Sequence record: LC494302.1
Origin: Escherichia phage SP27
Reading direction: 5' to 3' (one strand)
Length of the DNA stretch: 64,000 bases
Part shown: one piece after another, positions 1 through 64,000 of the stretch
Layout of the letters: the number at the start of each line of letters is the position of its first letter
Numbering within the stretch: the stretch's first letter is position 1
Notes under the pieces: generated by a model
Database searches by the model: none
Seen by the model: the letters and a program-made list of their open reading frames with translations, nothing else
What the model was told of the DNA's origin: nothing
Program-made: the position numbers and the translations under genes

Positions 1-94
1 CAGGTACAATATTTCCGTACTTAACCATTCTTGTAAAAGGTAACATAAATCCCTCCTTATTCATTATATCATATTTACCCCATAAAGAAAACCC

Positions 95-123
95 TTGACA
101 TCCTTTCAGTACTGGTGTACTAT
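95..123 (+). promoter_or_regulatory. sigma70-like promoter upstream of family A array
   Basis: TTGACA 95-100, 17 bp spacer, TACTAT 118-123; AAGGAG RBS before ATG 149. Confidence 0.45.
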
Positions 124-148
124 AGAAGGAATATAAGGAGAACTACAC

Positions 149-376
149 ATGACAAATACTCTTAAGTACTACCTCAATACTCTAAATGAACTAGAGTACG
201 GGGAATTTCTCGCGGATAGTTCGTGGCTAATTGAGCTAAAAAATTATAATAGTCCAGGATGCACCCTTATGATGAACAATGCAATTGATACCCTCATTGT
301 GAGTATTTTACACAGCAACATCTGCGGGGATAGCAATAAACAATTATCAAAAATCTTAGTACTGCTATCTATATGA
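149..376 (+). CDS. hypothetical small protein, paralog family A (divergent first member)
   Basis: ORF with RBS; N-term KYYLNTL and NNAIDTL core resemble later copies. Confidence 0.55.
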   Translation: MTNTLKYYLNTLNELEYGEFLADSSWLIELKNYNSPGCTLMMNNAIDTLIVSILHSNICGDSNKQLSKILVLLSI

Positions 377-576
377 ATATCGAACAGTACTACATCGATG
401 CACTACCAACAAAAGGTCTACGTGAAAGCCTACTGCATACACAAACTAATTTCAAACACCTCAAACGTAGCCCTAAACTCCTGAACTCGTACAGGAATAA
501 TAACATAAGAAATGCTTTACAAGGGGTAGAATGTATGCAATACTATTACATCCTTACCCTATTAATTGAGTACTAA
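373..576 (+). CDS. hypothetical small protein, paralog family A
   Basis: ATGA overlap with upstream gene; C-term LTLLIEY tail. Confidence 0.6.
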   Translation: MNIEQYYIDALPTKGLRESLLHTQTNFKHLKRSPKLLNSYRNNNIRNALQGVECMQYYYILTLLIEY

Positions 577-577
577 T

Positions 578-787
578 ATGAATACTGAACATAAAGAATT
601 CTACACCAAATACCTTAGCAACGAAGAACAATTGTTTCTAAGGAGTGTATCACCTGTAAGTACCAATACTCAATTCGGTAGAGATTGCTTTAATAATTGT
701 ATACGTAGTACTCTAGAAGCAATCGAATGCAATAACAAAAATATTATGTACTCAGGTTTAATAGGACTAATATATTTCTATGAATAA
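578..787 (+). CDS. hypothetical small protein, paralog family A
   Basis: start moved to ATG 578 (MNTEHKEFY) by paralog alignment; FNNCIRSTLEA core. Confidence 0.6.
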   Translation: MNTEHKEFYTKYLSNEEQLFLRSVSPVSTNTQFGRDCFNNCIRSTLEAIECNNKNIMYSGLIGLIYFYE

Positions 788-974
788 TCATAAAGATTTC
801 TATTGTAGTAAACTACCCAAACAAGAACAGCTATCATTCTCTTTAGCACCACCTATGAGAAAGGATAATCTGTATTATAATTACGATTTCAGGATGGTGA
901 CACGTTATGCAATAGAACATCAGTTCCCTGAAACTAAGTACCGCTCTATCCTGAACCTCATCTTTAAGTTCTAA
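780..974 (+). CDS. hypothetical small protein, paralog family A
   Basis: MNNHKDFY N-terminus; overlaps neighbour. Confidence 0.6.
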   Translation: MNNHKDFYCSKLPKQEQLSFSLAPPMRKDNLYYNYDFRMVTRYAIEHQFPETKYRSILNLIFKF

Positions 975-1026
975 AAGGTACACCAGGGACCGAGTACTTT
1001 AATATAGTAAGGCTAATTACATTATA

Positions 1027-1212
1027 ATGAATCATATAAGCTACTACTACCAACAACTATCCGACAGAGACAAGTACAGTCACAACTCCCATGTGTGGTA
1101 CTACAAACGCGGCAGTATAAGAGACAAACAACATTACTTCTGTATTTCTATTAAAGAAGCACTGACAACTAAGTACACGTACCGAGCAGTACTTAAACTT
1201 ATTGAAATGTAA
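1027..1212 (+). CDS. hypothetical small protein, paralog family A (VLKLI subgroup)
   Basis: C-term YTYRAVLKLIEM shared with next 4 genes. Confidence 0.6.
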   Translation: MNHISYYYQQLSDRDKYSHNSHVWYYKRGSIRDKQHYFCISIKEALTTKYTYRAVLKLIEM

Positions 1213-1222
1213 AGAGAATACT

Positions 1223-1405
1223 ATGAACATTGAATTGTACTTAAGTAAATTACAGCCTGGCGATAGATTCATCTACAATAAGTTCGAATTCAACTACAAG
1301 AACGGGAGCAACAAATATCGTCGAGGATACCTATATACAAGCACAAGAGATGCACAAAACGAAAAGTACACATACAGAGAAGTACTTAAACTAATCTCTA
1401 TTTGA
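1223..1405 (+). CDS. hypothetical small protein, paralog family A (VLKLI subgroup)
   Basis: track ORF uses TTG at 1202; ATG 1223 (MNIELY) preferred; C-term YTYREVLKLISI. Confidence 0.55.
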   Translation: MNIELYLSKLQPGDRFIYNKFEFNYKNGSNKYRRGYLYTSTRDAQNEKYTYREVLKLISI

Positions 1406-1413
1406 GGTAATAT

Positions 1414-1599
1414 ATGAATACATTTGAGTACTATACCAATAAACTATCTATGCCTGAAAGATCTCATCTCTATGTGTGGAGAAATGCGTATAAAAGCGGC
1501 AATAAACTTATACAAAGAAATTCCCTTACAGTGTGTACAAATTTAATTAAAGCAGAGTACCGCACATATATTGAAGTACTCAAACTGATAGCAATATAA
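1414..1599 (+). CDS. hypothetical small protein, paralog family A (VLKLI subgroup)
   Basis: MNTFEYY N-term; C-term IEVLKLIAI. Confidence 0.6.
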   Translation: MNTFEYYTNKLSMPERSHLYVWRNAYKSGNKLIQRNSLTVCTNLIKAEYRTYIEVLKLIAI

Positions 1600-1607
1600 G
1601 GTACTCT

Positions 1608-1787
1608 ATGCAAGAATTCTATATCTATAACCTCCAGCACAAAGATAGATACAACTATAATAAATTCCAAAGGTACTACACAGTCGGGAACAAAAGAGAT
1701 AAAAAACGTTATCTACTCTCGTGTACAGTAGAAGCACAAAACGAAAAGTACACGTACAGAGAAGTACTTAAACTAATCTCAATCTAA
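1608..1787 (+). CDS. hypothetical small protein, paralog family A (59 aa, below ORF-track cutoff)
   Basis: read by hand: MQEFYIYNLQ...EKYTYREVLKLISI; fills gap between neighbours. Confidence 0.55.
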   Translation: MQEFYIYNLQHKDRYNYNKFQRYYTVGNKRDKKRYLLSCTVEAQNEKYTYREVLKLISI

Positions 1788-1794
1788 GGTAGAC

Positions 1795-1983
1795 ATGAAC
1801 ACTTTTGAGTACTACTTCAATAAACTAAACCACATAGAACAAAGTATGCACAACTCATTTATTCAGCACCATCAATCATCTGCACATGGAATTAAAAATA
1901 TATCGATTGAGATTATCACTACCCGTGTACAGTCATCTGAACGTTATATGTATATTGATGTACTGAAACTCATCTCTATGTAA
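1795..1983 (+). CDS. hypothetical small protein, paralog family A (VLKLI subgroup)
   Basis: MNTFEYYFNKL; C-term YMYIDVLKLISM. Confidence 0.6.
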   Translation: MNTFEYYFNKLNHIEQSMHNSFIQHHQSSAHGIKNISIEIITTRVQSSERYMYIDVLKLISM

Positions 1984-1991
1984 GGAATAAT

Positions 1992-2171
1992 ATGCAAGAA
2001 TACTATATAGAACACATAAGCATTAAAGACCGTTTCATGTACGACACCTTCGTGAAGTACTACAACCTGGCAACTAACAGTACTAAAAATATTAATCTCA
2101 ATAGCTGCATTCATCACGCACTAACAAAAGATAATCCCTTCAGGGAAATCCTCGCACTAGCATCTGTATAA
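1992..2171 (+). CDS. hypothetical small protein, paralog family A (59 aa, below ORF-track cutoff)
   Basis: read by hand: MQEYYIEHIS...NSCIHHALTK...; fills gap. Confidence 0.5.
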   Translation: MQEYYIEHISIKDRFMYDTFVKYYNLATNSTKNINLNSCIHHALTKDNPFREILALASV

Positions 2172-2181
2172 AGGAAACCAA

Positions 2182-2841
2182 ATGAAACTTAATGCACACA
2201 GCAAACAATACCTTAAGCACTTTAAGTACCTCAACAGTATTCAAGCAGAATCTATTACATCTGCATATACGTATCACCCAAATGTACTAAAGAAACGAAA
2301 TAAAAAGAAAAAATCCAGAAATGTTCTCGTATCTAAGAACCTCAAATCGTACTTGAAGAAAAATAATATAGCTCTTGCTTTTATTAATATCTATAATACT
2401 GATTTAAAAGTATTGAGTACTAATACCAGCACAAAAGCACTAAAGAATGCATCTATCTATATACACATGGATAATATCCCGTGCACTATAATTCTATCTT
2501 TCGGGAATGTATACTTCTTCGGGAATTGTAATAGCACCCATGATATCAGTACTGCACAATTCCAAATCGGCGATATGTACTGCATGGGTTCAGAAAAAAT
2601 ACACGATAACATGCACTTCTTCCAAAAGCAACGTACTAACGAAACTGATACAGTACTGCAATTCCTCAAAGAATTACAAGGCAAAGAATTATCAGAAGAA
2701 GATCTATTCATGTACAGTACTGTAATCGATAATCCAGAACTCTATAAAAACGCGTACAATCTAACAAAACATGTACAGGAACTTATCAGTACTGATAAGA
2801 AATTTCATCACCTCATTACGTATATTTCAAACTATGTATAA
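2182..2841 (+). CDS. hypothetical protein, family C-like member embedded in family A array
   Basis: 219 aa; contains EEDLFMYSTVID resembling the family C motif. Confidence 0.55.
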   Translation: MKLNAHSKQYLKHFKYLNSIQAESITSAYTYHPNVLKKRNKKKKSRNVLVSKNLKSYLKKNNIALAFINIYNTDLKVLSTNTSTKALKNASIYIHMDNIPCTIILSFGNVYFFGNCNSTHDISTAQFQIGDMYCMGSEKIHDNMHFFQKQRTNETDTVLQFLKELQGKELSEEDLFMYSTVIDNPELYKNAYNLTKHVQELISTDKKFHHLITYISNYV

Positions 2842-3016
2842 AGAATACTACAAAGATAAAATCCCAATGCATCTACAACACCATATACCAAACGTTGCAT
2901 TGGGTATCAAAGATCACGCAAAGATAATGTTCCAACAATGTACTAAGTACACGCTCATATACGATGATAATCCATATATGCTGTACTACGTAGTAATGCT
3001 AACATTCAGGTACTAA
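2834..3016 (+). CDS. hypothetical small protein, paralog family A
   Basis: start placed at ATG 2834 (MYKEYY); C-term VVMLTFRY. Confidence 0.55.
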   Translation: MYKEYYKDKIPMHLQHHIPNVALGIKDHAKIMFQQCTKYTLIYDDNPYMLYYVVMLTFRY

Positions 3017-3017
3017 T

Positions 3018-3197
3018 ATGAATACTTATAAAGAATTCTACCTCTCGTACCTTAATTCCGATATAGTAACATCCAATACATTCAGTACTAAAATTATCTA
3101 TAATGAATTAATGAAAGAATGTATTAAAGGTGCTATTAACCCTAAAGATACGTATGACTTGTACTATGCAGTACTAACCCTTGTTTTCACGAAATAA
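3018..3197 (+). CDS. hypothetical small protein, paralog family A (59 aa, below ORF-track cutoff)
   Basis: read by hand: MNTYKEFYLSYL...; fills gap. Confidence 0.5.
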   Translation: MNTYKEFYLSYLNSDIVTSNTFSTKIIYNELMKECIKGAINPKDTYDLYYAVLTLVFTK

Positions 3198-3205
3198 CAC
3201 ATAAT

Positions 3206-3397
3206 ATGAATAACCACAAAGAATACTACATAGAGAAACTCCCAATGTATCTCCAACACCTTGTACCAACAGAACCATTGGGTATAGAAAAAAACTACGA
3301 AAAAGACTACTTCATTCAGTGCACTAAATCCTCGATATATATTGAAGACTATAATCGAGTACTGTATCACATCCTTTTACTAATATATAGGTACTAA
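3206..3397 (+). CDS. hypothetical small protein, paralog family A
   Basis: MNNHKEYYIEKLP; C-term ILLLIYRY. Confidence 0.6.
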   Translation: MNNHKEYYIEKLPMYLQHLVPTEPLGIEKNYEKDYFIQCTKSSIYIEDYNRVLYHILLLIYRY

Positions 3398-3398
3398 T

Positions 3399-3581
3399 AT
3401 GCACAAAGAATACTACACACAATTTCTCCCCAGCATTTTTGAACACTACGCCAGATACAAAGTCCCTATGGATAACGATTTGGCAGTACTGGGATTCAAT
3501 AACTGCATAGAACGAAGTATAGAAAATAGTAGTAGTTATGACCAGCTATATAACACTATCCTACTTATATTCAGGTACTAA
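3399..3581 (+). CDS. hypothetical small protein, paralog family A
   Basis: MHKEYYTQFLP; FNNCIERSIEN; ILLIFRY. Confidence 0.6.
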   Translation: MHKEYYTQFLPSIFEHYARYKVPMDNDLAVLGFNNCIERSIENSSSYDQLYNTILLIFRY

Positions 3582-3582
3582 C

Positions 3583-3771
3583 ATGCATAAAGAATACTAC
3601 ACAAAATATTTCCCAATGTACCTCAGAACTAATCTATTAGATAAACCTCGCGGTATCAATGCACAAAATGATAAAGTGTATTTTACTATGTGCACTAAAG
3701 CATGTATACTAGATTTTGACAGCTACCATCGAGTACTGTATCATACCCTGTACCTAGCTTTCGTATTCTAA
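3583..3771 (+). CDS. hypothetical small protein, paralog family A
   Basis: start at ATG 3583 (MHKEYYTKYFP), 1 nt after upstream stop as at other junctions. Confidence 0.6.
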   Translation: MHKEYYTKYFPMYLRTNLLDKPRGINAQNDKVYFTMCTKACILDFDSYHRVLYHTLYLAFVF

Positions 3772-3780
3772 GAGAACAAT

Positions 3781-3966
3781 ATGCATAAAGAATTCTACTT
3801 AAGCCATCTGGATCTAAACTCCCAAATGCTTATACCACTAATCCCAATAGATATCAAGGATAAGAAAAATACCGAACAATTCATTTACCATACACAGTGT
3901 GCGATCACCCCAAATTACATTCCATATGAATTGTACTACATTATCGCCCTAATATATAGGTACTAA
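3781..3966 (+). CDS. hypothetical small protein, paralog family A
   Basis: MHKEFYLSHL; C-term IIALIYRY. Confidence 0.6.
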   Translation: MHKEFYLSHLDLNSQMLIPLIPIDIKDKKNTEQFIYHTQCAITPNYIPYELYYIIALIYRY

Positions 3967-3967
3967 T

Positions 3968-4153
3968 ATGCATAGAGAATACTACACACAATTTGTTAAA
4001 GGGAACTACAAACATGCCGTACCCAGAACCCCTTTAAATTCTCATGACCCAAGTACTATATTCTTGTTTAATGACGCAATACGTACAGTACTCAATACTA
4101 AAGATGAAGATGTGCAGTACGTATTCTTACTATTACTTATATACAGACACTAA
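3968..4153 (+). CDS. hypothetical small protein, paralog family A
   Basis: MHREYYTQF; FNDAIRTVLN; LLLLIYRH. Confidence 0.6.
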   Translation: MHREYYTQFVKGNYKHAVPRTPLNSHDPSTIFLFNDAIRTVLNTKDEDVQYVFLLLLIYRH

Positions 4154-4158
4154 CTAAT

Positions 4159-4341
4159 ATGAATAAAGAACATAAAGAATTCTATATACGAAAACTAACA
4201 TTCGTCCCCGTAAGAATATATAAAGAATGCGACCCAAGATTATACCTATGGCACTTCAATGAGTGCATAAAAGATTCTATATACCATAAGAACTATAAAG
4301 AACAATTGTGCTCAGTACTAACACTAGTACTATCATATTAA
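4159..4341 (+). CDS. hypothetical small protein, paralog family A
   Basis: MNKEHKEFYIRKL; FNECIKDSIYH. Confidence 0.6.
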   Translation: MNKEHKEFYIRKLTFVPVRIYKECDPRLYLWHFNECIKDSIYHKNYKEQLCSVLTLVLSY

Positions 4342-4356
4342 TTAATAGAGAATACT

Positions 4357-4548
4357 ATGTATAAAAACTTCTATATAAGTAAACTAAAAGAAAATGAACA
4401 AGTATGGATTAGATCTATAATTCCACTGGCATTTAATAGATATGCATTTAACAGATGTACCGAGATTGCTATAGACCCTTATAATATTAAAGAGAATGTA
4501 CAGTATAATCAGTACTACTATATCTTAATGCTTATATATAGAAAGTAA
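4357..4548 (+). CDS. hypothetical small protein, paralog family A
   Basis: MYKNFYISKL; FNRCTEIAID; ILMLIYRK. Confidence 0.6.
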   Translation: MYKNFYISKLKENEQVWIRSIIPLAFNRYAFNRCTEIAIDPYNIKENVQYNQYYYILMLIYRK

Positions 4549-5185
4549 TTAAACACATAGAGACAGGGGAAGCTCCTAGTGAACAACCTTTATGTACAGG
4601 CGAATTGTTAAAATTCAGCCTGGACAAATGCGATCACTAGGATTCTCCCCAGGCTAAACCCCGTAATCATAGGTAGTCATAAGTAATCATATATAAACAT
4701 TTATATGAGCACCGTAGAATCACAGAATGATTATATATGATTCAGTACTGATTAGTATAGACAAGAATGCTCAAGAATGCACGGGAAGGATTCAGAATGA
4801 TTCAGTACTGATATGCCACTAAGTAGGCAGAGGAAGTCTGCCGTACTTTGTAGTTTCCAAGCTCCTTTTCCATTTTGCAAATTACATCAAATGTAATCAA
4901 AAGTAATCACGCAATGATTAGTACTGAATTATTACTTTCACCTTAATTTCAATTACCCCTTTACCCTTCGGGGTAAAATTCAATTACCCCTTGAGGCTCC
5001 AGCAAAAAGTTGGTTAGTACTCCATCCTAAATCTGGATCGTAAAAAATTTGGAGTACCTATGAAATAAAAGTTGGATCTTCGAAAGTTGAAATTTACGTT
5101 GGGACATATAGGATTTGTGGGATATAATGAGTTTTGTAGCGATACAGATTATACGATTTCAGTACTGAATAATGAAAGAAAGCTA

Positions 5186-5213
5186 TTGACATTATGATTC
5201 AGTACTGTATAAT
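5186..5213 (+). promoter_or_regulatory. orphan sigma70-like promoter with no downstream ORF
   Basis: TTGACA 5186-5191, 16 bp spacer containing AGTACTG, TATAAT 5208-5213. Confidence 0.5.
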
Positions 5214-5549
5214 GTTCTACATAGGGTGATGAGTTGCTGCGAACAATTCATTTACTCTACCTCCTGTCGTGAGACAGTACAGAAAAGATAGTTCCTCCTG
5301 TGGTGGTACATCTTTTTGAACCTCATATGAAAATCGTAATAACAGTACTGATATTAACAGAATGGTGTCAGTACTGATTTTAATCTAAAGCATTATGCCA
5401 CCAGCACAAGTTGGTGGATTCCCTCTAACAGTATTCAGTACTACATGATAGTCTTCATCCTCCTAGGGTAACATAGTGAGGGCTATGATGGCAGTACTGA
5501 ATACTCCCTTTCAAAAGATAGATCTATGGTATAGTACTGACGGATTTTG

Positions 5550-5745
5550 GGTGTAGTTACCCTGGATGGATTTTGGACGTAGATATGTCTAGCCCTCCAG
5601 AAGTCTGGAAGTAAAGATGGCTATCCATCTAGACGGCTAAACGGATAGATTTCTGGATGGCTGGATGGCTAGACGTTTGGACGGCTAAACGGCTAGATGG
5701 TTACACGTCTGGAAGTATAGACGGCTAAATCAAAATTTTATTTTG
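5550..5745. repeat. cluster of short direct repeats (iteron-like)
   Basis: GACGGCTAAA x3, TCTGGAAGTA x2, several GGATGG/CCATCC and CTAGACG motifs within about 200 bp, locally GC-richer. Confidence 0.5.
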
Positions 5746-5950
5746 TTTTTTCCAATAGTTCCCCTACCGCGTGGGGATAGTTTCCCCGCAGTATCTGGAG
5801 TTAGATTTTTCTGAATCTGGAATCATTATCTTATAAACTGGGGGCAATGTCAACGGCCTGGACGGATATTTTTAAAAATTTTTTCAGTACTGAATTTTGG
5901 GCGTAACTATGCACCCGGTGGGCTTGAGTCTTTCTCGACTTGATGGAACT

Positions 5951-5978
5951 ATTATACAGTACTGAAAAAATAAAGCAA
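5951..5978 (-). promoter_or_regulatory. minus-strand sigma70-like promoter
   Basis: reverse complement reads TTGCTT-16-TATAAT; transcribes leftward through a GCACCCGGTGGG element. Confidence 0.4.
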
Positions 5979-6166
5979 TACCCTGGAAGCAAAAAAGTTT
6001 TAATTAATTTGCTTGCTATCCTGGGCCGGACTATGGTACTATATTTCAGTACTGAGAAAGTGCGTTTACCTGCTAGGGTGCGGGAGTGTATCCTTTTTTT
6101 ATATCTTGAATTTTGGGCGTAATTCCGCACCCTCTGGGGTTTCCGCTTTCTCGCGTCTATGTAGTA

Positions 6167-6194
6167 ATTATACGCTTTTTCAGGATCAAGTCAA
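6167..6194 (-). promoter_or_regulatory. minus-strand sigma70-like promoter
   Basis: reverse complement reads TTGACT-16-GCGTATAAT. Confidence 0.45.
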
Positions 6195-6349
6195 TACCTA
6201 AAAACAAAATAATTGAAAATAATTTAACGCGTTTAAACGGCCCGTAACGCCCTGGAATGATTAGAATGGTGCAAATGTATAGCTTAGGTGTATTAATGCG
6301 TTAGAATGCGTCTGAGGCCGTTTTATGGGGTGTAGTAGTGATTTGGTTG

Positions 6350-6440
6350 ATTCAGTACTGAATAATAGTACTCCTATATAGAAAGATAGTTCCCCTGGAT
6401 GGTTGCAGTACTGAATAATAGTACTCCTATATAGAAAGAA
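6350..6440. repeat. direct repeat of about 34 bp, two copies
   Basis: CAGTACTGAATAATAGTACTCCTATATAGAAAGA occurs twice about 55 bp apart. Confidence 0.7.
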
Positions 6441-6470
6441 AACTATTTTAAAAGTATTTGTAGAAAGTAC

Positions 6471-6530
6471 TTGCACCGTACTGATAAAAGCGTATAATGT
6501 TTTACATCGAGAGCGGGAACACTTCCCGCT
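6471..6530 (+). promoter_or_regulatory. class I early promoter plus 5' stem-loop cassette
   Basis: TTGCAC 6471-6476, TATAAT 6493-6498, GTTTTACATC; hairpin AGCGGGAAcacTTCCCGCT 6512-6530. Confidence 0.65.
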
Positions 6531-6553
6531 ACACATTAAGAGAGATTAAAACG

Positions 6554-6916
6554 ATGGCGACTCAAATCAATAAAATCATGCTTAACCTGGTAAACTTCCG
6601 CGATGAGATGAAAGGTCTTCCGGCTGAAACTGTAAAAATTCACATTGCAGCTTATCGGGAACTTATTGCAATGTTGCCGCTTAAGCGTGAACAATACGCC
6701 GCTACTTTGATGCTGGATTCAATGATCCATATAATGATCTCAAATGATTTAACGATGGTTTATCAGTACATGGGCGAAAATTTCGCGGTGTGTAGTAAGC
6801 CAGTACCAGGGATGGCAACAACTGAGGAATTGCACGGCTTAAACTTAAAACAAGATGCATGGGATAATATGCCTCGTTTCCTGGTATGGGCTGACAGTGG
6901 CAAAATTTACAAATAA
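6554..6916 (+). CDS. hypothetical protein
   Basis: start at ATG 6554 (MATQINK) downstream of cassette; 120 aa. Confidence 0.6.
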   Translation: MATQINKIMLNLVNFRDEMKGLPAETVKIHIAAYRELIAMLPLKREQYAATLMLDSMIHIMISNDLTMVYQYMGENFAVCSKPVPGMATTEELHGLNLKQDAWDNMPRFLVWADSGKIYK

Positions 6917-6930
6917 GTTTAATAAAGTAC

Positions 6931-6989
6931 TTGCAAACTATGTTTAATGGCGTATAATGTTTTACATCAGGTGGGGAATAGTTCCCCAC
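6931..6989 (+). promoter_or_regulatory. class I early promoter plus 5' stem-loop cassette
   Basis: AAAGTACTTGCAA -35, GCGTATAAT -10 at 6953-6958; hairpin GTGGGGAAtagTTCCCCAC 6971-6989. Confidence 0.7.
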
Positions 6990-7008
6990 TATATAAGAGG
7001 ATTAAAAA

Positions 7009-7248
7009 ATGGCTAAATCAAAAATGTTCTTAGGTCACAAAAACAAAACTCATTGGAATGTAAGCCTGTGGATTAATAACGATGAGGGATTGTATCGGTT
7101 GGCCCTGGACTTTATTGCCGCCAATACTAATCGCAATGATGCGGCCCGTCATATGATGTTATTTTTAGAACAGACTGGACAAGATAAAACACCGGACGGA
7201 TTCAAATATAGCACTACTGCGATCCGTGCGGCGATGGTTGGAATGTAA
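7009..7248 (+). CDS. hypothetical protein, paralog of 9050..9289
   Basis: shares HKNKTHWNVSLWINN and TPDGFKYSTTAIRAAMVGM with the 9050 gene. Confidence 0.65.
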   Translation: MAKSKMFLGHKNKTHWNVSLWINNDEGLYRLALDFIAANTNRNDAARHMMLFLEQTGQDKTPDGFKYSTTAIRAAMVGM

Positions 7249-7334
7249 TAGAATTTATTTAAAGTACTATCATTTTTTTGCGATAGTACTTTATAATAGT
7301 GTTTTATTCATACACCAACGATAAGGGCAACAGC

Positions 7335-7601
7335 ATGAATATTAAGTATTTTGCGACGCGTGAACAAGCTCGGATCGCCGCACGCCAGGACGGGGCAACG
7401 TTTAAAGATATGGGAGCGGGATCGGCAAGTGGTGAACGTTGGGCCATTGTAAAGCGTAGTACGGCCAGATCTTTACAGTACTGGTTAGCGGCCTTAAAAA
7501 GTCCCGATAGTGTATCGCGTCGAGTGGTAGAAATAAAGCTCGACCGAAAGGGCAACCGCGTGACCGTGTACCGTACTAAAAAGATTGCAGTACTTGAATA
7601 A
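7335..7601 (+). CDS. hypothetical protein, paralog of 20376..20771
   Basis: shares FATREQARIAAR..GETFKDMG and DRKGNRVTVY; start at ATG 7335. Confidence 0.6.
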   Translation: MNIKYFATREQARIAARQDGATFKDMGAGSASGERWAIVKRSTARSLQYWLAALKSPDSVSRRVVEIKLDRKGNRVTVYRTKKIAVLE

Positions 7602-7608
7602 AAAGTAC

Positions 7609-7667
7609 TTGCAAACTATGTTTAATGGCGTATAATGTTTTACATCGAGAGCGGGAACACTTCCCGC
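7609..7667 (+). promoter_or_regulatory. class I early promoter plus 5' stem-loop cassette
   Basis: TTGCAA 7609-7614, TATAAT 7631-7636; hairpin GCGGGAAcacTTCCCGC 7651-7667. Confidence 0.7.
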
Positions 7668-7688
7668 CTATAACCTGGAGTAATAAAA

Positions 7689-7919
7689 ATGACTAATATG
7701 TATATGACTGAAGTTAAAACCGTAAAAGATACTACCACGAATAAAACTACTTACTTACAGCGGATCTGTGGTGTATGGCAACGTATCAGCAAATCAAAGT
7801 ACTTTAAATTAACATCATATGCAAATCGTTCGGATTCATTCAGTACTGAAATAAAAGGTAATAAAGTACACCAATACGGCACTTATTATTATTATAGCCT
7901 GGACGCGATTGCAGTATAA
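7689..7919 (+). CDS. hypothetical protein
   Basis: GGAG RBS; 76 aa. Confidence 0.55.
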   Translation: MTNMYMTEVKTVKDTTTNKTTYLQRICGVWQRISKSKYFKLTSYANRSDSFSTEIKGNKVHQYGTYYYYSLDAIAV

Positions 7920-7957
7920 GCAGTTTACAAATCTTTACAATTGCCGGTATTGACTTA

Positions 7958-7988
7958 TTTTGTCAGTACTGGCATAATGTATTCATTG
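7958..7988 (+). promoter_or_regulatory. class II promoter (TTGACT ... AGTACTGGCATAAT)
   Basis: ATTGACTtattttgtcAGTACTGGCATAAT; no ORF downstream; faces a minus-strand promoter. Confidence 0.45.
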
Positions 7989-8093
7989 GCAGATAAGCCG
8001 TAGCCCATAGGGTGCGGGAGTGTATCTATAGAAAAAGTAGTTTAGTATAGTTACAATTGTGCACCCGGTGGGTTAGCTGTTGTCATGGGGTAT

Positions 8094-8122
8094 ATTATGC
8101 CAGTACTTGATAATGCTGTCAA
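8094..8122 (-). promoter_or_regulatory. minus-strand class II promoter, convergent with the 7958 promoter
   Basis: reverse complement reads ATTGACAgcattatcaAGTACTGGCATAAT. Confidence 0.45.
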
Positions 8123-8168
8123 TACTTTTTTTTTAATATTCAGTACTGAAAACTATTTTTAAAAAGTA

Positions 8169-8196
8169 CTTGCAAACTATGTTTAAAGGCGTATAA
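8169..8196 (+). promoter_or_regulatory. class I early promoter
   Basis: AAAAGTACTTGCAAactatgtttaaaGGCGTATAATGTTTTACATC. Confidence 0.65.
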
Positions 8197-8205
8197 TGTT
8201 TTACA

Positions 8206-8277
8206 TCAGGACGGGGAACGAAATAAGTAACTTCCCGTTAAGTAGCCCAGGAGTAAGGCACACGAAAAACTCCCCTG
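8206..8277 (+). other. conserved structured RNA-like element, copy 1
   Basis: CAGG-ACGGGGAA...TTCCCGT...CTCCCCTG nested complementarity; near-identical copy at 19183-19251. Confidence 0.4.
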
Positions 8278-8287
8278 ATAAAATAGT

Positions 8288-8315
8288 TTGACAATTGTTT
8301 TTAAAAGCGTATAAT
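8288..8315 (+). promoter_or_regulatory. sigma70-like promoter
   Basis: TTGACA 8288-8293, 16 bp spacer, TATAAT 8310-8315. Confidence 0.6.
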
Positions 8316-8347
8316 ACTTACATCAACTACTGAATGAGGGTTACAAA

Positions 8348-8959
8348 ATGAAAACTATCACTACTACTACTTATGTTATGGCTTTTTCTGAATTGAACGC
8401 AGAACAACAAACGTCAGCTATCGAACTGGTTCGGGAACGTGAAAAAAACTTAAACGATGATTATTTTTCTGAAAGTGAAATTGAATACTATAAAGAAACA
8501 GTACTACCGGAATATGGCATTAATGACGCTGAAATACAATTCAGTGGCTTTTGGTCCCAGGGTGACGGTGCATCAATCAGTACTGACCACGTTGACGCAG
8601 TGAAGTTTTTACGCAAGGTAAGAGCATTAACTAAGTATCGCTCAATCCGTCACTTGCTGAATGAAGATGATTTGGCGATGAGTGTAAAGCGTTCGCACTC
8701 CCACTACTCGCATGAGAATACTGTAAGCGGGTACATTGAATCGGCTTACACTGATTTAACCGCAAAACAAGAAACGTTAGTTAATGAGCTTGAGGAACTA
8801 CTCACTGAAACTATTCGTGAATTATCCCGCAAGTTGTACCGTGATTTAGAGAATGCATATGAGGATCAATTCACTACTGAAAACATTACGGCACTGATTG
8901 AGGGTAACGAATATCAATTCAATGTTATTGATGGAGTAGTAGAATCAATCGAATATTAA
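8348..8959 (+). CDS. hypothetical acidic protein
   Basis: 203 aa; GAGGG RBS; no family recognised. Confidence 0.6.
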   Translation: MKTITTTTYVMAFSELNAEQQTSAIELVREREKNLNDDYFSESEIEYYKETVLPEYGINDAEIQFSGFWSQGDGASISTDHVDAVKFLRKVRALTKYRSIRHLLNEDDLAMSVKRSHSHYSHENTVSGYIESAYTDLTAKQETLVNELEELLTETIRELSRKLYRDLENAYEDQFTTENITALIEGNEYQFNVIDGVVESIEY

Positions 8960-8971
8960 TTTAAAAAGTAC

Positions 8972-9031
8972 TTGCAAACTAAGTTTAAAAGCGTATAATA
9001 CTTTATATCGAGGCGGGGAGTGGTTCCCCGC
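8972..9031 (+). promoter_or_regulatory. class I early promoter plus 5' stem-loop cassette
   Basis: TTGCAA 8972-8977, TATAAT 8994-8999; hairpin GCGGGGAgtggTTCCCCGC 9013-9031. Confidence 0.65.
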
Positions 9032-9049
9032 TCAAACGAGGATTTAAAA

Positions 9050-9289
9050 ATGGCTAGTACTAAAACTTACAACGGACACAAAAACAAAACTCATTGGAAT
9101 GTAAGCCTTTGGATTAATAACGGTGAGTCATTGTATCGGCTTGCTCAAAGTTGCATCGCACAAAGTAGAACTAAAGATATTGCTGCGGAATGTATGTACC
9201 GCAGATTAAAAGCCAACGGTACTACTACAACGCCGGACGGCTTTAAGTATAGCACTACTGCGATCCGTGCTGCAATGGTTGGAATGTAA
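9050..9289 (+). CDS. hypothetical protein, paralog of 7009..7248
   Basis: start at ATG 9050 (MASTKTYNGHKNKTHWNVSLWINN); conserved C-term. Confidence 0.65.
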   Translation: MASTKTYNGHKNKTHWNVSLWINNGESLYRLAQSCIAQSRTKDIAAECMYRRLKANGTTTTPDGFKYSTTAIRAAMVGM

Positions 9290-9328
9290 TATTCAGTACT
9301 GAGATAATGGCGGGAACTATTACCCGCC
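9279..9328 (+). promoter_or_regulatory. promoter plus stem-loop
   Basis: TTGGAA 9279-9284, AGTACTGAGATAAT -10; hairpin GGCGGGaactattaCCCGCC 9309-9328. Confidence 0.4.
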
Positions 9329-9346
9329 TTTACTGAGGGTTATCTA

Positions 9347-9634
9347 ATGAGTAAAGTAATAAAGTACAATGTGTTAAGCAAATCATTGTCTATCAGTGAA
9401 TGCACCGATGGTTTTTGGATGTACGATGAAACGCGTGGCATGAATTTAGCTATGCGTGCAAAAACTGCTGAGGCGGCGTATATTCAAGCACTGGAATACT
9501 ACCAGGAACGTTTGAAGGAAGTAGAAGAAGATTATAAAAGCCTCAAAGCGAAAGTAGATCATTTCGTCGGTCAATTCGTGGAAGACAACGACGAGGACGG
9601 GCACTACTGCGACCGTTGCGGATCTTACAGTTAA
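9347..9634 (+). CDS. hypothetical protein
   Basis: 95 aa; C-terminal CDRCGSYS. Confidence 0.55.
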   Translation: MSKVIKYNVLSKSLSISECTDGFWMYDETRGMNLAMRAKTAEAAYIQALEYYQERLKEVEEDYKSLKAKVDHFVGQFVEDNDEDGHYCDRCGSYS

Positions 9635-9651
9635 GTACTAAGGATTATATA

Positions 9652-9864
9652 ATGAGTGATTTAATTGAACGTATCAAAGAGCTTGAAGAAAAAGAATTGC
9701 AGTTGATCGGGTTACGGAATAAAGTATTCCATGATTTAGGTGGCTTTATTAATGCCTGGGATAGTGGCGATCCTGATGCGTTACCTGCTAACCGCCAGGC
9801 GATGATCAATGATGTGCGTGGTGTCTTTGATTATGTTTTAAAAGTACTAGACACTAAGCAATAA
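9652..9864 (+). CDS. hypothetical protein
   Basis: start at ATG 9652 (MSDLIERIKELEEKE). Confidence 0.55.
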   Translation: MSDLIERIKELEEKELQLIGLRNKVFHDLGGFINAWDSGDPDALPANRQAMINDVRGVFDYVLKVLDTKQ

Positions 9865-9925
9865 AGGCGTATAATACTTTATATTGGTACTGACAAACAT
9901 TATAAGCGATGCAGGAGCTTTAATC

Positions 9926-10111
9926 ATGACAACATTATCTGAGGTTATCCGCGATCAAGCTGCAAAGGCTGGAATGACTGTTATCAATGTAGGGATCAAG
10001 ATTGAGATCTCCCCTAACGAGTTGCAAGGGATTCCCGATCCTACTAGCTGGGATCGTGCTGGGCGAATGATGAGTAATGCTTCATTACTGGACGGTACAA
10101 AATTTAATTAA
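9926..10111 (+). CDS. hypothetical protein
   Basis: start at ATG 9926 after AGGAG RBS (MTTLSEVIRDQ). Confidence 0.5.
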   Translation: MTTLSEVIRDQAAKAGMTVINVGIKIEISPNELQGIPDPTSWDRAGRMMSNASLLDGTKFN

Positions 10112-10118
10112 AAAGTAC

Positions 10119-10178
10119 TTGCAATTAGTTTTCAGTACTGTATAATGGTTTACATCAAAGGGAGAAATGGTTCTCCCT
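10119..10178 (+). promoter_or_regulatory. class I early promoter plus 5' stem-loop cassette
   Basis: TTGCAA 10119-10124, TATAAT 10141-10146; hairpin AGGGAGAAatggTTCTCCCT 10159-10178. Confidence 0.65.
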
Positions 10179-10196
10179 GGTAATGAGGAAAATACA

Positions 10197-10418
10197 ATGG
10201 CTAATATCACTACTCTTTCCCAACTGGAAGCACTGGTTAAATCTATGCGGGAACATGCCGACAAAATCGGCGTACAAGATCCAGCCGTTTGCTTCTGCGA
10301 CGAATTGAATGATGATACACTGGTAATAGCAGAAGTCCAGGACGTTTCTAACTATTCCTCGCGTTACACTGGCGGCGTAGCAAATAAAGGTGACTTCTGT
10401 TTATACCTTACAAAATAA
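10197..10418 (+). CDS. hypothetical protein
   Basis: start at ATG 10197 (MANITTLSQ) after GAGGA RBS. Confidence 0.55.
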   Translation: MANITTLSQLEALVKSMREHADKIGVQDPAVCFCDELNDDTLVIAEVQDVSNYSSRYTGGVANKGDFCLYLTK

Positions 10419-10453
10419 CAACGCGGGGAGATAATAACTCCCCGTTACTTTTT
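10419..10453 (+). terminator. intrinsic terminator
   Basis: AACGCGGGGAGataataaCTCCCCGTT stem followed by T-run. Confidence 0.5.
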
Positions 10454-10524
10454 CAGTACTGAATCATTTAATAGACGGATCTCGGCACCCGGTGGGTTAG
10501 TGACTGTTTCGTCTTGATGTAGTA

Positions 10525-10553
10525 ATTATGCCAGTACTGGATGCACTTGTCAA
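10525..10553 (-). promoter_or_regulatory. minus-strand class II promoter
   Basis: reverse complement reads TTGACAagtgcatccAGTACTGGCATAAT; transcribes leftward through GCACCCGGTGGG element. Confidence 0.45.
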
Positions 10554-10586
10554 CAACTATTTTTCAAATACTTTTTATTAAAATAC

Positions 10587-10640
10587 TTGCAATTAGTTTT
10601 TAAACGCGTATAATGTTTTGCATAGGGGGAGCGGTTCCCC
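10587..10640 (+). promoter_or_regulatory. class I early promoter plus 5' stem-loop cassette
   Basis: TTGCAA 10587-10592, TATAAT 10609-10614; hairpin GGGGGAgcggTTCCCC. Confidence 0.6.
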
Positions 10641-10661
10641 TGGTAACTAAGGAATAATAAA

Positions 10662-10898
10662 ATGCTTGAACAAATCAAATCAACGTCTGCGAATGTAACG
10701 GGAACGGTTGTACACTTTACTAGTGATGAATCGCGGGGCGTTCCCTATTGTGCTGTACATGTAAACACTGATGGCAACTACTGGTTTACGGTTTACGGAT
10801 CATATTCATTTGGACGGCCAGGGCATCAAAAAATTCTGGATAAAGTACAACCAACGGGTAAAAATATCACTGCCGAAATGTTTTATAAAAAATCATAA
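10662..10898 (+). CDS. hypothetical protein
   Basis: 78 aa downstream of cassette. Confidence 0.55.
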   Translation: MLEQIKSTSANVTGTVVHFTSDESRGVPYCAVHVNTDGNYWFTVYGSYSFGRPGHQKILDKVQPTGKNITAEMFYKKS

Positions 10899-10903
10899 AG
10901 TAC

Positions 10904-10962
10904 TTGCAATTAGTTTTTAGTACTGTATAATATTTTACATCGCAAGGGGAAACGGTTTCCCC
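10904..10962 (+). promoter_or_regulatory. class I early promoter plus 5' stem-loop cassette
   Basis: TTGCAA 10904-10909, TATAAT 10926-10931; hairpin GGGGAAacggTTTCCCC 10946-10962. Confidence 0.65.
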
Positions 10963-10982
10963 TGGTAACTAAGGATAATCAA

Positions 10983-11282
10983 ATGAAAATTGCAATCATC
11001 GCCCTGGCTTTATCTGTTTCCTCTTTCGCTGTTAATGCGTCGTTAGATGTAAGTAGTGAAAAATTCATTCAGTGCACTGTTGCAATGACCGATGAAAGAA
11101 CTGGCGAGATTGTATTAAAGGATTTAGAGATCCAGCCGGAAGCATTTAAAAACGGCCCGTTCCATGAAGAAGACGAAAACGGTAGCACGACAATTTATTA
11201 TGATGCCAGTTCCAAGCGTGGATCGGTCACTGTAATGGATACTGAGAAAGTAACACACACAGGCGTTATTAATTGCCGTTGA
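10983..11282 (+). CDS. small secreted or periplasmic protein (predicted signal peptide)
   Basis: N-terminus MKIAIIALALSVSSFAVNAS is signal-peptide-like (basic start, hydrophobic core, A-x-A-like site). Confidence 0.55.
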   Translation: MKIAIIALALSVSSFAVNASLDVSSEKFIQCTVAMTDERTGEIVLKDLEIQPEAFKNGPFHEEDENGSTTIYYDASSKRGSVTVMDTEKVTHTGVINCR

Positions 11283-11303
11283 TAGATACTACGGGGTAAC
11301 ATC

Positions 11304-11534
11304 ATGACTAAGCGAATTGTTTTACTTAACGAAAGCAGTACTACACAACTACTTAACGCCGTGCATTATGATATTGAAACGAGCGTTAATCTTATCAGTA
11401 CTGTAGTACTGTTGGACACTGGAAAGGTCGCCAATGATAAAGCGATTGCAGGTATATTAACGGATCTTGAGCCTGGTAGCAGTGCACCCATAACGTTAAA
11501 TGGTAAAGTGTTTAATATTTTACTCACTGATTAA
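11304..11534 (+). CDS. hypothetical protein
   Basis: 76 aa; followed by terminator. Confidence 0.55.
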   Translation: MTKRIVLLNESSTTQLLNAVHYDIETSVNLISTVVLLDTGKVANDKAIAGILTDLEPGSSAPITLNGKVFNILLTD

Positions 11535-11540
11535 GTACAT

Positions 11541-11568
11541 AGCCCACCAGGTGGGCTTTTTTGTTTTT
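11541..11568 (+). terminator. intrinsic terminator
   Basis: AGCCCACCaGGTGGGCT hairpin followed by TTTTTTGTTTTT. Confidence 0.75.
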
Positions 11569-11767
11569 ATAGTATCGTAGTACTGAGATACTTTGAAAAT
11601 AGTTTTAAGAAAGTAGTTGACATTACCACAGAAAAGCGTAGAATGTATTACATCAAGACGGGGAGCACTAAGTAGACCGCCAGTAAGTCGAACGAAAAAC
11701 TGGACACGTCGAGAAAACTTTGATACACTAATAAACGTAAACTAAACTTTAATTGAGGATTTATAAA

Positions 11768-12250
11768 ATGGCTAATGTAAAATCATTCATCAAAGCACTG
11801 GTAGCAAATGAAACTAACGTCGCGGCTGAGATCCTGGCTGAACTGGATAACGATACCATGAAAGCGGTACGCAATAATTTTAACATCGCGTACAGTACTG
11901 CGAAAGAACTACAAGCAAATAAAGCGGCAGAAATTGAAGCGGCAAAGGCGGCCCGTGAAGCAGAACTACAAGCAACAATCGAAAGTATCCAGGCGGCGGT
12001 GTCTGGATTGGATCTGGAAGTGGTTGTGGAAATGGCACATAAAGCCCTGGCGGTTAAGTATGGTGAAGATAAGCCAGAATCTAAACCTAAAAAATGGATT
12101 CAAGAACGTGTTACTGTAGTACTTGATAACGGGGAAGAACATATGATTCCTGTACGCGGTAACTGCATTGCGGTAGTACTGGACGCTATCAAAGAAAGCG
12201 GTATGACTCGCGAGGAATGGATCGAAGCTCATCGCAAAGTTGAAGCATAA
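11768..12250 (+). CDS. hypothetical protein
   Basis: start at ATG 11768 (MANVKSF) after GAGGA RBS; Ala/Glu-rich central helix. Confidence 0.55.
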   Translation: MANVKSFIKALVANETNVAAEILAELDNDTMKAVRNNFNIAYSTAKELQANKAAEIEAAKAAREAELQATIESIQAAVSGLDLEVVVEMAHKALAVKYGEDKPESKPKKWIQERVTVVLDNGEEHMIPVRGNCIAVVLDAIKESGMTREEWIEAHRKVEA

Positions 12251-12271
12251 CAATTAAAGTACTGAATCACT

Positions 12272-12300
12272 AGCCCACCTTAAACAGTGGGCTTTTTTGT
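12272..12300 (+). terminator. intrinsic terminator
   Basis: AGCCCACcttaaacaGTGGGCT followed by TTTTTTGT. Confidence 0.7.
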
Positions 12301-12453
12301 GTCTGTAGTATTCCAGTCCACCAGCACCGCCTAGAATCGATTCTAACGCATTAAACTGATTATCTGATGCATTGCCCTAGCTGGTGGCGTGAAGGTCGTT
12401 AGAATGCGATTGAGAGCGTTTAAAGTATTTTGCAAAAAGTAATAAAAAGTACT

Positions 12454-12512
12454 TGCACGATTAAGAGATTAGCGTATAATGTTTTACATCGAGAGGGGGA
12501 AACGGTTCTCCT
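12454..12512 (+). promoter_or_regulatory. class I early promoter plus 5' stem-loop cassette
   Basis: TTGCAC 12454-12459, GCGTATAAT 12475-12480; hairpin GGGGGAAacggTTCTCC. Confidence 0.6.
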
Positions 12513-12535
12513 TCCAAATCAAAGGAATCAAAACA

Positions 12536-12763
12536 ATGGCTATTATCATTACTCGCGTATCTGGTACTACTGGCAACGAACAAGTAGTTGCAGTCATTAC
12601 CAACAAGGAAGGTGCGGAATTGCAAAATGCAATGAATACCTGGGCCGTTAATGAGTTCGGTCAGTGGGCAAGTGTAGCATACATTGAAACCTATCAAGTG
12701 CCGTCGATTAGTTTAACTGATTTGGGCGTTGAGCGTATCCTTTGCCTGGATGAATTAAATTAA
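12536..12763 (+). CDS. hypothetical protein
   Basis: start at ATG 12536 (MAIIITRVSG). Confidence 0.55.
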   Translation: MAIIITRVSGTTGNEQVVAVITNKEGAELQNAMNTWAVNEFGQWASVAYIETYQVPSISLTDLGVERILCLDELN

Positions 12764-12772
12764 AAAAGTACT

Positions 12773-12832
12773 TGCAAAGTAAATCGAATAAAGTATAATA
12801 CATTACATCAAGGGGAGAAATGGTTCTCCCCA
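12773..12832 (+). promoter_or_regulatory. class I early promoter plus 5' stem-loop cassette
   Basis: TTGCAA 12773-12778, TATAAT 12794-12799; hairpin GGGGAGAAatggTTCTCCCC 12813-12832. Confidence 0.65.
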
Positions 12833-12848
12833 CTACAAGGAAACTAAA

Positions 12849-12992
12849 ATGAAAACTTGTCAATGTGGTCAGAAATCTATTACGGGTTTAAAGCGGGGCG
12901 TTGCTCTTTGCCAGTACCATTATAATTTACAAGTATGGGGTAAAGAATGGGCCGACCAGGTGGAAGCAGCAAAGAAAGCAAAAAGTAAGTAA
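12849..12992 (+). CDS. hypothetical small Cys-containing protein (47 aa, below ORF-track cutoff)
   Basis: read by hand: MKTCQCGQKSITGLKRGVALCQYHYN...; own cassette and RBS. Confidence 0.45.
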   Translation: MKTCQCGQKSITGLKRGVALCQYHYNLQVWGKEWADQVEAAKKAKSK

Positions 12993-13011
12993 AAATATTA
13001 TCACAGTACTA

Positions 13012-13040
13012 TTGACATAGTTTGATAGTACTGGCATAAT
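13012..13040 (+). promoter_or_regulatory. class II promoter
   Basis: CAGTACTATTGACAtagtttgatAGTACTGGCATAAT; no 5' hairpin. Confidence 0.6.
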
Positions 13041-13073
13041 AGATTTTATCAAGACAACTAAGAGGAAATTAAA

Positions 13074-13418
13074 ATGGCTAACATCAATACTATAGCAGCA
13101 CAAAATATCAACCTGTCTTCTGTTGAAGTTGTACACATTGCCGCCCGGCGTTGGTTCCAGGCGTCTTATGGTAATACTTATTTCTCTTTAACGGTAGATG
13201 TTGAAATCAATGGCGAATTTATTGAAGTAGTAAACGTGCCGTTCCAATATGGCTACGGGGATCATTTTGACACTGTAGCAATGGAAGAATTTAGCAAGGT
13301 TATTAATATGGAAGGTAAAGAGTTTTTACGCGGTTCTTATCTTTCCCGTTTTTGCCGTGATAATAATATCACTGTTTATAGTTCGGTAACTGATGTTAAA
13401 CGCAAAAAAGATCTTTAA
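13074..13418 (+). CDS. hypothetical protein, paralog of 19957..20280
   Basis: shares GNTY, YGYG and C-terminal DVKRKKD with the 19957 gene. Confidence 0.6.
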   Translation: MANINTIAAQNINLSSVEVVHIAARRWFQASYGNTYFSLTVDVEINGEFIEVVNVPFQYGYGDHFDTVAMEEFSKVINMEGKEFLRGSYLSRFCRDNNITVYSSVTDVKRKKDL

Positions 13419-13498
13419 TTAGCTTTACTTTATGCAGATACTTTGATATAGTGTCTGCATAGGGGAAAGAAATTAAATTAACTTAAGAGGATAGTATA

Positions 13499-13768
13499 AT
13501 GAAAAATATCAGTACTTTAATCGATGCAGGTACACATGTTCGGCGGTCTATGGTTGCAACCAGTACTACAAAACAAGTAGCGAGCGGTTATCTTGTATTT
13601 GTGCACGATGGAAAACTCCTGGAACGTTCAATCAATTTTGATGTTAAAAACAATTGCCGTTTTATTATCTTTAAGCGTGAGCAATATAAAATTGATTTAC
13701 CAGCAAAGCCCATTAGTGGGGCGTACAACGTGCAATCAATGTTTGAACGTCAACCATACACCTATTAA
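13499..13768 (+). CDS. hypothetical protein
   Basis: 89 aa. Confidence 0.5.
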   Translation: MKNISTLIDAGTHVRRSMVATSTTKQVASGYLVFVHDGKLLERSINFDVKNNCRFIIFKREQYKIDLPAKPISGAYNVQSMFERQPYTY

Positions 13769-13819
13769 TCAAAACATCGTTAGCGGTCGATTCAGGCCGC
13801 TTATATTGGGGATTATACC

Positions 13820-14092
13820 ATGAACGTTAATCAAGTACTGAATGAGATCGAAAGCATCATTAAACCGATGAAGCGTACTGATGCTATGTTAACACCGGAA
13901 GAATGCCGCCTTTATGAGCGTTACAGCGTCGAACAAGTCCAGGCAATGGCTATGGCTACCCCAGCCGTTAAACCGCCTGAGAATGCGTTACAGGACGTTA
14001 CAGGGGATTATATCATCAATCCAGTACTAGGGAAGATGGCTGCAATCACCGAAGATCAACAAGACTACTTAAGCCAGTACTTAAAAGGTTAA
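13820..14092 (+). CDS. hypothetical protein
   Basis: 90 aa. Confidence 0.5.
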   Translation: MNVNQVLNEIESIIKPMKRTDAMLTPEECRLYERYSVEQVQAMAMATPAVKPPENALQDVTGDYIINPVLGKMAAITEDQQDYLSQYLKG

Positions 14093-14097
14093 TTAAT

Positions 14098-14307
14098 ATG
14101 CTTACTGTACAGGATAAGATCGACATCTTAAAGGTTAATATGTATGTGATTGATGCAGTACCTGGTAAAGTATTTGCATACGATGATAGTACTGTAAGCG
14201 ATTTCTACTATAGCCAGGCCGTGGGGGATCTTTCTGTACAGTCGGTTATTGAAAACGTAGTTAATGCAGCGTATGAGCATTTACTTTCAAATAGTACTTG
14301 CAATTAG
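14098..14307 (+). CDS. hypothetical protein
   Basis: 69 aa immediately after previous gene. Confidence 0.5.
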   Translation: MLTVQDKIDILKVNMYVIDAVPGKVFAYDDSTVSDFYYSQAVGDLSVQSVIENVVNAAYEHLLSNSTCN

Positions 14308-14357
14308 TTTTTAAACGCGTATAATGTTTTACATGAAGGGGAGAAATGATTCTCCCC
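14298..14357 (+). promoter_or_regulatory. class I early promoter plus 5' stem-loop cassette
   Basis: TTGCAA 14298-14303, TATAAT 14320-14325; hairpin GGGGAGAAatgaTTCTCCCC 14338-14357. Confidence 0.65.
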
Positions 14358-14376
14358 ACTAATTAAGGAATATGAA

Positions 14377-14523
14377 ATGAAAGCATCAAAAAAGAGTACT
14401 AACAAGAAAGCACGTTCAACCTTAGATGGGGTATTCCCTTTACGTTTCGTTGATGAAGTGGTTTCCTACCCGCCTGGCCTTACTCCTGAGATGGTAGAAA
14501 GTTTGCGTAAATCTAAAAAATAG
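14377..14523 (+). CDS. hypothetical small basic protein (48 aa, below ORF-track cutoff)
   Basis: read by hand: MKASKKSTNKKARSTLDG...; AAGGA RBS. Confidence 0.4.
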   Translation: MKASKKSTNKKARSTLDGVFPLRFVDEVVSYPPGLTPEMVESLRKSKK

Positions 14524-14526
14524 TAC

Positions 14527-14586
14527 TTGCAATTAGTTTTTAGTACTGTATAATGTTTTACATAGAGGGGGGAAATGGTTCTCCCC
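14527..14586 (+). promoter_or_regulatory. class I early promoter plus 5' stem-loop cassette
   Basis: TTGCAA 14527-14532, TATAAT 14549-14554; hairpin GGGGGGAAatggTTCTCCCC. Confidence 0.65.
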
Positions 14587-14604
14587 AATAACAGGAGAAA
14601 CAAA

Positions 14605-14757
14605 ATGAAACAATACAACGCTCGGTTTGATGTTACTATCGGCAACGGTAAAGGTCAATTCTCTTTCAGTACTCGACGCAGTTATACAGAAAACTTCCTG
14701 CGTAATTGTGCACTGACCGCCGCACAAATTAAACATTACTTTCAGGCTAAAAAATGA
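14605..14757 (+). CDS. hypothetical small protein (50 aa)
   Basis: start at ATG 14605 (MKQYNARFDV) after AGGAGA RBS. Confidence 0.45.
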   Translation: MKQYNARFDVTIGNGKGQFSFSTRRSYTENFLRNCALTAAQIKHYFQAKK

Positions 14758-14843
14758 GATCATTAGCTTATTACAGTTCGGCCCTGGTCGGTGCATTGAT
14801 CGCGGCGTTGTTAGTAACCTATCTATTCTTTATGGTGATTTAA
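14754..14843 (+). CDS. possible small hydrophobic peptide (29 aa)
   Basis: read by hand: MRSLAYYSSALVGALIAALLVTYLFFMVI; ATGA overlap. Confidence 0.3.
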   Translation: MRSLAYYSSALVGALIAALLVTYLFFMVI

Positions 14844-14981
14844 ATGAATCCTAACGGTATAATTTACAGTACTCCTAAAACGAAAGCAGACAAGGTAAAC
14901 GCTAAAAAAGCGAAAGTAAAGGAGTACATCAAGCAAGGCATGACGCGAAAGGCGGCGATTCTAAAAGCTAAAAATAAATGA
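14844..14981 (+). CDS. possible small Lys-rich protein (45 aa)
   Basis: read by hand: MNPNGIIYSTPKTKADKVNAKKAKVKEY... Confidence 0.3.
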   Translation: MNPNGIIYSTPKTKADKVNAKKAKVKEYIKQGMTRKAAILKAKNK

Positions 14982-14987
14982 AAAAAG

Positions 14988-15009
14988 TGGTTGACTTCGG
15001 TCAGCCATT
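14988..15009 (+). terminator. intrinsic terminator (first part of repeated intergenic module)
   Basis: GGTTGAC-TTCG-GTCAGCC hairpin with tetraloop, then TTTTGC. Confidence 0.5.
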
Positions 15010-15112
15010 TTGCTATTATATATTCATTGAGAGATAGCTCACTAGCCCACAGGGTGCAGGAGTGTATCTATTGTATAATGTTTGAGTACTTAAAACTATT
15101 TTTAAAAAAGTA

Positions 15113-15172
15113 CTTGCAAACTATCTCAATAAGCGTATAATGTTTTACATCGCAAGGGGAAACGGTTTCCCC
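15113..15172 (+). promoter_or_regulatory. class I early promoter plus 5' stem-loop cassette
   Basis: TTGCAA 15113-15118, TATAAT 15135-15140; hairpin GGGGAAacggTTTCCCC 15156-15172. Confidence 0.65.
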
Positions 15173-15192
15173 TAGTAATAAGGAAACAAATC

Positions 15193-15534
15193 ATGACTAT
15201 CTCAATTGCTCAATCTAACTTTGAAAACGAAATCATCGCCCAGGCACTGCGTTTAAATGATGGTCGGGCCGAAATCAATTACGGTTTCAATTCAGGCGGT
15301 TGTGAAAAATATCAGTACTTTATAACTGCTGATGGCTGTGTCCTGGGCATCAATACAGTTATTGTAAACATCCAAAAAATTAATTTCAATGATCCAGACG
15401 ATAGCCAGTTTTACATCACTGGCGTAGACGTGAACTATGAGGATGACTCACTAACTGATGATCACACTGGCGAGCGGTTAGAAAGTGCATACGGTGAAGA
15501 TGATTATCAGTCCGGTCCAGAAGATTTCGAATAA
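15193..15534 (+). CDS. hypothetical acidic protein
   Basis: 113 aa. Confidence 0.55.
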   Translation: MTISIAQSNFENEIIAQALRLNDGRAEINYGFNSGGCEKYQYFITADGCVLGINTVIVNIQKINFNDPDDSQFYITGVDVNYEDDSLTDDHTGERLESAYGEDDYQSGPEDFE

Positions 15535-15547
15535 TATAAAAAAATAG

Positions 15548-15606
15548 TTTGACAATAGATTATAGTACTGTATAATGTTTTACATGAAGGGGAGAATAGT
15601 TCTCCC
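15548..15606 (+). promoter_or_regulatory. promoter plus 5' stem-loop cassette (TTGACA variant)
   Basis: TTGACA 15548-15553, TAGTACTGTATAAT -10; hairpin GGGGAGAAtagTTCTCCCC. Confidence 0.65.
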
Positions 15607-15627
15607 CACTAACAGAGAGAAAACAAA

Positions 15628-15840
15628 ATGGCTAATATCCGGTCGAAATTAAAAAATGCAAAACAAGTTTTATTTTCAGATCATGAATACTTTAATAAAG
15701 ATATTACAGGAGTTACAAGTATCAAGGAAGTAAAAGAAAAAACCGGCGTTTTGTGTGATGTGCGATTAGTTGGAACATTTGGGAATAACGTGCTATATCG
15801 CTGCGGTGATTACAATTTTACACTGACTATCATTAACTAA
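15628..15840 (+). CDS. hypothetical protein
   Basis: 70 aa. Confidence 0.55.
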   Translation: MANIRSKLKNAKQVLFSDHEYFNKDITGVTSIKEVKEKTGVLCDVRLVGTFGNNVLYRCGDYNFTLTIIN

Positions 15841-15868
15841 AAATATTATCACAGTACTATCAAAGCTA

Positions 15869-15897
15869 TTGACAATGATTGATAGTACTGGCATAAT
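15869..15897 (+). promoter_or_regulatory. class II promoter
   Basis: CAGTACTATcaaagctATTGACAatgattgatAGTACTGGCATAAT. Confidence 0.6.
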
Positions 15898-15932
15898 AAC
15901 TTTTATCAACTACACTACTAAGGAATTAAAAA

Positions 15933-16112
15933 ATGGCTATCATCGCAAAAACTGAAATCGTTGGTCTGGATTCTATCATCATGACGTTTGAAGATCAAAA
16001 AGGTATGTATGTAGTTTCCTATGGTGATTATGTTCGGGAGTATGAAACGGTAGACGAAGCCTTTGAAAGTTATATTCGCCAGGTGAATAAAGCATACGAC
16101 GACTACCGCTAA
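15933..16112 (+). CDS. hypothetical small protein (59 aa, below ORF-track cutoff)
   Basis: read by hand: MAIIAKTEIVGLDSIIMTFEDQKG...; AAGGA RBS. Confidence 0.45.
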   Translation: MAIIAKTEIVGLDSIIMTFEDQKGMYVVSYGDYVREYETVDEAFESYIRQVNKAYDDYR

Positions 16113-16139
16113 AATATATTACCAGTACTATTAAATCTA

Positions 16140-16168
16140 TTGACAATGTTTGATAGTACTGTATAATA
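16140..16168 (+). promoter_or_regulatory. class II promoter
   Basis: CAGTACTATtaaatctATTGACAatgtttgatAGTACTGTATAAT. Confidence 0.6.
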
Positions 16169-16211
16169 AGTTTTATAAACAGTAGTTAACTTAACCTAAG
16201 AGAGAAATAAA

Positions 16212-16355
16212 ATGATCGCACTGGATTCATTCATCGACGCAGTACTGGCAAAAACTGGCGAGGATCTGACCGCAGAACAATACGCGATGATCGAACAATG
16301 TCAACAGGACGGTAAATCGGTGAAAGATACTGTTAAGATTATCCGCAAGATGTAA
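16212..16355 (+). CDS. hypothetical small protein (47 aa, below ORF-track cutoff)
   Basis: read by hand: MIALDSFIDAVLAKTGEDLTAEQYAMIEQCQQDG...; followed by terminator. Confidence 0.45.
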   Translation: MIALDSFIDAVLAKTGEDLTAEQYAMIEQCQQDGKSVKDTVKIIRKM

Positions 16356-16361
16356 GATTAT

Positions 16362-16390
16362 AGCCCACTGGTTAACGCTGGTGGGCTTTA
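16362..16390 (+). terminator. intrinsic terminator
   Basis: AGCCCACtggttaacgctgGTGGGCT hairpin, weak T-run. Confidence 0.5.
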
Positions 16391-16460
16391 ATTCATCACC
16401 CTATACAATGCCAGTACTCAACCGTTTATCTCGTTAGAATGCGTTACAGGACGTTTAACA

Positions 16461-16658
16461 ATGATTAGCATGAAATCAGTACAAAAACAAATAGAAACAT
16501 TATCAAAAATTAAACGTAAACAGTACTCCTTAGAATATACAATCAATGGTAACTATCATCTAATGAAAGAGAATAATTTTATAGTCATTGATGAATCATT
16601 GCAAATCATTAGTATAGTACTGAAAGCATTAATCAATGACAGAAAAAAATTAAAATAA
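16461..16658 (+). CDS. hypothetical protein
   Basis: 65 aa. Confidence 0.45.
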   Translation: MISMKSVQKQIETLSKIKRKQYSLEYTINGNYHLMKENNFIVIDESLQIISIVLKALINDRKKLK

Positions 16659-16662
16659 TCTA

Positions 16663-16691
16663 TTGACAATATCATCCAGTACTGGCATAAT
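16663..16691 (+). promoter_or_regulatory. class II promoter
   Basis: ATTGACAatatcatccAGTACTGGCATAAT; followed by about 300 nt leader with TGATCA repeats. Confidence 0.55.
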
Positions 16692-16989
16692 ACTTACACC
16701 AAGACGAGAACGTCACTAACCCATAGGGTGCACAAATGTAACTGTATAATATTGATCAAAAAATGATCTGATCAATACTTGATCAATTTGCGTAAAGTAG
16801 TATAATTCTATGCAGTTGGTTAGACGAAAGGTTATGATTAGTAGTGCAAGTGTATAAAAATTTTCATGGTGTATCGTTCCGCACATATGGGGATGAATAT
16901 GTGGTATCATGTGGATTGGAAAAAGTAAGAACAAGTAATATTATTGTCGCATTACAGTACTATAGTATTTTTATAATGAGGTTAAAATA

Positions 16990-17247
16990 ATGGCTGTAGG
17001 ATTCGCGAAAGATGGGGCCGAACAAGACGAGATTAACGCAGTGATTCAGGCTGCCGTTAACCACGCTAGAAAGCAAATTAACGCACAAATAGAATCACTG
17101 ATACATTGCCTCGACTGCGGCGATATAATCCCTGAGAAACGACGCCAGGCCGTTAAGGGATGTAAGTACTGCATAACTTGCCAGGAGGATCATGATAGTA
17201 CTTTTAAACGTCCCCCGCGTAATTGTTGGCATAGATCTATGAGATAA
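16990..17247 (+). CDS. TraR/DksA-family C4 zinc-finger protein
   Basis: INAQ...CLDCGDIIPEKRRQAVKGCKYCITCQ matches the TraR core INAH...CEACGNPIPEARRKIFPGVTLCVECQ as I recall it. Confidence 0.75.
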   Translation: MAVGFAKDGAEQDEINAVIQAAVNHARKQINAQIESLIHCLDCGDIIPEKRRQAVKGCKYCITCQEDHDSTFKRPPRNCWHRSMR

Positions 17248-17253
17248 AAAGTA

Positions 17254-17281
17254 TTGACAGTACTGAAAGATAGTTTATAAT
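17254..17281 (+). promoter_or_regulatory. sigma70-like promoter
   Basis: TTGACAgtactgaaagatagttTATAAT. Confidence 0.55.
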
Positions 17282-17310
17282 ATTTTATATCTTAACTGAG
17301 GATTGAAATC

Positions 17311-17667
17311 ATGGGAATACAACATATCACGCGTACTACTGACAATGGCGAGATCACTGGCTATCAAGTACAGGGCAAAGTAGCACAATTGCAGTACTGG
17401 TTTGTTAAACGTGGAATCATTGCACCGGATCTTGATTATGACCGTGTAGCGTTTATTGATTCTCTTTATGTTGATCCTGATAGTCGGGGCAATGGTGAAG
17501 GTAACGAATTAATGAATGCCTTTATTGATGCCGCCGATGATTCAGATTGTATCATCTTAGAATGCGATACGGGAGAAGATAACGCCTTTAATCTTAAAGA
17601 ATGGTACGAAGGTTTCGGATTCGAGGTATTGATAGATAGTGAATATCCTATCATGATTTTATCATAG
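17311..17667 (+). CDS. GNAT-family acetyltransferase-like protein
   Basis: LYVDPDSRGNGEGNELMNAF resembles the acetyl-CoA-binding R/Q-x-x-G-x-G/A motif of GNAT enzymes; 118 aa. Confidence 0.45.
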   Translation: MGIQHITRTTDNGEITGYQVQGKVAQLQYWFVKRGIIAPDLDYDRVAFIDSLYVDPDSRGNGEGNELMNAFIDAADDSDCIILECDTGEDNAFNLKEWYEGFGFEVLIDSEYPIMILS

Positions 17668-17669
17668 TA

Positions 17670-17727
17670 CTTGCATTTAGTTTTCAGTACTGTTATAGTA
17701 CTTACATCAAGGGGAAACATCTTCCCC
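17670..17727 (+). promoter_or_regulatory. class I early promoter plus 5' stem-loop cassette
   Basis: TTGCAT 17670-17675, TATAGT -10; hairpin GGGGAAacatcTTCCCC 17711-17727. Confidence 0.55.
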
Positions 17728-17745
17728 TACTAAGAGGAAATGAAA

Positions 17746-17934
17746 ATGGAAAACTTATCAAGTATTTTAGTACAAGATGATTTCGGTAATCCTGGAAGTG
17801 CTATCATTGTTCGGGGCAATAAAGCAACGTTTGTTATTGCTGGTGGACCCGTACAGCGTAGCATTAAAAATAATGCTGTTACCATTAATAATGTACGCTA
17901 TCGCTTAGATAAAGAATTAATTCATAAACTGTAA
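17746..17934 (+). CDS. hypothetical protein
   Basis: start at second ATG (MENLSS), 7 nt after GAGGA. Confidence 0.5.
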   Translation: MENLSSILVQDDFGNPGSAIIVRGNKATFVIAGGPVQRSIKNNAVTINNVRYRLDKELIHKL

Positions 17935-17961
17935 TATTAATTTAATAGAGGATAACAATAA

Positions 17962-18285
17962 ATGTACATTCATACTACTATCACAAAGGAAGTCCGTTGC
18001 CAGTTCGAAAGTATTCCGGGCGTATGTTTCATCACTGGTACGTTTTCCCCTGGTGATCGTGATAATCCAGTACTGTTACAATTACGCCATCCATCATGGG
18101 ATAAAGCATTTGATCTACCGTTGAATGAATTCGCAACTACTGCTGAAAAGTACATTAAAAATATTCGCGAGAATGATCGACTATTCATTAATGCTTTTAG
18201 TGATTCCGCGTTAAGCGAGATCCACGGCGTATTGGTTGCAATCATGGAATCAATGCAGAAAACTAAATTCAAACAAGGTGAATAA
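17962..18285 (+). CDS. hypothetical protein
   Basis: 107 aa; GAGGATAA RBS region. Confidence 0.55.
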   Translation: MYIHTTITKEVRCQFESIPGVCFITGTFSPGDRDNPVLLQLRHPSWDKAFDLPLNEFATTAEKYIKNIRENDRLFINAFSDSALSEIHGVLVAIMESMQKTKFKQGE

Positions 18286-18291
18286 AAACTA

Positions 18292-18351
18292 TTGACAATA
18301 GATTATAGTACTGTATAATAAGTTACATGAAGGGGAGAAATGATTCTCCCC
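18292..18351 (+). promoter_or_regulatory. promoter plus 5' stem-loop cassette (TTGACA variant)
   Basis: TTGACA 18292-18297, TATAAT 18314-18319; hairpin GGGGAGAAatgaTTCTCCCC 18332-18351. Confidence 0.65.
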
Positions 18352-18368
18352 ACTGAGAGGAAAGAAAA

Positions 18369-18581
18369 ATGCAAGGTCAACTAATCGTTCGTAAATGGTC
18401 TGATACTAACGAAAAACCGTGGGATGTACAATACATCGGACCGGATGGGGTATCACGTTATCAGCCTGGCGTAACGCATAGTACTGAGCAATATGCCGCC
18501 GCTCACCGCGAACGCCTGTTAGAATCCATGAAACAGGGATTCTGTGAAAAATTCATTCAAGATCATTGGCTGAAAGATTAA
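18369..18581 (+). CDS. hypothetical protein
   Basis: 70 aa. Confidence 0.55.
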   Translation: MQGQLIVRKWSDTNEKPWDVQYIGPDGVSRYQPGVTHSTEQYAAAHRERLLESMKQGFCEKFIQDHWLKD

Positions 18582-18598
18582 TAGAAGGAGTACAGCTT

Positions 18599-18691
18599 AT
18601 GCAAATGAATCCGATGATTATTGTTTTAGCTGTACTTATGATCATTCATGCAATTGTAGAAGTATTAACGCAATCAGGAGTAATAAAATGA
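18599..18691 (+). CDS. possible small membrane peptide (30 aa)
   Basis: read by hand: MQMNPMIIVLAVLMIIHAIVEVLTQSGVIK; AAGGAG RBS 8 nt upstream. Confidence 0.4.
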   Translation: MQMNPMIIVLAVLMIIHAIVEVLTQSGVIK

Positions 18692-18861
18692 TTCAAGTAG
18701 AATTATCAGTACTGAAAGATCTGTTTTATCGGTTAGGTACTACTGGAGAGTATCCTAAAAGTGATACCGCAAAACTTTTTGTATCACTCGATTTATGGCA
18801 ACGCGAACAATTAGTAATGTCCTGGCGTAAAGGTAAAGCAGATAGCGAGGTGAAAGCATGA
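18688..18861 (+). CDS. hypothetical small protein (57 aa)
   Basis: ATGA overlap with previous; read by hand. Confidence 0.4.
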   Translation: MIQVELSVLKDLFYRLGTTGEYPKSDTAKLFVSLDLWQREQLVMSWRKGKADSEVKA

Positions 18862-19007
18862 AAGAATTCTTATTCGAAGTAGTGTTTCAAGGTGTCGGTA
18901 GTAATCAATTGATTCGCTCAAGTGGTTACAATGTTAACCAGGCATGGAATAACATTAAACAAATGTACCCGAACGCTATCACATATCGCAACCCAAAAGA
19001 AGTTTAA
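18858..19007 (+). CDS. hypothetical small protein (49 aa)
   Basis: ATGA overlap with previous; read by hand. Confidence 0.4.
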   Translation: MKEFLFEVVFQGVGSNQLIRSSGYNVNQAWNNIKQMYPNAITYRNPKEV

Positions 19008-19021
19008 AAATAATTGAAAAA

Positions 19022-19043
19022 GGGATTGACTCCGGTCAGTCCC
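19022..19043 (+). terminator. intrinsic terminator (first part of repeated intergenic module)
   Basis: GGGATTGAC-TCCG-GTCAGTCCC hairpin preceded by A-run, followed by TTTGC. Confidence 0.55.
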
Positions 19044-19145
19044 TTTGCTATTATATACGCATAGAAACAAATCAGCCCACCGGGTGCATAAATGTATCTA
19101 TTGTTTGCTGGTGGCTAGTACTGAAAACTATTTTTAAAAAAGTAC

Positions 19146-19173
19146 TTGCATTGTACTTAGAATCAAGTATAAT
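19146..19173 (+). promoter_or_regulatory. class I early promoter
   Basis: AAAAAGTACTTGCATtgtacttagaatcaaGTATAATGTTTTACATC. Confidence 0.65.
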
Positions 19174-19182
19174 GTTTTACAT

Positions 19183-19251
19183 CAGGACGGGGAACGAAAC
19201 AAGTAACCCCGTTAAGTAGTCCAGGAGTAAGACATACGAAAAACTCCCCTG
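19183..19251 (+). other. conserved structured RNA-like element, copy 2
   Basis: near-identical to 8206-8277 with a few substitutions; same flanking promoter arrangement. Confidence 0.4.
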
Positions 19252-19261
19252 ATAAAATAGT

Positions 19262-19289
19262 TTGACAATAGAAAGTAAACGAGTATAAT
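19262..19289 (+). promoter_or_regulatory. sigma70-like promoter
   Basis: TTGACA 19262-19267, 16 bp spacer, TATAAT 19284-19289. Confidence 0.6.
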
Positions 19290-19322
19290 ACTTACATCAA
19301 CCACTGATAAGGAAACATAAAA

Positions 19323-19598
19323 ATGCGGATTCTACTGACAGCTAACGAAATCGAACAAGTACTGACTACTAACCTGGAAGACTGGAAACGTGAAGCAGAT
19401 ATCCAGGCGGTTCAATGGTTAAATGATAAGTTAACGCCGGATGACTTAAGCAAGATTGTAGATCCTCAATTCTACGAAGATATCCACGACACCGCGTTAA
19501 GCGTCGAGGATGTACTAGATAAGCACTTTATTGATACTGATTTGCAGGTTTACGGTCGTAAAAACTTTATCACTATTCACGACATTTACAATAATTAA
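19323..19598 (+). CDS. hypothetical acidic protein
   Basis: 91 aa. Confidence 0.55.
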   Translation: MRILLTANEIEQVLTTNLEDWKREADIQAVQWLNDKLTPDDLSKIVDPQFYEDIHDTALSVEDVLDKHFIDTDLQVYGRKNFITIHDIYNN

Positions 19599-19601
19599 GT
19601 A

Positions 19602-19664
19602 TTGACAAAGTATCTTAGTACTGTATAATAGTTTACATCGAGTGAGGGGAAACGGTTCCCCTCC
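19602..19664 (+). promoter_or_regulatory. promoter plus 5' stem-loop cassette
   Basis: TTGACA 19602-19607, TATAAT 19624-19629; hairpin GAGGGGAAacggTTCCCCTC. Confidence 0.65.
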
Positions 19665-19686
19665 TAACAAAGAGAGAGAAATAAAA

Positions 19687-19869
19687 ATGGCTAAGTGCAC
19701 TATCTGCAAGAAAGAAATAGTATTAGTTCCAAGTGCCCGTGAACGTGCCGCTCGGTTCGGTGGCAAAGCGTCAGACTATACAAAAATGTTTACTGCCCAT
19801 ACAGCTTGCCAGGTAGCAAAACGTTCACAAGAAAGCGTAGAATTAATGCGTAAACTTTCCAAAAAATAA
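19687..19869 (+). CDS. hypothetical small protein with CxxC...HxxC
   Basis: start at ATG 19687 (MAKCTICKK); possible zinc-binding residues. Confidence 0.5.
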   Translation: MAKCTICKKEIVLVPSARERAARFGGKASDYTKMFTAHTACQVAKRSQESVELMRKLSKK

Positions 19870-19871
19870 GT

Positions 19872-19933
19872 ATTGACAAAGTATCTTAGTACTGTATAAT
19901 AGTTTACATCAAGTGAGGGGAATGGTTCCCCTC
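19872..19933 (+). promoter_or_regulatory. promoter plus 5' stem-loop cassette (near-duplicate of the 19602 cassette)
   Basis: identical GTATTGACAAAGTATCTTAGTACTGTATAATAGTTTACATC; hairpin GAGGGGAAtggTTCCCCTC. Confidence 0.65.
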
Positions 19934-19956
19934 CTAACTAAAAGAGAGAAATAAAA

Positions 19957-20280
19957 ATGGCTATGATCCTTGCCCAGAAAGTAGAATTGAAAATTGTAAC
20001 CTCCTTTGACATTAACGTTAATCGGTGGACTGATTCACACGGCAATACTTACCACTCTTGCTACGTGTCTGCGTTAATTGGCGACCGCTGGGAAGACCTG
20101 GGACACGAAACCTTTACATACGGTTACGGTACACAAGGCGAATACACGGGCTTGGAGATCATTAAAGAAACCGTTATAGGTTTCAACCCGAAAGAAAAAG
20201 TTATTCACCGCATCGAGGAAGAGATCAACAAAGAAATAACAGTTCGCTACCACGATGTAAAACGTAAGAAAGACATGTAA
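19957..20280 (+). CDS. hypothetical protein, paralog of 13074..13418
   Basis: shares GNTY, YGYG and DVKRKKD. Confidence 0.6.
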   Translation: MAMILAQKVELKIVTSFDINVNRWTDSHGNTYHSCYVSALIGDRWEDLGHETFTYGYGTQGEYTGLEIIKETVIGFNPKEKVIHRIEEEINKEITVRYHDVKRKKDM

Positions 20281-20302
20281 TAGAATCCATTTAAAGTACT
20301 AT

Positions 20303-20331
20303 TTGACATTGCCCAGATAGTACTTTATAAT
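20303..20331 (+). promoter_or_regulatory. sigma70-like promoter
   Basis: TTGACAttgcccagatagtacttTATAAT. Confidence 0.5.
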
Positions 20332-20375
20332 AGACTCTAACTTGTAGTACTAACTCAACTAATAGGATGTATACC

Positions 20376-20771
20376 ATGATTACTAAATTCTACGCTACCC
20401 GTGAAGCTGCCCGTATTGTTGCACGCGAGGAAGGCGAAACATTTAAAGACATGGGCAAAGATGCACCGAAAGGTCAACGCTGGGCCGTACAGTTCAAAGA
20501 GATCTCTGATATTGTGAATTCACCGGAGCCAGTACTAACAGCAGCAGAACTAAAACGAGCGGATTTACTGGCGTCAATACTTGATGCACAAGATGAGTTT
20601 ATCGCTGATTCTGATATCAAAGTACAGACAAACCACACCGCTTGGACTCACGCGGATCACCTGGCAAACCTTAAGCGTCCAAGTGAACTGATTCGCAACC
20701 AGAAAGAGATCCGACACGACCGTAAGGGTAATCGTGTAACAGTATACAGTAAACGCCGCCAGGTTATCTAA
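20376..20771 (+). CDS. hypothetical protein, paralog of 7335..7601
   Basis: start at ATG 20376 (MITKFYATREAARIVAR); C-term HDRKGNRVTVY. Confidence 0.6.
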   Translation: MITKFYATREAARIVAREEGETFKDMGKDAPKGQRWAVQFKEISDIVNSPEPVLTAAELKRADLLASILDAQDEFIADSDIKVQTNHTAWTHADHLANLKRPSELIRNQKEIRHDRKGNRVTVYSKRRQVI

Positions 20772-20803
20772 TAACTTGCAGTACTAACAACACGGCGGGA
20801 TCA

Positions 20804-20829
20804 GTTCCCGCCTTTTTTATAGGACAAAC
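20804..20829 (+). terminator. intrinsic terminator
   Basis: GGCGGGAtcagTTCCCGCC followed by TTTTTT. Confidence 0.7.
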
Positions 20830-20832
20830 AAA

Positions 20833-21087
20833 ATGATTAAGGTTCAACTATATAAAGATAACATCTTACGGGTACACTATAAAGCACCTCAGAGAATCAT
20901 CACAAAGGCCGTACAGCTTGCAAATGAGTTTATTAATGGTAACCTATTACCTAGGAAGTTAAGCAACGGGAAACTGCGTGTAATCGACGTGGACACTAAC
21001 AACAGGATAGTAATCGAGAACACAGGAAAGATAAACCTTTATGAGCATCAACAATACAATAAGAAAATAAAACTAATATCACGTTGA
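20833..21087 (+). CDS. hypothetical protein
   Basis: 84 aa. Confidence 0.5.
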   Translation: MIKVQLYKDNILRVHYKAPQRIITKAVQLANEFINGNLLPRKLSNGKLRVIDVDTNNRIVIENTGKINLYEHQQYNKKIKLISR

Positions 21088-21140
21088 CAGTACTCAAATG
21101 TTTTAGTACTATATGTACATACCAACACGGGGGAAACAAA

Positions 21141-21383
21141 ATGATTACTTTAGAAAAACGTATCAAAGAAACTACATCGCTGGTGGAACTGTTAACAGTA
21201 CTCAAATGTAAAACAACACCATTCAGCACGCCGGACTTTATTAATATGGTTGATGTTAATGGTCGCTATCGTATCACGGTCGAACAAGGAGCGGCGAAAG
21301 TATTCAGTACTAAAAACACGAAGGAAGTGATCCACGCCGTTAATGTTAAAAAAGTAGTTGCCATTGATAGTAAAGTACTGTAA
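21141..21383 (+). CDS. hypothetical protein
   Basis: start at ATG 21141 (MITLEKRIKE). Confidence 0.5.
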   Translation: MITLEKRIKETTSLVELLTVLKCKTTPFSTPDFINMVDVNGRYRITVEQGAAKVFSTKNTKEVIHAVNVKKVVAIDSKVL

Positions 21384-21414
21384 GATAGTTACATTAACTC
21401 AAGGAGAACATGCA

Positions 21415-21999
21415 ATGCGTAATTATACTAAATTCATCCGTACACTGTCAGAAATGGAAACCAACAAAGAGATCCTTTCAGCTTGTCGGTTAGCTGGCCT
21501 GGAGATCATCGGTGCTGGTTCTTCCCGTATAGTTTTCGCTTTAAATGATCGGTTAGTGATTAAGGTCGCGAATTGTGATGCGGGTGTAGAACAAAATGAA
21601 ACTGAATGTAAGGTATGGAATTTTTTAGACTATGACCGCCCTCAGTTGAAACAGTACTTTGCAAAGGTGCATATGCATTTATGCGATCCTGATAATATGT
21701 TTATCGTTATGGATCGGTTGAGTACTGCAAGTAAAGGCAGTGTGAAGCACGTAAACGCGTGCAATGAATTAAAGTACAATATTAAACGTAATGCAATCGA
21801 CCGCCAGCACCGCTTTGCTGATGCACTACAACACGTTGATGATACATTATCAACACTAACGATAAGAGATATCAGAAAACAGAATATCGGCCAGGATCGT
21901 AATGGACTTATTAAAGTACTTGATTACGGTTTAACCAGCAATATCTGGAATCAGTACTATAAAAAGCGTGATGTGGCAGCAAGTAAGGTAACACGATAA
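21415..21999 (+). CDS. protein-kinase-like protein (putative small Ser/Thr kinase)
   Basis: IGAGSSRIVF (Gly loop), VIKV (beta3 Lys), RDIRKQNIG (catalytic-loop-like) and KVLDYG (DFG-like) in canonical order; start at ATG 21415 after AAGGAG. Confidence 0.5.
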   Translation: MRNYTKFIRTLSEMETNKEILSACRLAGLEIIGAGSSRIVFALNDRLVIKVANCDAGVEQNETECKVWNFLDYDRPQLKQYFAKVHMHLCDPDNMFIVMDRLSTASKGSVKHVNACNELKYNIKRNAIDRQHRFADALQHVDDTLSTLTIRDIRKQNIGQDRNGLIKVLDYGLTSNIWNQYYKKRDVAASKVTR

Positions 22000-22013
22000 A
22001 AAAGATTAAAAAA

Positions 22014-22035
22014 GGGATTGACTCCGGTCAGTCCC
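22014..22035 (+). terminator. intrinsic terminator (first part of repeated intergenic module)
   Basis: GGGATTGAC-TCCG-GTCAGTCCC hairpin, identical to copies at 19022 and 24270. Confidence 0.55.
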
Positions 22036-22140
22036 TTTGCTATTATATATCCATTGAGAGATAACTCACTGACCCATAGGGTGCGGAAGTGTATCTATTA
22101 TATAAGTATTCAGTACTGAAAACTATTTTTAAAAAAGTAC

Positions 22141-22202
22141 TTGCATTGTACTTAGAATCAAGTATAATGTTTTATATCGAGAGGGGAAATGGTTCTCCCT
22201 GG
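22141..22202 (+). promoter_or_regulatory. class I early promoter plus 5' stem-loop cassette
   Basis: TTGCAT 22141-22146, TATAAT 22163-22168; hairpin AGGGGAAatggTTCTCCCT. Confidence 0.6.
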
Positions 22203-22219
22203 CAATAAGGAATAAAATC

Positions 22220-22441
22220 ATGACTACAATGACTTGCATTTACGCTTCCAATCTACTGAATGATGCGGCCTTTAATGTTGATTCAGAATATCAATGTTAT
22301 CGGGATGAAAATAAAAAAGTTTTTGTAGTTGATAATAATGGTTTCCATATTGAATTACAATCCGGCTTCACTGGTGTTGATGGTAAATCAGTATGGGGCG
22401 TACAGGATGATAAAGGCACATATCATTTTAAACGTAATTAA
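22220..22441 (+). CDS. hypothetical protein
   Basis: 73 aa. Confidence 0.55.
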   Translation: MTTMTCIYASNLLNDAAFNVDSEYQCYRDENKKVFVVDNNGFHIELQSGFTGVDGKSVWGVQDDKGTYHFKRN

Positions 22442-22444
22442 GTA

Positions 22445-22503
22445 TTGACAAAGTATACCAGTACTGTATAATAGTTTACATCAAGGGGAGAATAGTTCTC
22501 CCC
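22445..22503 (+). promoter_or_regulatory. promoter plus 5' stem-loop cassette
   Basis: TTGACA 22445-22450, TATAAT 22467-22472; hairpin GGGGAGAAtagTTCTCCCC 22485-22503. Confidence 0.65.
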
Positions 22504-22525
22504 GATACTAAAAGGAAACAAAATT

Positions 22526-22798
22526 ATGTCCAGCTACTCCGCTACTATGATCATTAAAGATATGAACGGTAATCCTACTTCTGCTGGTGGATCATTTGGA
22601 AACATTAATTTAGATGGTCGGTTATCCATGCAATCAGCAATCGATGCAGCGAAAGAAGTTTTTAAGAATGAATGTACTGTTAGTAAGCTGGATTATATGG
22701 GATTTGCTATCGAAAAAACTAATCGTTTTGTGGACTACAAAAAACCACTGATGATTGATACTAACCTGAAAGCAAACGAAGTGGAGTACTTATTATGA
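22526..22798 (+). CDS. hypothetical protein
   Basis: 90 aa. Confidence 0.55.
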   Translation: MSSYSATMIIKDMNGNPTSAGGSFGNINLDGRLSMQSAIDAAKEVFKNECTVSKLDYMGFAIEKTNRFVDYKKPLMIDTNLKANEVEYLL

Positions 22799-22986
22799 CA
22801 GTTGAAGAAGTTAAAAAAGTACTGGCAGTACTACGCTATCATAATCATTGTAAGGTGAAGAATGATCCTGATTATCTTGATTCATCCCTGGAAGAGGATA
22901 CACTACAAGCAATAAGCCATATGCAAACATTAGCAAAGCGTATGACCGAAAAGAATAGACCGGACTATATCGGAAATAAAATTTAA
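22795..22986 (+). CDS. hypothetical protein
   Basis: ATGA overlap with previous gene. Confidence 0.5.
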   Translation: MTVEEVKKVLAVLRYHNHCKVKNDPDYLDSSLEEDTLQAISHMQTLAKRMTEKNRPDYIGNKI

Positions 22987-22993
22987 AAAGTAC

Positions 22994-23054
22994 TTGCATT
23001 GTAGTTAGATTAACGTATAATGTTTTACATAGAGCGGGGGAATAGTTCTCCCGC
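22994..23054 (+). promoter_or_regulatory. class I early promoter plus 5' stem-loop cassette
   Basis: TTGCAT 22994-22999, TATAAT 23016-23021; hairpin GCGGGGGAAtagTTCTCCCGC. Confidence 0.65.
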
Positions 23055-23072
23055 CAGTCCAGGAGATACACC

Positions 23073-23336
23073 ATGAACACTATCGAAATCACTATCAATG
23101 CACACGTATACGACAACGTAATCATGCAAACTACTATGACCGCTAATGATACCAGTACTTTGCGGAATACTGTTATTAGTGCCGTATGTGCCGCTATCGG
23201 TGATGTCGCCCTGGAAAATGCAGAACATATCAACAACGGTTTCACTATGTGCAAGCGTGATAACGCAAAACATATCATCGTAGAAGGTTACGGCGGTGTA
23301 GAATTTAATGTTTATATGAAAAAAGTACTTGCATAA
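23073..23336 (+). CDS. hypothetical protein
   Basis: 87 aa. Confidence 0.55.
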   Translation: MNTIEITINAHVYDNVIMQTTMTANDTSTLRNTVISAVCAAIGDVALENAEHINNGFTMCKRDNAKHIIVEGYGGVEFNVYMKKVLA

Positions 23337-23385
23337 TAACTAAAACAAAGTATAATGTTTTGCATAGGGGGAGATATCCTCCCCC
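23329..23385 (+). promoter_or_regulatory. class I early promoter plus 5' stem-loop cassette
   Basis: TTGCAT 23329-23334, TATAAT 23351-23356; hairpin GGGGGAGatatcCTCCCCC. Confidence 0.6.
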
Positions 23386-23403
23386 ACTAAAAGGAGTAAT
23401 AAA

Positions 23404-23628
23404 ATGGCTAACTTTGATGAACTGATGCGGGAAGTAGCTAACCTGGCAGAAGAGAAGAAATCATTCGATTCTATCTATAACACCGCTCATCGTGATTCAG
23501 TACTGGCATGTACTCAGGATCAAAAAGATGAACTAATCGCCACCTATCATGAAGCATGGAAGTACTACCGACAATGGGAGAAAGAAGAAAGAGAGTCTAC
23601 CATTGACGGCCTCAACAATCTAATCTAA
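23404..23628 (+). CDS. hypothetical protein
   Basis: 74 aa. Confidence 0.55.
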   Translation: MANFDELMREVANLAEEKKSFDSIYNTAHRDSVLACTQDQKDELIATYHEAWKYYRQWEKEERESTIDGLNNLI

Positions 23629-23647
23629 AAGTTTTATTTCAGTACTA

Positions 23648-23676
23648 TTGACATAGCTTGATAGTACTGATGTAAT
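23648..23676 (+). promoter_or_regulatory. class II promoter
   Basis: CAGTACTATTGACAtagcttgatAGTACTGATGTAAT. Confidence 0.5.
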
Positions 23677-23704
23677 AACTTTACTAACTACAAGGGGAAA
23701 CATA

Positions 23705-23962
23705 ATGGAACAGTTCACACAATATCGGGTAAATCCTCAAGCTATGGCCTACGTAGAAGACCATAAAACATTACCAGTACTAACACCAATTAAAGGCCAT
23801 ATCTATCGTGCAATGTCATGGAATACCGCCCAGGATGGATATACTACCGCTGGCGTGGGTATGTATTGCGGGAATGGTGAATGGTTTGATCCAAATAATC
23901 CGGTAGCCATTGACAGTACTGAAAAAATGAAATGGGCCGACTACATCGAAGATATTTCATAA
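23705..23962 (+). CDS. hypothetical protein
   Basis: 85 aa. Confidence 0.55.
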   Translation: MEQFTQYRVNPQAMAYVEDHKTLPVLTPIKGHIYRAMSWNTAQDGYTTAGVGMYCGNGEWFDPNNPVAIDSTEKMKWADYIEDIS

Positions 23963-23968
23963 AACTAT

Positions 23969-24029
23969 TTGACAGTACTAACCAGTAATGTATAATGTTT
24001 TACATAGAGCGGGGGAATAGTTCTCCCGC
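23969..24029 (+). promoter_or_regulatory. promoter plus 5' stem-loop cassette
   Basis: TTGACA 23969-23974, TATAAT 23991-23996; hairpin GCGGGGGAAtagTTCTCCCGC, identical to the one at 23034. Confidence 0.65.
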
Positions 24030-24051
24030 CAATAGTTTGGAGTAAAACATT

Positions 24052-24252
24052 ATGTCTATCGCTATCGCCCTGGTTGAAGTACTGAAAGAAGCTAAAGCCA
24101 ACCAGATCGACGTAAAGATCCAGGAACTACAAAACGGCGTAATCGGCTGTACTTGTACCGCTGGTGGAGCGGCAGACTATCGAGAACACGAATCACTCGA
24201 ATCACTGGTTCGGTATCTTACCATGATCGTTGATGATTGGAGAATCATCTAA
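24052..24252 (+). CDS. hypothetical protein
   Basis: 66 aa. Confidence 0.55.
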   Translation: MSIAIALVEVLKEAKANQIDVKIQELQNGVIGCTCTAGGAADYREHESLESLVRYLTMIVDDWRII

Positions 24253-24269
24253 CAAAAAAGAATAAAAAA

Positions 24270-24291
24270 GGGATTGACTCCGGTCAGTCCC
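24270..24291 (+). terminator. intrinsic terminator (first part of repeated intergenic module)
   Basis: GGGATTGAC-TCCG-GTCAGTCCC hairpin. Confidence 0.55.
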
Positions 24292-24414
24292 TTTGCTATT
24301 ATATACGCATAGACAAAAACTAGCCCACAGGGTGCATAGGTGTATCTAAAATATATGGTTAATAACGGTGAGTAACTATCTGCTGGTGGAGTGAAAACTA
24401 TTAATAAAAAAGTA

Positions 24415-24443
24415 TTGACAAAGTATATCAGTACTGCGATAAT
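24415..24443 (+). promoter_or_regulatory. class II-like promoter
   Basis: TTGACAaagtatatcAGTACTGCGATAAT; downstream variant hairpin GGGCGGCaatggtgcgacGGCCC. Confidence 0.5.
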
Positions 24444-24496
24444 GTATCTCGTAGGGCGGCAATGGTGCGACGGCCCACAAAGTTAGGAGATTCAAA

Positions 24497-24829
24497 ATGA
24501 GTACTTCAATCGCTATCGTTAAAGCTTTCATCCGTACCAATGTTTCATCTGTATTCATCGACGGTATGGATCGGGAAGTAGAATACTCAATCATTATCGC
24601 ACAGACTGCAAACGGTGCTCGGTATATCCTCAATGATAGTGAAGCAAATCACTACTACTTCACTAAAGCTACTGGCTTTAAACGCATCGATGCCGATGTA
24701 GTATACGCTAAGATGAATAAGCTGGTAGACAAGATTAACGCTAAAGGCACTATTGATTTACAGTACTGGACCGAAACCGATCCAGAATATGGATCTCACC
24801 GCTACCTGAATCCAGGTATTAAAATGTAA
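24497..24829 (+). CDS. hypothetical protein
   Basis: 110 aa; AGGAGA RBS. Confidence 0.55.
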   Translation: MSTSIAIVKAFIRTNVSSVFIDGMDREVEYSIIIAQTANGARYILNDSEANHYYFTKATGFKRIDADVVYAKMNKLVDKINAKGTIDLQYWTETDPEYGSHRYLNPGIKM

Positions 24830-24836
24830 AAAGTAC

Positions 24837-24898
24837 TTGCATAGTACTTAGATTCATGTATAATGTTTTACATAGAGAGGGGGAAATGGTTCTCCCTC
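24837..24898 (+). promoter_or_regulatory. class I early promoter plus 5' stem-loop cassette
   Basis: TTGCAT 24837-24842, TATAAT 24859-24864; hairpin GAGGGGGAAatggTTCTCCCTC. Confidence 0.65.
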
Positions 24899-24918
24899 CT
24901 AAATTAAGGAGTTTTATC

Positions 24919-25320
24919 ATGACCTTCTCAATCACTTCCTTCGCTGACGTTTTAGTACTGGCTCGGACTTTTGGTAAAGATGCACTGGAGTACGCTGTAA
25001 GTAATGGCACTATCCAACCGGAACAGTGCCGCATCATTGGAAACTGCAAACGTTGGGCGGTATCCAATACTATTGCACTGGAAAACTTCCACGATGGCAA
25101 CAATGAATATTCTGTTGATGTAGTATTCGAAGCCGTTGATCTCGGCGGTATCTATAATACTAACCTGAATGATGTGCGTATCGTTCGCACGGGGTTCGGT
25201 GCTTATGATGTATCTATCCGTGAAGCTATGAACACCGGATACATTAGCAAGGACTTACTTGCTCACATCATGCAGCTGTGTACGGAACGTAACGAAGCAC
25301 GTACTATCTTAGGGCTGTAA
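24919..25320 (+). CDS. hypothetical protein
   Basis: start at ATG 24919 (MTFSITSF) after AAGGAG. Confidence 0.55.
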   Translation: MTFSITSFADVLVLARTFGKDALEYAVSNGTIQPEQCRIIGNCKRWAVSNTIALENFHDGNNEYSVDVVFEAVDLGGIYNTNLNDVRIVRTGFGAYDVSIREAMNTGYISKDLLAHIMQLCTERNEARTILGL

Positions 25321-25344
25321 GCAATACACATCACCAAACATCAT

Positions 25345-25365
25345 AGGCCGCTCTCTAGCGGCCTT
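25345..25365 (+). terminator. possible terminator hairpin
   Basis: AGGCCGCtctctaGCGGCCT; no clear T-run. Confidence 0.35.
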
Positions 25366-25388
25366 AACTATATCAGGAGTACATACAC

Positions 25389-25598
25389 ATGATCTATACA
25401 GTATACAGCGTCCTAGGCACTATTGCAGGCGTACATGATAACGTCGATAGTGCTATGCGTACAGTACTGCAACAGGTTCCACTAAAGCCTAAGACCATTA
25501 AGCAGATGACAGCACGACTAACCAGGGCGACCGATGGCGTGGAAGTATGGCAGGACTACGGGGATACACAGATAATCGTTAGCGTAACGAAGGATTAA
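25389..25598 (+). CDS. hypothetical protein
   Basis: 69 aa; AGGAG RBS. Confidence 0.55.
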   Translation: MIYTVYSVLGTIAGVHDNVDSAMRTVLQQVPLKPKTIKQMTARLTRATDGVEVWQDYGDTQIIVSVTKD

Positions 25599-25626
25599 TG
25601 CGTAAAGGGATCTAGTACTGATTCAG

Positions 25627-25692
25627 AAAAAAGTCAAGGCGTTTTTAAAATTATGCGTTAAAAAAATGCATAGGTAATCCCTTGACTTTTTT
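25627..25692. terminator. long imperfect hairpin, possible bidirectional terminator
   Basis: AAAAAAGTCAAGG ... CCTTGACTTTTTT arms enclosing about 40 nt, at the boundary before family B array. Confidence 0.45.
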
Positions 25693-25789
25693 GAAATAAA
25701 AGGGATTGGACTATGGCAAAATGCGTAGGGGGCTAAAGGGCGGGTAACCTTAGCGACTTCGATAAAGGGGTATTACGAATAAAATGTTA

Positions 25790-25818
25790 TTGATTTTTTA
25801 TACGAATCGTATATTATA
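25790..25818 (+). promoter_or_regulatory. putative promoter for family B array
   Basis: TTGATT then about 17 bp then TATATTAT; GGAG RBS before ATG 25848. Confidence 0.4.
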
Positions 25819-25847
25819 GGATTGATATTATTTTTAATGGAGTCCCT

Positions 25848-26045
25848 ATGCGTATTTTAACTAAAGAACAGCACCACGAAAGACTTATCAATAACATGGC
25901 TATGATAATGTATAAGTCCCATGACCGTGGTATTGCCTATAAGCGTGAATTAATTATGGCACTATTCATTGGAACTAACTTTCAGGAAAGGTATGTCAAC
26001 GATTGGATTTGGTATTTAATTGAAGATATAACGAGTAAACTATGA
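25848..26045 (+). CDS. hypothetical small protein, paralog family B
   Basis: motif FIGTNFQERYVNDWIWYLIEDI. Confidence 0.6.
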   Translation: MRILTKEQHHERLINNMAMIMYKSHDRGIAYKRELIMALFIGTNFQERYVNDWIWYLIEDITSKL

Positions 26046-26242
26046 AAATGCGTATTTTAAATAAAGAAGAATATCAATCACTGTTACGTAAAAACTTCAC
26101 AAAGATTTATAATACAGACACACACGTAGAACGAATGGAGTTATACCTTTTGATTACTTTGGGAACTAACTATCAGGAAAGATGGGTGATTCAATATATG
26201 GATACATTGAAAAATAAAATATTGTCCACGAGGAAACAATGA
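26042..26242 (+). CDS. hypothetical small protein, paralog family B
   Basis: motif LGTNYQERWV; ATGA overlap. Confidence 0.6.
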   Translation: MKMRILNKEEYQSLLRKNFTKIYNTDTHVERMELYLLITLGTNYQERWVIQYMDTLKNKILSTRKQ

Positions 26243-26448
26243 AAACTATAACACGAACCCAATCATACGGTCTTATCTTGAAATACATGGACTTAATGGT
26301 GGATATCAGCAAAGACCTTCCTAAAACTGAAATTGAAGTTGCAAGAGCAGAGATCCGCATGTTGGCTGTACTGAACACAAACCATCAGGAAGATTATGTT
26401 GAAGAATGGATTCGATTTTTAATTCAAGATATAAAGAGTAAATTATGA
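26239..26448 (+). CDS. hypothetical small protein, paralog family B
   Basis: motif LNTNHQEDYVEEWIRFLIQDI. Confidence 0.6.
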   Translation: MKTITRTQSYGLILKYMDLMVDISKDLPKTEIEVARAEIRMLAVLNTNHQEDYVEEWIRFLIQDIKSKL

Positions 26449-26657
26449 TTTTTTTAACACCAGAAGAATATAAGAAACGTTTCAATTCCGCACAGGGTGA
26501 AATCTTACTTATATACCTTTCAAATGCAGACCTTAACTTATCAAGGGTATTAGAAAAAGATTTACTTATGGGTGCATTCCTTGATACAGACTTTCAGGTG
26601 TATTATGTAGGGGAATACTTAATTGCACTCCAGAATTACATTAAGAGTAAACTATGA
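26445..26657 (+). CDS. hypothetical small protein, paralog family B
   Basis: motif LDTDFQVYYVGEYLIALQNYIKSKL. Confidence 0.6.
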   Translation: MIFLTPEEYKKRFNSAQGEILLIYLSNADLNLSRVLEKDLLMGAFLDTDFQVYYVGEYLIALQNYIKSKL

Positions 26658-26866
26658 ATAGCATTAACTCAAATCTATATACCGAACGCGTCGCGGCCAG
26701 ACAACTTGAAATTCTCATAGTATATGAAGAGACTGATGATTTAAACTTAGCATTAGTATTGGAAAATGATATACTATTGGGTGCATTCCTCGGCACAGAC
26801 TATCAGGAGCACTTCTTGAATGAGTATATAATTGCACTCCAGAAATACATTAAGAGCAAACTATGA
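26654..26866 (+). CDS. hypothetical small protein, paralog family B
   Basis: motif LGTDYQEHFLNEYIIALQKYIKSKL. Confidence 0.6.
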   Translation: MNSINSNLYTERVAARQLEILIVYEETDDLNLALVLENDILLGAFLGTDYQEHFLNEYIIALQKYIKSKL

Positions 26867-27081
26867 AACATTTAAGTAATTACGAGAAGAATAAAATTAT
26901 CGTTGCTGCAATAAACAAATATTTTACACTTCCTCACACAGAAGGTTTATGTGTAAGGGAACACAGGATAAACACCACCGATATACGCATGATGGCTGTA
27001 CTGGGGACGAACTTTCAGGAAGAGTATGTTGTTGCACACATAGTTGCCCTCACTGATCTAATAAGGGACAAATGTAAATGA
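26863..27081 (+). CDS. hypothetical small protein, paralog family B
   Basis: motif LGTNFQEEYV. Confidence 0.6.
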   Translation: MKHLSNYEKNKIIVAAINKYFTLPHTEGLCVREHRINTTDIRMMAVLGTNFQEEYVVAHIVALTDLIRDKCK

Positions 27082-27335
27082 AACACTTAACTGATGATGA
27101 ATTTGAAACTATAATTCGTAAACTAACCCCCATCACAAGGATAGTCTACGGTGACCCCAGCCTTACATGGAACCAAATGCGAGCTAAAGTTAATGAGCTA
27201 TGGTTGCTGTACTTTATGGGGACTCAATATCAAGATAAGTTTTGCACAGAATATATCGAACAATTAACGAATGTTATACAGGATAAACTAGATGATTATT
27301 TGCTCACAAAACATGAAGACTTTATCAGGAGTTGA
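27078..27335 (+). CDS. hypothetical small protein, paralog family B
   Basis: motif MGTQYQDKF. Confidence 0.6.
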   Translation: MKHLTDDEFETIIRKLTPITRIVYGDPSLTWNQMRAKVNELWLLYFMGTQYQDKFCTEYIEQLTNVIQDKLDDYLLTKHEDFIRS

Positions 27336-27564
27336 GTATCAAACTGCCCTATTCTCTTTAATCCATGCCCTTAGAAAAAACAATGCCTTATATGGTGCAC
27401 CTGAAGTGGATGTTATCAACGGTGAACTTTATCTTATGAAATTCATTGGAACAAACTATCAAGATCTGTTCATTCAACGATACTTATCAGCATTAAGAAA
27501 CCAAATCCAATATAAAACCATCAAGGCCAAAAAAGAATGGAATAAACAATGCGACACAGACTAA
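27313..27564 (+). CDS. hypothetical small protein, paralog family B
   Basis: motif IGTNYQDLF; start uncertain (track 27292, ATG 27313 also possible). Confidence 0.5.
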   Translation: MKTLSGVEYQTALFSLIHALRKNNALYGAPEVDVINGELYLMKFIGTNYQDLFIQRYLSALRNQIQYKTIKAKKEWNKQCDTD

Positions 27565-27797
27565 ATCACAAAATGTATTGTAAACTATTGCAGACATTGG
27601 CACAGAAACACTATGACACGGTATCTGGAATATTACCCTATGATATCATGCGTTTACTTCACTGTGAGGCCGAGATGCTTGTACTGATGACAGGCACTGA
27701 TAAAAACGCAATTGCCAAATCAATAGATATGTTCATCGAAGCACACTGCCAACACATGAGAACCGAAATCTGGAGGAAAGAGAATGATAATCCTTAA
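27549..27797 (+). CDS. hypothetical small protein, paralog family B (divergent)
   Basis: degenerate motif MTGTDKNAIAKSIDMFIEAH. Confidence 0.5.
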   Translation: MRHRLNHKMYCKLLQTLAQKHYDTVSGILPYDIMRLLHCEAEMLVLMTGTDKNAIAKSIDMFIEAHCQHMRTEIWRKENDNP

Positions 27798-27999
27798 TGA
27801 GTATCAGTATCATTGGAGGTTACAAACTATCAAATCAAAAGTGTATAGTATTGTGTTAAACAAATCTATTGCACAAGAGGACAAATGTGTTATAATAGCT
27901 GAAATGAAGTTGGGTGTATTCGTAGGGACAAACTATCAAAACATCTACACTGACGTATTGTTAAGTGCCTTACGTAACAAGGTGGTATCCAAAATATGA
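27784..27999 (+). CDS. hypothetical small protein, paralog family B
   Basis: motif VGTNYQNIY. Confidence 0.6.
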   Translation: MIILNEYQYHWRLQTIKSKVYSIVLNKSIAQEDKCVIIAEMKLGVFVGTNYQNIYTDVLLSALRNKVVSKI

Positions 28000-28214
28000 G
28001 AAATTTACAAGGCTTTGAATACATCAGACTCCTGAAAACATGTGGAAGCAGAAGGAGAATGATATCAAGCGATAAGAGCATCCAAGCTAACCTTAAGCAC
28101 GCACTAGTAACTGAACTCTATGTAGGTGCACTCTTAGGCACAAACTATCAACAAATGTATGTAGATCTATGGATTGACGCTCTACAGAAAGAGGTTAAAA
28201 GTAAATGCAAATGA
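27996..28214 (+). CDS. hypothetical small protein, paralog family B
   Basis: motif LGTNYQQMYV. Confidence 0.6.
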   Translation: MRNLQGFEYIRLLKTCGSRRRMISSDKSIQANLKHALVTELYVGALLGTNYQQMYVDLWIDALQKEVKSKCK

Positions 28215-28423
28215 TTAATTTAAGTAAAGACGAATTTTATGTTATACTGGCGAAAACTTATCCAGCACGTAAGGCCGTTTATGATAGTCACATTATTGAA
28301 CCCTCAAAGAAGTTGATTTTAGTAAATGAGATAAAGATGCTTTCAGTCTTAGGAACAAACTATCAAGAGAATGCTGTACTGATGTTAATTGATGCCCTCC
28401 AGAGAGAGGTTAAACGTAAATGA
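28205..28423 (+). CDS. hypothetical small protein, paralog family B
   Basis: motif LGTNYQENAV. Confidence 0.6.
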   Translation: MQMINLSKDEFYVILAKTYPARKAVYDSHIIEPSKKLILVNEIKMLSVLGTNYQENAVLMLIDALQREVKRK

Positions 28424-28650
28424 AAATGATTAATTTAACTTACCATGAATATCAAAAACGTTTAAATGCATCCAGAGATATAAGGATTCAAATATTCAAT
28501 AACAAAAAATTGAAACCTGATACCAGAAGAATCAAAATCATAGAAGCCGTGTTGTGTAACTTCCTAGGGACTAACTATCAGGAAGGTAAGGTAGAAAACT
28601 ATCTTATAGAACTCATGAATAGTATTGAAAATAAATGTAAGGGTAATTAA
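28420..28650 (+). CDS. hypothetical small protein, paralog family B
   Basis: motif LGTNYQEGKV; C-terminal ...SIENKCKGN. Confidence 0.6.
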   Translation: MKMINLTYHEYQKRLNASRDIRIQIFNNKKLKPDTRRIKIIEAVLCNFLGTNYQEGKVENYLIELMNSIENKCKGN

Positions 28651-28651
28651 C

Positions 28652-28891
28652 ATGAAAATGATTAAATTATCTCAAGCAAAATATAAAGAACGCCTGGTAA
28701 AAATTGCACCTGGACTTAATGAAATCCATCACGGAGAAGTCATTAAACACGGAAATAAGATGATTATGAAACTTGAGTTAAAGGTGGGTGCATTCATAGG
28801 AACAAACTATCAGGAGTATTATGTAGATGAATACATAATCGCACTTAAGAGATACATTGGAAGAAAACTATATCTACAAACTAAAGAATAG
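28652..28891 (+). CDS. hypothetical small protein, paralog family B
   Basis: start at ATG 28652 (MKMIKLSQ); motif IGTNYQEYYV. Confidence 0.6.
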   Translation: MKMIKLSQAKYKERLVKIAPGLNEIHHGEVIKHGNKMIMKLELKVGAFIGTNYQEYYVDEYIIALKRYIGRKLYLQTKE

Positions 28892-28920
28892 TATTGAAAA
28901 TAAATGTAAGGGTAATTAAC

Positions 28921-29184
28921 ATGCAAATGATCAATTTAAGTAAAGATGAATATACCGAGCGTATGACAAAAATTACGCACAAACGTAATACAATCTATCA
29001 CAACCCAGAAATTCAACACAGTAAGAAAATGATTATGATGCGTGAGTTAAAGATGGGTGTATTCTTAGGAACAAACTATCAAGATACAGAAGTAAATCGC
29101 TTAATCGCGGAGTTACTACTGGAAATCAGAGGTAAGCTGTACTTTCATCAAATGACCCAACCACTGAGGTGTACTGATCGATGA
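28921..29184 (+). CDS. hypothetical small protein, paralog family B (recent duplicate)
   Basis: start at ATG 28921 (MQMINLSKDEY); preceded by a 38-nt exact copy of the 28420 gene end. Confidence 0.6.
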   Translation: MQMINLSKDEYTERMTKITHKRNTIYHNPEIQHSKKMIMMRELKMGVFLGTNYQDTEVNRLIAELLLEIRGKLYFHQMTQPLRCTDR

Positions 29185-29432
29185 ATGCGATGAATATTGT
29201 GAATAACATCAGATTAGCAGAAAGATTTGATAGAATTGGGGAAGCACTGAGAAGATACGATAAAGAATATGGTCATTTGAGCTTTTCTATAGAAAAGAGA
29301 TATGAACTTGAAGCAGAGTTTAAAATGCAGAGTCTCTTAGGCACACAGTATCAAAACCAATATATTCAAACTTGGATTGATTGTTTAATCCAGACAATTT
29401 ACGTAAGAAACATTAAATGCAAAATGAAATGA
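29181..29432 (+). CDS. hypothetical small protein, paralog family B
   Basis: motif LGTQYQNQYI. Confidence 0.6.
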   Translation: MNAMNIVNNIRLAERFDRIGEALRRYDKEYGHLSFSIEKRYELEAEFKMQSLLGTQYQNQYIQTWIDCLIQTIYVRNIKCKMK

Positions 29433-29671
29433 TATACTTAACACATGATGAGTTAACAGAAAGACTAGATAAATCCAAAAGACTTACAAATAAACTTCCT
29501 CACAACACAAATCAAACCCCAGCAGAAAGGAGTGCAGAAGTTTTATTCCAAAGATTACCATACCTTCTTGGAACTGATAGGCAAGAGTATCACATTGAAC
29601 GTATAATTAAATATCTCAAAATTACTATTAAGGAAAAAGTAAATGCAAATGAAATACTTAACAGACGATGA
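29417..29671 (+). CDS. hypothetical small protein, paralog family B
   Basis: motif LGTDRQEYHIERIIKYLKITIKEK; close paralog of next gene. Confidence 0.6.
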   Translation: MQNEMIYLTHDELTERLDKSKRLTNKLPHNTNQTPAERSAEVLFQRLPYLLGTDRQEYHIERIIKYLKITIKEKVNANEILNRR

Positions 29672-29894
29672 GTTAAAAGAACGACTAATTAAATCCAGAA
29701 AACTTACAAATCAACTTCCAAACGACACAAACAAGTCACATGCCGAAAGGAGTGCAGAAGTTTTATACATTCAACTCATGTACTTTCTTGGCACTGACAG
29801 ACAAGAGTATTACATTGAAAGTATGCTTCGATATCTTAAATTCTCTATAAAGGAAAAGATACATGCTCAAGAATTTAAAAATCCTAACAGTTAA
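29643..29894 (+). CDS. hypothetical small protein, paralog family B
   Basis: motif LGTDRQEYYIESMLRYLKFSIKEK. Confidence 0.6.
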   Translation: MQMKYLTDDELKERLIKSRKLTNQLPNDTNKSHAERSAEVLYIQLMYFLGTDRQEYYIESMLRYLKFSIKEKIHAQEFKNPNS

Positions 29895-30105
29895 TGAATA
29901 TCATACGATTGTAATGAAAACTAATAGTGCAATTTCTAAAAAATCAAACCCCAAGTACATACTGGAACACACATTTGAAGAACGTCAATTAGCTTTAGTT
30001 GAAGCAAAACTTCTTGCACTCCTAGGGACTAACTATCAAGAAGAATACATCAGAAAACTAATATACCTTTTAACTAAACATATAAGAAAAAGAAAAAATG
30101 CATGA
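29863..30105 (+). CDS. hypothetical small protein, paralog family B
   Basis: motif LGTNYQEEYI. Confidence 0.6.
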   Translation: MLKNLKILTVNEYHTIVMKTNSAISKKSNPKYILEHTFEERQLALVEAKLLALLGTNYQEEYIRKLIYLLTKHIRKRKNA

Positions 30106-30332
30106 AACACTTGACAGATGATGAACATGGGCTTATAGTAATGGATGTAATCAACATCGAATACAAAAAGTTGATACGCTACCGTTGTTATGAAGATAAG
30201 CAACTCGTTCTAGCAGAACAGAAGTTGTTTCGACTCTTAAACACAAACTTCCAAGCACAATACGAAGAATCGTATATGTACCTTTTGGCGAGGAAAGCAA
30301 AAAGAGATTATGAAAATTTTAAGCAAAGGTGA
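30102..30332 (+). CDS. hypothetical small protein, paralog family B
   Basis: motif LNTNFQAQY. Confidence 0.55.
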   Translation: MKHLTDDEHGLIVMDVINIEYKKLIRYRCYEDKQLVLAEQKLFRLLNTNFQAQYEESYMYLLARKAKRDYENFKQR

Positions 30333-30525
30333 TTCAGTAATATTACTTATAGAGAGTTCAAGTAAATTCTTAAACATAACACTGTCTGATATAGATGAAG
30401 ATGACAAAGAAGTACTGAGAGCAGATTTAAGAGTACTGTTACATATCGGAACAAACCTACAAGAAGAATATGTAGAATGCTACATCAATGAACTTAAAGA
30501 ATCAGTACTGAGAAAATGCAAATGA
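30310..30525 (+). CDS. hypothetical small protein, paralog family B
   Basis: motif IGTNLQEEYV. Confidence 0.6.
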   Translation: MKILSKGDSVILLIESSSKFLNITLSDIDEDDKEVLRADLRVLLHIGTNLQEEYVECYINELKESVLRKCK

Positions 30526-30743
30526 AAATCATTACCGATGCAGAATACCTAACAATCATAAATGGACTGTTTTTGAAGCTCTTCGTCATTAACACATCAG
30601 ATATACCAGATATGGATAAAATTATTAAGAGAAATGAAGTCTATGTTCTAGCTACCCTTGGAACGAACTATCAAGAACACGACATTAAAGATTATATTAA
30701 TACACTTAAACGAGCGATTGAACTAAAATGCCAAAACCACTAG
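30516..30743 (+). CDS. hypothetical small protein, paralog family B
   Basis: motif LGTNYQEHDI. Confidence 0.6.
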   Translation: MQMKIITDAEYLTIINGLFLKLFVINTSDIPDMDKIIKRNEVYVLATLGTNYQEHDIKDYINTLKRAIELKCQNH

Positions 30744-30943
30744 GAACAGCAGAATACATTGAACTAATGGCATTACACTTCTCATCCTTTCAGAAACTTA
30801 GGCGAGAATCAAAGAATGATTTAGAATATACCATCAGAGGTTCCGATTTAAGAATGCTTCTCACCCTAGACACAGATTCCCAAGAGCGATTTGTCAATGA
30901 GCATATTAGAGCACTTTTAATGGAAATTCAAAGTAAACTATGA
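30728..30943 (+). CDS. hypothetical small protein, paralog family B
   Basis: motif LDTDSQERFV. Confidence 0.55.
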   Translation: MPKPLGTAEYIELMALHFSSFQKLRRESKNDLEYTIRGSDLRMLLTLDTDSQERFVNEHIRALLMEIQSKL

Positions 30944-31155
30944 AGATAATATCAAACCAAGAGTACTTGGCACTATTCAGGAAGAATAATCACAAATATA
31001 TGGCACTTGATTCAAGAACTGATATAAGTGAACTTGAAAAAAATCTTTTGCGTTCAGAGATGATAGTACTGACACTCTTAGGAACACAGCATCAAGAGAG
31101 AACTGTTAATTCACACATAGGTATTCTTATACAGATTGTACTGGAAAAGATATGA
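30940..31155 (+). CDS. hypothetical small protein, paralog family B
   Basis: motif LGTQHQERTV. Confidence 0.6.
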   Translation: MKIISNQEYLALFRKNNHKYMALDSRTDISELEKNLLRSEMIVLTLLGTQHQERTVNSHIGILIQIVLEKI

Positions 31156-31373
31156 GAATCATAACACAACAAGATATTCTTAAGTTCACAAGGGTTCATG
31201 CATCTGAATTTGATGCTATATTATCAAAAAGTTACAACAACCCTTATACAGAAGATGTACATTACAGTGAATTATGGATGTATATACTTTTAGGTACAAA
31301 TAAACAAGAGCAAGCAGTACAGAAGTATTTGACAGCTTTACGTGATGCTACTGCTAATGGAGTATGTGTTTAA
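31152..31373 (+). CDS. hypothetical small protein, paralog family B
   Basis: motif LGTNKQEQAV. Confidence 0.6.
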   Translation: MRIITQQDILKFTRVHASEFDAILSKSYNNPYTEDVHYSELWMYILLGTNKQEQAVQKYLTALRDATANGVCV

Positions 31374-31374
31374 T

Positions 31375-31617
31375 ATGAAAGTACTGACAGAACTAGAAAT
31401 GTATCATAGATTTAATAAGTACTATCATTTACTTAAGCCTATACAGAGGATTAAATGTCCATTTGAAGAGAAACAGGTTTTAATCTATGAGCACAAGTTC
31501 TTTGTATCATTAGGTACAGATCAACAAGAGTACTATTTGACGTTGTACTTGATTACATTAATAGATTTAATTCACTATAAAACAAAACAAGCTAATAAAG
31601 AGAAATATGAAAACTAA
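31375..31617 (+). CDS. hypothetical small protein, paralog family B
   Basis: start at ATG 31375 (MKVLTELEMY); motif LGTDQQEYYL. Confidence 0.55.
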   Translation: MKVLTELEMYHRFNKYYHLLKPIQRIKCPFEEKQVLIYEHKFFVSLGTDQQEYYLTLYLITLIDLIHYKTKQANKEKYEN

Positions 31618-31951
31618 TATACAACTCAAGGTATATAAATCATTTGAACATACATATATCAAAAGTAGTCTATGTAGAGATGTAATGGATTACAAGGGTA
31701 AGCCATTCACAATTACCTATGATTCTTATGTTAGTGATTTATATATATCATTTGTTAATTACGAAAATAAAATATACAAGCACGTTGATATTAAAGATTT
31801 AAGTACTTTATCTGAAGAGGAATACTTTCAGGAATCATTAGTATGGGATTTAGAGTTTCCTATGCCATTAGTACATAAGATGATAGTACTAATGAAAGAA
31901 TCTAAACAGGAGCCTAATGGTGATTATGAAGAACACACAGTTGAGTATTAA
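31607..31951 (+). CDS. hypothetical protein, paralog family C
   Basis: motif EEEYFQESLVWD. Confidence 0.6.
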   Translation: MKTNIQLKVYKSFEHTYIKSSLCRDVMDYKGKPFTITYDSYVSDLYISFVNYENKIYKHVDIKDLSTLSEEEYFQESLVWDLEFPMPLVHKMIVLMKESKQEPNGDYEEHTVEY

Positions 31952-32321
31952 AAGTACTGATAATATTAAGAGTTATACAAGCTCAAGTACTGTGACAATC
32001 GAAGTGAATTCTCTTAATGCTGGTAATACAGTAGATAAGTTCTTTATTGCTCAAGGGTACAGGAAAGATATTCATCAATATTGTTCAGTATATGGGGAGT
32101 ACAATAGTACTGAAGATATAATTTATTGGTCAACACATCAAGATTATCTAACTAAAATTGGCGTTCCAGATGTTAGTACTTTATCTGAAGAAGAATACTT
32201 TCAGTACAGCTTAGTACATGATTTACATATACCTTTAGGGTTAATCAAGGGTATGCAGGAAGAGGTTCATAAGCTTAAATCCATGAGTAAAGGTACTTTC
32301 ATTAGAACAGTGCAATACTAG
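31917..32321 (+). CDS. hypothetical protein, paralog family C
   Basis: motif EEEYFQYSLVHD; start uncertain (overlaps previous gene). Confidence 0.5.
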   Translation: MVIMKNTQLSIKSTDNIKSYTSSSTVTIEVNSLNAGNTVDKFFIAQGYRKDIHQYCSVYGEYNSTEDIIYWSTHQDYLTKIGVPDVSTLSEEEYFQYSLVHDLHIPLGLIKGMQEEVHKLKSMSKGTFIRTVQY

Positions 32322-32322
32322 C

Positions 32323-32351
32323 TTGACAGTACTTTTCTTTAGTGCTATAGT
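32323..32351 (+). promoter_or_regulatory. internal sigma70-like promoter
   Basis: TTGACAgtacttttctttagtgcTATAGT. Confidence 0.55.
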
Positions 32352-32380
32352 ACCTGTACGTTAATCATAGGGTAGAAATT

Positions 32381-32626
32381 ATGTTAAATTTTTTAAATTT
32401 TCTTATCGTCTTGTGTATTGTTCTTGGGATTGCACCATTTGTATTGTATTTCATGGATTCAGATGAAATGCAGAAGATGAATTGCACAAGGACAGGACAG
32501 AGTAGAGTAGAGACGATTCTTATGCCTGTTACGGTTATTGTTAACAACATGCCCATTACGAACATGGTCCCTACCCTAACGACAACGTACCAGTACTCTT
32601 GTACAGACGGAGAGAGGTGGAGATGA
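32381..32626 (+). CDS. small membrane protein (predicted N-terminal transmembrane helix)
   Basis: N-term MLNFLNFLIVLCIVLGIAPFVLYFM is hydrophobic; downstream of internal promoter. Confidence 0.45.
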   Translation: MLNFLNFLIVLCIVLGIAPFVLYFMDSDEMQKMNCTRTGQSRVETILMPVTVIVNNMPITNMVPTLTTTYQYSCTDGERWR

Positions 32627-32943
32627 AATTTAATATAGCAAAAACATCGAGTATATGTATTTTTGGTTATGCAGAAGAGTTAGGTGATATTGACATTCTT
32701 TTGTACAAAAAGGATGGTGTTATGCATTTCAAGTACCAGGATGAAGAGGCAGACAATTATCTTTTACCTAATTTAGTACAAATGCAGGAAGAGGAATTAT
32801 TCCAGTACAGCTTAATATACGACATTGTTATTTGCACGATGCCAGTACTAATTAGTATTCAAAAAGTGATGCTCGATATGTATGATAAGCTAATACAAGG
32901 TACATCAGGGAGAATCATTGAAATCGATATACAAGACAATTAA
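32623..32943 (+). CDS. hypothetical protein, paralog family C
   Basis: start at ATG 32623 (MKFNIAK) after GGTGGAG; motif EEELFQYSLIYD. Confidence 0.55.
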   Translation: MKFNIAKTSSICIFGYAEELGDIDILLYKKDGVMHFKYQDEEADNYLLPNLVQMQEEELFQYSLIYDIVICTMPVLISIQKVMLDMYDKLIQGTSGRIIEIDIQDN

Positions 32944-33136
32944 TCAAGAATGGAAGACCCAAAAGTACAGGGAATTCAACAGGAATTTTACAAAAGATGC
33001 ATTGAATTTAAAAACAACAGAGTTTGATATGTTTATTTTTCTTGGAACACGTTCACAAGAACAATTTGTTCATTATTATATAAATTCGTTGCGAACGGAG
33101 ATAGTATGCAAAACACAGGGTATTATAAAAAGGTAA
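32918..33136 (+). CDS. hypothetical small protein, paralog family B
   Basis: motif LGTRSQEQFVHYYINSLRTEI. Confidence 0.55.
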   Translation: MKSIYKTINQEWKTQKYREFNRNFTKDALNLKTTEFDMFIFLGTRSQEQFVHYYINSLRTEIVCKTQGIIKR

Positions 33137-33372
33137 ACCAATATTTGTACGCTACAAAGTACAGGGATTTTTGTTTAAAGGGTGGTGATGAAGATTTTTC
33201 TTTGCGATTATCAGAATTTAATCTGTTATTTTATCTTGGTACAAAAGAACAAGAAGAAATGGCACAGAAATTTATCAAGCACCTTTTACAAAAAATTAAT
33301 ATGCAAATTTTGATGCTTAAGTTACAGAATGAGATAAATGAATATGAATCCAGAAATAGTTCAGGATCTTAA
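33106..33372 (+). CDS. hypothetical small protein, paralog family B
   Basis: motif LGTKEQEEMAQKFIKHLLQKI. Confidence 0.55.
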   Translation: MQNTGYYKKVNQYLYATKYRDFCLKGGDEDFSLRLSEFNLLFYLGTKEQEEMAQKFIKHLLQKINMQILMLKLQNEINEYESRNSSGS

Positions 33373-33730
33373 AAAAGTAATATTTCTTTTGAATACCAGA
33401 AGTGAATTGTATACAGAGTTAAAAGAGATTAATGCATTTTATCAGAATTTTGTAATCCAAGAGATCAGTGATTTAATTACAGATGCATTATTTGAATTCT
33501 CGGAGAAATACAAAGGTTCAGAGTTCAGTGTTAAGAATGTTATTCGTCCAAGTGCAAGGAAAATTATATTATCACATTTTACATTTGACAATAAAGATTT
33601 ATTCAGTCATAATCCAAGTACAGCTTTATATTTTATTCCTGATTCAGACAAAAATCATCCTATTCATTACGGATGGATTTTGTCATATATAGTACAAGGA
33701 AAGGAGTATCCTATTAAATGGAAAGATTAG
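33338..33730 (+). CDS. hypothetical protein
   Basis: 130 aa; no family motif recognised. Confidence 0.5.
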   Translation: MNMNPEIVQDLKKVIFLLNTRSELYTELKEINAFYQNFVIQEISDLITDALFEFSEKYKGSEFSVKNVIRPSARKIILSHFTFDNKDLFSHNPSTALYFIPDSDKNHPIHYGWILSYIVQGKEYPIKWKD

Positions 33731-33878
33731 GGCGATTAGATTATTACACAATTAATACAAATTATTTGTTGCGTAATATAAAATCCGATTACAAAATATG
33801 GATAAAGAACAGAGATAGCATGTGTTATGAATTTTATTTAGATTATGCTATCAAACGATTTTTAAGAGAAGAACATTA

Positions 33879-34082
33879 ATGCAAAAGATTAATACGATAA
33901 CATTAAATGCATTACAGGATTCATTATTAGATAGTATTAAGATGTATTACAATATACATTTGAAGGGTGGTATTGATAATTACGATTATTATTTGAGTTT
34001 AATTACATTTGAGCACCTTTCAGTACAGGACAGGATTTTACATCCTACAAATCCTAGGTATCCATCGATAGGTAAATTATGA
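33879..34082 (+). CDS. hypothetical protein
   Basis: 67 aa; no family motif recognised. Confidence 0.4.
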   Translation: MQKINTITLNALQDSLLDSIKMYYNIHLKGGIDNYDYYLSLITFEHLSVQDRILHPTNPRYPSIGKL

Positions 34083-34627
34083 ATGAGATAAAGTTATTAG
34101 CACACAAGATAAGTACAATAATGCTTATCCTCAATAACAACCATCCTATATCGCATATAGATGGAATCCTGAGTCAGAGGACAGGTGGTAGTTTATATTT
34201 GTCCATAAACGCGGATATCGCAAGGAAATACATTGATATTGATGTTGAAATCGAATATGATACAACGGGGATTGTTGATGTAGGTGCATTAATCAGTTCA
34301 AATCCAGTATCAGCATCCCCATTGACCAAAGATGTTAGTACAGGATTCGAAGGATATTTGTGGTACAATACCAATGATGATTATTTTATATATCAGCATT
34401 CCAATACAAATTATGATGAAGACAAATTTCAGTTCATAGACCCTTATGATGAAGCTGAAGTATTTCAAAAATCATTAATCACAAAACCGCATGAGATGAT
34501 GTATCTAATGTTATTCAGTACAATGCATTTGAATCCATTAATTAAAGGTTTAAAATTTTATATTCAATTAAATTTAGTCCATGTAGTTTATGATTTATTA
34601 ATGCAAGGATATAGTTATGAAGTATAA
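34079..34627 (+). CDS. hypothetical protein, paralog family C
   Basis: motif EAEVFQKSLITK. Confidence 0.55.
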   Translation: MNEIKLLAHKISTIMLILNNNHPISHIDGILSQRTGGSLYLSINADIARKYIDIDVEIEYDTTGIVDVGALISSNPVSASPLTKDVSTGFEGYLWYNTNDDYFIYQHSNTNYDEDKFQFIDPYDEAEVFQKSLITKPHEMMYLMLFSTMHLNPLIKGLKFYIQLNLVHVVYDLLMQGYSYEV

Positions 34628-34928
34628 AATGATGTATACCCCAGATATGATTTATGTTGAATTAGAAGATGATGACGATGGGTGGAATTTGATTTATTCA
34701 AGAAGTTCAGGTTGGTACATGGCACATTTAAATGATTCGATAGTTACAGATTATTTTGTAGATTTCAATACATTATCCGATGAAGAATTGTTCCAACAGC
34801 AATTAGTGATTGACACGGGTGGTTATGATGTCTTATTATTAAAAAAGATACAGAAAGCTGTTATTGATTTTAAGCCCATGATATGGCAAAGGAAATATTA
34901 TGACCTCGAAGTACCATACCAGCAATGA
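34617..34928 (+). CDS. hypothetical protein, paralog family C
   Basis: motif DEELFQQQLVID. Confidence 0.55.
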   Translation: MKYKMMYTPDMIYVELEDDDDGWNLIYSRSSGWYMAHLNDSIVTDYFVDFNTLSDEELFQQQLVIDTGGYDVLLLKKIQKAVIDFKPMIWQRKYYDLEVPYQQ

Positions 34929-35466
34929 AATTCAGTACACCTACGCTAATGCAATCCTTATGGGACAAAAGTTAGCTTGTATTGTTGCAGCCTTATATAA
35001 TGCCCAGAAATATCACAAGCGTCATTTCCACAAATGTATTGGTATTATTCCATCGAAGTACAATACATATATTGCGTGCACGAGTCATTTTGATAAACGA
35101 TTCAATACACCAGATATACCAAATGCCCGTAGTGTTATTGGTCTTTTGGATTTCGCACCTGGTGCTGTTATTGGAAAGAATGATTTAGAGTACGCATGGT
35201 ATAATAAAAATGCCCCGTTAGTAATGGTAACATATGATAAAGAAACGAACAACGCAATAGAGTACAATACATATAAATCAGAGGAAGAATTTTTTCAAGG
35301 TTCAATGCTTGTACCAGTGCGTTTGTTATTTTATAATGTCATAATGAGTACAGTACACAATAGTCCATTACACAAGAATCACAAAATTAATTTCAATTTT
35401 TGTGCTTATGCGATTGATGGTGTGTATGAGTGTTTAATGGAGGTATTGAGTTATGAAGCTGAATAA
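34900..35466 (+). CDS. hypothetical protein, paralog family C
   Basis: motif EEEFFQGSMLVP. Confidence 0.55.
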   Translation: MTSKYHTSNEIQYTYANAILMGQKLACIVAALYNAQKYHKRHFHKCIGIIPSKYNTYIACTSHFDKRFNTPDIPNARSVIGLLDFAPGAVIGKNDLEYAWYNKNAPLVMVTYDKETNNAIEYNTYKSEEEFFQGSMLVPVRLLFYNVIMSTVHNSPLHKNHKINFNFCAYAIDGVYECLMEVLSYEAE

Positions 35467-35794
35467 TACATTTGATATTAATAAGTTAAGAGAATGGTTT
35501 TATAGTATTGAAATTGAAGCCATCCCGTATCATAGATATGAACAATATAATTTAACCAGTATTGATATCAGTGAGTTGTACGCGTATTATCAAAGTGCAT
35601 TAGAGATGCATAAGTTATTTTTGAGTACAGATTTTGTTCTAAATTACAATTTTGAGGAATTTAAAAATTATAATTTAGTACAGAAATATGTAGTAGCAAA
35701 GTACATGTACCTTCAAGGAATTACAAGTATAGTGGAATTCAATACAGTCCTTGCTTTAGTTGAGGTAATTTTATGCAGTACATGTATGATTTAG
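35453..35794 (+). CDS. hypothetical protein, possibly degenerate family C
   Basis: degenerate motif SELYAYYQSALEMH. Confidence 0.45.
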   Translation: MKLNNTFDINKLREWFYSIEIEAIPYHRYEQYNLTSIDISELYAYYQSALEMHKLFLSTDFVLNYNFEEFKNYNLVQKYVVAKYMYLQGITSIVEFNTVLALVEVILCSTCMI

Positions 35795-36279
35795 AGTTCA
35801 GCTTAGATGCTGCATTTAAATATGTTCACAAGATAGAAACAATATACAGTACATTATGTGCAATAAAATCAGTAACAGAAGAGCTTGATGTTGGTGAAAA
35901 ATATCAGGTATGGAATAATACATTTTTAAATAAAGAACGTTGCTCTACGGGGTTTAATATTTTAACATTTAATCCCAGCAATTGTTACCCAGAGAAGCAT
36001 GAACGTTATCCGAATGACGACATGTGGTTTGAGTACAAAGAAGATTGTGATATGTCGTTCATTGAAGTTCCTGATGATTTTAATGCACAAGATTTAACAG
36101 ACGAGTGGTGGTTCCAGCAGAATTTAGTCCACGATGATATTGATTTATTTTTTTATGTAGTATTTAAAATGCTTTATCACAACAATATAGTACAAGATAG
36201 TGTATTTTTTTCATGTCTATATATTGATGATTTGTACAATGAAATTCAAATCAACATGCCCAGAACGCCTGTATCGTAA
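35773..36279 (+). CDS. hypothetical protein, paralog family C
   Basis: motif DEWWFQQNLVHD. Confidence 0.55.
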   Translation: MQYMYDLEFSLDAAFKYVHKIETIYSTLCAIKSVTEELDVGEKYQVWNNTFLNKERCSTGFNILTFNPSNCYPEKHERYPNDDMWFEYKEDCDMSFIEVPDDFNAQDLTDEWWFQQNLVHDDIDLFFYVVFKMLYHNNIVQDSVFFSCLYIDDLYNEIQINMPRTPVS

Positions 36280-36304
36280 GATATGGGCTTTTTTCGTTTT
36301 GGTA

Positions 36305-36333
36305 TTGACATAGAAGACCAAAGCTGTTATCAT
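36305..36333 (+). promoter_or_regulatory. internal sigma70-like promoter
   Basis: TTGACAtagaagaccaaagctgtTATCAT. Confidence 0.45.
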
Positions 36334-36874
36334 GTGTATTCATTTTAAAGGAGAATATATAGTGAGTTTCATAATCCCAAGTACATACGAAGATGCATCA
36401 AGTGCAGTTCATAAGATTCATTATATTTTTAATTTAATTATTAGATCTGCAAAAATTAAAATGTATGCACCTCTTGTGACAAATAATCGAAATGAAGAAA
36501 TTTTTATTAGCACAGACAAAATTATTTTTCCATATTTCAATGAAGATAGATTGTGGTTCATACATTTAGCTGCATTACAAAAATATAAGATGTCAATTCG
36601 TAATAATTTGGTTATACCGTTATATCATCCCGATATTGGAGAGGATGAGTATTTTCAGTACAGCACAGTACACCGCCATGAAGATATCTTTGCTGCTATG
36701 CTTATTGCTAAATTGAACACCGTTGATTTGGAGCAGTACAAATACAATAATAAATCATGTAAGATCATAATCCCTGCATTCATAGCTCTTTATGATTATG
36801 TGGTGCATAACAAAAAAGATGATACATATGCTTTCAATGAAGAGTATTTGGATTTTTTTAAGGATAACATATGA
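36332..36874 (+). CDS. hypothetical protein, paralog family C
   Basis: motif EDEYFQYSTVHR. Confidence 0.55.
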   Translation: MCIHFKGEYIVSFIIPSTYEDASSAVHKIHYIFNLIIRSAKIKMYAPLVTNNRNEEIFISTDKIIFPYFNEDRLWFIHLAALQKYKMSIRNNLVIPLYHPDIGEDEYFQYSTVHRHEDIFAAMLIAKLNTVDLEQYKYNNKSCKIIIPAFIALYDYVVHNKKDDTYAFNEEYLDFFKDNI

Positions 36875-37410
36875 GCAGTACAACAGTATCAAAAGTACAG
36901 AAAGCAATGTCATTCAATGAAATTGGTACATTTAAAGATAAGATCATTGATTGCCTTGAATACATGATTTGTAGTAATATCGAAAGTATCGAGATATTTA
37001 ACAAGACAAATCGCTCTTACCATATGATGTACATTGCAAACAATAATGGTATCATTCCATTTATTTCGGATAGTACAATATGGTACGCATGTGATACGAA
37101 AAAAACCACAATAGGTTTACATTTATTTGAGACACATTATGATCTAATTATTCCTGAGCATTGTATGCAAGAAGAAGAATATTTTCAAATGCAATGTATA
37201 CATTCACCATTAGTGTTGTTTAGTTTATATATTATACCTTATATCACCAAATGTGTTCATGAGAATAAAGCTCCGTGGAATCATGAATTTGTATCGTTGA
37301 AGTTATTGTATAATGTATTAGTAGAATATTATGATTACAGGCACAATGGTACAATCAGTGATGTATGGGATTTTGAATCGCTAAGGGTGAAAACATACAC
37401 AGGTGAATGA
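36871..37410 (+). CDS. hypothetical protein, paralog family C
   Basis: motif EEEYFQMQCIHS. Confidence 0.55.
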   Translation: MSSTTVSKVQKAMSFNEIGTFKDKIIDCLEYMICSNIESIEIFNKTNRSYHMMYIANNNGIIPFISDSTIWYACDTKKTTIGLHLFETHYDLIIPEHCMQEEEYFQMQCIHSPLVLFSLYIIPYITKCVHENKAPWNHEFVSLKLLYNVLVEYYDYRHNGTISDVWDFESLRVKTYTGE

Positions 37411-38026
37411 TATGACCAGAATTAAAATGTATGATTTGATGCAGTACAGTAAAATTGCCATTCCAGTGCTTAATAAAGTGCTGGATGCATTCATTGCCAA
37501 ATACCCTGAGAATTCAGTGTTATGTATTCCATTTAGTGTTCCAGATAAAGATGATATATTCCAAGTGAATGTCAGTACACGTGGTATTACATTACAGCAG
37601 AAATACATGGATACGGAATATTATGGAATAAAGTTGGATTCAGTACAGGGTTCAAAATCAGCCTATGATTTTTTTGTTCCTAATAATATAGAGTCATGGG
37701 AAACAAACATTTCAAAGAAAGATGAAAATGATGTTCCTATTAGTGGTGTGTTCAACAATAAAGTTTTTTATTATTACGAAACCGACAAATTCCCTGAAGA
37801 GTTATATTACAATTCAGAAATGAATGAAGATGTAGATGCATTCATGTTTCAATTATCTTTAGTACATGATATCATTGATGTTAAAGAGTTAAGAGCAGAA
37901 ATCAATTTAGCTAAAGAGTTATCGGACATGCTGCCACCGTTTAGTATGCTTTTTTGTGAAGGTGGTTATTTTTCAAAAGAAGTGTTTGAACATTTCGTAG
38001 ATGTTGTAAAAGGGTTGGATATATAG
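37403..38026 (+). CDS. hypothetical protein, paralog family C
   Basis: motif DAFMFQLSLVHD. Confidence 0.55.
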   Translation: MNDMTRIKMYDLMQYSKIAIPVLNKVLDAFIAKYPENSVLCIPFSVPDKDDIFQVNVSTRGITLQQKYMDTEYYGIKLDSVQGSKSAYDFFVPNNIESWETNISKKDENDVPISGVFNNKVFYYYETDKFPEELYYNSEMNEDVDAFMFQLSLVHDIIDVKELRAEINLAKELSDMLPPFSMLFCEGGYFSKEVFEHFVDVVKGLDI

Positions 38027-38027
38027 T

Positions 38028-38222
38028 ATGCTTACAGTTGATGTTAAACAAAAATACCGTAAGTTTGATTGGTTCACCGACAGTTTCCAGCTTGAATTAT
38101 TACATTTGAATATCTGTGAAACATTATGTGCAGAAACACAAGATGAATTTGATGATAGAGTGATGAACATAGTAATGCTTTCTTGCTTTAAACATTTTGG
38201 TTATTTTTTCGGACAGAATTGA
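38028..38222 (+). CDS. hypothetical small protein
   Basis: 64 aa; weak motif DSFQLELLHL. Confidence 0.4.
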   Translation: MLTVDVKQKYRKFDWFTDSFQLELLHLNICETLCAETQDEFDDRVMNIVMLSCFKHFGYFFGQN

Positions 38223-38230
38223 GGTAAAAA

Positions 38231-38749
38231 ATGCATCAACACAAGCATCATTCATATGATTTTGCAATTAACATTATGAAGTTCATTCGAGCGTTGGAGG
38301 ATGGGAAGCTTAGTCATAAGTACAGAAAAGAGGGTAACAATTGGTTCAGAAATGATGATGATGAGTTCAGAAGTCATAAGATTGTTTACAGCAATAATTA
38401 CAGTGCCAATTACCTACAAGATGTAGTGATGTGTTTTGAATACGTGTTGCAGTTCAGGGGTTCAATCCAGGATGAGTTGATGGAGCACATGTACATCAGA
38501 TACCTTCCAATGCTCAAAGATGAAAATGTATTATTAAATTCAATATACCAACGAGTTCGTGAAATTGAGTGCAGGGATATATTAGATACAGAAGAATCGT
38601 ATTTCCAGCAATCCCTGATTTATGCACCTGATTTATTACAGGTACATAATTTGTTTAATACATTACGTCAAAACATCAGTACAGACATATTTTTGTCATT
38701 ATCGGATTATGATACATTTGTCAAAGATTTAGAGGAAATAGGTTTATGA
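38231..38749 (+). CDS. hypothetical protein, paralog family C
   Basis: motif EESYFQQSLIYA. Confidence 0.55.
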   Translation: MHQHKHHSYDFAINIMKFIRALEDGKLSHKYRKEGNNWFRNDDDEFRSHKIVYSNNYSANYLQDVVMCFEYVLQFRGSIQDELMEHMYIRYLPMLKDENVLLNSIYQRVREIECRDILDTEESYFQQSLIYAPDLLQVHNLFNTLRQNISTDIFLSLSDYDTFVKDLEEIGL

Positions 38750-39090
38750 GTATATTTTCGGTTTATATAGTAAACGTCAGTAAAGATGGTAGTTTAATTG
38801 AATTTGATGTAGTTGATAACAATGATAATTCATATGGTATTAAGGTACAGGACAATGATGTACAGTTCAGTACAAGGACAAATTTTGAGAATCCAGTCCA
38901 AGTTCCGAATTTCATAGAAGATGAAGCTGCACGATTCCAATACGAAACGGCATATGACAATGTACATATGCATATTATTATGCAAACGAGTTTAGTTCAA
39001 TTAGTTCCTTTGTTCAGACAAAATATATATGTACATGAAGTGTCGATTAATGGCATTCAAAGTTCCGTTTTGTTCGGTACAAATATGTAA
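38746..39090 (+). CDS. hypothetical protein, paralog family C
   Basis: motif EAARFQYETAYD. Confidence 0.5.
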   Translation: MSIFSVYIVNVSKDGSLIEFDVVDNNDNSYGIKVQDNDVQFSTRTNFENPVQVPNFIEDEAARFQYETAYDNVHMHIIMQTSLVQLVPLFRQNIYVHEVSINGIQSSVLFGTNM

Positions 39091-39100
39091 GGAAAGTACA

Positions 39101-39652
39101 ATGAGTTCAATGAGTTTATTAGATACATTAGAAAAAGACAGAAGTGCAATTAAGCGTTTAAAAGAGCAAGTACAAAAGATTGTATACAACGTTGATAAGT
39201 TTGAAGTCCCAGGAAGATTTGGTGATATTTCCCATACGGAGATCAAATCCCTTAAGTCAGATTTGTTGATTAAAAATAAAAATGGGTTGATTTTAGTTTT
39301 GAGTTCAGATATGATGGGGGCAACACATAGTTATAATGCAGTATCGGTGCGTTCAGAGTGTGAAGGTATATATCTATCACAGGGTTTCAATAGCGAGACA
39401 CAGGTTTGTTTTTGTGATGCAGTACATGACCCTATGAAGTTCACGAGAAGTGAAGCCCAAGCGTTATTAGAGCTATCAGACGAGAGTTTGTTTCAGTACA
39501 GTACAATGTATGACAATGATAAGCTTCGTTGTATGTACGCTGTAAAGCATTATACACATGAGTTCTCTGGATTTGCATACCTTTTAGTTAGAACCAATAC
39601 CAGATATATTGATATGTTAGAAGATTACATCGATAAAGTTGTTAATGTATGA
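39101..39652 (+). CDS. hypothetical protein, paralog family C
   Basis: start at ATG 39101 (MSSMSLLD) after AAGGAAAG; motif DESLFQYSTMYD. Confidence 0.55.
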   Translation: MSSMSLLDTLEKDRSAIKRLKEQVQKIVYNVDKFEVPGRFGDISHTEIKSLKSDLLIKNKNGLILVLSSDMMGATHSYNAVSVRSECEGIYLSQGFNSETQVCFCDAVHDPMKFTRSEAQALLELSDESLFQYSTMYDNDKLRCMYAVKHYTHEFSGFAYLLVRTNTRYIDMLEDYIDKVVNV

Positions 39653-39834
39653 TGTATGATTATGTGATGGGATAATGCTGATGAAAGAGTTATTTGAAGA
39701 TCAGTTCAATGCATATGTGGATAATATTCTTTATTCCAGTCGTGCCAGTCAACGAGGAAATCGTGCTTACAACATAGATTACCTATTAACGGTGCTGAGT
39801 TCACAGTACACCTACGCTGTACAGAGGACATATT

Positions 39835-40038
39835 ATGAATAATTTTAGAGATGTTGCTAAGGAGAAGTTCAAGTGCAGTTTAGATTACGGTTTAAATGAT
39901 TTTCTTACATGCACAATGTACAGGAATGATGATTATGAGCAATCCGTAATTTCGTTGCACAGATATTTCGAAATAATTTACGCAAGATATCTTAGAAGGT
40001 TAGATGGGATAGGGGATTGGAATTATGATTACGTTTGA
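39835..40038 (+). CDS. hypothetical small protein
   Basis: AGAGGA RBS; 67 aa. Confidence 0.45.
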   Translation: MNNFRDVAKEKFKCSLDYGLNDFLTCTMYRNDDYEQSVISLHRYFEIIYARYLRRLDGIGDWNYDYV

Positions 40039-40234
40039 AGAGCCGGAAGTGTTAAGTTCGCATAGTATTAAGGGTTTTGAATACATGATGGATTTGATTT
40101 TGAAGGATACATATTTGGTTCAGAGTGTAGATAATACGGTACACCGAGTATTGAATTTATACGAGATGACGAGTCGAAGGCTTTGTGCTATGAAAAGGAT
40201 TGAAGAAATCAAGCTTTCTAGGCTGAATAAATAG
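40025..40234 (+). CDS. hypothetical small protein
   Basis: 69 aa; overlaps previous. Confidence 0.4.
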   Translation: MITFEEPEVLSSHSIKGFEYMMDLILKDTYLVQSVDNTVHRVLNLYEMTSRRLCAMKRIEEIKLSRLNK

Positions 40235-40433
40235 AGACGTTTCATTTTTACAGGCCGCTGGGGGGGGTCAAAAAAATTTCCGCTGAAAAACATGCTAAGG
40301 TATATGTTTAATATAAAGTTTTATATTGTGTTTTTCAGAGTACAGTTCATGTTTCCTGAAACAAAAAATACCCCGCCCCCGCAACGTGCTCCTTATATTG
40401 GAGTTTACCTTATTAATTATAGTAGAGATTAAG

Positions 40434-40811
40434 ATGGAAATAAAATATAATGAATTTTGTGCAAGGACATGGATGTACACTGGTGAGTTAGTTACGCACT
40501 CTAACTTATACAAGGGTGATTTAAACTACGCTAGGGACAAGATTTTAAAGTACTGGAATGCTGACTTTTATTTGATGGATTTTAGTACTGGGTTTCATGG
40601 GATATCTATCGAGATGCCGGACTATACAGTACTTGATGATGCTGCACTGTTCCAGGAGGCATTAGTATTTGATAAGAAGTACATCTGTACATTAGAAGAG
40701 ATGATTGAATTACAGCGTAGAATTAAATGTATTCACAGGGAATGTATAGATATCTGGTGCAGTACTGGTGAGGCCGATTTCTGGAAATTTTTTAATCTAG
40801 GAGAAGAGTGA
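40434..40811 (+). CDS. hypothetical protein, paralog family C
   Basis: start at ATG 40434 (MEIKYNEF); motif DAALFQEALVFDKKY. Confidence 0.55.
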   Translation: MEIKYNEFCARTWMYTGELVTHSNLYKGDLNYARDKILKYWNADFYLMDFSTGFHGISIEMPDYTVLDDAALFQEALVFDKKYICTLEEMIELQRRIKCIHRECIDIWCSTGEADFWKFFNLGEE

Positions 40812-41167
40812 TGGAATTTGATTTTTTAATATCAGTACATACTTTCAAGCACAGTTATCAGTACTTTTGTAATTTAAACAAAGGTGATTTAATGCACAGT
40901 GCGAATGAGTATATTCATTACACTCAGGGTAAATTTACATTCATTGATTACAGTTCATTACAGTATCCACACCAAGATATGCCGGACTATACATTAATGG
41001 ATACCGCAGAACTATTCCAAGAATCATTAGTATTTGATAAGAAGTACTTGTGTACATTTGAAGAAGTTATTGCAATACAAAATGAAATGAAAGAGTATGC
41101 TGCTTTGCATAAACCCAATTCAAGTATTAATCAAGAATACAAATTCAATTTAGGAATTCAAGAATGA
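40808..41167 (+). CDS. hypothetical protein, paralog family C
   Basis: motif TAELFQESLVFDKKY. Confidence 0.6.
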   Translation: MMEFDFLISVHTFKHSYQYFCNLNKGDLMHSANEYIHYTQGKFTFIDYSSLQYPHQDMPDYTLMDTAELFQESLVFDKKYLCTFEEVIAIQNEMKEYAALHKPNSSINQEYKFNLGIQE

Positions 41168-41523
41168 CATATGATTATTCTATGTACTATTATAAGTTAC
41201 CTAAAGGATGGGACTTGTGCTGTAATCTTATTAAGGGCGACTCGGAACATGAGTTGAGTTTATATATGCATTACAAAGATTCTTGTTTTAAATTTATTCA
41301 TGTATCACATGACGACTATGACTATGAATCTGAGAGTCTTATAGATTATACAGTACTGGACGATGGCGAACTATTTCAGGCTGCATTAGTGTTTGATAAG
41401 AATAAGTACTCCTGTACATTTGAAGAAATGGTTTCTTTGCAAAATGAAATGAAGAGATTTGAAAAAGAAAACGTATTTAATCCATCCCCATCAAGAACGA
41501 ATAATTATTATTTCAATATATGA
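41164..41523 (+). CDS. hypothetical protein, paralog family C
   Basis: motif DGELFQAALVFDKNKY. Confidence 0.6.
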   Translation: MTYDYSMYYYKLPKGWDLCCNLIKGDSEHELSLYMHYKDSCFKFIHVSHDDYDYESESLIDYTVLDDGELFQAALVFDKNKYSCTFEEMVSLQNEMKRFEKENVFNPSPSRTNNYYFNI

Positions 41524-41532
41524 GATTATAAA

Positions 41533-42024
41533 ATGACATTACAGAGTTCATTGGAAAAAGCAAAGAAGATTCATGAGTACATGAATATGGCAAAAGAAGG
41601 TTCAGTTTACGGTGTTTTCAAAGACACAAGTACTCAATATTATGTACCGGATAACCTCCTTTATAATGACTGCTCAGATACAGAAACGTGCGTACTGGAT
41701 ACAGAAACGTGTGTACTGGATACCGACCCTAATGATTATGAATGCTACATTAATATGCATAATGAGTACATGGTCTATATTAATGATACAGATACCATCA
41801 ACAGTACTGACAGCGATTCCAATGACATTATAATTCCGAGTGAAGTACTGGAAGGTCCGTGGGATAGTGAAGAGTATTACTTCCAACAAAGTACTGTATA
41901 TGATAATGAAGTACTTGATGTTATTATAATTATGTGGTACTTTAAAAGTATTGGTTCTGGGAACTTCTATTTCGATTACAAATACGTAAAGAAAACTGTA
42001 GATAACGGTATTAACAGGGGTTGA
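41533..42024 (+). CDS. hypothetical protein, paralog family C (EEYYFQ subgroup)
   Basis: VLEGPWDSEEYYFQQSTVYDNEVLDVIIIMWYFKSIGSGNFYFDYKYV. Confidence 0.65.
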   Translation: MTLQSSLEKAKKIHEYMNMAKEGSVYGVFKDTSTQYYVPDNLLYNDCSDTETCVLDTETCVLDTDPNDYECYINMHNEYMVYINDTDTINSTDSDSNDIIIPSEVLEGPWDSEEYYFQQSTVYDNEVLDVIIIMWYFKSIGSGNFYFDYKYVKKTVDNGINRG

Positions 42025-42025
42025 A

Positions 42026-42496
42026 ATGAGTTTAGAAAGAGCATTAGAGATTGCGAAGTTAATTGATTTATGCAGCAAAGAAATTGTAGCAAATTGTCTT
42101 AATGGATATCTATTCAAGGAAGGTAAATCTTATTGTCGAATGAGATACGATGACAGTAGTGAGTACATTCACATGTATGAAGAAAACTTAGATTCTTCTG
42201 AAACAACACTCAATGGGTGTGATGTTAATTTGGAAGATAATTACATGTACTTCTGTCGTGATGCTGATATTTTAATACAAGATTCTGACATTATATCTGG
42301 TGCAGCAGAGAAACATCTTCCGTATTCAGTACTGGATAATGACTGGGGAAGTGAAGAGTTCTACTTCCAGCAGAATACTATCTACGAGGAATATGTGCTT
42401 GACAAGCTTGTCATTCTGTGGTACTTTAATAATACCGATTGTCCTAGCTTCTATCTGGACTTGGATCTACTACGAGTTATTAAAGAGGATATATGA
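42026..42496 (+). CDS. hypothetical protein, paralog family C (EEYYFQ subgroup)
   Basis: VLDNDWGSEEFYFQQNTIYEEYVLDKLVILWYF. Confidence 0.65.
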   Translation: MSLERALEIAKLIDLCSKEIVANCLNGYLFKEGKSYCRMRYDDSSEYIHMYEENLDSSETTLNGCDVNLEDNYMYFCRDADILIQDSDIISGAAEKHLPYSVLDNDWGSEEFYFQQNTIYEEYVLDKLVILWYFNNTDCPSFYLDLDLLRVIKEDI

Positions 42497-42936
42497 GTTT
42501 AGCAAGTGCACTTAAACTGGCACACAAAATACATCACTTCCACGATAACATAAAAAGTGGTTTCTATGGTGATAAAGTAAGTGCATTTGGTAATGAGTAT
42601 TATCTATCAGGTATAAAGACATACTCTGATGATATTTTACTTATGGGCCATGATAAAGACAATACTATACAGTACTCTTCATGTAGTCAATATACTAGTT
42701 TTTTTGTATATATTCCAGGTACTAAGATTACGTTTGACACATCAAATACACCTGTTGACTTCGGGGTACTTGATGGCCCGTGGGGTACTGAAGAGTATTA
42801 CTTCCAACAGAGTCTTATTTTTAACCAAGAAATGCTTGATTCCTTGGTTGTTTTGTGGTACTTTAAGGAATTGAAGTTTGAACCATTTTTTCTTGACTGG
42901 GGAGCATGTGAATATTTAAGTACAGGGGATTTGTAA
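42493..42936 (+). CDS. hypothetical protein, paralog family C (EEYYFQ subgroup)
   Basis: VLDGPWGTEEYYFQQSLIFNQEMLDSLVVLWYF. Confidence 0.65.
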   Translation: MSLASALKLAHKIHHFHDNIKSGFYGDKVSAFGNEYYLSGIKTYSDDILLMGHDKDNTIQYSSCSQYTSFFVYIPGTKITFDTSNTPVDFGVLDGPWGTEEYYFQQSLIFNQEMLDSLVVLWYFKELKFEPFFLDWGACEYLSTGDL

Positions 42937-43427
42937 TGTCGTTACAAAGTGCATTGAAAGAAGCAAAGAAGATTCATGAGTACATGATTATGGTACAGGA
43001 AGGTTCAGTACCTGGGGTGTATAAAACATCTGATACTGAATTTTTTGTAAAAGACCGTGACGATTATGACGAGTCCGAGATATGTGCAGAAACATTAGTA
43101 CTGCACACTGATACTGGTGACAGTGATAACTGTGAATATCATATGTACAATCAGTACATTAGTTATTGCCGTAATGAAGATATTACCATCTACAACACAG
43201 ATAGTGATGCTGATGACACTATCATTCCTTATTCAGTACTGGAAGGACCGTGGGATAGTGAAGAATATTACTTCCAGAATAGTACGTTGTACAATGAAGA
43301 AGAACTGGATGTTATTGTGATTATGTGGTACTTTAAAAGTATTGGTTCTGATAGTTTCTATTTCGATTATGAATACGTAGAGAATACTGTAGGGGAAGAT
43401 AATGTCATTACAAAGTGCACTGGATAA
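42936..43427 (+). CDS. hypothetical protein, paralog family C (EEYYFQ subgroup)
   Basis: VLEGPWDSEEYYFQNSTLYNEEELDVIVIMWYFKSIGSDSFYFDYEYV. Confidence 0.65.
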   Translation: MSLQSALKEAKKIHEYMIMVQEGSVPGVYKTSDTEFFVKDRDDYDESEICAETLVLHTDTGDSDNCEYHMYNQYISYCRNEDITIYNTDSDADDTIIPYSVLEGPWDSEEYYFQNSTLYNEEELDVIVIMWYFKSIGSDSFYFDYEYVENTVGEDNVITKCTG

Positions 43428-43845
43428 AGCAAAAGAACTACAGGTATATATTGAAGATATCAAGGCTGGGAAGTTCGAAGAAGTATACAAAGCCGAGAAT
43501 GGTAACTACTACAAGGATAGTGATTTTACCACAACTACAGTTATTCTTGGGCTGAATTCCAAAAGTCCCGCAGATTTTTCACAATACAATCCAGATGCAG
43601 AATTTATCAGTTATGCTTATGGTGGTGAAATCCGTTTTTATAATCGCAGCAGACCTTTAAAATTGAACTTTGAAGTACTGAAAGGTCCGTGGGATAGTGA
43701 AGAGTATTACTTTCAGAATAGTACTTTGTATGATGATGAAGTACTAGATACTTTAGTTATTATGTGGTACTTTAAAAGTATTGATAGTACAAGATTTTAT
43801 TTGGATTATGAATATGTACGTGAAGCATATAAGGGCAAACGATGA
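43402..43845 (+). CDS. hypothetical protein, paralog family C (EEYYFQ subgroup)
   Basis: VLKGPWDSEEYYFQNSTLYDDEVLDTLVIMWYFKSIDSTRFYLDYEYV. Confidence 0.65.
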   Translation: MSLQSALDKAKELQVYIEDIKAGKFEEVYKAENGNYYKDSDFTTTTVILGLNSKSPADFSQYNPDAEFISYAYGGEIRFYNRSRPLKLNFEVLKGPWDSEEYYFQNSTLYDDEVLDTLVIMWYFKSIDSTRFYLDYEYVREAYKGKR

Positions 43846-44156
43846 AATTCTTATACAGTATTCAGTACATTCCTGGTACAATTAGTTTAATGTATTTCTT
43901 CGATCATGATAATTTCCAGCACCTTGCCGTTAGAAGATGTAATGAATCTTTAATGATTGAATATCTTCACGATTGTGATTATATTCCTGACTTCCTTGAA
44001 TGTGATTACAGAGATGATCATGAAACATTTCTTTTTCAGGAATCACTTGTATGGGATAAGAGAATTAATTTTTATGCTTTACTTGAGATACAAAAACAAG
44101 TGAAGTACTACTGGGATTACTTAATTACCCAAGAATATATAGAGATTGAAATATAA
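43842..44156 (+). CDS. hypothetical protein, paralog family C
   Basis: motif HETFLFQESLVWD. Confidence 0.55.
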   Translation: MKFLYSIQYIPGTISLMYFFDHDNFQHLAVRRCNESLMIEYLHDCDYIPDFLECDYRDDHETFLFQESLVWDKRINFYALLEIQKQVKYYWDYLITQEYIEIEI

Positions 44157-44629
44157 TGTACGAAAGTGATCTTAAGCACGCTGAGGAATTAGTTAATATA
44201 GTAAAGTTCTTTCAAAATAATGTAAAGTACTTAGACGACAAAGGGGCATATATTAGTACTATAAGTGTTGGTACAGATATTCTAGGATTAGGTAATGAAT
44301 ATAAGTACGAGTCCCATGATTATGATTTGGAATTCAAGTACTTCGAATGGAATCCTGGAACTTTCTATTCAATCGATGAAAGTGGGAAATATTTTGAATT
44401 CACCGAAGAAGACGTACTATTCTTAAATTCAGAAGATGCTTACTTCCAGTACAGTACTATATACCCAAATAGTGCATTAAGAGCTTTAGTAGTTTTTAAT
44501 GCATTTCTGAAAGAGAACTTTAATAATTCTATATTCATTGATTTAAATTATGTATATGAACTAAATCAGGTGATATATATGGAGTCCAGAAAAAATGAGT
44601 TACGAAAGTGCAATCAAGAAAGCAAATGA
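44156..44629 (+). CDS. hypothetical protein, paralog family C
   Basis: motif EDAYFQYSTIYP. Confidence 0.55.
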   Translation: MYESDLKHAEELVNIVKFFQNNVKYLDDKGAYISTISVGTDILGLGNEYKYESHDYDLEFKYFEWNPGTFYSIDESGKYFEFTEEDVLFLNSEDAYFQYSTIYPNSALRALVVFNAFLKENFNNSIFIDLNYVYELNQVIYMESRKNELRKCNQESK

Positions 44630-45041
44630 TATTCTAAAAGTTGTTAAGTTCTTCAAAGAAAATCCTGAATACGTAGATGATGAACGAAGAGAAGTTTCTA
44701 ATGGCACGAAGATTACAATTGATTCTTTATTTGACACTAGCAACAACAACTGTAGTACTATTGAATTAGCATACGATTATATTTCATTGAACAGAAAATA
44801 TGATGAAGTTACGATAGAGCGTCATGAGAATGAAGAATCTTTTAAAATTTCTGATATTTTATCTCTGAGTACAGAAGAAGGGTACTTCCAGGGAAGTACT
44901 GTTTATAATGAAGGAACACTAGACAATCTATGTACATTTAGTGTACTATATCAGAAGTCAGTACTGGATATATTTTATCTAGACACTGAAAAACTTGATA
45001 GGTTAGTTGATTTCGTTACTATAGAAGAGGCATCCGTTTGA
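44595..45041 (+). CDS. hypothetical protein, paralog family C
   Basis: motif EEGYFQGSTVYN. Confidence 0.55.
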   Translation: MSYESAIKKANDILKVVKFFKENPEYVDDERREVSNGTKITIDSLFDTSNNNCSTIELAYDYISLNRKYDEVTIERHENEESFKISDILSLSTEEGYFQGSTVYNEGTLDNLCTFSVLYQKSVLDIFYLDTEKLDRLVDFVTIEEASV

Positions 45042-45574
45042 GAAAAATTAACATTAATGATTATGATGCATTACAAGATTTATCAAAAAAGATTCGCACT
45101 ATCGTACCAGTACTGAAGAAATGCAGTACTGGATTAATCGATCCTAGTACTGTTGTTAATGAGAAGTACAATTTTCATTATGTATTACAGGGTACTGGGG
45201 CATTCCAGAAGTGTGAGGTGCGTGAGAAACACGTAATTGATACATCATTGTTTTCTATTGGTGCACCTATGTCGAATAATACTATTTTCCTGGATGACGC
45301 AGGAAATATTCAACAATTAACATTTAAGAAAAGGAAAAAGAACAATAACATTGGTGTGTACGCGATGAAGTGGGGTCAACCTGATTTGAAGCGTGAAATT
45401 CACATCCCTAAGTACAATTACAATTCATTTGAAGAACAGTGCTTTCAACTATCGTGTACTGACCCTGACTATGCTATCATTCAGTTCTATATGGAATTGC
45501 AGATAGCATTTAACAGTAATTTGTATATTAACTTATTGGCGATTAACATTGATGAAGTATTCAAAAACATTTAA
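45038..45574 (+). CDS. hypothetical protein, paralog family C
   Basis: motif EEQCFQLSCTDP. Confidence 0.5.
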   Translation: MRKININDYDALQDLSKKIRTIVPVLKKCSTGLIDPSTVVNEKYNFHYVLQGTGAFQKCEVREKHVIDTSLFSIGAPMSNNTIFLDDAGNIQQLTFKKRKKNNNIGVYAMKWGQPDLKREIHIPKYNYNSFEEQCFQLSCTDPDYAIIQFYMELQIAFNSNLYINLLAINIDEVFKNI

Positions 45575-45770
45575 TCGAATTGAATACATGAGAACTGTGA
45601 GTGCAGTGTGGGACATATGGTTCACTACTAAACCAAAAATGGATTACCATGACTTTAAGCTCTTGTTCTTCGTTGGCTCTAACAAACAGGATGTTGCAAT
45701 GAAGGGTTATATTCAGCACTTACAGGAACTAATCCAGAAGAGAATATATGAAAATAATAGACCAAAATGA
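45549..45770 (+). CDS. hypothetical small protein, family B-like, embedded in family C array
   Basis: FFVGSNKQDVAMKGYIQHLQELIQKRI resembles family B core. Confidence 0.5.
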   Translation: MMKYSKTFNRIEYMRTVSAVWDIWFTTKPKMDYHDFKLLFFVGSNKQDVAMKGYIQHLQELIQKRIYENNRPK

Positions 45771-45939
45771 CATTGCTAAACTATTCAATATATATTCTAC
45801 TAGAATGATGCAAACAGACTCATATAGTACTGAATTCAAAGAGTTGAAAGTACTGATGTACTTAGGAACCCAATACCAAGAACAAGTTATTTTAGAATAT
45901 ATTAATTCGTTGAAGAAGGATATCCGTTATGTACGATGA
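45748..45939 (+). CDS. hypothetical small protein, family B-like, embedded in family C array
   Basis: motif LGTQYQEQVILEYINSLKKDI. Confidence 0.55.
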   Translation: MKIIDQNDIAKLFNIYSTRMMQTDSYSTEFKELKVLMYLGTQYQEQVILEYINSLKKDIRYVR

Positions 45940-46489
45940 TTTAGATCTTGCGTTTGAACGTATGGTAATTTTAATGCAATGCAATGAAATGCATGAAACA
46001 ATCCGTCGCACCAAAGGGATTGAATATACAAGTAAACTATTCTCATACGAAAGTCGTCGAGGGATGGATCATTTTTACTGCACTGATTGTTCAAAGTTTT
46101 CAGTACTGAAATATTATCATCCTACTGTTTCCAATAATAGTTTAATATCCACATATGACGGTGATCTGTTTAGTGTAATGTATGACACATTACATCCATC
46201 AATTTCAATCTATAAAGATTGCGATAGTAGTTTATCGTATATAATTGAAGATTACTTATCTCCTAATACTGAAGAGAATATTTTTCAGAACAGTGTGTTG
46301 CATGATGAATTAAGTATAAAATGCATCTATATGTTCAATAAGTTAAAAGAGTACGCCGATAATAATTACTTCATTGATGATTTAGCGGTATTGTCTGTTT
46401 CCGTTTTTAATACAAATGATATTGATATGAAATACTATAATGAGATTTGTAAAGTACATAATATGTATAAGGAACTATTATGCCAATAA
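45929..46489 (+). CDS. hypothetical protein, paralog family C
   Basis: motif EENIFQNSVLHD. Confidence 0.55.
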   Translation: MYDDLDLAFERMVILMQCNEMHETIRRTKGIEYTSKLFSYESRRGMDHFYCTDCSKFSVLKYYHPTVSNNSLISTYDGDLFSVMYDTLHPSISIYKDCDSSLSYIIEDYLSPNTEENIFQNSVLHDELSIKCIYMFNKLKEYADNNYFIDDLAVLSVSVFNTNDIDMKYYNEICKVHNMYKELLCQ

Positions 46490-47082
46490 ATGCAAATAAA
46501 TGTTGTAGTGCAGATGTGCATTTGTTTTTTAAGAAATTAGTAAATGATATTATCTATATGCAAGAAATCATTTATCACAAAAGAATGGACTTAGAAAAAG
46601 CATTAGTTCAGTTCTCTTTTATGCTGGATGGGATTATTACTCTAGATGGTGATGGATTGCGTATAGCATTTGACGGTAATTCAAATAGGGTTTTCTATTG
46701 GATGAATAATAAATTATGTTCCTCAATTTGCCGCACTTTTTATAACCCTATTTCGGACTTATATCAATTGGTGTATTCTAAAGGTGCAGTAGAAGCATCA
46801 TATGGTGATAGTTATGCCCTAGGAAAGAGTATTCCATATATGCAATCATTTGATATTGAATTAGTCAGTACTGATGAAGATGCAATGTTCACAAATGATT
46901 TAACGATGGAACGTGAATCTGCAATGAGATATATTACAAATTCTATGCATACATTCTTTCAACGAGTAGAATTTGATAATGTATATATAGCAAATGTAAA
47001 TATTTTTACTGACCTGTGTCAGTACTTGAGAAGTGTTTGTGATTTTGATGAAAGCTATTGTAAGCTTTATACTGAGGTATAA
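46480..47082 (+). CDS. hypothetical protein, possibly degenerate family C
   Basis: degenerate motif DEDAMFTNDLTME; 200 aa. Confidence 0.45.
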   Translation: MPINANKCCSADVHLFFKKLVNDIIYMQEIIYHKRMDLEKALVQFSFMLDGIITLDGDGLRIAFDGNSNRVFYWMNNKLCSSICRTFYNPISDLYQLVYSKGAVEASYGDSYALGKSIPYMQSFDIELVSTDEDAMFTNDLTMERESAMRYITNSMHTFFQRVEFDNVYIANVNIFTDLCQYLRSVCDFDESYCKLYTEV

Positions 47083-47087
47083 AACAA

Positions 47088-47450
47088 ATGAACACATTAA
47101 GTATTACATACTATACAACTAAAAAATTAGTTACTTGTTTAATATCATTGAAGACAAACCATGATGATATGTTTGATATGGCTGCATATGAATTAGAATT
47201 ATCAGAAGATGGCTTCAAGAGCTATGAAGTATATAGCTATGTTCGTGAAGATGTAATTGACACTACACTAATGCAAGAGGATGAGTTATTCCAAGAAAGT
47301 TTAGTATGGGATAATAAGTACGATTGTAACTTTGATTTCTTATGTTTAATCCAGAAAGAAATGAAAAGAATCTTTGATAATTATCCAGTGAAGAGATTGA
47401 GTACTGGACCGGAGCAGTACAGGAGAATTTTATTCCGTTATGAAGACTGA
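47088..47450 (+). CDS. hypothetical protein, paralog family C
   Basis: motif EDELFQESLVWDNKY. Confidence 0.6.
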   Translation: MNTLSITYYTTKKLVTCLISLKTNHDDMFDMAAYELELSEDGFKSYEVYSYVREDVIDTTLMQEDELFQESLVWDNKYDCNFDFLCLIQKEMKRIFDNYPVKRLSTGPEQYRRILFRYED

Positions 47451-47775
47451 ATTAGTGAAAGTAATGTACGCTACTCATATTAAACTACTACTTGTGAAAT
47501 TTGATTATAATAAAAAACATAATGATTTCTATACTTTAATTCGTGATGAAAATACATTCTCCTTGCGATGCAACAATATACCGTTGAAGATAAATGATTT
47601 TACTTCACTTGACGAGGGTGAATTATTTCAAGAATCATTAGTTTTTAATAGTAATATAAAAATTGATATAGAAGTTATTAAAAAATACCAGATTTTATTG
47701 AACAAAATTATGAATTGTTATCCATGTGAAATAGGTGGTCATATGCAGTTCAAATCAAAAATGTATGAATTATGA
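47440..47775 (+). CDS. hypothetical protein, paralog family C
   Basis: motif EGELFQESLVFN. Confidence 0.6.
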   Translation: MKTELVKVMYATHIKLLLVKFDYNKKHNDFYTLIRDENTFSLRCNNIPLKINDFTSLDEGELFQESLVFNSNIKIDIEVIKKYQILLNKIMNCYPCEIGGHMQFKSKMYEL

Positions 47776-47782
47776 GGTTTAT

Positions 47783-48319
47783 ATGTTAGATGAAAAAATG
47801 AACAATGGAACACAATATAATCATCTTAAGTTAGATACATTCGAATCAGCTATCAGTACTGCACAAGATATAATTGATATTATCAAGTTCATTAAAGAAA
47901 ATAAGTTCAAATGTTTGAAAATACTAAATCGTTCAATGTACCGTGATAACAATATTCATGTATCAGTACGTAGACCGAAAGATAAAGAAAGTGGGAGAGA
48001 TTTCTATAACAACAGTGAGCAGTTCGAATGTGAATATGATCCAGAATTCAGAGGCGGTTTCATGTGTTACAGTATAAAGGATACCTCACACATTGAGATA
48101 CGTTCATCGAAAGGTGGCATACGTACATTAGAGTTCATTGATATAGTTTTAAATCAGGAATACTACTTTCAACTATCATTATTGTTTCCTGCATACGATT
48201 TAGGAGTTCTATTCATGTATAAGTACTTTTATGAGCACTGGAATGAAGACTTCTATCTGGACTTAGAAGATTACCAATTAGTTTGGAAAGAAATGGTAGA
48301 ACTTCGCAATCCCTCTTGA
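47783..48319 (+). CDS. hypothetical protein, paralog family C
   Basis: start at ATG 47783 (MLDEKMNNG); motif QEYYFQLSLLFP. Confidence 0.5.
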   Translation: MLDEKMNNGTQYNHLKLDTFESAISTAQDIIDIIKFIKENKFKCLKILNRSMYRDNNIHVSVRRPKDKESGRDFYNNSEQFECEYDPEFRGGFMCYSIKDTSHIEIRSSKGGIRTLEFIDIVLNQEYYFQLSLLFPAYDLGVLFMYKYFYEHWNEDFYLDLEDYQLVWKEMVELRNPS

Positions 48320-48368
48320 CACCCACCGATTCTTTGTGATATAATCCCTTTATATTAATTGTAAAGGG
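48316..48368 (+). promoter_or_regulatory. internal promoter plus stem-loop
   Basis: TTGACA 48316-48321, 18 bp spacer, TATAAT 48340-48345; hairpin CCCTTTAtattaattgTAAAGGG. Confidence 0.55.
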
Positions 48369-48378
48369 TTATAACACA

Positions 48379-48855
48379 ATGTCCAAAGACCTATCATTTA
48401 GCAATGCACAAAAAATAGCAAAAGACATTATCAGGGTTTATAAATTCCTTGCGAATGTTACTGAAGATTTTTCCGTGGGGGAACATAAAGTTATTAAACG
48501 AAATGGATACCTTTCATTTATGGATGGGTTACTCTATAGTTCAGATGAATCAACTTGTAGCATTAGAGTACTTGATGAAGTACCAAGTGGTGATTTTATT
48601 TCATACCATTTTCCAAGTTCAGATAATTTCAAATACTACAATCATCTTCTTATAAATGAAGCATTTAATACGATTGTAATTAACACTGAAGAAGAGTTCT
48701 TCCAGTACAGTACTGTGTATCCAGAGAGGATTGTTTTCAGTTCAGTGATTTTAACAGCCCTTAAAAATGAACTAAATTCCGATAGTGATCATTTCTACTT
48801 GGACCTGAACAATGTCGATTGTATTATTGAGTACCTGGAGAAAAATGGTTTATGA
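48379..48855 (+). CDS. hypothetical protein, paralog family C
   Basis: motif EEEFFQYSTVYP. Confidence 0.6.
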   Translation: MSKDLSFSNAQKIAKDIIRVYKFLANVTEDFSVGEHKVIKRNGYLSFMDGLLYSSDESTCSIRVLDEVPSGDFISYHFPSSDNFKYYNHLLINEAFNTIVINTEEEFFQYSTVYPERIVFSSVILTALKNELNSDSDHFYLDLNNVDCIIEYLEKNGL

Positions 48856-49337
48856 TTACTACAGAATATGATTACTATGGTGTTTTAGAATTTACAGAAA
48901 ATATCTATCGCATTGCAAAGGAGTTCAGAAGTCCTAAGCCTTTTGGTGGAATGCCTTTTGGTGGTATGTTTCAATACGATGAGTTCAGTTCATCTAAAGG
49001 AAGACTAGCATTTACTAATGGTAGAGGTAATCAAATCTACGCGGAGTACTTTGATGATAATGACTTTCATTACAAAGCCGAATACATTTCATATTGCCCT
49101 GGGTCTGATTTGAAGATTAATATTGATACATTTAGAGAAGCAGTATTTGTTCCGTATAATGATTTAGTCTTCATGTCAGAGGAAATGTACTTTCAGGGTT
49201 CTTGTATTCATGATGTAAAAGTACTTAATGCTATGTTATTTTATGGTGCACTACTTAATCATTACAAATACAATCAACGATTCTTTTTAGATTTAGCAGT
49301 CTACTATAAATGCGTGGATTATTTGAATGCAAAATAA
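48852..49337 (+). CDS. hypothetical protein, paralog family C
   Basis: motif EEMYFQGSCIHD. Confidence 0.6.
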   Translation: MITTEYDYYGVLEFTENIYRIAKEFRSPKPFGGMPFGGMFQYDEFSSSKGRLAFTNGRGNQIYAEYFDDNDFHYKAEYISYCPGSDLKINIDTFREAVFVPYNDLVFMSEEMYFQGSCIHDVKVLNAMLFYGALLNHYKYNQRFFLDLAVYYKCVDYLNAK

Positions 49338-49689
49338 GAAAACAATTCAGTACATGACGGATGGCAATGAATGCTTTGCTTCAAGATATGAATTCAACAA
49401 GAACCATTTCGTAACCTATATCCCTGAATATAATCAGTTTTATCTACAGATTTACCAAAATGATTCATATATGAATGAGATATATTCTGAAATAAAAATC
49501 CCGGATTATAGTACTTTATCAGAAGAGGAATTGTTTCAGCAGAGCACTATCAGTACTGAAGATGTGTATGAAATAATGGAATACCAGAAGGTACTTAAAT
49601 ATTTCCATGAAGTTCAGGATATACAAATGGATAGTGTTAAAGCGTGGAATTATAACACATACGAGGTAAATTATGTTCGAAATGATTAA
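49327..49689 (+). CDS. hypothetical protein, paralog family C
   Basis: motif EEELFQQSTIST. Confidence 0.55.
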   Translation: MQNKKTIQYMTDGNECFASRYEFNKNHFVTYIPEYNQFYLQIYQNDSYMNEIYSEIKIPDYSTLSEEELFQQSTISTEDVYEIMEYQKVLKYFHEVQDIQMDSVKAWNYNTYEVNYVRND

Positions 49690-50086
49690 AATTATGCAAC
49701 GATGTATTGTAGACCAACACGGGATATATGGATATCGTTTAAGTGCTCCTATTGACAAAAATAAAACAACCTATGTAAGCTATAATGCTGTACAAGGATT
49801 TGATATATTCATTGATGCCAACAATAAAATCAAACAAGCTAAGGATGTGTCTATAATGACCCCTGATGAGTTATTTCAGTACAGCTTAGTCTTTCCTACA
49901 TGTATCGATTTACAACGTCTAGGAGCGATACAGAAGGTTTTACGCGAACATAAAGTACAACCCAATAAAGTCACACACATTCCAGAAACAATCTTCAAAA
50001 CCATAGAAGTAGAAACTCCTGATTATATGTTAAGTGATGATGAGTACTACGAGAAACACTTCCCTGGTAAAGTTTGGAGAGACTAA
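49673..50086 (+). CDS. hypothetical protein, paralog family C
   Basis: motif PDELFQYSLVFP. Confidence 0.55.
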   Translation: MFEMIKIMQRCIVDQHGIYGYRLSAPIDKNKTTYVSYNAVQGFDIFIDANNKIKQAKDVSIMTPDELFQYSLVFPTCIDLQRLGAIQKVLREHKVQPNKVTHIPETIFKTIEVETPDYMLSDDEYYEKHFPGKVWRD

Positions 50087-50568
50087 TGAACCGAAAGTAC
50101 AGAGAAACTATGAAGTTCGCTAAGGAGTGTTTAGAGACATTTGATTTCATTTTCGATAACAAAGACTCACTGGGTCATCACTTCGTAATTACAAAGAAAG
50201 AAGATAAGAGATACAAGTGTGAAAGATTAGGATACAGTATTGAGTTCTCCTTAATGATTGATGGAATGATAAACTCCTTATATGAATGTGGTAAGACTGA
50301 TTACCTTTCATTTAGATCATGGAGTGAAGGTATCATGTTCTTGAGAACAAATGGAGTTTTATATCCGTTTCTTGATGATTTATCAGAAGAAAGTTACTTT
50401 CAAAATAGTTTAATTTACACAGAAAAAGAACTCAAGATGCTATTCATTATGTCGTACTTTAAAAAGTACTGCAATTTTAAATCATTATCTTTTGAGATCT
50501 CTGCAATGAAAGTATTCATTAAAAATGTAAAAGAATTAAAGAGGATTTACGATGTACATAGAAAATGA
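50074..50568 (+). CDS. hypothetical protein, paralog family C
   Basis: motif EESYFQNSLIYT. Confidence 0.55.
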   Translation: MERLMNRKYRETMKFAKECLETFDFIFDNKDSLGHHFVITKKEDKRYKCERLGYSIEFSLMIDGMINSLYECGKTDYLSFRSWSEGIMFLRTNGVLYPFLDDLSEESYFQNSLIYTEKELKMLFIMSYFKKYCNFKSLSFEISAMKVFIKNVKELKRIYDVHRK

Positions 50569-51094
50569 TAATGTAAAATGCATTGCCGACATTTGTATAA
50601 AATTAATGAAAATTTTCATTAACCCAAAATACAAGACTCGTTCTTTACGTCATAATATTGATGAGCATTGTACCATTAATATACTAGGTAGTATTCTTGA
50701 TGTAAAATATGATGGTAAAATGTTATTCGGTATAAGAGAAGAGAAGATAGATGATGCATTCTTTTCTTCTAAAGATAAATTTGAACCTTCTGATTATAAA
50801 GTGATTATTCGTGATGATAGCATCTATATTAGTAGTGATTATTCAAATTACTTCGATAAAATATACACTGAAAACGTTGACTACCATTATGAAATGATTG
50901 ATTTACCAGTAACAGACATTGATATGGAGAGAATCAAATTTTCATTATCAGATAATGAGTACTTAGGTATACAAACATATTATTCACTACAAGGAAAGAT
51001 TCCACCTGCTATGTATATAAGGATTGAGATTGGTAATGTATTCAATGATAAGGTTATATCAATTGCTGATAAAATATTGAGGGTTGAATTATGA
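50552..51094 (+). CDS. hypothetical protein, possibly degenerate family C
   Basis: weak motif ERIKFSLSDN; 180 aa. Confidence 0.45.
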   Translation: MYIENDNVKCIADICIKLMKIFINPKYKTRSLRHNIDEHCTINILGSILDVKYDGKMLFGIREEKIDDAFFSSKDKFEPSDYKVIIRDDSIYISSDYSNYFDKIYTENVDYHYEMIDLPVTDIDMERIKFSLSDNEYLGIQTYYSLQGKIPPAMYIRIEIGNVFNDKVISIADKILRVEL

Positions 51095-51654
51095 ATATCA
51101 ATGATTACCAATTTCATAGGCTTGAATTTCGTCATTGTGTTGCATTTGCAAAAACATTGATGTGCATCATTGACACTCTTTCATCCAAACAATTTCGTAA
51201 GGATAATGATTTATTTCTGAAAAAAGGTCGTGTAACATCATCCGATATCAGTGTTGAACTATTTGTTGATATCAGTGTTGATACCGGAGACAGTACAAGG
51301 GTTGGTTGTATAGGTCATATTGGTACACATTGCTTCACATGGAATCCAAATACAAGTCAAGTACGAATTGATTATAGAAATTCACGTTGGGTTGATCTTA
51401 GTACTGAATCCGATTTAGAATCAGCTATGTTCCAGCTAAGTTTAATTCACAATCCTAATGAACTTCTTTACATTATTACTTTCAGTTATCTGTTACAAAA
51501 CTACGATAATCCATCAGGGTTTTTCATAGAATCGGATATAGAAGAAATTATGGAAGAGTTTCCTAGTTTAAAGGATATTCTGGTAGAAAAAGATTTCTAT
51601 GAAGACTTCAGAGATTTATACGACATGCACTTGGAGTTATTTAAGAATGGATAA
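51091..51654 (+). CDS. hypothetical protein, paralog family C
   Basis: motif ESAMFQLSLIHN. Confidence 0.55.
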   Translation: MNINDYQFHRLEFRHCVAFAKTLMCIIDTLSSKQFRKDNDLFLKKGRVTSSDISVELFVDISVDTGDSTRVGCIGHIGTHCFTWNPNTSQVRIDYRNSRWVDLSTESDLESAMFQLSLIHNPNELLYIITFSYLLQNYDNPSGFFIESDIEEIMEEFPSLKDILVEKDFYEDFRDLYDMHLELFKNG

Positions 51655-52165
51655 AGATGATATTCTAATTAGACTAATTAAGAGTTTAATAAAGTTCTCA
51701 AATAATGATGTCGATACATACAAAGTAGGGGATATTGAATTCAAATCATTTGGTATGTACGGTGAGGACAAAACATATTATGCGTCAATGAAATTTCAAG
51801 ATTTTCACGAGATGTTAATATCGTTATCATATGAAGATGTTGATCCAAGATGGAGTTCCAGTATTTCACTATCGAGAATGGTAATTCGTAGTAAGCATCG
51901 TTACATTTCGTCAAAGAATACTCCTAACTTGATTAATATTGTGTTGAATGAAAATACCAATCCTATATCTAAACTTGATATCGTACCGTTAACCGATGAA
52001 GTACTTTTTCAATTGAGTACCATTTGTGATGAAGATGTGATATCATGTATGAAAATTTATGAGACGGTTGGGAGTGATATTCACATGAACTATTACCTAA
52101 CGATAGATGGAACATACCTCAGAGATGAAGCTCTAGCGTACATTGACAGTGTTTTACCAAAATAA
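51647..52165 (+). CDS. hypothetical protein, paralog family C
   Basis: start at ATG 51647 (MDKDDILIRL), uncertain; motif DEVLFQLSTICD. Confidence 0.5.
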   Translation: MDKDDILIRLIKSLIKFSNNDVDTYKVGDIEFKSFGMYGEDKTYYASMKFQDFHEMLISLSYEDVDPRWSSSISLSRMVIRSKHRYISSKNTPNLINIVLNENTNPISKLDIVPLTDEVLFQLSTICDEDVISCMKIYETVGSDIHMNYYLTIDGTYLRDEALAYIDSVLPK

Positions 52166-52190
52166 AGACCCTTATGGGTCTTTTTGTGTT
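52164..52190 (+). terminator. intrinsic terminator
   Basis: AAGACCCttatGGGTCTT followed by TTTTGTGTTT. Confidence 0.7.
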
Positions 52191-52196
52191 TATGTC

Positions 52197-52225
52197 TTTA
52201 CAGTAGCATTCAGATGTGTTATAAT
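52197..52225 (+). promoter_or_regulatory. possible promoter
   Basis: weak -35 TTTACA/TTACAG, -10 TATAAT 52220-52225. Confidence 0.3.
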
Positions 52226-52252
52226 CACTTTTAATAGAGGATAGGAGAAGAT

Positions 52253-52819
52253 ATGAGTACTGAATTAATTAAAGAAGTTACCTTACTTCTGAAGCATTGT
52301 TTTAAGTTCATTCCTGATACTGGTTCACGCCAGTACATTAAAGTTAATGAGAAATATAACATCAATATCCTTGTATCTGAAACTGCGAGCAGTTATGCTA
52401 ACATTGAGTTGGATTCTGAAGAAAAATATACAGTATTACAAATCATAGCAGATGTACAACGTAAACAAGATTACCGTTCTTCATTTTACAACGATTATCT
52501 GTGTGTTTGCTCAAACTTCAGTGAGAATAAAATTGTGTATAAGAATTTATACACACATGAAGTGATTGATACATATAATTATAAAATTTCATCTGATGAA
52601 TACAATGTGCTAATGTTCAACGCAAACCTTTTGTATGATGCCAGTACTGTACGCTGTTTAGAGTTAGCATATAAAATTCCAAAGATCATGGAAAGAAAAG
52701 ATTTGATTCACTTTAAAACTATTTTAAAATACAGTACAAAAGAATTAGAGGATTTAGTACAGGCTCTTAAGAATTTCATTAATGAACATGTACCTGTTAA
52801 ATTCGAGGATGCACAATGA
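52253..52819 (+). CDS. hypothetical protein, possibly degenerate family C
   Basis: weak motif DEYNVLMFNANLLYD; 188 aa. Confidence 0.45.
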   Translation: MSTELIKEVTLLLKHCFKFIPDTGSRQYIKVNEKYNINILVSETASSYANIELDSEEKYTVLQIIADVQRKQDYRSSFYNDYLCVCSNFSENKIVYKNLYTHEVIDTYNYKISSDEYNVLMFNANLLYDASTVRCLELAYKIPKIMERKDLIHFKTILKYSTKELEDLVQALKNFINEHVPVKFEDAQ

Positions 52820-53400
52820 ACCATATCAGAACTAAAATTTTGAGACTCATGCATGACATTGCAGAACTTTCAGAGATTCATGACATTACAGAAATTGTTG
52901 AATTTGATGATTATCGACTGAAAATTGAAAACAAATCCAAACATCGTTTTGGATCAGTTCAGTTGGATGTATATAAAACTTATGAATTTTCTAAAAAAAT
53001 TAAAAGTTCATGGGATACGATTACTATGTACATTCGCACATCCAGAAATCGTGAACGTATTGGTTCTATTTCTTCTAATATGGTATTTGCGAATGCATTA
53101 CATGAAAAAATGAATAAAATTGTAGAATCTGATTTCAGTGAAGATGATGGTTTTATTGGGTTGGATGTTCCACCAGAATTAGACCAAAGTGAAGATATTC
53201 GAGATGCATTCATTTTCCAGAAATCATTGTTGGACAATTACAAAGAATTCGAGTACTTAATGCTTTGTTACGATACTGCAAAAGTTCTTGATTGTGGTGA
53301 ACTAGTTATGTACAATGATTTTATCAATTACAAGACTGATGTTCTGAATACACTACTTCAAAATATAGAATCGGTTAAGGAAAAATATGAACGCTTATAG
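52816..53400 (+). CDS. hypothetical protein, paralog family C
   Basis: motif DAFIFQKSLLDN. Confidence 0.55.
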   Translation: MNHIRTKILRLMHDIAELSEIHDITEIVEFDDYRLKIENKSKHRFGSVQLDVYKTYEFSKKIKSSWDTITMYIRTSRNRERIGSISSNMVFANALHEKMNKIVESDFSEDDGFIGLDVPPELDQSEDIRDAFIFQKSLLDNYKEFEYLMLCYDTAKVLDCGELVMYNDFINYKTDVLNTLLQNIESVKEKYERL

Positions 53401-53965
53401 TTATATGACAGAACGCCATCAGTTATTATATGATATCAGTACAAAAATGTTATCAATTGTTAGTAGTGCAAAAGAAATTGAAAAACAATACCTCATCCGT
53501 GATGTAGCAATTTCATCTAAATGTTGGTCCAATGAATATTACGATCACGGTATTCTTACTATTTCTGGGGCTAGAAATATTTGTATTGTAAAAAATAAAA
53601 ATAAAAGTAATGAAGAGTGTGAGATTATAACCGATATACAAATTAAGGATGATGGAAGTTTTTCACACCACCCATTCCATATTAGTACTATTGGTGTTTT
53701 ATATAATATTAAAGTACTATTCGGTGATGAAGAGTATGTGTTAAAATCTATCAATCCAGAATCAAGTACAGTTGAAGAAGAACTGTTCCAGATGAGCACT
53801 GTTATACCTGAAGAGGTTCTTAGTACTGTTATTTTTTGTAGTTTAATTTATCATGAATACAAAAAGTACCAGTTCGATTTCCACATGTTAGGAACATACA
53901 TCTTCAATAATTTGAATGTAGATCGTTTAACAGCATTAAATGCAGCAATGGATAAGGTGCTATAA
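53387..53965 (+). CDS. hypothetical protein, paralog family C
   Basis: motif EEELFQMSTVIP. Confidence 0.55.
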   Translation: MNAYSYMTERHQLLYDISTKMLSIVSSAKEIEKQYLIRDVAISSKCWSNEYYDHGILTISGARNICIVKNKNKSNEECEIITDIQIKDDGSFSHHPFHISTIGVLYNIKVLFGDEEYVLKSINPESSTVEEELFQMSTVIPEEVLSTVIFCSLIYHEYKKYQFDFHMLGTYIFNNLNVDRLTALNAAMDKVL

Positions 53966-54393
53966 TGACAAGAGATGATTGTTTGTACATATGGGATATA
54001 ATTGAAACTACACTTTCAAATCCAGAAAATTATAAAACAAAAAAAAGACAACGACACAAAATATGGATAGATTTGTTCGTTGAGGGCATACACGCAGTGA
54101 CTATTTGGGATTCACCGAGGGCATCATCATCTACTCTGTTGGACAATGAATGCATTGATTGCATTAATTCCACTTTTCATCTCTACGGTACTACAATTTT
54201 TGGTACATTTCTGGATATTGAAAGTAAAGATGATATTGATTCACTTGCGTTACAATACCAAGTACTATATAATACTAAATTAATTTACGATTTAGTACTA
54301 GCTTCTTATGTGTATAAATTAATGATGAAATATAATCATATTTCTGTTTCAGTTTATACTAAGGATATTCTTTCATTAAGAGACAAAACATGA
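53965..54393 (+). CDS. hypothetical protein, possibly degenerate family C
   Basis: weak motif DSLALQYQVLYN. Confidence 0.45.
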   Translation: MTRDDCLYIWDIIETTLSNPENYKTKKRQRHKIWIDLFVEGIHAVTIWDSPRASSSTLLDNECIDCINSTFHLYGTTIFGTFLDIESKDDIDSLALQYQVLYNTKLIYDLVLASYVYKLMMKYNHISVSVYTKDILSLRDKT

Positions 54394-54899
54394 GTTTATT
54401 AAATGCACGCGAATTGGTTGAGATGTATGAGATTTTGTCTTCATATAAAAATTCTCCAAAAGATGTAATTCTAAACAAAAAGTTCCATGTCAGTGTTGAA
54501 CATATAACAAATATAGATATGATTTCTTTGGTGGAAAGTAATAAGTCAGGTCTGGAGCGTGATATCATGCGTTTGATTTATATTCCTAAACCATCATATA
54601 CTAATGATAGTACTATTAGCAATGAGACATTCATGTATAGTCCTGGTACGGATTCTACTATAGTATCGCTGTCCAATAAATCAATGGATACTTTCCAATT
54701 CATCTATACCAGTACTGATAACATTGAAGAAATTGAATTTCAAAACAATACATTAAGTCCATGTAGTAGTGTTATAACCTTTATGTCATATCTATGGTCA
54801 ACTAAAACAAGTGCTGTTGTATATAGTTCAAATTATACACAAGATAGTATTGTTGAATCATATAAAGTTCTAAAGGAATACTATGAAAATAACAAATGA
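54390..54899 (+). CDS. hypothetical protein, possibly degenerate family C
   Basis: weak motif MDTFQFIYTSTD. Confidence 0.45.
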   Translation: MSLLNARELVEMYEILSSYKNSPKDVILNKKFHVSVEHITNIDMISLVESNKSGLERDIMRLIYIPKPSYTNDSTISNETFMYSPGTDSTIVSLSNKSMDTFQFIYTSTDNIEEIEFQNNTLSPCSSVITFMSYLWSTKTSAVVYSSNYTQDSIVESYKVLKEYYENNK

Positions 54900-55464
54900 T
54901 TTTATTAAAAGTGTAGTACACCCTATGCTTAGTATTATGAAAAAAATACAGAATCTACCGGAAGATAACGATTACAAGTTTAATCGTTTTGATTCAGATG
55001 TGTTTTGTATTGAAATTGAAATTAATAACAATCGTAATTTACATTTAAAATTCAAAGAATCTTCGAGTCCGTACTACAACTTTGATATGAATTTTAAAAT
55101 AGATACTGACATTGAAGAAAACGTAATATCAAATCATACTAGCAAAAATGGTTTTATGCATAGAACTACTATGTACAATAATAAAAATAGTATTATATCT
55201 AAATGGAATCAACAATTCACTAAAATTTGTGAAATTGAATATAATGATTTTGGTAAAGAACATTACTTTCAGTTAAGTACAATTCATGAACTTCCACCAT
55301 ATGATTATGTTAAAACATGGTTTGATATTCATAATATAATTGATGATGCAATCAAACTTCCATTTGGTGTGTCAATATCATATACTGCTCCTAAAACATT
55401 TGTTTTTACTGAAGATATGATTATGAAAAAGATATGGGCAATCATCCCACTTATGATGGATTAA
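54883..55464 (+). CDS. hypothetical protein, paralog family C
   Basis: motif KEHYFQLSTIHE. Confidence 0.55.
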   Translation: MKITNDFIKSVVHPMLSIMKKIQNLPEDNDYKFNRFDSDVFCIEIEINNNRNLHLKFKESSSPYYNFDMNFKIDTDIEENVISNHTSKNGFMHRTTMYNNKNSIISKWNQQFTKICEIEYNDFGKEHYFQLSTIHELPPYDYVKTWFDIHNIIDDAIKLPFGVSISYTAPKTFVFTEDMIMKKIWAIIPLMMD

Positions 55465-55470
55465 ATTTGT

Positions 55471-55496
55471 ACCAGGGGTTGACTCTGGTTTTTTTG
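55471..55496 (+). terminator. possible intrinsic terminator
   Basis: ACCAGgggttgactCTGGT short stem followed by TTTTTTTGT. Confidence 0.4.
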
Positions 55497-55525
55497 TATG
55501 ATACATTGTTCTCAAGGAGAATTTT

Positions 55526-56077
55526 ATGAACTACAATCATGATCTTTTTACATTATGTGCATCCAAATGTGTTGAAGGATGGGCAGATAAAATCAATATC
55601 ATAATTCATCGATATCTCGTCTTTAGTTCCCGTGCACGAAGTGAGGGGGCTATGGATTTCAAATATACACTATCTATTGATGGTGTAACTATCCATGCAG
55701 ACGAAGAACGTCTGAACATTAATTTGTATGATTCCTGTGTATTTGCTATTCACCAAAAGATGGGGAAAGGATGGGGTTGTAATAACATTAACTCCAAAGC
55801 TATCTTTTGGGTTGGTCACCATCAGACAGTACTTGATCCTTCAATCAAATCTAATCTTTTATCCGATAATATGGTTTATGATTTATTGTACTCCGAAGAA
55901 CAACATTTTCAGTTAAGTACATTGCATGTTCTGGCACAGTACGAGGATTGTTACAAAACATTAGAACTATGCCATTCCCTTGAACTTAAAGATAAATTAA
56001 TACAAGTTTACCCTTCATTCTTTCATGAAGAAGTCCAAAGTACACTAGATCATATTTTATATGGATACGATAAATGA
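55526..56077 (+). CDS. hypothetical protein, paralog family C
   Basis: motif EEQHFQLSTLHV; AAGGAGA RBS. Confidence 0.55.
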   Translation: MNYNHDLFTLCASKCVEGWADKINIIIHRYLVFSSRARSEGAMDFKYTLSIDGVTIHADEERLNINLYDSCVFAIHQKMGKGWGCNNINSKAIFWVGHHQTVLDPSIKSNLLSDNMVYDLLYSEEQHFQLSTLHVLAQYEDCYKTLELCHSLELKDKLIQVYPSFFHEEVQSTLDHILYGYDK

Positions 56078-56676
56078 GAAAAAGTTATCAAGAAGCTATT
56101 GACTTAATTCGTGAAGTTATCAAGGTGGCTCCTGCTGCTATTGAGTTCAAGAAGTCCATATACAAGAAGTATGGGTCAATGTCGAGTATGTGCTTTCAAA
56201 AGAAACGTAGAGCATTCACTACCCAGTACTGGAATGATTCTATCATCCTGAGCAATGAGACTCAGCGTATTTTAACACTAGAATCTGAACCTAATGAGTA
56301 CGGGGAAGGAAACATTTGTGTACCTGATTATGATGAAATTAACTTCAACTGCGGTGATTTTGAAACAACATTATTACTTCATGAGGGTTATCCAGAAGGT
56401 GATGTATTAGCTGAATACAATCCAAAAACTAAAATTCTCAAAAGAGGAATTCAGTTCACTATTAATAACAAAGATGATGTTGAAGCAGCACTGATGCAAC
56501 TGAGTACAAGTGAACCTATCACTATTAGTGTAGAAGAGTTATGGGGAATTATTTCAGTACTCAATGAGTGCTATAAAGTAAAATCATTGCGTAATCACAC
56601 CCTTATATTGCATACTAATATGGCAAATATAAAATGTAAGCACATTCAAGAAATGGTGGTTCCAGATGGACTTTAA
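56074..56676 (+). CDS. hypothetical protein, paralog family C
   Basis: motif EAALMQLSTSEP. Confidence 0.5.
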   Translation: MRKSYQEAIDLIREVIKVAPAAIEFKKSIYKKYGSMSSMCFQKKRRAFTTQYWNDSIILSNETQRILTLESEPNEYGEGNICVPDYDEINFNCGDFETTLLLHEGYPEGDVLAEYNPKTKILKRGIQFTINNKDDVEAALMQLSTSEPITISVEELWGIISVLNECYKVKSLRNHTLILHTNMANIKCKHIQEMVVPDGL

Positions 56677-57250
56677 AGAAATTGAAAGTAAATTAAAGTA
56701 CTTCAAAGATATCAAACTTCTTTGGGAAAAGTATAAAATTGATTACAATTTCAGTGATGATGAGACAATAAAATACATTGAGATTAATATCAAAATCAAG
56801 TTCAAGAATAATAATTATGGTGAAGTAAGCTTAAATCATGCTGGTATATCACTCAAGGACTATGATGGTTCAACACTCGCATATTTCGACTTCACACCAG
56901 AACCAGGTGAAACACTACTTAGTGAGATAAATTCCTATGACATGGAAGTGTTCGGCGGGAATCCGTTACTGTTCCGACTTTCTGAAGAGTGGAGTGAAGA
57001 ATACTACACTTACAAAGATGGTGTAGTACTTGACATTCATGGAGAAGTTGTGAATGACTTGGAAGAACGTTTGTTCCAAGAATTGTGTGTTTCAAATACT
57101 TCATATGCATACAATCATATCCTTGACATGTTTGATTTATATAGTAAAATAGATGCTGAAATGAATGCACATGGTATTCATTACCTTACAATTAACGACT
57201 ATGCTCAACTCGAAACCGCTGTGAAAGCATTGACTAAAGTACTGAAATAG
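56666..57250 (+). CDS. hypothetical protein, paralog family C
   Basis: motif EERLFQELCVSN. Confidence 0.5.
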   Translation: MDFKEIESKLKYFKDIKLLWEKYKIDYNFSDDETIKYIEINIKIKFKNNNYGEVSLNHAGISLKDYDGSTLAYFDFTPEPGETLLSEINSYDMEVFGGNPLLFRLSEEWSEEYYTYKDGVVLDIHGEVVNDLEERLFQELCVSNTSYAYNHILDMFDLYSKIDAEMNAHGIHYLTINDYAQLETAVKALTKVLK

Positions 57251-57259
57251 GAATGAAAT

Positions 57260-57673
57260 ATGAAACTGTATCATGCGAGTACTGTAAAAATTGATAACTT
57301 TTATATCCCGTATGGTGGCCTTCATATGGGAGGTAAACACAGTGCTTTAGAAGCTGCCTTACGCAAGCTGAGAAGCCCACTAAACGTTGTTGACGCATGT
57401 ACAGTATACTTGCATACCTTAGAAGTTGATGTTGATAACGTGCTTCTGTGTGAAGATTTAGGCAGTGATGATGAGTGGCGTTCACTTATTGAGAATTGCA
57501 CGGCTCAAGGTTATGATGCTGTTCAGTACAAAAATGATTACGAGCCAGACAATGTTCCTAGCTTTATGATTTGGGATACATCTAAAATTCGTATTATTGA
57601 AGTTGATGCGATGCATATGGATGAAGCTGAAATGATCATCGAAGATTTCCTTGATGAATATGAAGGTGTATAA
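57260..57673 (+). CDS. hypothetical acidic protein
   Basis: 137 aa; no family motif recognised. Confidence 0.5.
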   Translation: MKLYHASTVKIDNFYIPYGGLHMGGKHSALEAALRKLRSPLNVVDACTVYLHTLEVDVDNVLLCEDLGSDDEWRSLIENCTAQGYDAVQYKNDYEPDNVPSFMIWDTSKIRIIEVDAMHMDEAEMIIEDFLDEYEGV

Positions 57674-58191
57674 TGATTGAACCTATGACAGTACTAGCAC
57701 GTACTAAATTATTATTGAAGATTGCTGAAATATTCACTGTTCTTATGTACAATAATCAAGACATAACTGACTTAGGTATTAAGCAACCGTGGCAAATTAC
57801 AAAGTTCACGGCGTTCCACCGATTGTCATATAATGGTGAAACTGTTCTTGATTTTAATCCAAAAGCCACGTTCGTGAATTACGCTGCATTATATGGATGT
57901 AATGGTGGATTAACAAATGACTTCACTGAAATAAAAGTACAATCAGAATCATTAGAATTTAATGACTTAATATATCCAGAATTTAAGTTAACAGAAGAAA
58001 CACTATTTCAGTACTCACTAATTATAAAAGATGTATATGATCTTGAGTACTACAAAGAGTTAGTAGATATTTTTAAGAATACTCGACTTTCAAAAGATAT
58101 TGTGATATTCTGGTATGTTGAGTATGTTACAGAGGAATTGCTAGAAGAATTTCTTCTAAATATGACAGCTATAAAGGAGAAGTTATGTTAG
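57673..58191 (+). CDS. hypothetical protein, paralog family C
   Basis: motif EETLFQYSLIIK. Confidence 0.55.
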   Translation: MIEPMTVLARTKLLLKIAEIFTVLMYNNQDITDLGIKQPWQITKFTAFHRLSYNGETVLDFNPKATFVNYAALYGCNGGLTNDFTEIKVQSESLEFNDLIYPEFKLTEETLFQYSLIIKDVYDLEYYKELVDIFKNTRLSKDIVIFWYVEYVTEELLEEFLLNMTAIKEKLC

Positions 58192-58658
58192 ATATTTTAG
58201 GAAACATCGACACTGCAAATTATTTTATTCAAGATGCATTGTTTAATACAGTACAACAAGGTTTAGAAGTTCACCACAATGTTTATCAGGGTGATGGATA
58301 TTTTGTTGATATTATCGAGACACGTAAAAATACATTTAATGTTAACATTACGACGCTTGGAAGACAGAACATTGCACGAATTTTAGTAAGTAAAGATGAA
58401 ATAGTACTGAGATACAGTGCTAAGTTTATGTTGACTTATAAGAAAAAAACTGATATGTTCAGTACTAATTTATTTGATGAGCCATTTGACCTTGAAGATA
58501 TTGAAGCTACTTTCTTTACTCAAAGTACTATGGTAAAATACACTGATGTTCAATTTTCTGCTGATGTAATGTCAGAAACATTACAAATGATCAAGGTATT
58601 ATTTTATGCATTTGAGCAATTTAGAGAAGAAAGAAACAAGGTTAACAACCACAGATGA
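58185..58658 (+). CDS. hypothetical protein, paralog family C
   Basis: motif EATFFTQSTMVK. Confidence 0.5.
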   Translation: MLDILGNIDTANYFIQDALFNTVQQGLEVHHNVYQGDGYFVDIIETRKNTFNVNITTLGRQNIARILVSKDEIVLRYSAKFMLTYKKKTDMFSTNLFDEPFDLEDIEATFFTQSTMVKYTDVQFSADVMSETLQMIKVLFYAFEQFREERNKVNNHR

Positions 58659-59019
58659 ACTAATAGAGGCGATCACTAAGGAGTCAAAATACCATAAAGG
58701 GATTCGTCTATACTTTATAGATACTGGTTCGATGGAAGGTACATACATTTATGGTTCACAATCGTTGTCTTATGATGCAATGCCAAATAAACATGTTAAA
58801 ATCTTTTTAGGTTCAAGTAATAAAACTTTCTTGACAATTAATGATAAAAACGTTATTATGAATTCGTTGGGTCATGATAAGGTGGAAATTGATCTAAACA
58901 CGCTGGAGGATATTGATTTTTTTCAATACGAGTGTTTAGGTGTTGACTTACATGGCATTAGTAGCGATATGATAAAATCATTAATCAAATATTTCGAAGG
59001 TGTTCATAAATGTATCTAA
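58606..59019 (+). CDS. hypothetical protein, paralog family C
   Basis: motif DIDFFQYECLGV; start uncertain. Confidence 0.5.
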   Translation: MHLSNLEKKETRLTTTDELIEAITKESKYHKGIRLYFIDTGSMEGTYIYGSQSLSYDAMPNKHVKIFLGSSNKTFLTINDKNVIMNSLGHDKVEIDLNTLEDIDFFQYECLGVDLHGISSDMIKSLIKYFEGVHKCI

Positions 59020-59507
59020 CTAAATCAATGAAAAATTCATTTGATAAAATTAAGAGTTGTCTTGATGGAGAAAATATTACAAGTGTTACACAAACTGCTG
59101 ACCAAATTCAAAGCAGTTCAAGTGATTGCACTGTTATTTTTGGTTTACATAGTCTGCGTTTATCAATAGTAAATAATATTGACAACACTGCTATTGTAAT
59201 CACACCATGCAATATTCAAAATGAGAATGGTGTATATCTTCATCACATGGGAACAGTATTTCACATTTTCAATTCAAACGAAAACATTGTTAAGGAATAC
59301 AATACTCTTAATATTGATTCAGGTGAATTATTTCAAATGAGTACTTTGTACTCATGTAATTTTACAGATACTTCATGTATTTTGCCATTTTTCTTGGAAA
59401 TTATTAAGAAAATGGAAAATTTAAAACGTGAATACAATAAAGAAATGGTTCCTGAAGCTATATTAAATATTACTAATGCTATAGAGAAGTATAATGCAGT
59501 GACTTAA
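59010..59507 (+). CDS. hypothetical protein, paralog family C
   Basis: motif SGELFQMSTLYS. Confidence 0.55.
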   Translation: MYLTKSMKNSFDKIKSCLDGENITSVTQTADQIQSSSSDCTVIFGLHSLRLSIVNNIDNTAIVITPCNIQNENGVYLHHMGTVFHIFNSNENIVKEYNTLNIDSGELFQMSTLYSCNFTDTSCILPFFLEIIKKMENLKREYNKEMVPEAILNITNAIEKYNAVT

Positions 59508-59549
59508 TAAAAACGCACATGGAGTGCATTAGAAGATCAAGGATAGATC

Positions 59550-60023
59550 ATGGAGATTAAAACTGTTGAAAATGGGAAAATTGATGACATTTTAGAGTTG
59601 GACGCATTCAAAGTTCATGATATAATGTTTAATGTGAAGGACATTATTCAATGTCTATTTTTGTGTAGCAAGACAATGCATGATTTTTTTCACAACCCAA
59701 ATACTAACGTTTTTATACTAACAATCAGTACTGAAAACTCGTTTATCATGGGTATGCCTATGAGTACAAATGAACAATATATTGATTGTGTTATTCGTAA
59801 TAACGATAGTATTACGCCACAATCTGAAGTACGTAAAAAGAAAAACACCTACACAATCAAAGATGATAAAATTATGATGTGCTGTAGTAAAGGGTTTATA
59901 TTAGATAATTTTATCGTAAAAGACAGTTATCACGACTTTAAAGTATCTGAAAATCAATCCAATGTAGTTCTTTATGCGAGTGACATAGAAAGTCTAACAG
60001 TTAAAGATCCTAGTTTGGAGTAA
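59550..60023 (+). CDS. hypothetical protein
   Basis: 157 aa; no family motif recognised. Confidence 0.5.
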   Translation: MEIKTVENGKIDDILELDAFKVHDIMFNVKDIIQCLFLCSKTMHDFFHNPNTNVFILTISTENSFIMGMPMSTNEQYIDCVIRNNDSITPQSEVRKKKNTYTIKDDKIMMCCSKGFILDNFIVKDSYHDFKVSENQSNVVLYASDIESLTVKDPSLE

Positions 60024-60025
60024 TT

Positions 60026-60157
60026 ATGTCGAAGAAAGTTAACAATTTCGTACAGAAACATATGAATGAGTTTAATAAACCTCAGACACATGTGGATCGT
60101 AAAAAAGAAATGAAAAATGGTAAAGTAAAACACAAGTCGAGATTTATTCTCGACTAA
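60026..60157 (+). CDS. possible small Lys-rich protein (43 aa, below ORF-track cutoff)
   Basis: read by hand: MSKKVNNFVQKHMNEFNKPQTHVDRKKEMKNGKVKHKSRFILD; GGAG RBS. Confidence 0.35.
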   Translation: MSKKVNNFVQKHMNEFNKPQTHVDRKKEMKNGKVKHKSRFILD

Positions 60158-60166
60158 TTTTTTGTC
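60135..60166 (+). terminator. possible intrinsic terminator
   Basis: GTCGAGatttattCTCGAC followed by TAATTTTTTG. Confidence 0.45.
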
Positions 60167-60180
60167 TAAATTTATGAGGA

Positions 60181-61035
60181 TTGTATATGTTAGACATTTC
60201 AGATTTTCTTAATTTTAAAAAGTATTCAGTACTTGAACATATCAACGAATTTCTGAATTCTACTACACCATTTGGTATCAGTACATCAGATGCATACGAT
60301 GGATATACAATCTTCCCATACAATGACTTTCAAATTTCCGTCAAAAAAGGTTTTACAAAAGAAGTTGCAATTCGTGATGTAGTAATGTATAGCGATTCTT
60401 CTATTTCTTACTGTCATGATGTGAACAAGTTTGAATCTCTTGCAACACCTAATTGTTCATACTACAAATCACATGACACGATGATGTATAAAGAACAACA
60501 TATCAATGGTGTTTCGTTCTATAAAACTAGCAGTGATAAATCATATACATCTAGAGATGATTTTGGAAAATACACATGTACTATGCACACGGATAATGAA
60601 AAAACAAATTACACTCATTCATTCGAGTCCAAATTCCAAGAGAGTGAAGTTTCAAATATCACTATACAAGAACAGGTTTCAGAAGGCATTGTATATCGTA
60701 GCACTGCATTCTTTCGCATGAAAGATATTGCCACAGGCAGACCAATGATGTACAATATTGACATATACATGAAAGGTGATATATCCGAAGTAGTGATTAG
60801 TACTGGTTATCGTGAAAAATATACAGTTACAATGGAATCACCAGATGCATCATTAGTTCATCTCTTTAACAATTTATATACATTCCAATTCGAACTTAGT
60901 TTCGATCCAAATGAATATCAAATATTTGATATATTAAAAAGTAATATTATTAATAAGTTAGAATATTACTACAAGTTAGGTGGTAAGATGTGCATAGTTA
61001 ATACTATGTTACATAACATAAAAGAAACATTATAA
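60181..61035 (+). CDS. hypothetical protein
   Basis: 284 aa; GAGGA RBS; no family recognised. Confidence 0.6.
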   Translation: MYMLDISDFLNFKKYSVLEHINEFLNSTTPFGISTSDAYDGYTIFPYNDFQISVKKGFTKEVAIRDVVMYSDSSISYCHDVNKFESLATPNCSYYKSHDTMMYKEQHINGVSFYKTSSDKSYTSRDDFGKYTCTMHTDNEKTNYTHSFESKFQESEVSNITIQEQVSEGIVYRSTAFFRMKDIATGRPMMYNIDIYMKGDISEVVISTGYREKYTVTMESPDASLVHLFNNLYTFQFELSFDPNEYQIFDILKSNIINKLEYYYKLGGKMCIVNTMLHNIKETL

Positions 61036-61051
61036 ATCTGGAGGATTTGGT

Positions 61052-61345
61052 ATGGATACTAAATTCAAAATTATTTTTAAAACTAAGCCGTATATTCCAC
61101 ATACAGCAGAACGTTTTATACCACATGGTGCTGAGGAAATTATTCACCAAGATGGTACTAAGTTATACCTTGTTCCTTGTTCTTATGAACGTGCAGTAGA
61201 AATGTTACTAATGAATGCTAGACTATGCAAAAACAAGTACATTAGTTACCTATACAATGAACATATTTTAGATTTCAATGATGAAAATATGTTCATTCTA
61301 GCAATTGAGGATTTTGATAACTGGTACAATATTATTAAAATCTAA
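61052..61345 (+). CDS. hypothetical protein
   Basis: 97 aa; GGAGGA RBS. Confidence 0.6.
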   Translation: MDTKFKIIFKTKPYIPHTAERFIPHGAEEIIHQDGTKLYLVPCSYERAVEMLLMNARLCKNKYISYLYNEHILDFNDENMFILAIEDFDNWYNIIKI

Positions 61346-61353
61346 TGAAAATA

Positions 61354-61400
61354 ATGTGAACATATTAGATTCTTGTGATATAATGTTCACATCTTTTTTT
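61354..61400 (+). terminator. intrinsic terminator whose loop contains an extended -10 promoter element
   Basis: ATGTGAACAT ... ATGTTCACAT 10-bp stem followed by T9; loop holds TGATATAAT. Confidence 0.65.
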
Positions 61401-61417
61401 TGATAACGGAGATATAG

Positions 61418-61804
61418 ATGAATACAAGTTCAATCCTAAAAGCAATTGGTGGTGTTTTACTCATTGAAGTAAAAGGTGAACCAAAGCTATGCTGTTTAGA
61501 AGATATGAAGAATACAAAACACTTCAGTACTGGTCAGATTTTCAATGCCATTCGTATTCTAAATGACAAATCCATTGCTGATTATGGAAAAGTTTGGCCT
61601 GTATATCAAAATGCTGATGGTGATATCAGTACTGATTGGAAAACAATTGAGGCGGTACGACAAAGTTGTGAGAGTGATTGGGACTTCATTGTTGAAGTTT
61701 GTGATCAACTACAAGAAGATGTTCCAGAAATTGTCGAACGAAAAGAAGTCCTAGCACGACTTGAAAAATTCCGTCACGGAACACTACAGTATGACACAAT
61801 CTAA
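61418..61804 (+). CDS. hypothetical protein
   Basis: 128 aa; ACGGAGA RBS. Confidence 0.6.
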   Translation: MNTSSILKAIGGVLLIEVKGEPKLCCLEDMKNTKHFSTGQIFNAIRILNDKSIADYGKVWPVYQNADGDISTDWKTIEAVRQSCESDWDFIVEVCDQLQEDVPEIVERKEVLARLEKFRHGTLQYDTI

Positions 61805-61853
61805 TCTGCTTATTAAAAATATCTAATTAACATTATATAAAAGGAATTTAAAA

Positions 61854-62159
61854 ATGGAAGACAATGGAATGAAATTTGATATGTTTGAAGGTGTACCAGA
61901 GTTCGATTTCAATAAACTTGAAAATGGTGAAGAATCAGAACTAGTAAGTGTTACACTAAAATCAGATACCAAAAAGAAATATTCCCCATCAGTTCGTTCA
62001 CGTTCTCAAGAAGAATATGAAACCTTCATTGAGAGTATTCATTACGAAACGTTCCATCATGCAGATGGTACTCCGTATGAAGTTCGTGTTACAGTACTGA
62101 AGCCTGAAGTAAACCCAATGGAAAATCTACGTCCTGTTTACTGCTGGGCAAGCCACTAA
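61854..62159 (+). CDS. hypothetical protein
   Basis: 101 aa; AAGGAA RBS. Confidence 0.6.
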   Translation: MEDNGMKFDMFEGVPEFDFNKLENGEESELVSVTLKSDTKKKYSPSVRSRSQEEYETFIESIHYETFHHADGTPYEVRVTVLKPEVNPMENLRPVYCWASH

Positions 62160-62169
62160 TAAACCAAAG

Positions 62170-62198
62170 GACGGGATATAATATCTCGTCTTTTTTTT
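62170..62198 (+). terminator. intrinsic terminator
   Basis: GACGGGAtataataTCTCGTC followed by T8. Confidence 0.65.
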
Positions 62199-62210
62199 GT
62201 CTGGAGATAT

Positions 62211-63059
62211 ATGAAACTTTATCTAATCGTTGACTACAGTAAGGGTTATTATGACTACGCAGAAGAATCTGAAGGGTATTGCTCGTCTACTAATGTCAAT
62301 GTACGCACCAGTAGTACACATGAGCATGAATCTATTACAAACCTAAAAGATTTCATCGCATATCGAGCATTTGAAAAGAATTTCTGTCGTAGTAGATATT
62401 CGAAGTTTGAGTACCCGTTAATTGATGTTCCTGATGAATTGATGTTCCAGTTAATGCTCACTGGAGTACAAGATTATGATTACATCGCGTACAATCACAT
62501 TACTAAGAAAATTTATATCGGTACGTCAACACATGACATTTCTATGTATGCATCATGCCCCGATGATCGAATGAATGATAGAAAATCATACTATAGTGGT
62601 TCAGTTGGTTCAAATGATTCATTAAATGAAAATTTATTCTTTGAGTACGAGTTTGATAATCATCGAGGGAAAAAAGACCGAGAAGATTATTGTACTGAAA
62701 TTGATAGTACCAATGGATATGAAGAAGTGAAAGAAGCGATAATGCCATATATCCTTGACAAGTACTACAAAGATTTTCAGTACTGTAGTAATTTTCTAAT
62801 CCGAAATTCTATCATAATCGGTCGTCAAAGTACTGCATTCTCTAAGTACTACAATGATTCCCCTGTTGCTGAAAATGAAAACTGTAATATTCTCTCAATC
62901 CCACGTGAAGATATGGTATTCATGTTCACATCTTTCATTGAAGATGATGAGTTGTATGTAAAAAACAAGCACAGGTTCATGCCAAGTAAGATTGAGGTTA
63001 TGAGAAGCTTAAGTGCAGATATCTTAACTAATTTCACTGAAAAAACAGAATACAACTGA
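62211..63059 (+). CDS. hypothetical protein with family C-like motif
   Basis: 282 aa; contains DELMFQLMLTGV. Confidence 0.55.
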   Translation: MKLYLIVDYSKGYYDYAEESEGYCSSTNVNVRTSSTHEHESITNLKDFIAYRAFEKNFCRSRYSKFEYPLIDVPDELMFQLMLTGVQDYDYIAYNHITKKIYIGTSTHDISMYASCPDDRMNDRKSYYSGSVGSNDSLNENLFFEYEFDNHRGKKDREDYCTEIDSTNGYEEVKEAIMPYILDKYYKDFQYCSNFLIRNSIIIGRQSTAFSKYYNDSPVAENENCNILSIPREDMVFMFTSFIEDDELYVKNKHRFMPSKIEVMRSLSADILTNFTEKTEYN

Positions 63060-63088
63060 GACATACCATAAGTTTATGATATAATGTA

Positions 63089-63122
63089 AGGTGACAGCAG
63101 AATATGTTGTCGCCTTTTTTTT
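63089..63122 (+). terminator. intrinsic terminator
   Basis: GGTGACAGcagaatatgTTGTCGCC followed by T8. Confidence 0.6.
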
Positions 63123-63737
63123 AATCCTGAAAGGTTCCATATGGAAATGATTAAAGCCTAATCCACTCGAAAAGTAGAGGGTAGATGAGTAGTCCTTTCA
63201 GTACGAACAGCAAATGAAACCCGTTAGATGATGGCATAGTTTGAACCACTCACGGCAATGCGGCTGTATAAAGAACTCCAATAGGATAAAGAGAGTTCCT
63301 CGATAGACATATAAGGATCGCACCTTACCAATTATCTAAGGGAGATTTCATGAGAAATTTGCGGTCGGAATTATACAATATAGTTGCGTCCAAATTTTGT
63401 GAAATCAAATACAAGTACTGGTCATATGGTATTTGTATTATGTGTCGGGATGTTTAAGACCGACGACCGTTGCTACAAGAACCGCGATAGAGAGAAACAG
63501 AGCAACCCGCTTTCGTCTCGTAAGAGAATTCGTGATATGAACTATGTGAAGGCCACCAGCGTCAAACTTTTTTGTTCTTTCCCCTGCGGGGGGATGAAAT
63601 ATGCTCAAGCAAACCCCGTCAATATTAATTAAAAGAAAATAGTACTTGTAGAATTAGACATGCGTAGCATGGTAATTCTACTGATGTTGATGAAATCAAC
63701 GTCACGTATATTCATTGATGTTTCCATAGGAATAATG

Positions 63738-64000
63738 ATGGCATTTATTAGAAAAGAAAAAACTGTTACTTATAAAACTTTGAATTTTGATGATTGCATT
63801 AATCAATCACAAGACGAAGATATCTTTACTGGATATGTGGTTATTAAAGAAAAAGGATGCATTTCTTATATAAAGGAATTGCAAAATGGAATTGAAGTGA
63901 CTTCAGTTAAATTACTTCCTACTCAAAAACCAACAATATCAAAAGCCCAGTATGGTAATTATTTTGAAGAAAGATATAGTAATAATTCAATAAGTGTTAA
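63738..64000 (+). CDS. hypothetical protein, 3' end beyond window
   Basis: ATG 63738 (MAFIRKEKTV...) open to the window end. Confidence 0.45.
   Translation, partial: MAFIRKEKTVTYKTLNFDDCINQSQDEDIFTGYVVIKEKGCISYIKELQNGIEVTSVKLLPTQKPTISKAQYGNYFEERYSNNSISV

Follow-up and report, generated by a model that had tools for sequence, protein, structure and literature searches.

The repeats at positions 5550–5745 of the window, the 64,000-nucleotide stretch of Escherichia phage SP27 DNA (LC494302.1) analysed here, raise the question of what a dense cluster of short direct repeats does in an ORF-poor part of a phage genome. A first-pass annotation made from the sequence had read it as an iteron-like cluster resembling either a replication origin or a packaging or regulatory protein-binding array.

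A phased array of 8 bp units

Counting of the individual motifs gave GACGGCTAAA three times, as claimed, at 5632, 5680 and 5720 and nowhere else in the 64-kb window, and TCTGGAAGTA twice, at 5604 and 5708. CTAGACG, reported as multiple, was present in two copies. As regards the GGATGG/CCATCC motifs, GGATGG was found three times but CCATCC is absent from the region. The raised local GC content (0.444 at 5550–5745 versus 0.364 and 0.396 in the flanks), the AT-rich tract following the repeats and the ORF-poor setting (no ORF of at least 30 aa on either strand at 5198–5830) were all borne out. The listed motifs proved to be facets of one strictly phased 8 bp array, an underlying order that the first reading had missed. 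Its best limits are 5583–5726, comprising 18 contiguous 8 bp units in a single register with zero indels. Self-identity of the sequence reached 0.56–0.62 at lags of 8, 16, 24, 32 and 40, versus 0.26 ± 0.04 in shuffled sequences (z = 7.4–8.7), and none of 2000 dinucleotide shuffles attained the observed value at any lag.

The immediate surroundings carry several further elements. According to the sequence and its alignment, two copies of ATTTTGG(G/A)NGTA lie directly upstream of the array on the plus strand (5544–5581), with further copies at 5894 and 6110. The array is closed by a 29 nt AT/T-rich tract (AAATCAAAATTTTATTTTGTTTTTT, 5727–5755), and a conserved hairpin is located ∼45 nt downstream of the array on the plus strand (5769–5789). 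A perfect-consensus sigma-70 promoter (TTGACA, 16 nt, TATAAT; plus strand, 5186–5213), ∼400 bp upstream, faces the array and contains a CAGTACTG motif within its spacer, and a putative sigma-70-like promoter with 11/12 matches on the minus strand (5825–5853), ∼90 bp from the array, is directed leftward, so that its transcripts would cross the hairpin and the array on the way to the genome end. Both promoters are consensus matches only and their assignment is weak, since promoter-like sites are no commoner here than in shuffled DNA (9 in 4400–7000 versus 9.2 in shuffles). The eight nearest flanking ORFs (window 3968–8959) showed no Rep-like or DNA-binding domain in Pfam and PHROGs searches; all eight belong to PHROGs of unknown function, and the only Pfam matches were to two unrelated families of unknown function. 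No methionine-related gene adjoining the array was found among them.

The met box of the host repressor MetJ

Judged by its sequence, the repeat unit is the met box (consensus AGACGTCT), the 8 bp element from which operators of the host methionine repressor MetJ are built, and the in-register units, including AGATGGCT, AGACGGCT, AAACGGAT, GGATGGCT, AGACGTTT and ACACGTCT, are degenerate copies of AGACGTCT. In bacterial operators one MetJ homodimer occupies each 8 bp box and repression requires at least two adjacent boxes (Augustus and Spicer, 2011; PMC3228920). As met operators are too short for detection by BLAST, the half-metbox weight matrix of that study, derived from 832 half-boxes, was applied with its published thresholds (a minimum of one quarter of the consensus score for a box, and of the full consensus score, 12.58 bits, for a site), and the E. 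coli K-12 metJBLF locus (7 kb) served as a control. The core of the array, at 5615–5726, consists of 14 consecutive boxes that all reach at least 3.15 bits, scoring 3.8–10.7 bits each with a mean of 7.16 per box and a sum of 100.2 against the site threshold of 12.58. Upstream of the core, the same register contains good boxes at 5583 and 5599 as well, and 16 of the 18 units are above the single-box threshold. Elsewhere in the window the matrix returned one marginal two-box site and no second multi-box site of the size of the core. With the same script, only the known metJ/metB (4 boxes, 31.2 bits) and metF (4 boxes, 24.9 bits) operators were returned from the K-12 locus, and the box AAACGGAT is common to the phage array and the metF operator.

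Only 1.05% of all 8-mers clear the single-box threshold. Because period-8 microsatellites in IMG/VR can pass the matrix by chance, a stricter null was built in which every column of the 14-box array had its bases relabelled independently of the others and all eight registers were tried; the observed mean score was reached in three of 200,000 such relabellings, and in none did all 14 boxes pass. When base frequencies of 120 phage boxes were compared with the host matrix, the overall correlation was r = 0.90 and the per-position values were 0.83–1.0, save for position 6 (r = 0.64). Even the secondary preferences of the host boxes are reproduced, namely for A rather than G at position 1, for G rather than A at position 2 and for C rather than T at position 4. 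Position 6 is the sole systematic deviation, with G at 0.50 and T at 0.49 in the phages versus T at 0.87 in the host, and each phage box is therefore made up of one excellent and one mediocre half-site. Two other host regulators were considered as candidates. A CsrA-sponge RNA was rejected as only about half of the units contain its GGA motif, whereas every unit fits the met-box matrix, and tandem TrpR sites (CTAG every 8 bp) were rejected as CTAG occurs, by eye, at only ∼4 of the 13 box junctions.

The array thus shares with the E. coli met operators the 8 bp unit, its consensus and secondary preferences, the head-to-tail T|A junctions and the score per box (7.2 bits versus 6.2–7.8 for metF and metB/J). 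It differs from them in position 6, which is G half the time, in location, being placed off any methionine-gene promoter and in the terminal repeat of a virulent phage, and in length, with 14–18 boxes here and up to 28–34 in other phages compared with four at each of the two operators checked. Natural met operators (metA, metB/J, metC, metE/R, metF, metK, metNIQ) have two to five boxes. Since no met gene is adjacent and the nearest promoters are ∼90 and ∼400 bp away, we regard the element as a met-box array but not as a classical met operator. BLAST searches with the array revealed no comparable array in 5,426 complete E. coli genomes, apart from one chance match, and none in 72,556 plasmids. 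The earlier suggestions that these non-coding direct repeats are a set of protein-binding sites, and more precisely a regulatory protein-binding array, are supported as far as the match of the units to the MetJ operator unit can predict binding.

Position in the terminal repeat and occurrence among phages

The region is 90–97% identical to Asteriusvirus jumbo coliphages (PBECO4, 121Q, G17, phAPEC6, fEgEco12), and the window belongs to an Asteriusvirus, a PBECO4/121Q-like jumbo coliphage. For fEgEco12, direct terminal repeats of 20,993 bp have been determined by PhageTerm and restriction digests (PMC13070987). In the records of both fEgEco12 and CRJP21 the first base corresponds to window position 4822 and the last to 25750, which places the direct terminal repeat (DTR) of the window on the plus strand at 4822–25750 (20,929 bp). 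The array is therefore located 762–905 bp inside the left physical terminus and, being part of the DTR, should be present in two copies per virion DNA. The ORF-free leader that holds it (4549–6496) straddles the left virion DNA terminus at 4822; it corresponds to a gene-free gap of ∼1.9 kb annotated here in relatives, of which the 1.7 kb from 4822 onward form the DTR leader. No consensus site for DnaA, LexA, Fur, Cra, FadR or CRP was detected in this 1.7-kb leader.

These data bear on the proposal that the locus is a replication origin, the repeats being initiator sites and the AT-rich tract the unwinding element. Like the iterons of P1 oriR, lambda ori and pSC101, the array consists of clustered non-coding direct repeats, has a 29 nt AT-rich tract abutting it and lies near a GC-skew inflection, and DnaA boxes do neighbour the arrays of the T5-like phages described below. 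In a complete relative with 97% identity, the global minimum of the cumulative GC skew is found 219 bp inside the left terminus, with the maximum, counted after rotation to that terminus, at 328,381 and a skew of about −0.19 over the last 24 kb. The first-pass annotation had named cumulative GC skew as a check of the origin, and an inflection does exist ∼0.6 kb from the array, for which reason skew does not of itself dismiss an origin; however, it coincides with the physical genome end rather than with the array. In the window the sign of the skew flips at 4549–4822, where the physical end and a change of gene block meet, the larger part of the genome has a positive skew, and the block of negative skew at the end consists partly of minus-strand genes. 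Furthermore, iterons measure ∼17–22 bp, follow helical spacing, adjoin an initiator gene and are usually accompanied by DnaA or IHF sites, none of which applies here, where the 8 bp units are contiguous and match the MetJ operator unit, no DnaA box (TTWTNCACA) occurs in 4822–6497 and no initiator-like gene was found among the flanking ORFs. The anatomy thus does not support the iteron reading, and we consider an origin at this site very improbable.

The arrays of different Asteriusvirus phages vary in length by insertion or deletion of whole boxes, with 16 units in G17, 18 in the window and 19 in fEgEco12. A complete relative, EC22.5-2 (351,992 bp), carries one 14-box array and eight two-box sites, the latter at chance level as shuffled sequences give 5–17. 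Other Rak2-like genera show less than 30% ANI to fEgEco12 (PMC13070987). Nevertheless, members of Mimasvirus (CBB, GAP32, XbC2) and Eneladusvirus (Serratia phage BF, Yersinia phage fHe-Yen9-04) possess arrays of 12–16 units in the equivalent position, and the flanks are conserved. A single ATTTTGGGTGTA is found at the position equivalent to the upstream motif in three of the four aligned Mimasvirus/Eneladusvirus sequences, XbC2 being the exception, and a T-rich tract follows the array in all genera aligned, its sequence conserved in part only. Between the arrays of CBB and BF 23 of 120 nt differ, yet 12 of 15 boxes still pass the threshold, as compared with 6.3 ± 1.5 expected under random substitution (P = 0.0003), and the summed score is 99 versus 18 ± 14.5. 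Substitutions that preserve met-box scores in this manner amount to purifying selection on the fit to the MetJ matrix.

The same alignments allow an RNA reading to be weighed, in which transcripts from the flanking promoters would contain a structured element or a terminator. Consensus promoters face the array from both sides, and the region folds better than shuffled sequences on both strands (z = −5.2 and −4.5). In the downstream hairpin, the alignment pairs 245/271, 252/266, 253/265 and 254/264 have changed on both sides between genera with pairing kept, and these compensatory base changes suggest that some transcript or DNA structure beside the array is conserved. Strong folding of both strands is, however, expected of the met boxes as DNA because they are quasi-palindromic, and the long helices predicted for it would not survive the whole-box indels that separate close relatives. 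The substitutions track the MetJ matrix and not base pairing, and a search of 3500–8500 against Rfam at E ≤ 10 gave chance-level matches only. An RNA function for the array itself is, in our estimation, extremely improbable.

BLAST with the array located similar arrays in three phage families, the Rak2-like jumbo myoviruses, the T5-like siphoviruses of the Demerecviridae and the phiKT-like podoviruses of the Autographiviridae. T5-like Demerecviridae of Vibrio, Aeromonas and Providencia have 9–28 boxes, as exemplified by Vibrio phages Pontus (15 boxes) and pVp-1 (9), Aeromonas phage AhSzq-1 (28 boxes, 221 bits) and Providencia phage PR1 (9 boxes, 9.8 bits per box). Among the Autographiviridae, PGT2 has nine boxes at nt 38–109 of its record, and phiKT gave a BLAST match and has an IMG/VR copy with nine boxes. 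Scans of IMG/VR and GTDB genomes with a six-box IUPAC pattern mostly matched single-unit microsatellites, e.g. AAATGTAT in giant-virus MAGs and Bacteroidota, and added few true arrays, among them the longest, with 34 boxes, on a 120-kb IMG/VR contig; the arrays thus span 9–34 boxes across phages.

In every phage whose terminal-repeat boundary is known, the array is internal to the repeat, at a distance of 0–0.9 kb from one boundary. Besides the window, this holds for CBB (annotated terminal repeat 22,456 bp, array at 685–804), PR1 (terminal repeat 10,461 bp, array 770–841 bp from the inner boundary) and Chester (terminal repeat 8,006 bp), in which the boundary falls at the array edge and the array extends from 0 to 107 bp from the cut site. 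Counted from the start of the record, the arrays of XbC2 and BF are at 648–775 and 673–800, respectively. As the array is always near a terminal-repeat boundary, a packaging or terminus-related role is plausible. Two features of the arrangement run counter to a boundary role, namely the range of the distance (0 to 0.9 kb) and an orientation that differs between Rak2-like and T5-like phages.

The elements around the T5-like arrays follow one another as a LexA-box palindrome, DnaA boxes, the met-box array, CCTGCGC and GTGCAAATCCGAC repeats, to which PR1 adds exact Cra and FadR consensus sites. CCTGCGC is conserved in these phages and marks the 7.9% nick site in T5. The region is the homologue of T5 Repeat Region 3, home of the injection stop signal (iss), in which DnaA boxes are the sole host sites noted by Davison (2020). 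T5 itself showed no met boxes at the homologous place in a matrix scan; the slot is taken by DRC and palindrome repeats that match the Fur-box consensus at 14–15 of 19 positions. The jumbo-phage array resembles this injection-stop region in being repeat-rich, non-coding and 0.5–0.9 kb inside one DTR boundary; both lie in long terminal repeats with small early genes, and the 1.7-kb leader of the window begins at the DTR boundary. The differences are that T5 has Fur-box-like DRC and palindromes instead of met boxes, that the polarity of the array toward the boundary is reversed between Rak2-like and T5-like phages, and that the jumbo-phage leader lacks DnaA boxes in IRC/IRD and a LexA-box-like palindrome, both of which are present in T5, PR1, Pontus, pVp-1 and AhSzq-1.

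As to the protein that binds, MetJ is confined to Enterobacterales, Pasteurellales, Vibrionales, Aeromonadales and Alteromonadales (PMC3228920), and the labelled hosts of the 85–95 matching records all belong to MetJ-bearing orders with one exception, the Mimasvirus XbC2, which is labelled a Xanthomonas phage and thus assigned to an order without MetJ. E. coli K-12 encodes metJ, and as the closest relatives of the window (92–97% identical) are phages of E. coli and Salmonella, its own host presumably has the repressor as well. When 50,697 phage records were searched by tblastn with E. coli MetJ, no phage-encoded homologue was detected, none was found in the 64-kb window, and no array-adjacent ORF or protein is common to the phage families. 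With hosts that bear MetJ, no phage homologue and no shared adjacent gene, a common host factor is the economical explanation, and we infer MetJ as the predicted binder of the phage arrays.

The alternative would be an array for a phage protein, such as a small terminase subunit acting at a pac-like site, an end-binding protein or an early regulator, that merely resembles met boxes. It would account for the proximity to a terminal-repeat boundary that all families show, with Chester having its array right at the boundary, for the systematic departure from host boxes at position 6, and for the conserved flanking motifs and hairpin, which suggest a larger cis module. Three unrelated families would, however, need proteins with identical 8 bp specificity although they share no adjacent gene and no MetJ homologue, and this specificity would have to copy the secondary base preferences of the host matrix and, one exception aside, the distribution of MetJ-bearing orders among the labelled hosts. 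A phage protein as the cognate binder therefore appears improbable.

A possible role of MetJ-bound arrays at the genome end

Neighbouring MetJ dimers bind cooperatively, with S-adenosylmethionine (SAM) as co-repressor. Given one dimer per 8 bp box, the need for at least two adjacent boxes and this cooperativity, a continuous filament is expected, in which ∼14–18 MetJ dimers would cover ∼110–145 bp, loaded once the DNA reaches the cytoplasm and with an occupancy that would track the SAM level of the host. We lean toward the view that the array would be loaded with MetJ and would then act in cis, as a nucleoprotein landmark or roadblock beside the DTR boundary. Taken as a whole we hold this view to be rather probable, the step from a coated array to such a function being the least certain one. 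Candidate processes that it might affect are staged genome entry, end capping and terminase action or terminal-repeat processing and packaging; alternatively, the array might block transcription running toward the genome end. A host DNA-binding protein acting as a packaging accessory has a precedent in IHF at lambda cosB, and lacO and tetO operator arrays provide a precedent for repressor-coated DNA that blocks polymerases; both are analogies of mechanism only, without sequence or protein relationship, and neither matches the proposed role exactly.

The serious rival for the jumbo phages is titration, according to which the array is a decoy that draws off MetJ and derepresses the host metA, B, C, E, F, K and NIQ genes for the benefit of the phage. 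The array is indeed free-standing, on no methionine-gene promoter, its location in the terminal repeat provides two arrays per virion DNA, and the resulting ∼30 boxes per genome would multiply with replication; to an order of magnitude, with a few boxes per operator, ∼30 phage boxes may rival the number on the host chromosome. The affinity of the boxes, as predicted from their scores, also looks deliberately sub-maximal yet cooperative. T5 destroys the host DNA and silences host transcription in a matter of minutes, as is assumed for its relatives, so that derepression would be pointless in the T5-like carriers, and the T7-like PGT2 offers just nine boxes before host shut-off. Titration also does not require a conserved place beside the terminal-repeat boundary, and the Fur-box-like repeats in the T5 slot imply that the slot needs some host protein and not methionine control specifically. 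With this poor fit to T5-like biology, we regard titration as unlikely.

Three considerations favour a boundary landmark or roadblock over titration or other metabolic manipulation: the rule of position holds across families, the corresponding slot of T5 is occupied by sites like those of another host repressor, and sites for LexA, DnaA, Cra and FadR neighbour the arrays in T5-like phages. Whether all three families, virulent phages with exact terminal repeats, use MetJ together with SAM as a structural part of their genome-end biology is a broader and tentative proposition that we consider doubtful. If true, MetJ would be a possible protein component of the T5-type injection stop, or part of an end cap or packaging landmark, and DNA entry or end processing would be coupled to the SAM status of the host. 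On that view, sites for host repressors (LexA, DnaA, Fur, Cra, FadR, MetJ) would make the iss of T5-like phages a landing pad and not a DNA-structure signal.

Met-box arrays and host-factor sites on phage DNA are each of a known kind, but the form and context found here are unprecedented. In the literature searched we found no paper linking MetJ or met boxes with these phages, and MetJ, methionine and this region are unmentioned in the papers on fEgEco12 and on large host-factor screens. Arrays of 14–34 boxes in the terminal repeats of three virulent-phage families, absent from the plasmids and E. coli chromosomes searched and unlike textbook bacterial met operators, would represent a new phage use of a host repressor. 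The composition of the cis-acting injection stop signal of T5-like phages has been sought for more than 50 years (Davison, 2020), and the array offers a cheap and testable handle on it as well as on how Rak2-like jumbo phages manage their 20-kb terminal repeats; metJ deletion strains, purified MetJ, SAM and the phages G17, PBECO4 and phAPEC6 are reagents on hand. Should titration prove true instead, the phages would reprogramme host methionine and SAM metabolism at the level of DNA.

The arrangement was also compared with the genome ends of T7 and T5. T7, a phage with exact ends, likewise has short-repeat arrays (SRL/SRR) beside its terminal repeat and a leftward host promoter, A0, aimed at the genome end. 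Its repeats differ in unit (CCTAAAG) and spacing (∼13 bp) and form no met-box run, and the different unit and spacing rule out the SRL repeats as homologues. When the jumbo genome is reversed, that is, read in the orientation of the G17 record, its terminal repeat resembles that of T5: the early small genes are transcribed toward the terminus like the T5 dmp-A1 block, T5 also having rightward ORFs in its repeat, and a repeat-rich non-coding region is located at the inner boundary, as in T5.

Genome termini and the change in GC skew

The physical ends of the genome were placed to the exact base at window positions 4822 and 25750, the boundaries of the terminal repeat, on the basis of identity with two records which start and end there. 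Therefore, window 1–4821 represents the right-hand end of the unique region, in an assembly that has been collapsed or circularised. This end carries a tight array of plus-strand genes encoding products of ∼60 aa (window 1–4548, most markedly 2771–4548), with at least the final three (3968–4548) being paralogues of phrog_11711. The GC skew of this small-gene block is strongly negative (−0.2), and in relatives this block extends ∼24 kb upstream, whereas the genes of the terminal repeat show a positive skew. Transcription runs the same way through both blocks; the orientation of the genes does not account for the change of skew sign at the terminus.

Elements surrounding the met-box array

A hairpin located 45 nt downstream of the array of met boxes, the operator units of the host repressor MetJ, (window 5769–5789) is conserved across three genera, Asteriusvirus, Mimasvirus and Eneladusvirus, and at three to four of its pairs both partners have changed in a compensatory manner. 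The motif ATTTTGG(G/A)NGTA is found in four copies around the array (window 5544, 5570, 5894 and 6110), and the relatives CBB, GAP32 and BF each carry one copy immediately upstream of theirs. It resembles the ATTTTGGGG repeats (T5 ‘DRA’ repeats) present near the terminal-repeat boundary in T5-like phages.

The palindrome CAGTACTG occurs 65 times across the whole window as compared with 0.65 expected copies, and 11 of these sites fall in 4803–6413. In a 352-kb relative, 204 copies were counted, with the highest density in the terminal repeat. Many copies are flanked by a TTGACA-like −35 element on one side and a TATAAT −10 element on the other, an arrangement in which the palindrome looks like a candidate operator or spacer element of early promoters, although other copies lie inside ORFs.

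Met-box arrays in other phages

The longest array seen, 34 consecutive met boxes (272 bits) at 4513–4784 of the 119,931-bp contig IMGVR_UViG_3300033696_000004, which matches a T5-like genome in size, is built from a 32-bp higher-order repeat. The 8,006-bp terminal repeat of Vibrio phage Chester (MN966732) has its start at the border of the met-box array, and the array thus takes up the opening ∼107 nt of the record; a nick-like GCGCAGGAGGG motif and GTGCAAAT repeats are situated immediately outside the repeat. In the podophage PGT2, a CTAT/CTATC microsatellite-like run (CTATCTATCTATCTATCTATCC; 290–350) lies ∼200 bp past the array and just upstream of the first gene. An array of 16 units is present at 648–775 of the Mimasvirus XbC2 (OP292654), whose label gives Xanthomonas vesicatoria as its host. 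Xanthomonadales lack MetJ (PMC3228920), which leaves two readings: the labelled host is unusual, or the array is retained in the absence of MetJ.

Repressor-like sites in the T5 injection-stop region

Sites for host repressors appear to be clustered in the injection-stop (iss) region of T5 (AY587007, 9468–9640): palindrome D is a perfect LexA box, the DRC and palindrome E–I repeats fit the Fur box at 14–15 of 19 positions, and DnaA boxes are also present. In the homologous region of the Providencia phage PR1 (record ∼9486–9700), the met boxes are adjoined by exact consensus sites for Cra (TGAATCGTTTCA) and FadR (CTGGTCAGACCTG).

Follow-up and report, generated by a model that had tools for sequence, protein, structure and literature searches.

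The window analyzed here, a stretch of 64,000 nucleotides from Escherichia phage SP27 (LC494302.1), derives from an Asteriusvirus-type jumbo coliphage and harbors a family of short, promoter-led units that, in RaK2-like jumbo phages, occurs only within the direct terminal repeat (DTR). Our favored reading, held tentatively on the basis of sequence comparison, is that each unit may be a copy of a conserved multicopy immediate-early RNA module bearing a protein-recognition hairpin. That the conserved part of the units behaves like RNA is supported by compensatory changes in a 5' hairpin, by the tolerance of a second hairpin to changes in its loop, and by a downstream element whose changes preserve pairing on the transcribed strand only.

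Distribution and inventory of the units

The DTR was placed by homology to phage fEgEco12, whose termini and 20,993-bp DTR were both verified by PhageTerm and restriction digests (PMC13070987). Position 4822 of the window is the alignment partner of fEgEco12 position 1, and positions 19800–22200 of the fEgEco12 record align to window positions 24557–26957; the right boundary was placed by extrapolation, with an accuracy of a few bases. The window holds 10 units and one degenerate copy, on both strands, from 5.9 to 24.4 kb, the last unit lying about 1.4 kb short of the predicted end of the repeat. Within the repeat, the units are spaced about 2–3 kb apart in both orientations. In the complete 352-kb genome of ECO103, 10 units are found, all in one 19-kb stretch that maps within the experimentally defined fEgEco12 DTR, and none elsewhere. 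Twelve units lie within the annotated repeat of Pectobacterium phage CBB (26 kb searched), 10 within the PhageTerm DTR of Klebsiella phage fENko-Kae01 (24 kb searched), and 12 in Serratia phage BF, all in the first 18.7 kb of the 30 kb searched; the repeat is mapped for CBB and fENko-Kae01, and the BF region is the corresponding genome end. RaK2 and GAP32 also carry units, and a search of IMG/VR with an 18-base pattern matched jumbo-phage contigs only. Two megablast comparisons of Erwinia phage Hallingskeid with unit-bearing loci matched about 3% of the query, and the one match whose coordinates were checked, an island of conservation, corresponds to the promoter and 5' half of a unit. The units matched nothing in Rfam, among tRNA or coding sequences, or in the literature searched.

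Allowing up to 2 mismatches, the window contains 13 copies of the motif CCCACCGGGTGC versus a mean of 0.40 in shuffled sequences (0 of 100 shuffles reach 13), and a covariance model retrieves exactly 10 window units at E ≤ 1.2e-7 (Table 1). The match of the left-most unit is partly by construction, because a near-identical G17 orthologue stood in the seed alignment. The initial annotation had described four minus-strand promoters, each reading into a related sequence with a common ending. All four promoters are present, three by the promoter scan and one read from the sequence. The shared downstream sequence is likewise found in the units, but the copy at 6127 reads CCCAGAGGGTGC and not the exact motif, and the ACGCCCAAAA ending occurs in the two left-most units (5911 and 6127) and in no others. 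The family is not tied to the minus strand either: six further units, plus the degenerate copy, lie on the plus strand. In the degenerate copy, GGGUGCGGGAGUGUAUCC followed by U7 resembles an intrinsic terminator (terminator scan, 6075–6094; hairpin of −8.7 kcal/mol), and its AGGGTGCGGGAGTGTATC is common to the copies at 8009, 15051, and 22078. The absence of minus-strand genes reported earlier agrees with the finding that none of the seven minus-strand ORFs tested in the repeat (91–155 aa) matched a PHROG family; the one ORF tested against Pfam (5831–6130, minus strand) had no match there either. A Chi site lies at 19107, after the core of p19076.

Table 1. Coordinates of the terminal repeat, its units, and an additional promoter in the window
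Feature	Position	Strand	Promoter	Core	Covariance-model match	Remarks
DTR	4822–25750					About 21 kb; placed by homology to fEgEco12; holds all units
Extra sigma70-type promoter	5825–5853	−	TTGACA-17-GATAAT (promoter scan)			No unit behind it; aims at iteron-like block
m5911	5885–5978	−	5978–5951, TTGCTT-16-TATAAT, 9/12 (read directly from sequence, not from promoter scan)	5922–5911	44.5 bits, E 5.6e-8 (partly by construction)	5' hairpin GUC-GAGAAA-GAC; tail UUACGCCCAAAAUUC
p6070 (degenerate)	6040–6107	+			18.4 bits, E 0.58	CCC strand lost (CTGCTAGGGTGC); faces m6127
m6127	6101–6194	−	6194–6167, TTGACT-16-TATAAT, 11/12 (promoter scan)	6138–6127, CCCAGAGGGUGC	46.1 bits, E 2e-8	5' hairpin CGC-GAGAAA-GCG
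p8004	7950–8041	+	7950–7978, TTGACT-17-CATAAT, TG-extended (promoter scan)	8004–8015	50.9 bits, E 1e-9	5' hairpin GGC-AGAUAA-GCC
m8061	8035–8122	−	8122–8094, TTGACA-17-CATAAT, 11/12 (promoter scan)	8072–8061	43.2 bits, E 1.2e-7	Short leader without 5' hairpin
m10485	10415–10553	−	10553–10525, TTGACA-17-CATAAT, TG-extended, 11/12 (promoter scan)	10496–10485	61 bits, E 2.1e-12	5' hairpin GAC-GAAACA-GUC
p15046	14991–15083	+		15046–15057	66.5 bits	Promoter −35 within terminator hairpin with UUCG loop
p16720	16663–16757	+		16720–16731	56.5 bits	
p19076	19026–19113	+		19076–19087	57.1 bits	Short-leader class
p22073	22018–22110	+		22073–22084	65.4 bits	
p24324	24274–24361	+		24324–24335	65.3 bits	Short-leader class

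Promoters and the fold of the transcribed core

A host sigma70 promoter close to consensus stands at a fixed distance in all 52 units of the first collection, with at least 10 of 12 positions matched in 47, TTGAC in 48, and a TG extension in 37. The core, whose orientation relative to the promoter is strictly fixed, starts 20–29 nt past the −10 hexamer, which corresponds to about +14 to +22 for a transcription start about 7 nt past the hexamer; a conserved CA is the predicted transcript start. A short hairpin near the 5' end, H1, is present in about two thirds of the copies; its stem varies, and its loop is A/purine-rich. A 4-bp hairpin, H2, is formed by the invariant core (A/G)CCC-loop-GGGUGC, and a YRYYY element about 9 nt past the core can pair with the same GGGUG to give an alternative hairpin, H3.

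Covariation was analyzed on 83 distinct units. In H1, 118–120 cells changed on both sides versus 42 ± 5 in shuffles, a value reached by 0 of 500 shuffles, and slid controls gave 13–46 cells. H2 is 98.8% paired, with CCU/AGG compensations and a loop varied in both sequence and length (3–4 nt), and is predicted independently by RNAalifold. H3 is 97.8% paired and varies by transitions only (UA in 49 and UG in 34 units; GU in 53 and GC in 29), which preserve G-U or U-G pairing and work on the transcribed strand only. Covariation, by which the initial annotation had proposed to check the units, is thus strong in the H1 stem but hardly two-sided in H2 and H3, because GGGUG is invariant, and single-sequence folding is weak (z-scores of −1.8 to +0.4; only about −3.7 kcal/mol for H2).

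The near absence of two-sided changes in H2 and H3 would also suit a partly dyad-symmetric DNA site (ACCC-N3-GGGT) recognized by its sequence. The 13-bp core would then act at the DNA level, as a protein operator or as a roadblock site placed immediately after a promoter cassette that is mobile (a PeSL-like shuffling module), and the RNA itself would be functionless. Besides the partial palindrome, whose symmetry is likewise preserved by the CCU/AGG double changes, this is favored by a region made of promoter-hairpin cassettes, like the hyperplastic regions of T4, and by p16720, which belongs to a 320-bp segment that is missing from phage ECO103 4-12-1 and carries the 10-bp direct repeat TTAAAATAAT on both flanks. 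However, the half-sites are 3 or 4 nt apart depending on the loop, and 27 of the 83 copies close with a G-U pair; either feature disrupts a dyad in DNA while leaving an RNA hairpin intact. With a covarying H1 and a core locked in orientation to its promoter, a DNA-level element is very unlikely.

A role in DNA replication or in duplication of the terminal repeat, with the units yielding primer or R-loop transcripts, appears quite unlikely too. The parallel would be the T4 origins, which combine a promoter with an unwinding element and include oriE with its iterons and early transcript, and the G-rich core would stabilize the RNA-DNA hybrid. Confinement to the terminal repeat, at intervals of a few kilobases and in both orientations, fits such a role, as do the AT-rich DNA after the core and the aim of the left-most units at a conserved iteron-like block 150–450 bp off, whose distance from the terminus is the same in CBB as in the window. 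The phage group also encodes T4-like replication proteins (PMC7247149, PMC5259590). By contrast, the H1 covariation and the transition-only pattern of H3 indicate a folded free RNA and not a hybrid, many cores are not G-rich past GGGUGC (the AUAAAU class), and the pairs of units are convergent instead of divergent, a poor layout for bidirectional priming. To our knowledge, known T4 origins have no conserved core.

The fixed, promoter-proximal position of the units raises another alternative, which is conceivable but doubtful: a cis-acting element that, in the manner of nut, put, or ops, controls RNA polymerase. Having just left the promoter, the enzyme would be paused or altered by the nascent 5' RNA (H1 and core) or by the non-template DNA, and would afterward pass the numerous terminators that separate the small gene cassettes of the repeat. 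Long antisense or colliding transcripts would come from the anti-directional copies. H1 is boxB-like and is followed by a conserved linear or hairpin element, an order resembling the rrn boxB-boxA layout. Several co-directional promoters are embedded in an upstream terminator hairpin, so transcription would be reset there with a unit leader. As a lead only, a G(-10)/Y(-1)/G(+1) pause consensus is readable from the sequence 8–10 nt after H2. As alternatives, H2 and H3 recall an antiterminator/terminator pair, and U-tracts occur in a few copies, but by eye such a tract follows H3 in only about 8% of units. Moreover, about 40% of the units aim away from every gene, directly before strong bidirectional terminators, and no terminator separates co-directional units from the next gene start. 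No N-like arginine-rich protein was found among the repeat ORFs, and boxA, put, and Rfam cis-regulatory families gave no sequence match.

Orientation, convergent pairs, and the proposed module

Among the 52 units, 29 (about 60%) are co-directional, 19 (about 40%) are anti-directional, and 4 have no assigned direction. Co-directional units would read into genes, and three of them, found in related phages and not in the window, make up the entire predicted 5' UTR of a conserved gene. Anti-directional units have either a terminator 38–52 nt beyond the core or a partner unit facing them; their RNAs, ended by a bidirectional terminator or by that partner, would measure about 60–115 nt. In m10485, the core is followed by a UCAGUACUGA element and a bidirectional terminator (10444–10424), for a predicted RNA of about 100 nt, and one subfamily is conserved from promoter to terminator (UUUAGUACUGUACAAAUAAACAGGGG...). 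That gene-opposed units run into terminators, like stand-alone small-RNA genes, is thus supported.

The convergent promoter pair noticed in the initial annotation is present: the co-directional p8004 and the anti-directional m8061 face each other at 7950–8122, with predicted start sites about 103 bp apart. Pairs with starts about 100–150 bp apart occur in at least six phage lineages, CBB, fENko-Kae01, BF, and GAP32 among their carriers, and are conserved across genera, one of them at a conserved place about 1 kb from the left genome end. Their geometry resembles that of ColE1 RNA I/RNA II, IS10 RNA-IN/RNA-OUT, and type I toxin-antitoxin systems. The minus-strand units could accordingly be antisense RNAs, or cause polymerase collision, insulating or silencing neighboring early genes, and anti-directional promoters would fire into the 3' ends of plus-strand genes. 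This is nevertheless unlikely. Neither antisense nor collision calls for an invariant core, yet no part of the units is better conserved, and co-directional copies share it unchanged. Most anti-directional units end at a terminator ahead of any coding-sequence overlap. Unlike in the known systems, both partners carry the same conserved unit, so that neither stands out as regulator or target; ORFs and toxins are absent, and most members of the family are unpaired.

Of the earlier proposal of a family of small RNAs or antisense regulators, the related units, each with a strong promoter, were borne out, but not antisense as a general role. Antisense base-pairing as a general mechanism was not supported: the variable parts differ between orthologues (window 10496 versus 121Q), the core has the same sense in every copy, so that the copies are not complementary to one another, and no complementary target was found elsewhere in one complete related genome. 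The overlapping sense and antisense RNAs expected earlier would arise within convergent pairs, and only there.

In the favored immediate-early RNA module, the key product would be an abundant 5' RNA domain of about 50 nt, made upon DNA entry from about ten strong promoters, a number that the second copy of the repeat doubles to about twenty per virion DNA. Early mRNAs started at co-directional copies would begin with this domain; the anti-directional ones would be stand-alone small-RNA genes that borrow their 3' end from the bidirectional terminator of a neighboring gene or from a partner unit. The invariant hairpin with its free flanks may be a recognition site for a host or phage protein, acting in trans as a decoy or sponge, or as a leader tag that sets transcript fate, and the mutually exclusive H2 and H3 pairings could turn the site on or off. 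No candidate for a binding protein was found. This reading also has against it that co-directional promoters inside an upstream terminator seem designed to act in cis on the genes that follow, and that the conserved pair of converging units near the genome end is left unexplained if the units are purely decoys.

Comparison with known systems

Like the units, lambda nut (boxA/boxB) and HK022 put are short RNA elements just past strong early sigma70 promoters, and they too combine a hairpin of variable stem and purine-rich loop with a conserved sequence element. They differ in sequence, in copy number (2 versus 10–12 units per genome end), in the large share of units facing away from genes, and in the lack of a recognizable N-like protein here. 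The promoter-early stem-loop (PeSL) cassettes of T4-type phages are repeated early promoters and stem-loops among many small genes. Some unit promoters are likewise fused to an upstream terminator hairpin, and an insertion/deletion bordered by short direct repeats contains one unit. We know of no conserved transcribed core in PeSLs, whereas the units have an invariant RNA motif and occur in inverted orientation as well.

In the distantly related Pseudomonas jumbo phage PA5oct, the abundant ncRNA001 and ncRNA002 (236 and 451 nt) are also non-coding transcripts of a long terminal repeat (PMC7318152). They are unrelated to the units in sequence and size, and the covariance model detected no unit in the PA5oct repeat (best E 0.54). 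Finally, protein-titrating small RNAs of the CsrB/RsmZ type share with the units many copies of a short conserved hairpin, variable flanks, and a high dosage. Here, however, each putative binding site has its own transcript and promoter, and the motif is not a GGA loop. As with these RNAs, variable regions that are not conserved are expected if the partner is a protein and not an mRNA.

Terminal-repeat confinement and spread of the units

The region 5500-10700 is 87-98% identical to jumbo E. coli myophages of the PBECO4/121Q/phAPEC6 group (Asteriusvirus). 'Hypothetical protein' is the sole type of annotation in these matches, and no RNA annotation was found in the unit region among the public records examined. 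The initial annotation had placed four short non-coding units here, driven by minus-strand promoters and sharing a motif. All four promoters are present, as is the proposed convergent promoter arrangement (Table), and every substantial open reading frame of the window lies on the plus strand. The CCCACCGGGTGC motif family is likewise real: 13 copies at up to 2 mismatches occur in the window versus 0.40 expected (a shuffle statistic inflated by kinship among the copies), and the earlier observation is therefore non-random. The copy at 6127, however, reads CCCAGAGGGTGC, and the ACGCCCAAAA ending thought to be common is found in the two left-most units but is absent from the others. The picture of a minus-strand family of four members did not hold, since six plus-strand copies and a degenerate one had been overlooked. 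Units are named below by strand (p or m) and core position.

The physical ends of phage fEgEco12 have been experimentally verified and delimit a direct terminal repeat of 20,993 bp (PMC13070987). Position 1 of this genome aligns at window 4822 and its repeat ends at about window 25,750; therefore, every unit of the window falls inside the terminal repeat. About 1.06 kb separate the left physical end from the first unit, and the last one lies about 1.4 kb short of where the repeat ends. The complete genome of ECO103 4-12-1 (351,992 bp) carries only 10 units, all in one 19-kb stretch equivalent to window 5.9-24.4 kb. The units of Pectobacterium phage CBB, Klebsiella phage fENko-Kae01 and Serratia phage BF are similarly placed (Table). 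At the level of sequence, these comparisons show a conserved multicopy family in which each copy has a predicted consensus host-type promoter and which is restricted to the terminal repeat, absence elsewhere having been tested genome-wide in one genome, ECO103 4-12-1.

Units were also found in contigs taken as RaK2, GAP32 and 121Q and in metagenomic jumbo contigs. An 18-base pattern searched in IMG/VR matched only jumbo-phage contigs carrying such units; a first, broader pattern was discarded as too unspecific, its matches being mostly single and due to chance. Erwinia phage Hallingskeid matched about 3% of the query in two megablast comparisons with unit-bearing loci, and the one match whose coordinates were checked spans a unit promoter and 5' half. 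The covariance model detected no unit in the terminal repeat of the more distant Pseudomonas phage PA5oct, and no relation was found between the units and the non-coding RNAs of that repeat.

Table. Positions of units and neighbouring features (window coordinates unless a phage or locus is named)
Feature	Position	Strand	Details
Promoter of m5911	5978-5951	-	TTGCTT-16-TATAAT; weaker, outside promoter-scan calls
Promoter of m6127	6194-6167	-	TTGACT-16-TATAAT; 11/12 (promoter scan)
Promoter of m8061	8122-8094	-	Hexamers and spacing as for m10485 (promoter scan)
Promoter of m10485	10553-10525	-	TTGACA-17-CATAAT; TG-extended; 11/12 (promoter scan)
Plus-strand cores	8004, 15046, 16720, 19076, 22073, 24324	+	
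Degenerate copy p6070	6040-6107	+	
Convergent pair	7950-8122	both	7950-7978(+) opposite 8122-8094(-); predicted starts ~103 bp apart
Convergent pair	6040-6194	both	6040-6107(+) facing 6194-6167(-)
Fused terminator-promoters	~14985-15020, 19020-19055, 22012-22047, 24268-24303	+	-35 in 5' arm of AAAGGGATTGACTCCGGTCAGTCCCTTT
Segment holding p16720	16660-16979		320 bp; missing in ECO103 4-12-1; bounded by direct repeat TTAAAATAAT; also second promoter and GATC-rich repeats, no convincing ORF
Units of CBB	980-20,936		12 units; inside annotated 22,456-bp repeat; none in 3.5 kb beyond
Units of fENko-Kae01	973-18,800		10 units; inside 19,736-bp PhageTerm repeat; none in 4.3 kb beyond
Units of BF	967-18,705		12 units; none in next 11 kb
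GAGAATGATAATCATTTAC palindromes	L130 6085-6125; L020 2815-2850, 8075-8110; L122 1285-1310		Loci of related phages
CBB_7	L140 (CBB) 3793-3966		Annotated hypothetical CDS
ENKO_017	L141 (fENko-Kae01) 7223-7468		Annotated hypothetical CDS
Iteron-like repeats	5540-5730		GGCTAAACGG, CTGGATGG, TAGACGG, GGATAGA; ~720-910 bp from inferred left end
Iteron-like repeats, CBB	KU574722 650-810		
Chi (GCTGGTGG)	12380, 16377, 17839, 19107, 21179, 22583, 24160, 24382	+	All within terminal repeat
Chi	5398, 12318, 63553	-	One ~580 bp from left end
AAAGTACTTGCAA-N16-TATAAT promoters	6927, 7605, 8166, 8968, 10115, 10900, 12768, 14294, 14523, 15110		Ahead of individual small genes
Perfect consensus promoter and ORF-less stretch	5186-5520	+	TTGACA-16-TATAAT ~365 bp from left end
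Small-gene array	25848-31400		~25 paralogous genes, just past inferred repeat end

Anatomy of the unit and constraint at the RNA level

A common plan was derived from the alignment of the copies and a covariance model, which the model-building sequences match by construction and whose E-values are rough owing to a shortened calibration. A sigma70-type promoter lies at a fixed distance in all 52 units first collected. It matches at least 10 of 12 positions in 47 of them, contains TTGAC in 48 and is TG-extended in 37, with a spacer of mostly 17 bp. The gap from the -10 element to the core is bimodal and separates a short-leader class (20-22 nt) from a long-leader class (25-29 nt). The latter carries a 5' hairpin, H1, which about one-third of the units are without. 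H1 consists of a covarying 3-4-bp stem whose sequence changes between copies (GAG/CUC, GGC/GCC, GUC/GAC, CGC/GCG, CCAC/GUGG, AGCA/UGCU) and a 6-8-nt loop that is consistently A- or purine-rich (GAGAAA, AGAUAA, AGAACAA, GCGAAA). A linker, usually ACUAA or CUAG, leads to the invariant core CCC-loop-GGGUGC, where a preceding A or G completes the core hairpin, H2. On the 3' side follow five mostly purine bases, a near-invariant U and a YRYYY element (GUAUCU, CCGUCU, ACGCCC), with which GGGUG can form an alternative pairing, H3. Because GGGU is common to both, H2 and H3 are mutually exclusive.

Covariation was assessed on 83 distinct units from at least six phage lineages. Two-sided changes in H1 amount to 118-120 cells, against 42 +/- 5 in shuffled alignments (0/500; here, too, kinship among copies inflates the contrast) and 13-46 in slid controls. 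H2 is paired in 98.8% of cases, with two CCU/AGG compensations, and its loop is free to vary (ACA, AUA, ACC, ACG, AUC, AUU, AGA, UAUA, UUUA, UCAA). Pairing in H3 reaches 97.8%, all changes being pairing-preserving transitions (U-A 49 / U-G 34; G-U 53 / G-C 29). The predicted energy of H2 is about -3.7 kcal/mol; for several classes, an extended H3 is put at -5.6 to -8.7 kcal/mol. RNAalifold independently predicted H2; folding of single sequences gave weak signals (z -1.8 to +0.4). Over the family as a whole, pairing of the 3' tail with the 5' leader or with the loop of H1, whether long-range or as a pseudoknot, was not significant (permutation p = 0.12), and leader-tail pairing looks plausible only in the short-leader subclass, where AUAGA can pair with UCUAU and one or two compensations are seen.

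These alignments show that the core of every copy is subject to strong purifying selection and that its constraints are of the RNA type. G-U pairs and loop-length variation are easier to reconcile with a predicted folded RNA whose sense is set by the promoter than with a dyad in the DNA. Together with the covariation of H1, the closing G-U pairs and the changes in loop length also weaken the proposal that the units are purely DNA operators or mobile cassettes, the least probable of the readings considered. Priming of replication through R-loops, as at T4 origins, is hinted at by two things: the units are confined to the repeat, and the left-most ones aim at a conserved iteron-like block. It fits poorly with the folding evidence and is very unlikely.

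Orientation, gene context and candidate functions

Among the 52 units, 29 are co-directional with the local genes, 19 are anti-directional and 4 are undetermined. No terminator follows the co-directional units, which are predicted to read on into the adjacent promoter and gene. Three phages have such a unit as the entire predicted 5' UTR of a conserved gene of about 175 aa, which matches the PHROG 'virion structural protein'. Another downstream protein is a GNAT acetyltransferase, and no nucleic-acid-binding family was found among the proteins downstream of co-directional units. Four co-directional promoters of the window have their -35 element within the UNCG-loop terminator hairpin of the upstream gene; this fused terminator-promoter design also occurs in RaK2 and metagenomic relatives. 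For comparison with PeSL-like mobile promoter cassettes, the analysis drew on these four units and on the 320-bp insertion/deletion that holds p16720. A cis-acting element of the nut, put or ops type could account for the constant distance of the units from their promoters and for the promoters embedded in terminators. Such an element is nonetheless unlikely, as it leaves the 40% of copies that are inverted unexplained, and no N-like arginine-rich protein was found (no ORF at 4.8-33 kb has at least 5 Arg per 14-aa window). Nor was a boxA-like sequence seen, so that the units fail the defining tests for nut on both counts; H1, carried by about two-thirds of them, is the candidate for a boxB-like hairpin.

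Anti-directional units fall into two groups. Those of the first meet a bidirectional terminator 38-52 nt past the core, giving predicted RNAs of about 100-115 nt; with a promoter matching at least 10/12 positions and no ORF, they have the sequence layout of small-RNA genes, which the terminator-less co-directional units do not share. One subfamily of this first group is conserved from promoter through terminator. Units of the second group run head-on into a co-directional unit. Such convergent pairs occur in CBB, GAP32, fENko-Kae01, BF and three metagenomic phages besides the window. In CBB, fENko-Kae01 and BF, one such pair is found at 967-1116 bp, counted from the left end, and its window counterpart is 1.2-1.35 kb away from that end. 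A U-tract after H3 gives the co-directional member of some pairs the look of a terminator; this tract is limited to p6070 and a few pair members. Spacers of convergent pairs in several related phages contain a Fur-box-like palindrome, GAGAATGATAATCATTTAC, which is absent from the window pairs. Annotation can be corrected in places, as the called ORFs CBB_7 and ENKO_017 overlap convergent pairs and are probably not genes.

The convergent promoters of the window have overlapping predicted transcripts, as an antisense pair should, and the initial annotation regarded the units as small RNAs or antisense regulators. Antisense or collision control explains the convergent pairs, but not why an invariant core is common to co-directional leaders, and it seems quite unlikely. 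The units contain no conserved ORF that could be a small toxin or a distinct target gene, and they differ in this from type I toxin-antitoxin and antisense loci. A 99-aa minus-strand ORF (5831-6130, across m5911 and m6127) was rejected as a gene: neither Pfam nor PHROG gave a family for it, and in ECO103 a frameshift alters its C-terminal end. Six other minus-strand ORFs of the repeat were rejected likewise, no PHROG family being found.

Known RNA classes gave no match either. None of 4227 Rfam models reached its gathering score in the whole window, the four weak matches at E <= 5 on 4500-25000 lie outside the units, and ARAGORN found 0 tRNA or tmRNA genes in the window. The variable regions of the units differ between orthologues and no conserved single-stranded seed for target mRNAs was found, which sets the units apart from seed-type small RNAs. 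The sole additional match to the core pattern in the 352-kb ECO103 genome, considered as a phage target, is an ordinary terminator, and a similarity search of E. coli genomes, blind to complementarities of 12-13 nt, returned no match to the units. Compared by eye, the core showed no resemblance to the E. coli type I-E and I-F CRISPR repeats, such as would be expected of an RNA anti-CRISPR that mimics a solitary repeat. The units were not described in the literature searched, on phAPEC6, CBB, fEgEco12, PA5oct and more widely. In their way of working they come closest to promoter-proximal phage RNA elements and protein-binding small RNAs, but they fail the defining tests for nut, for type I toxin-antitoxin or antisense loci and for seed-type small RNAs, and are therefore filed under phage-encoded small-RNA or leader motifs, among which they are unusual in being multicopy, present in both directions and confined to the terminal repeat.

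The occurrence of both orientations, the lack of conservation in the variable parts and the resemblance of anti-directional copies to small-RNA genes point to the 5' RNA domain of about 50 nt as the functional entity. The tentatively preferred reading, which has somewhat less than an even chance, is that this domain would be produced in large amounts as soon as infection begins, with the invariant hairpin as the recognition site for a protein and H2 and H3 as alternative states. A more far-reaching reading is unlikely. It envisages that giant phages possess an immediate-early system made of RNA alone that had so far escaped notice. A dispersed, multicopy two-state H2/H3 switch would be encoded in the terminal repeat, present at both genome ends and assumed to enter the cell first, and would act at a time when there is no phage protein yet. 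The RNA might sequester or inactivate a host factor, for example an immunity sensor, a nuclease or an RNA chaperone, or it might reprogramme host RNA polymerase without a protein factor, and the inverted and convergent copies would be integral to it.

To our knowledge, almost nothing is known about the start of infection by RaK2-like jumbo phages (350-380 kb), and the annotation of their 20-kb terminal repeats consists solely of hypothetical proteins, one after another. A single invariant RNA motif present 10-12 times per repeat, driven by host-type consensus promoters and conserved in phages ranging from those of Escherichia to those of Pectobacterium and Serratia, thus offers a concrete and testable entry point to the opening minutes of infection. 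Possible outcomes include a new RNA-protein interaction, a new control of early transcription or a new anti-host RNA, and the covariance model can serve as a marker of the terminal repeat in new genomes.

Other features of the terminal-repeat region

The iteron-like block near the left end has a very similar counterpart in CBB at a nearly equal distance from the terminus, and may function in packaging, as an origin or as an injection stop. Chi sites are abundant relative to an expectation of about 0.2 per strand (Table); as they are placed, RecBCD would encounter a Chi in the correct orientation whichever genome end it came in from. In related phages, Chi also occurs within unit promoter spacers. 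The hexamer AGTACT is found 270 times in the window versus about 21 expected, most densely at 0-24 kb; CAGTACTG adjoins the -10 element in promoter spacers and TCAGTACTGA follows many units. Repeats of this type suggest a binding site for a dimeric regulator or a modification target.

Downstream of a second promoter class, characterized by AAAGTACTTGCAA, come ACATC, a 5' UTR hairpin rich in G+C and a ribosome-binding site, in a cassette-like layout. The tightly packed tandem array past the repeat encodes proteins of about 65-90 aa, many starting with MK(M)I.L...EY, and its genes are without individual promoters. Finally, the perfect consensus promoter near the left end precedes about 300 nt without an ORF that contain CATAGGGTGA and CAGTACTG hairpins, and this stretch may correspond to a further non-coding transcript.
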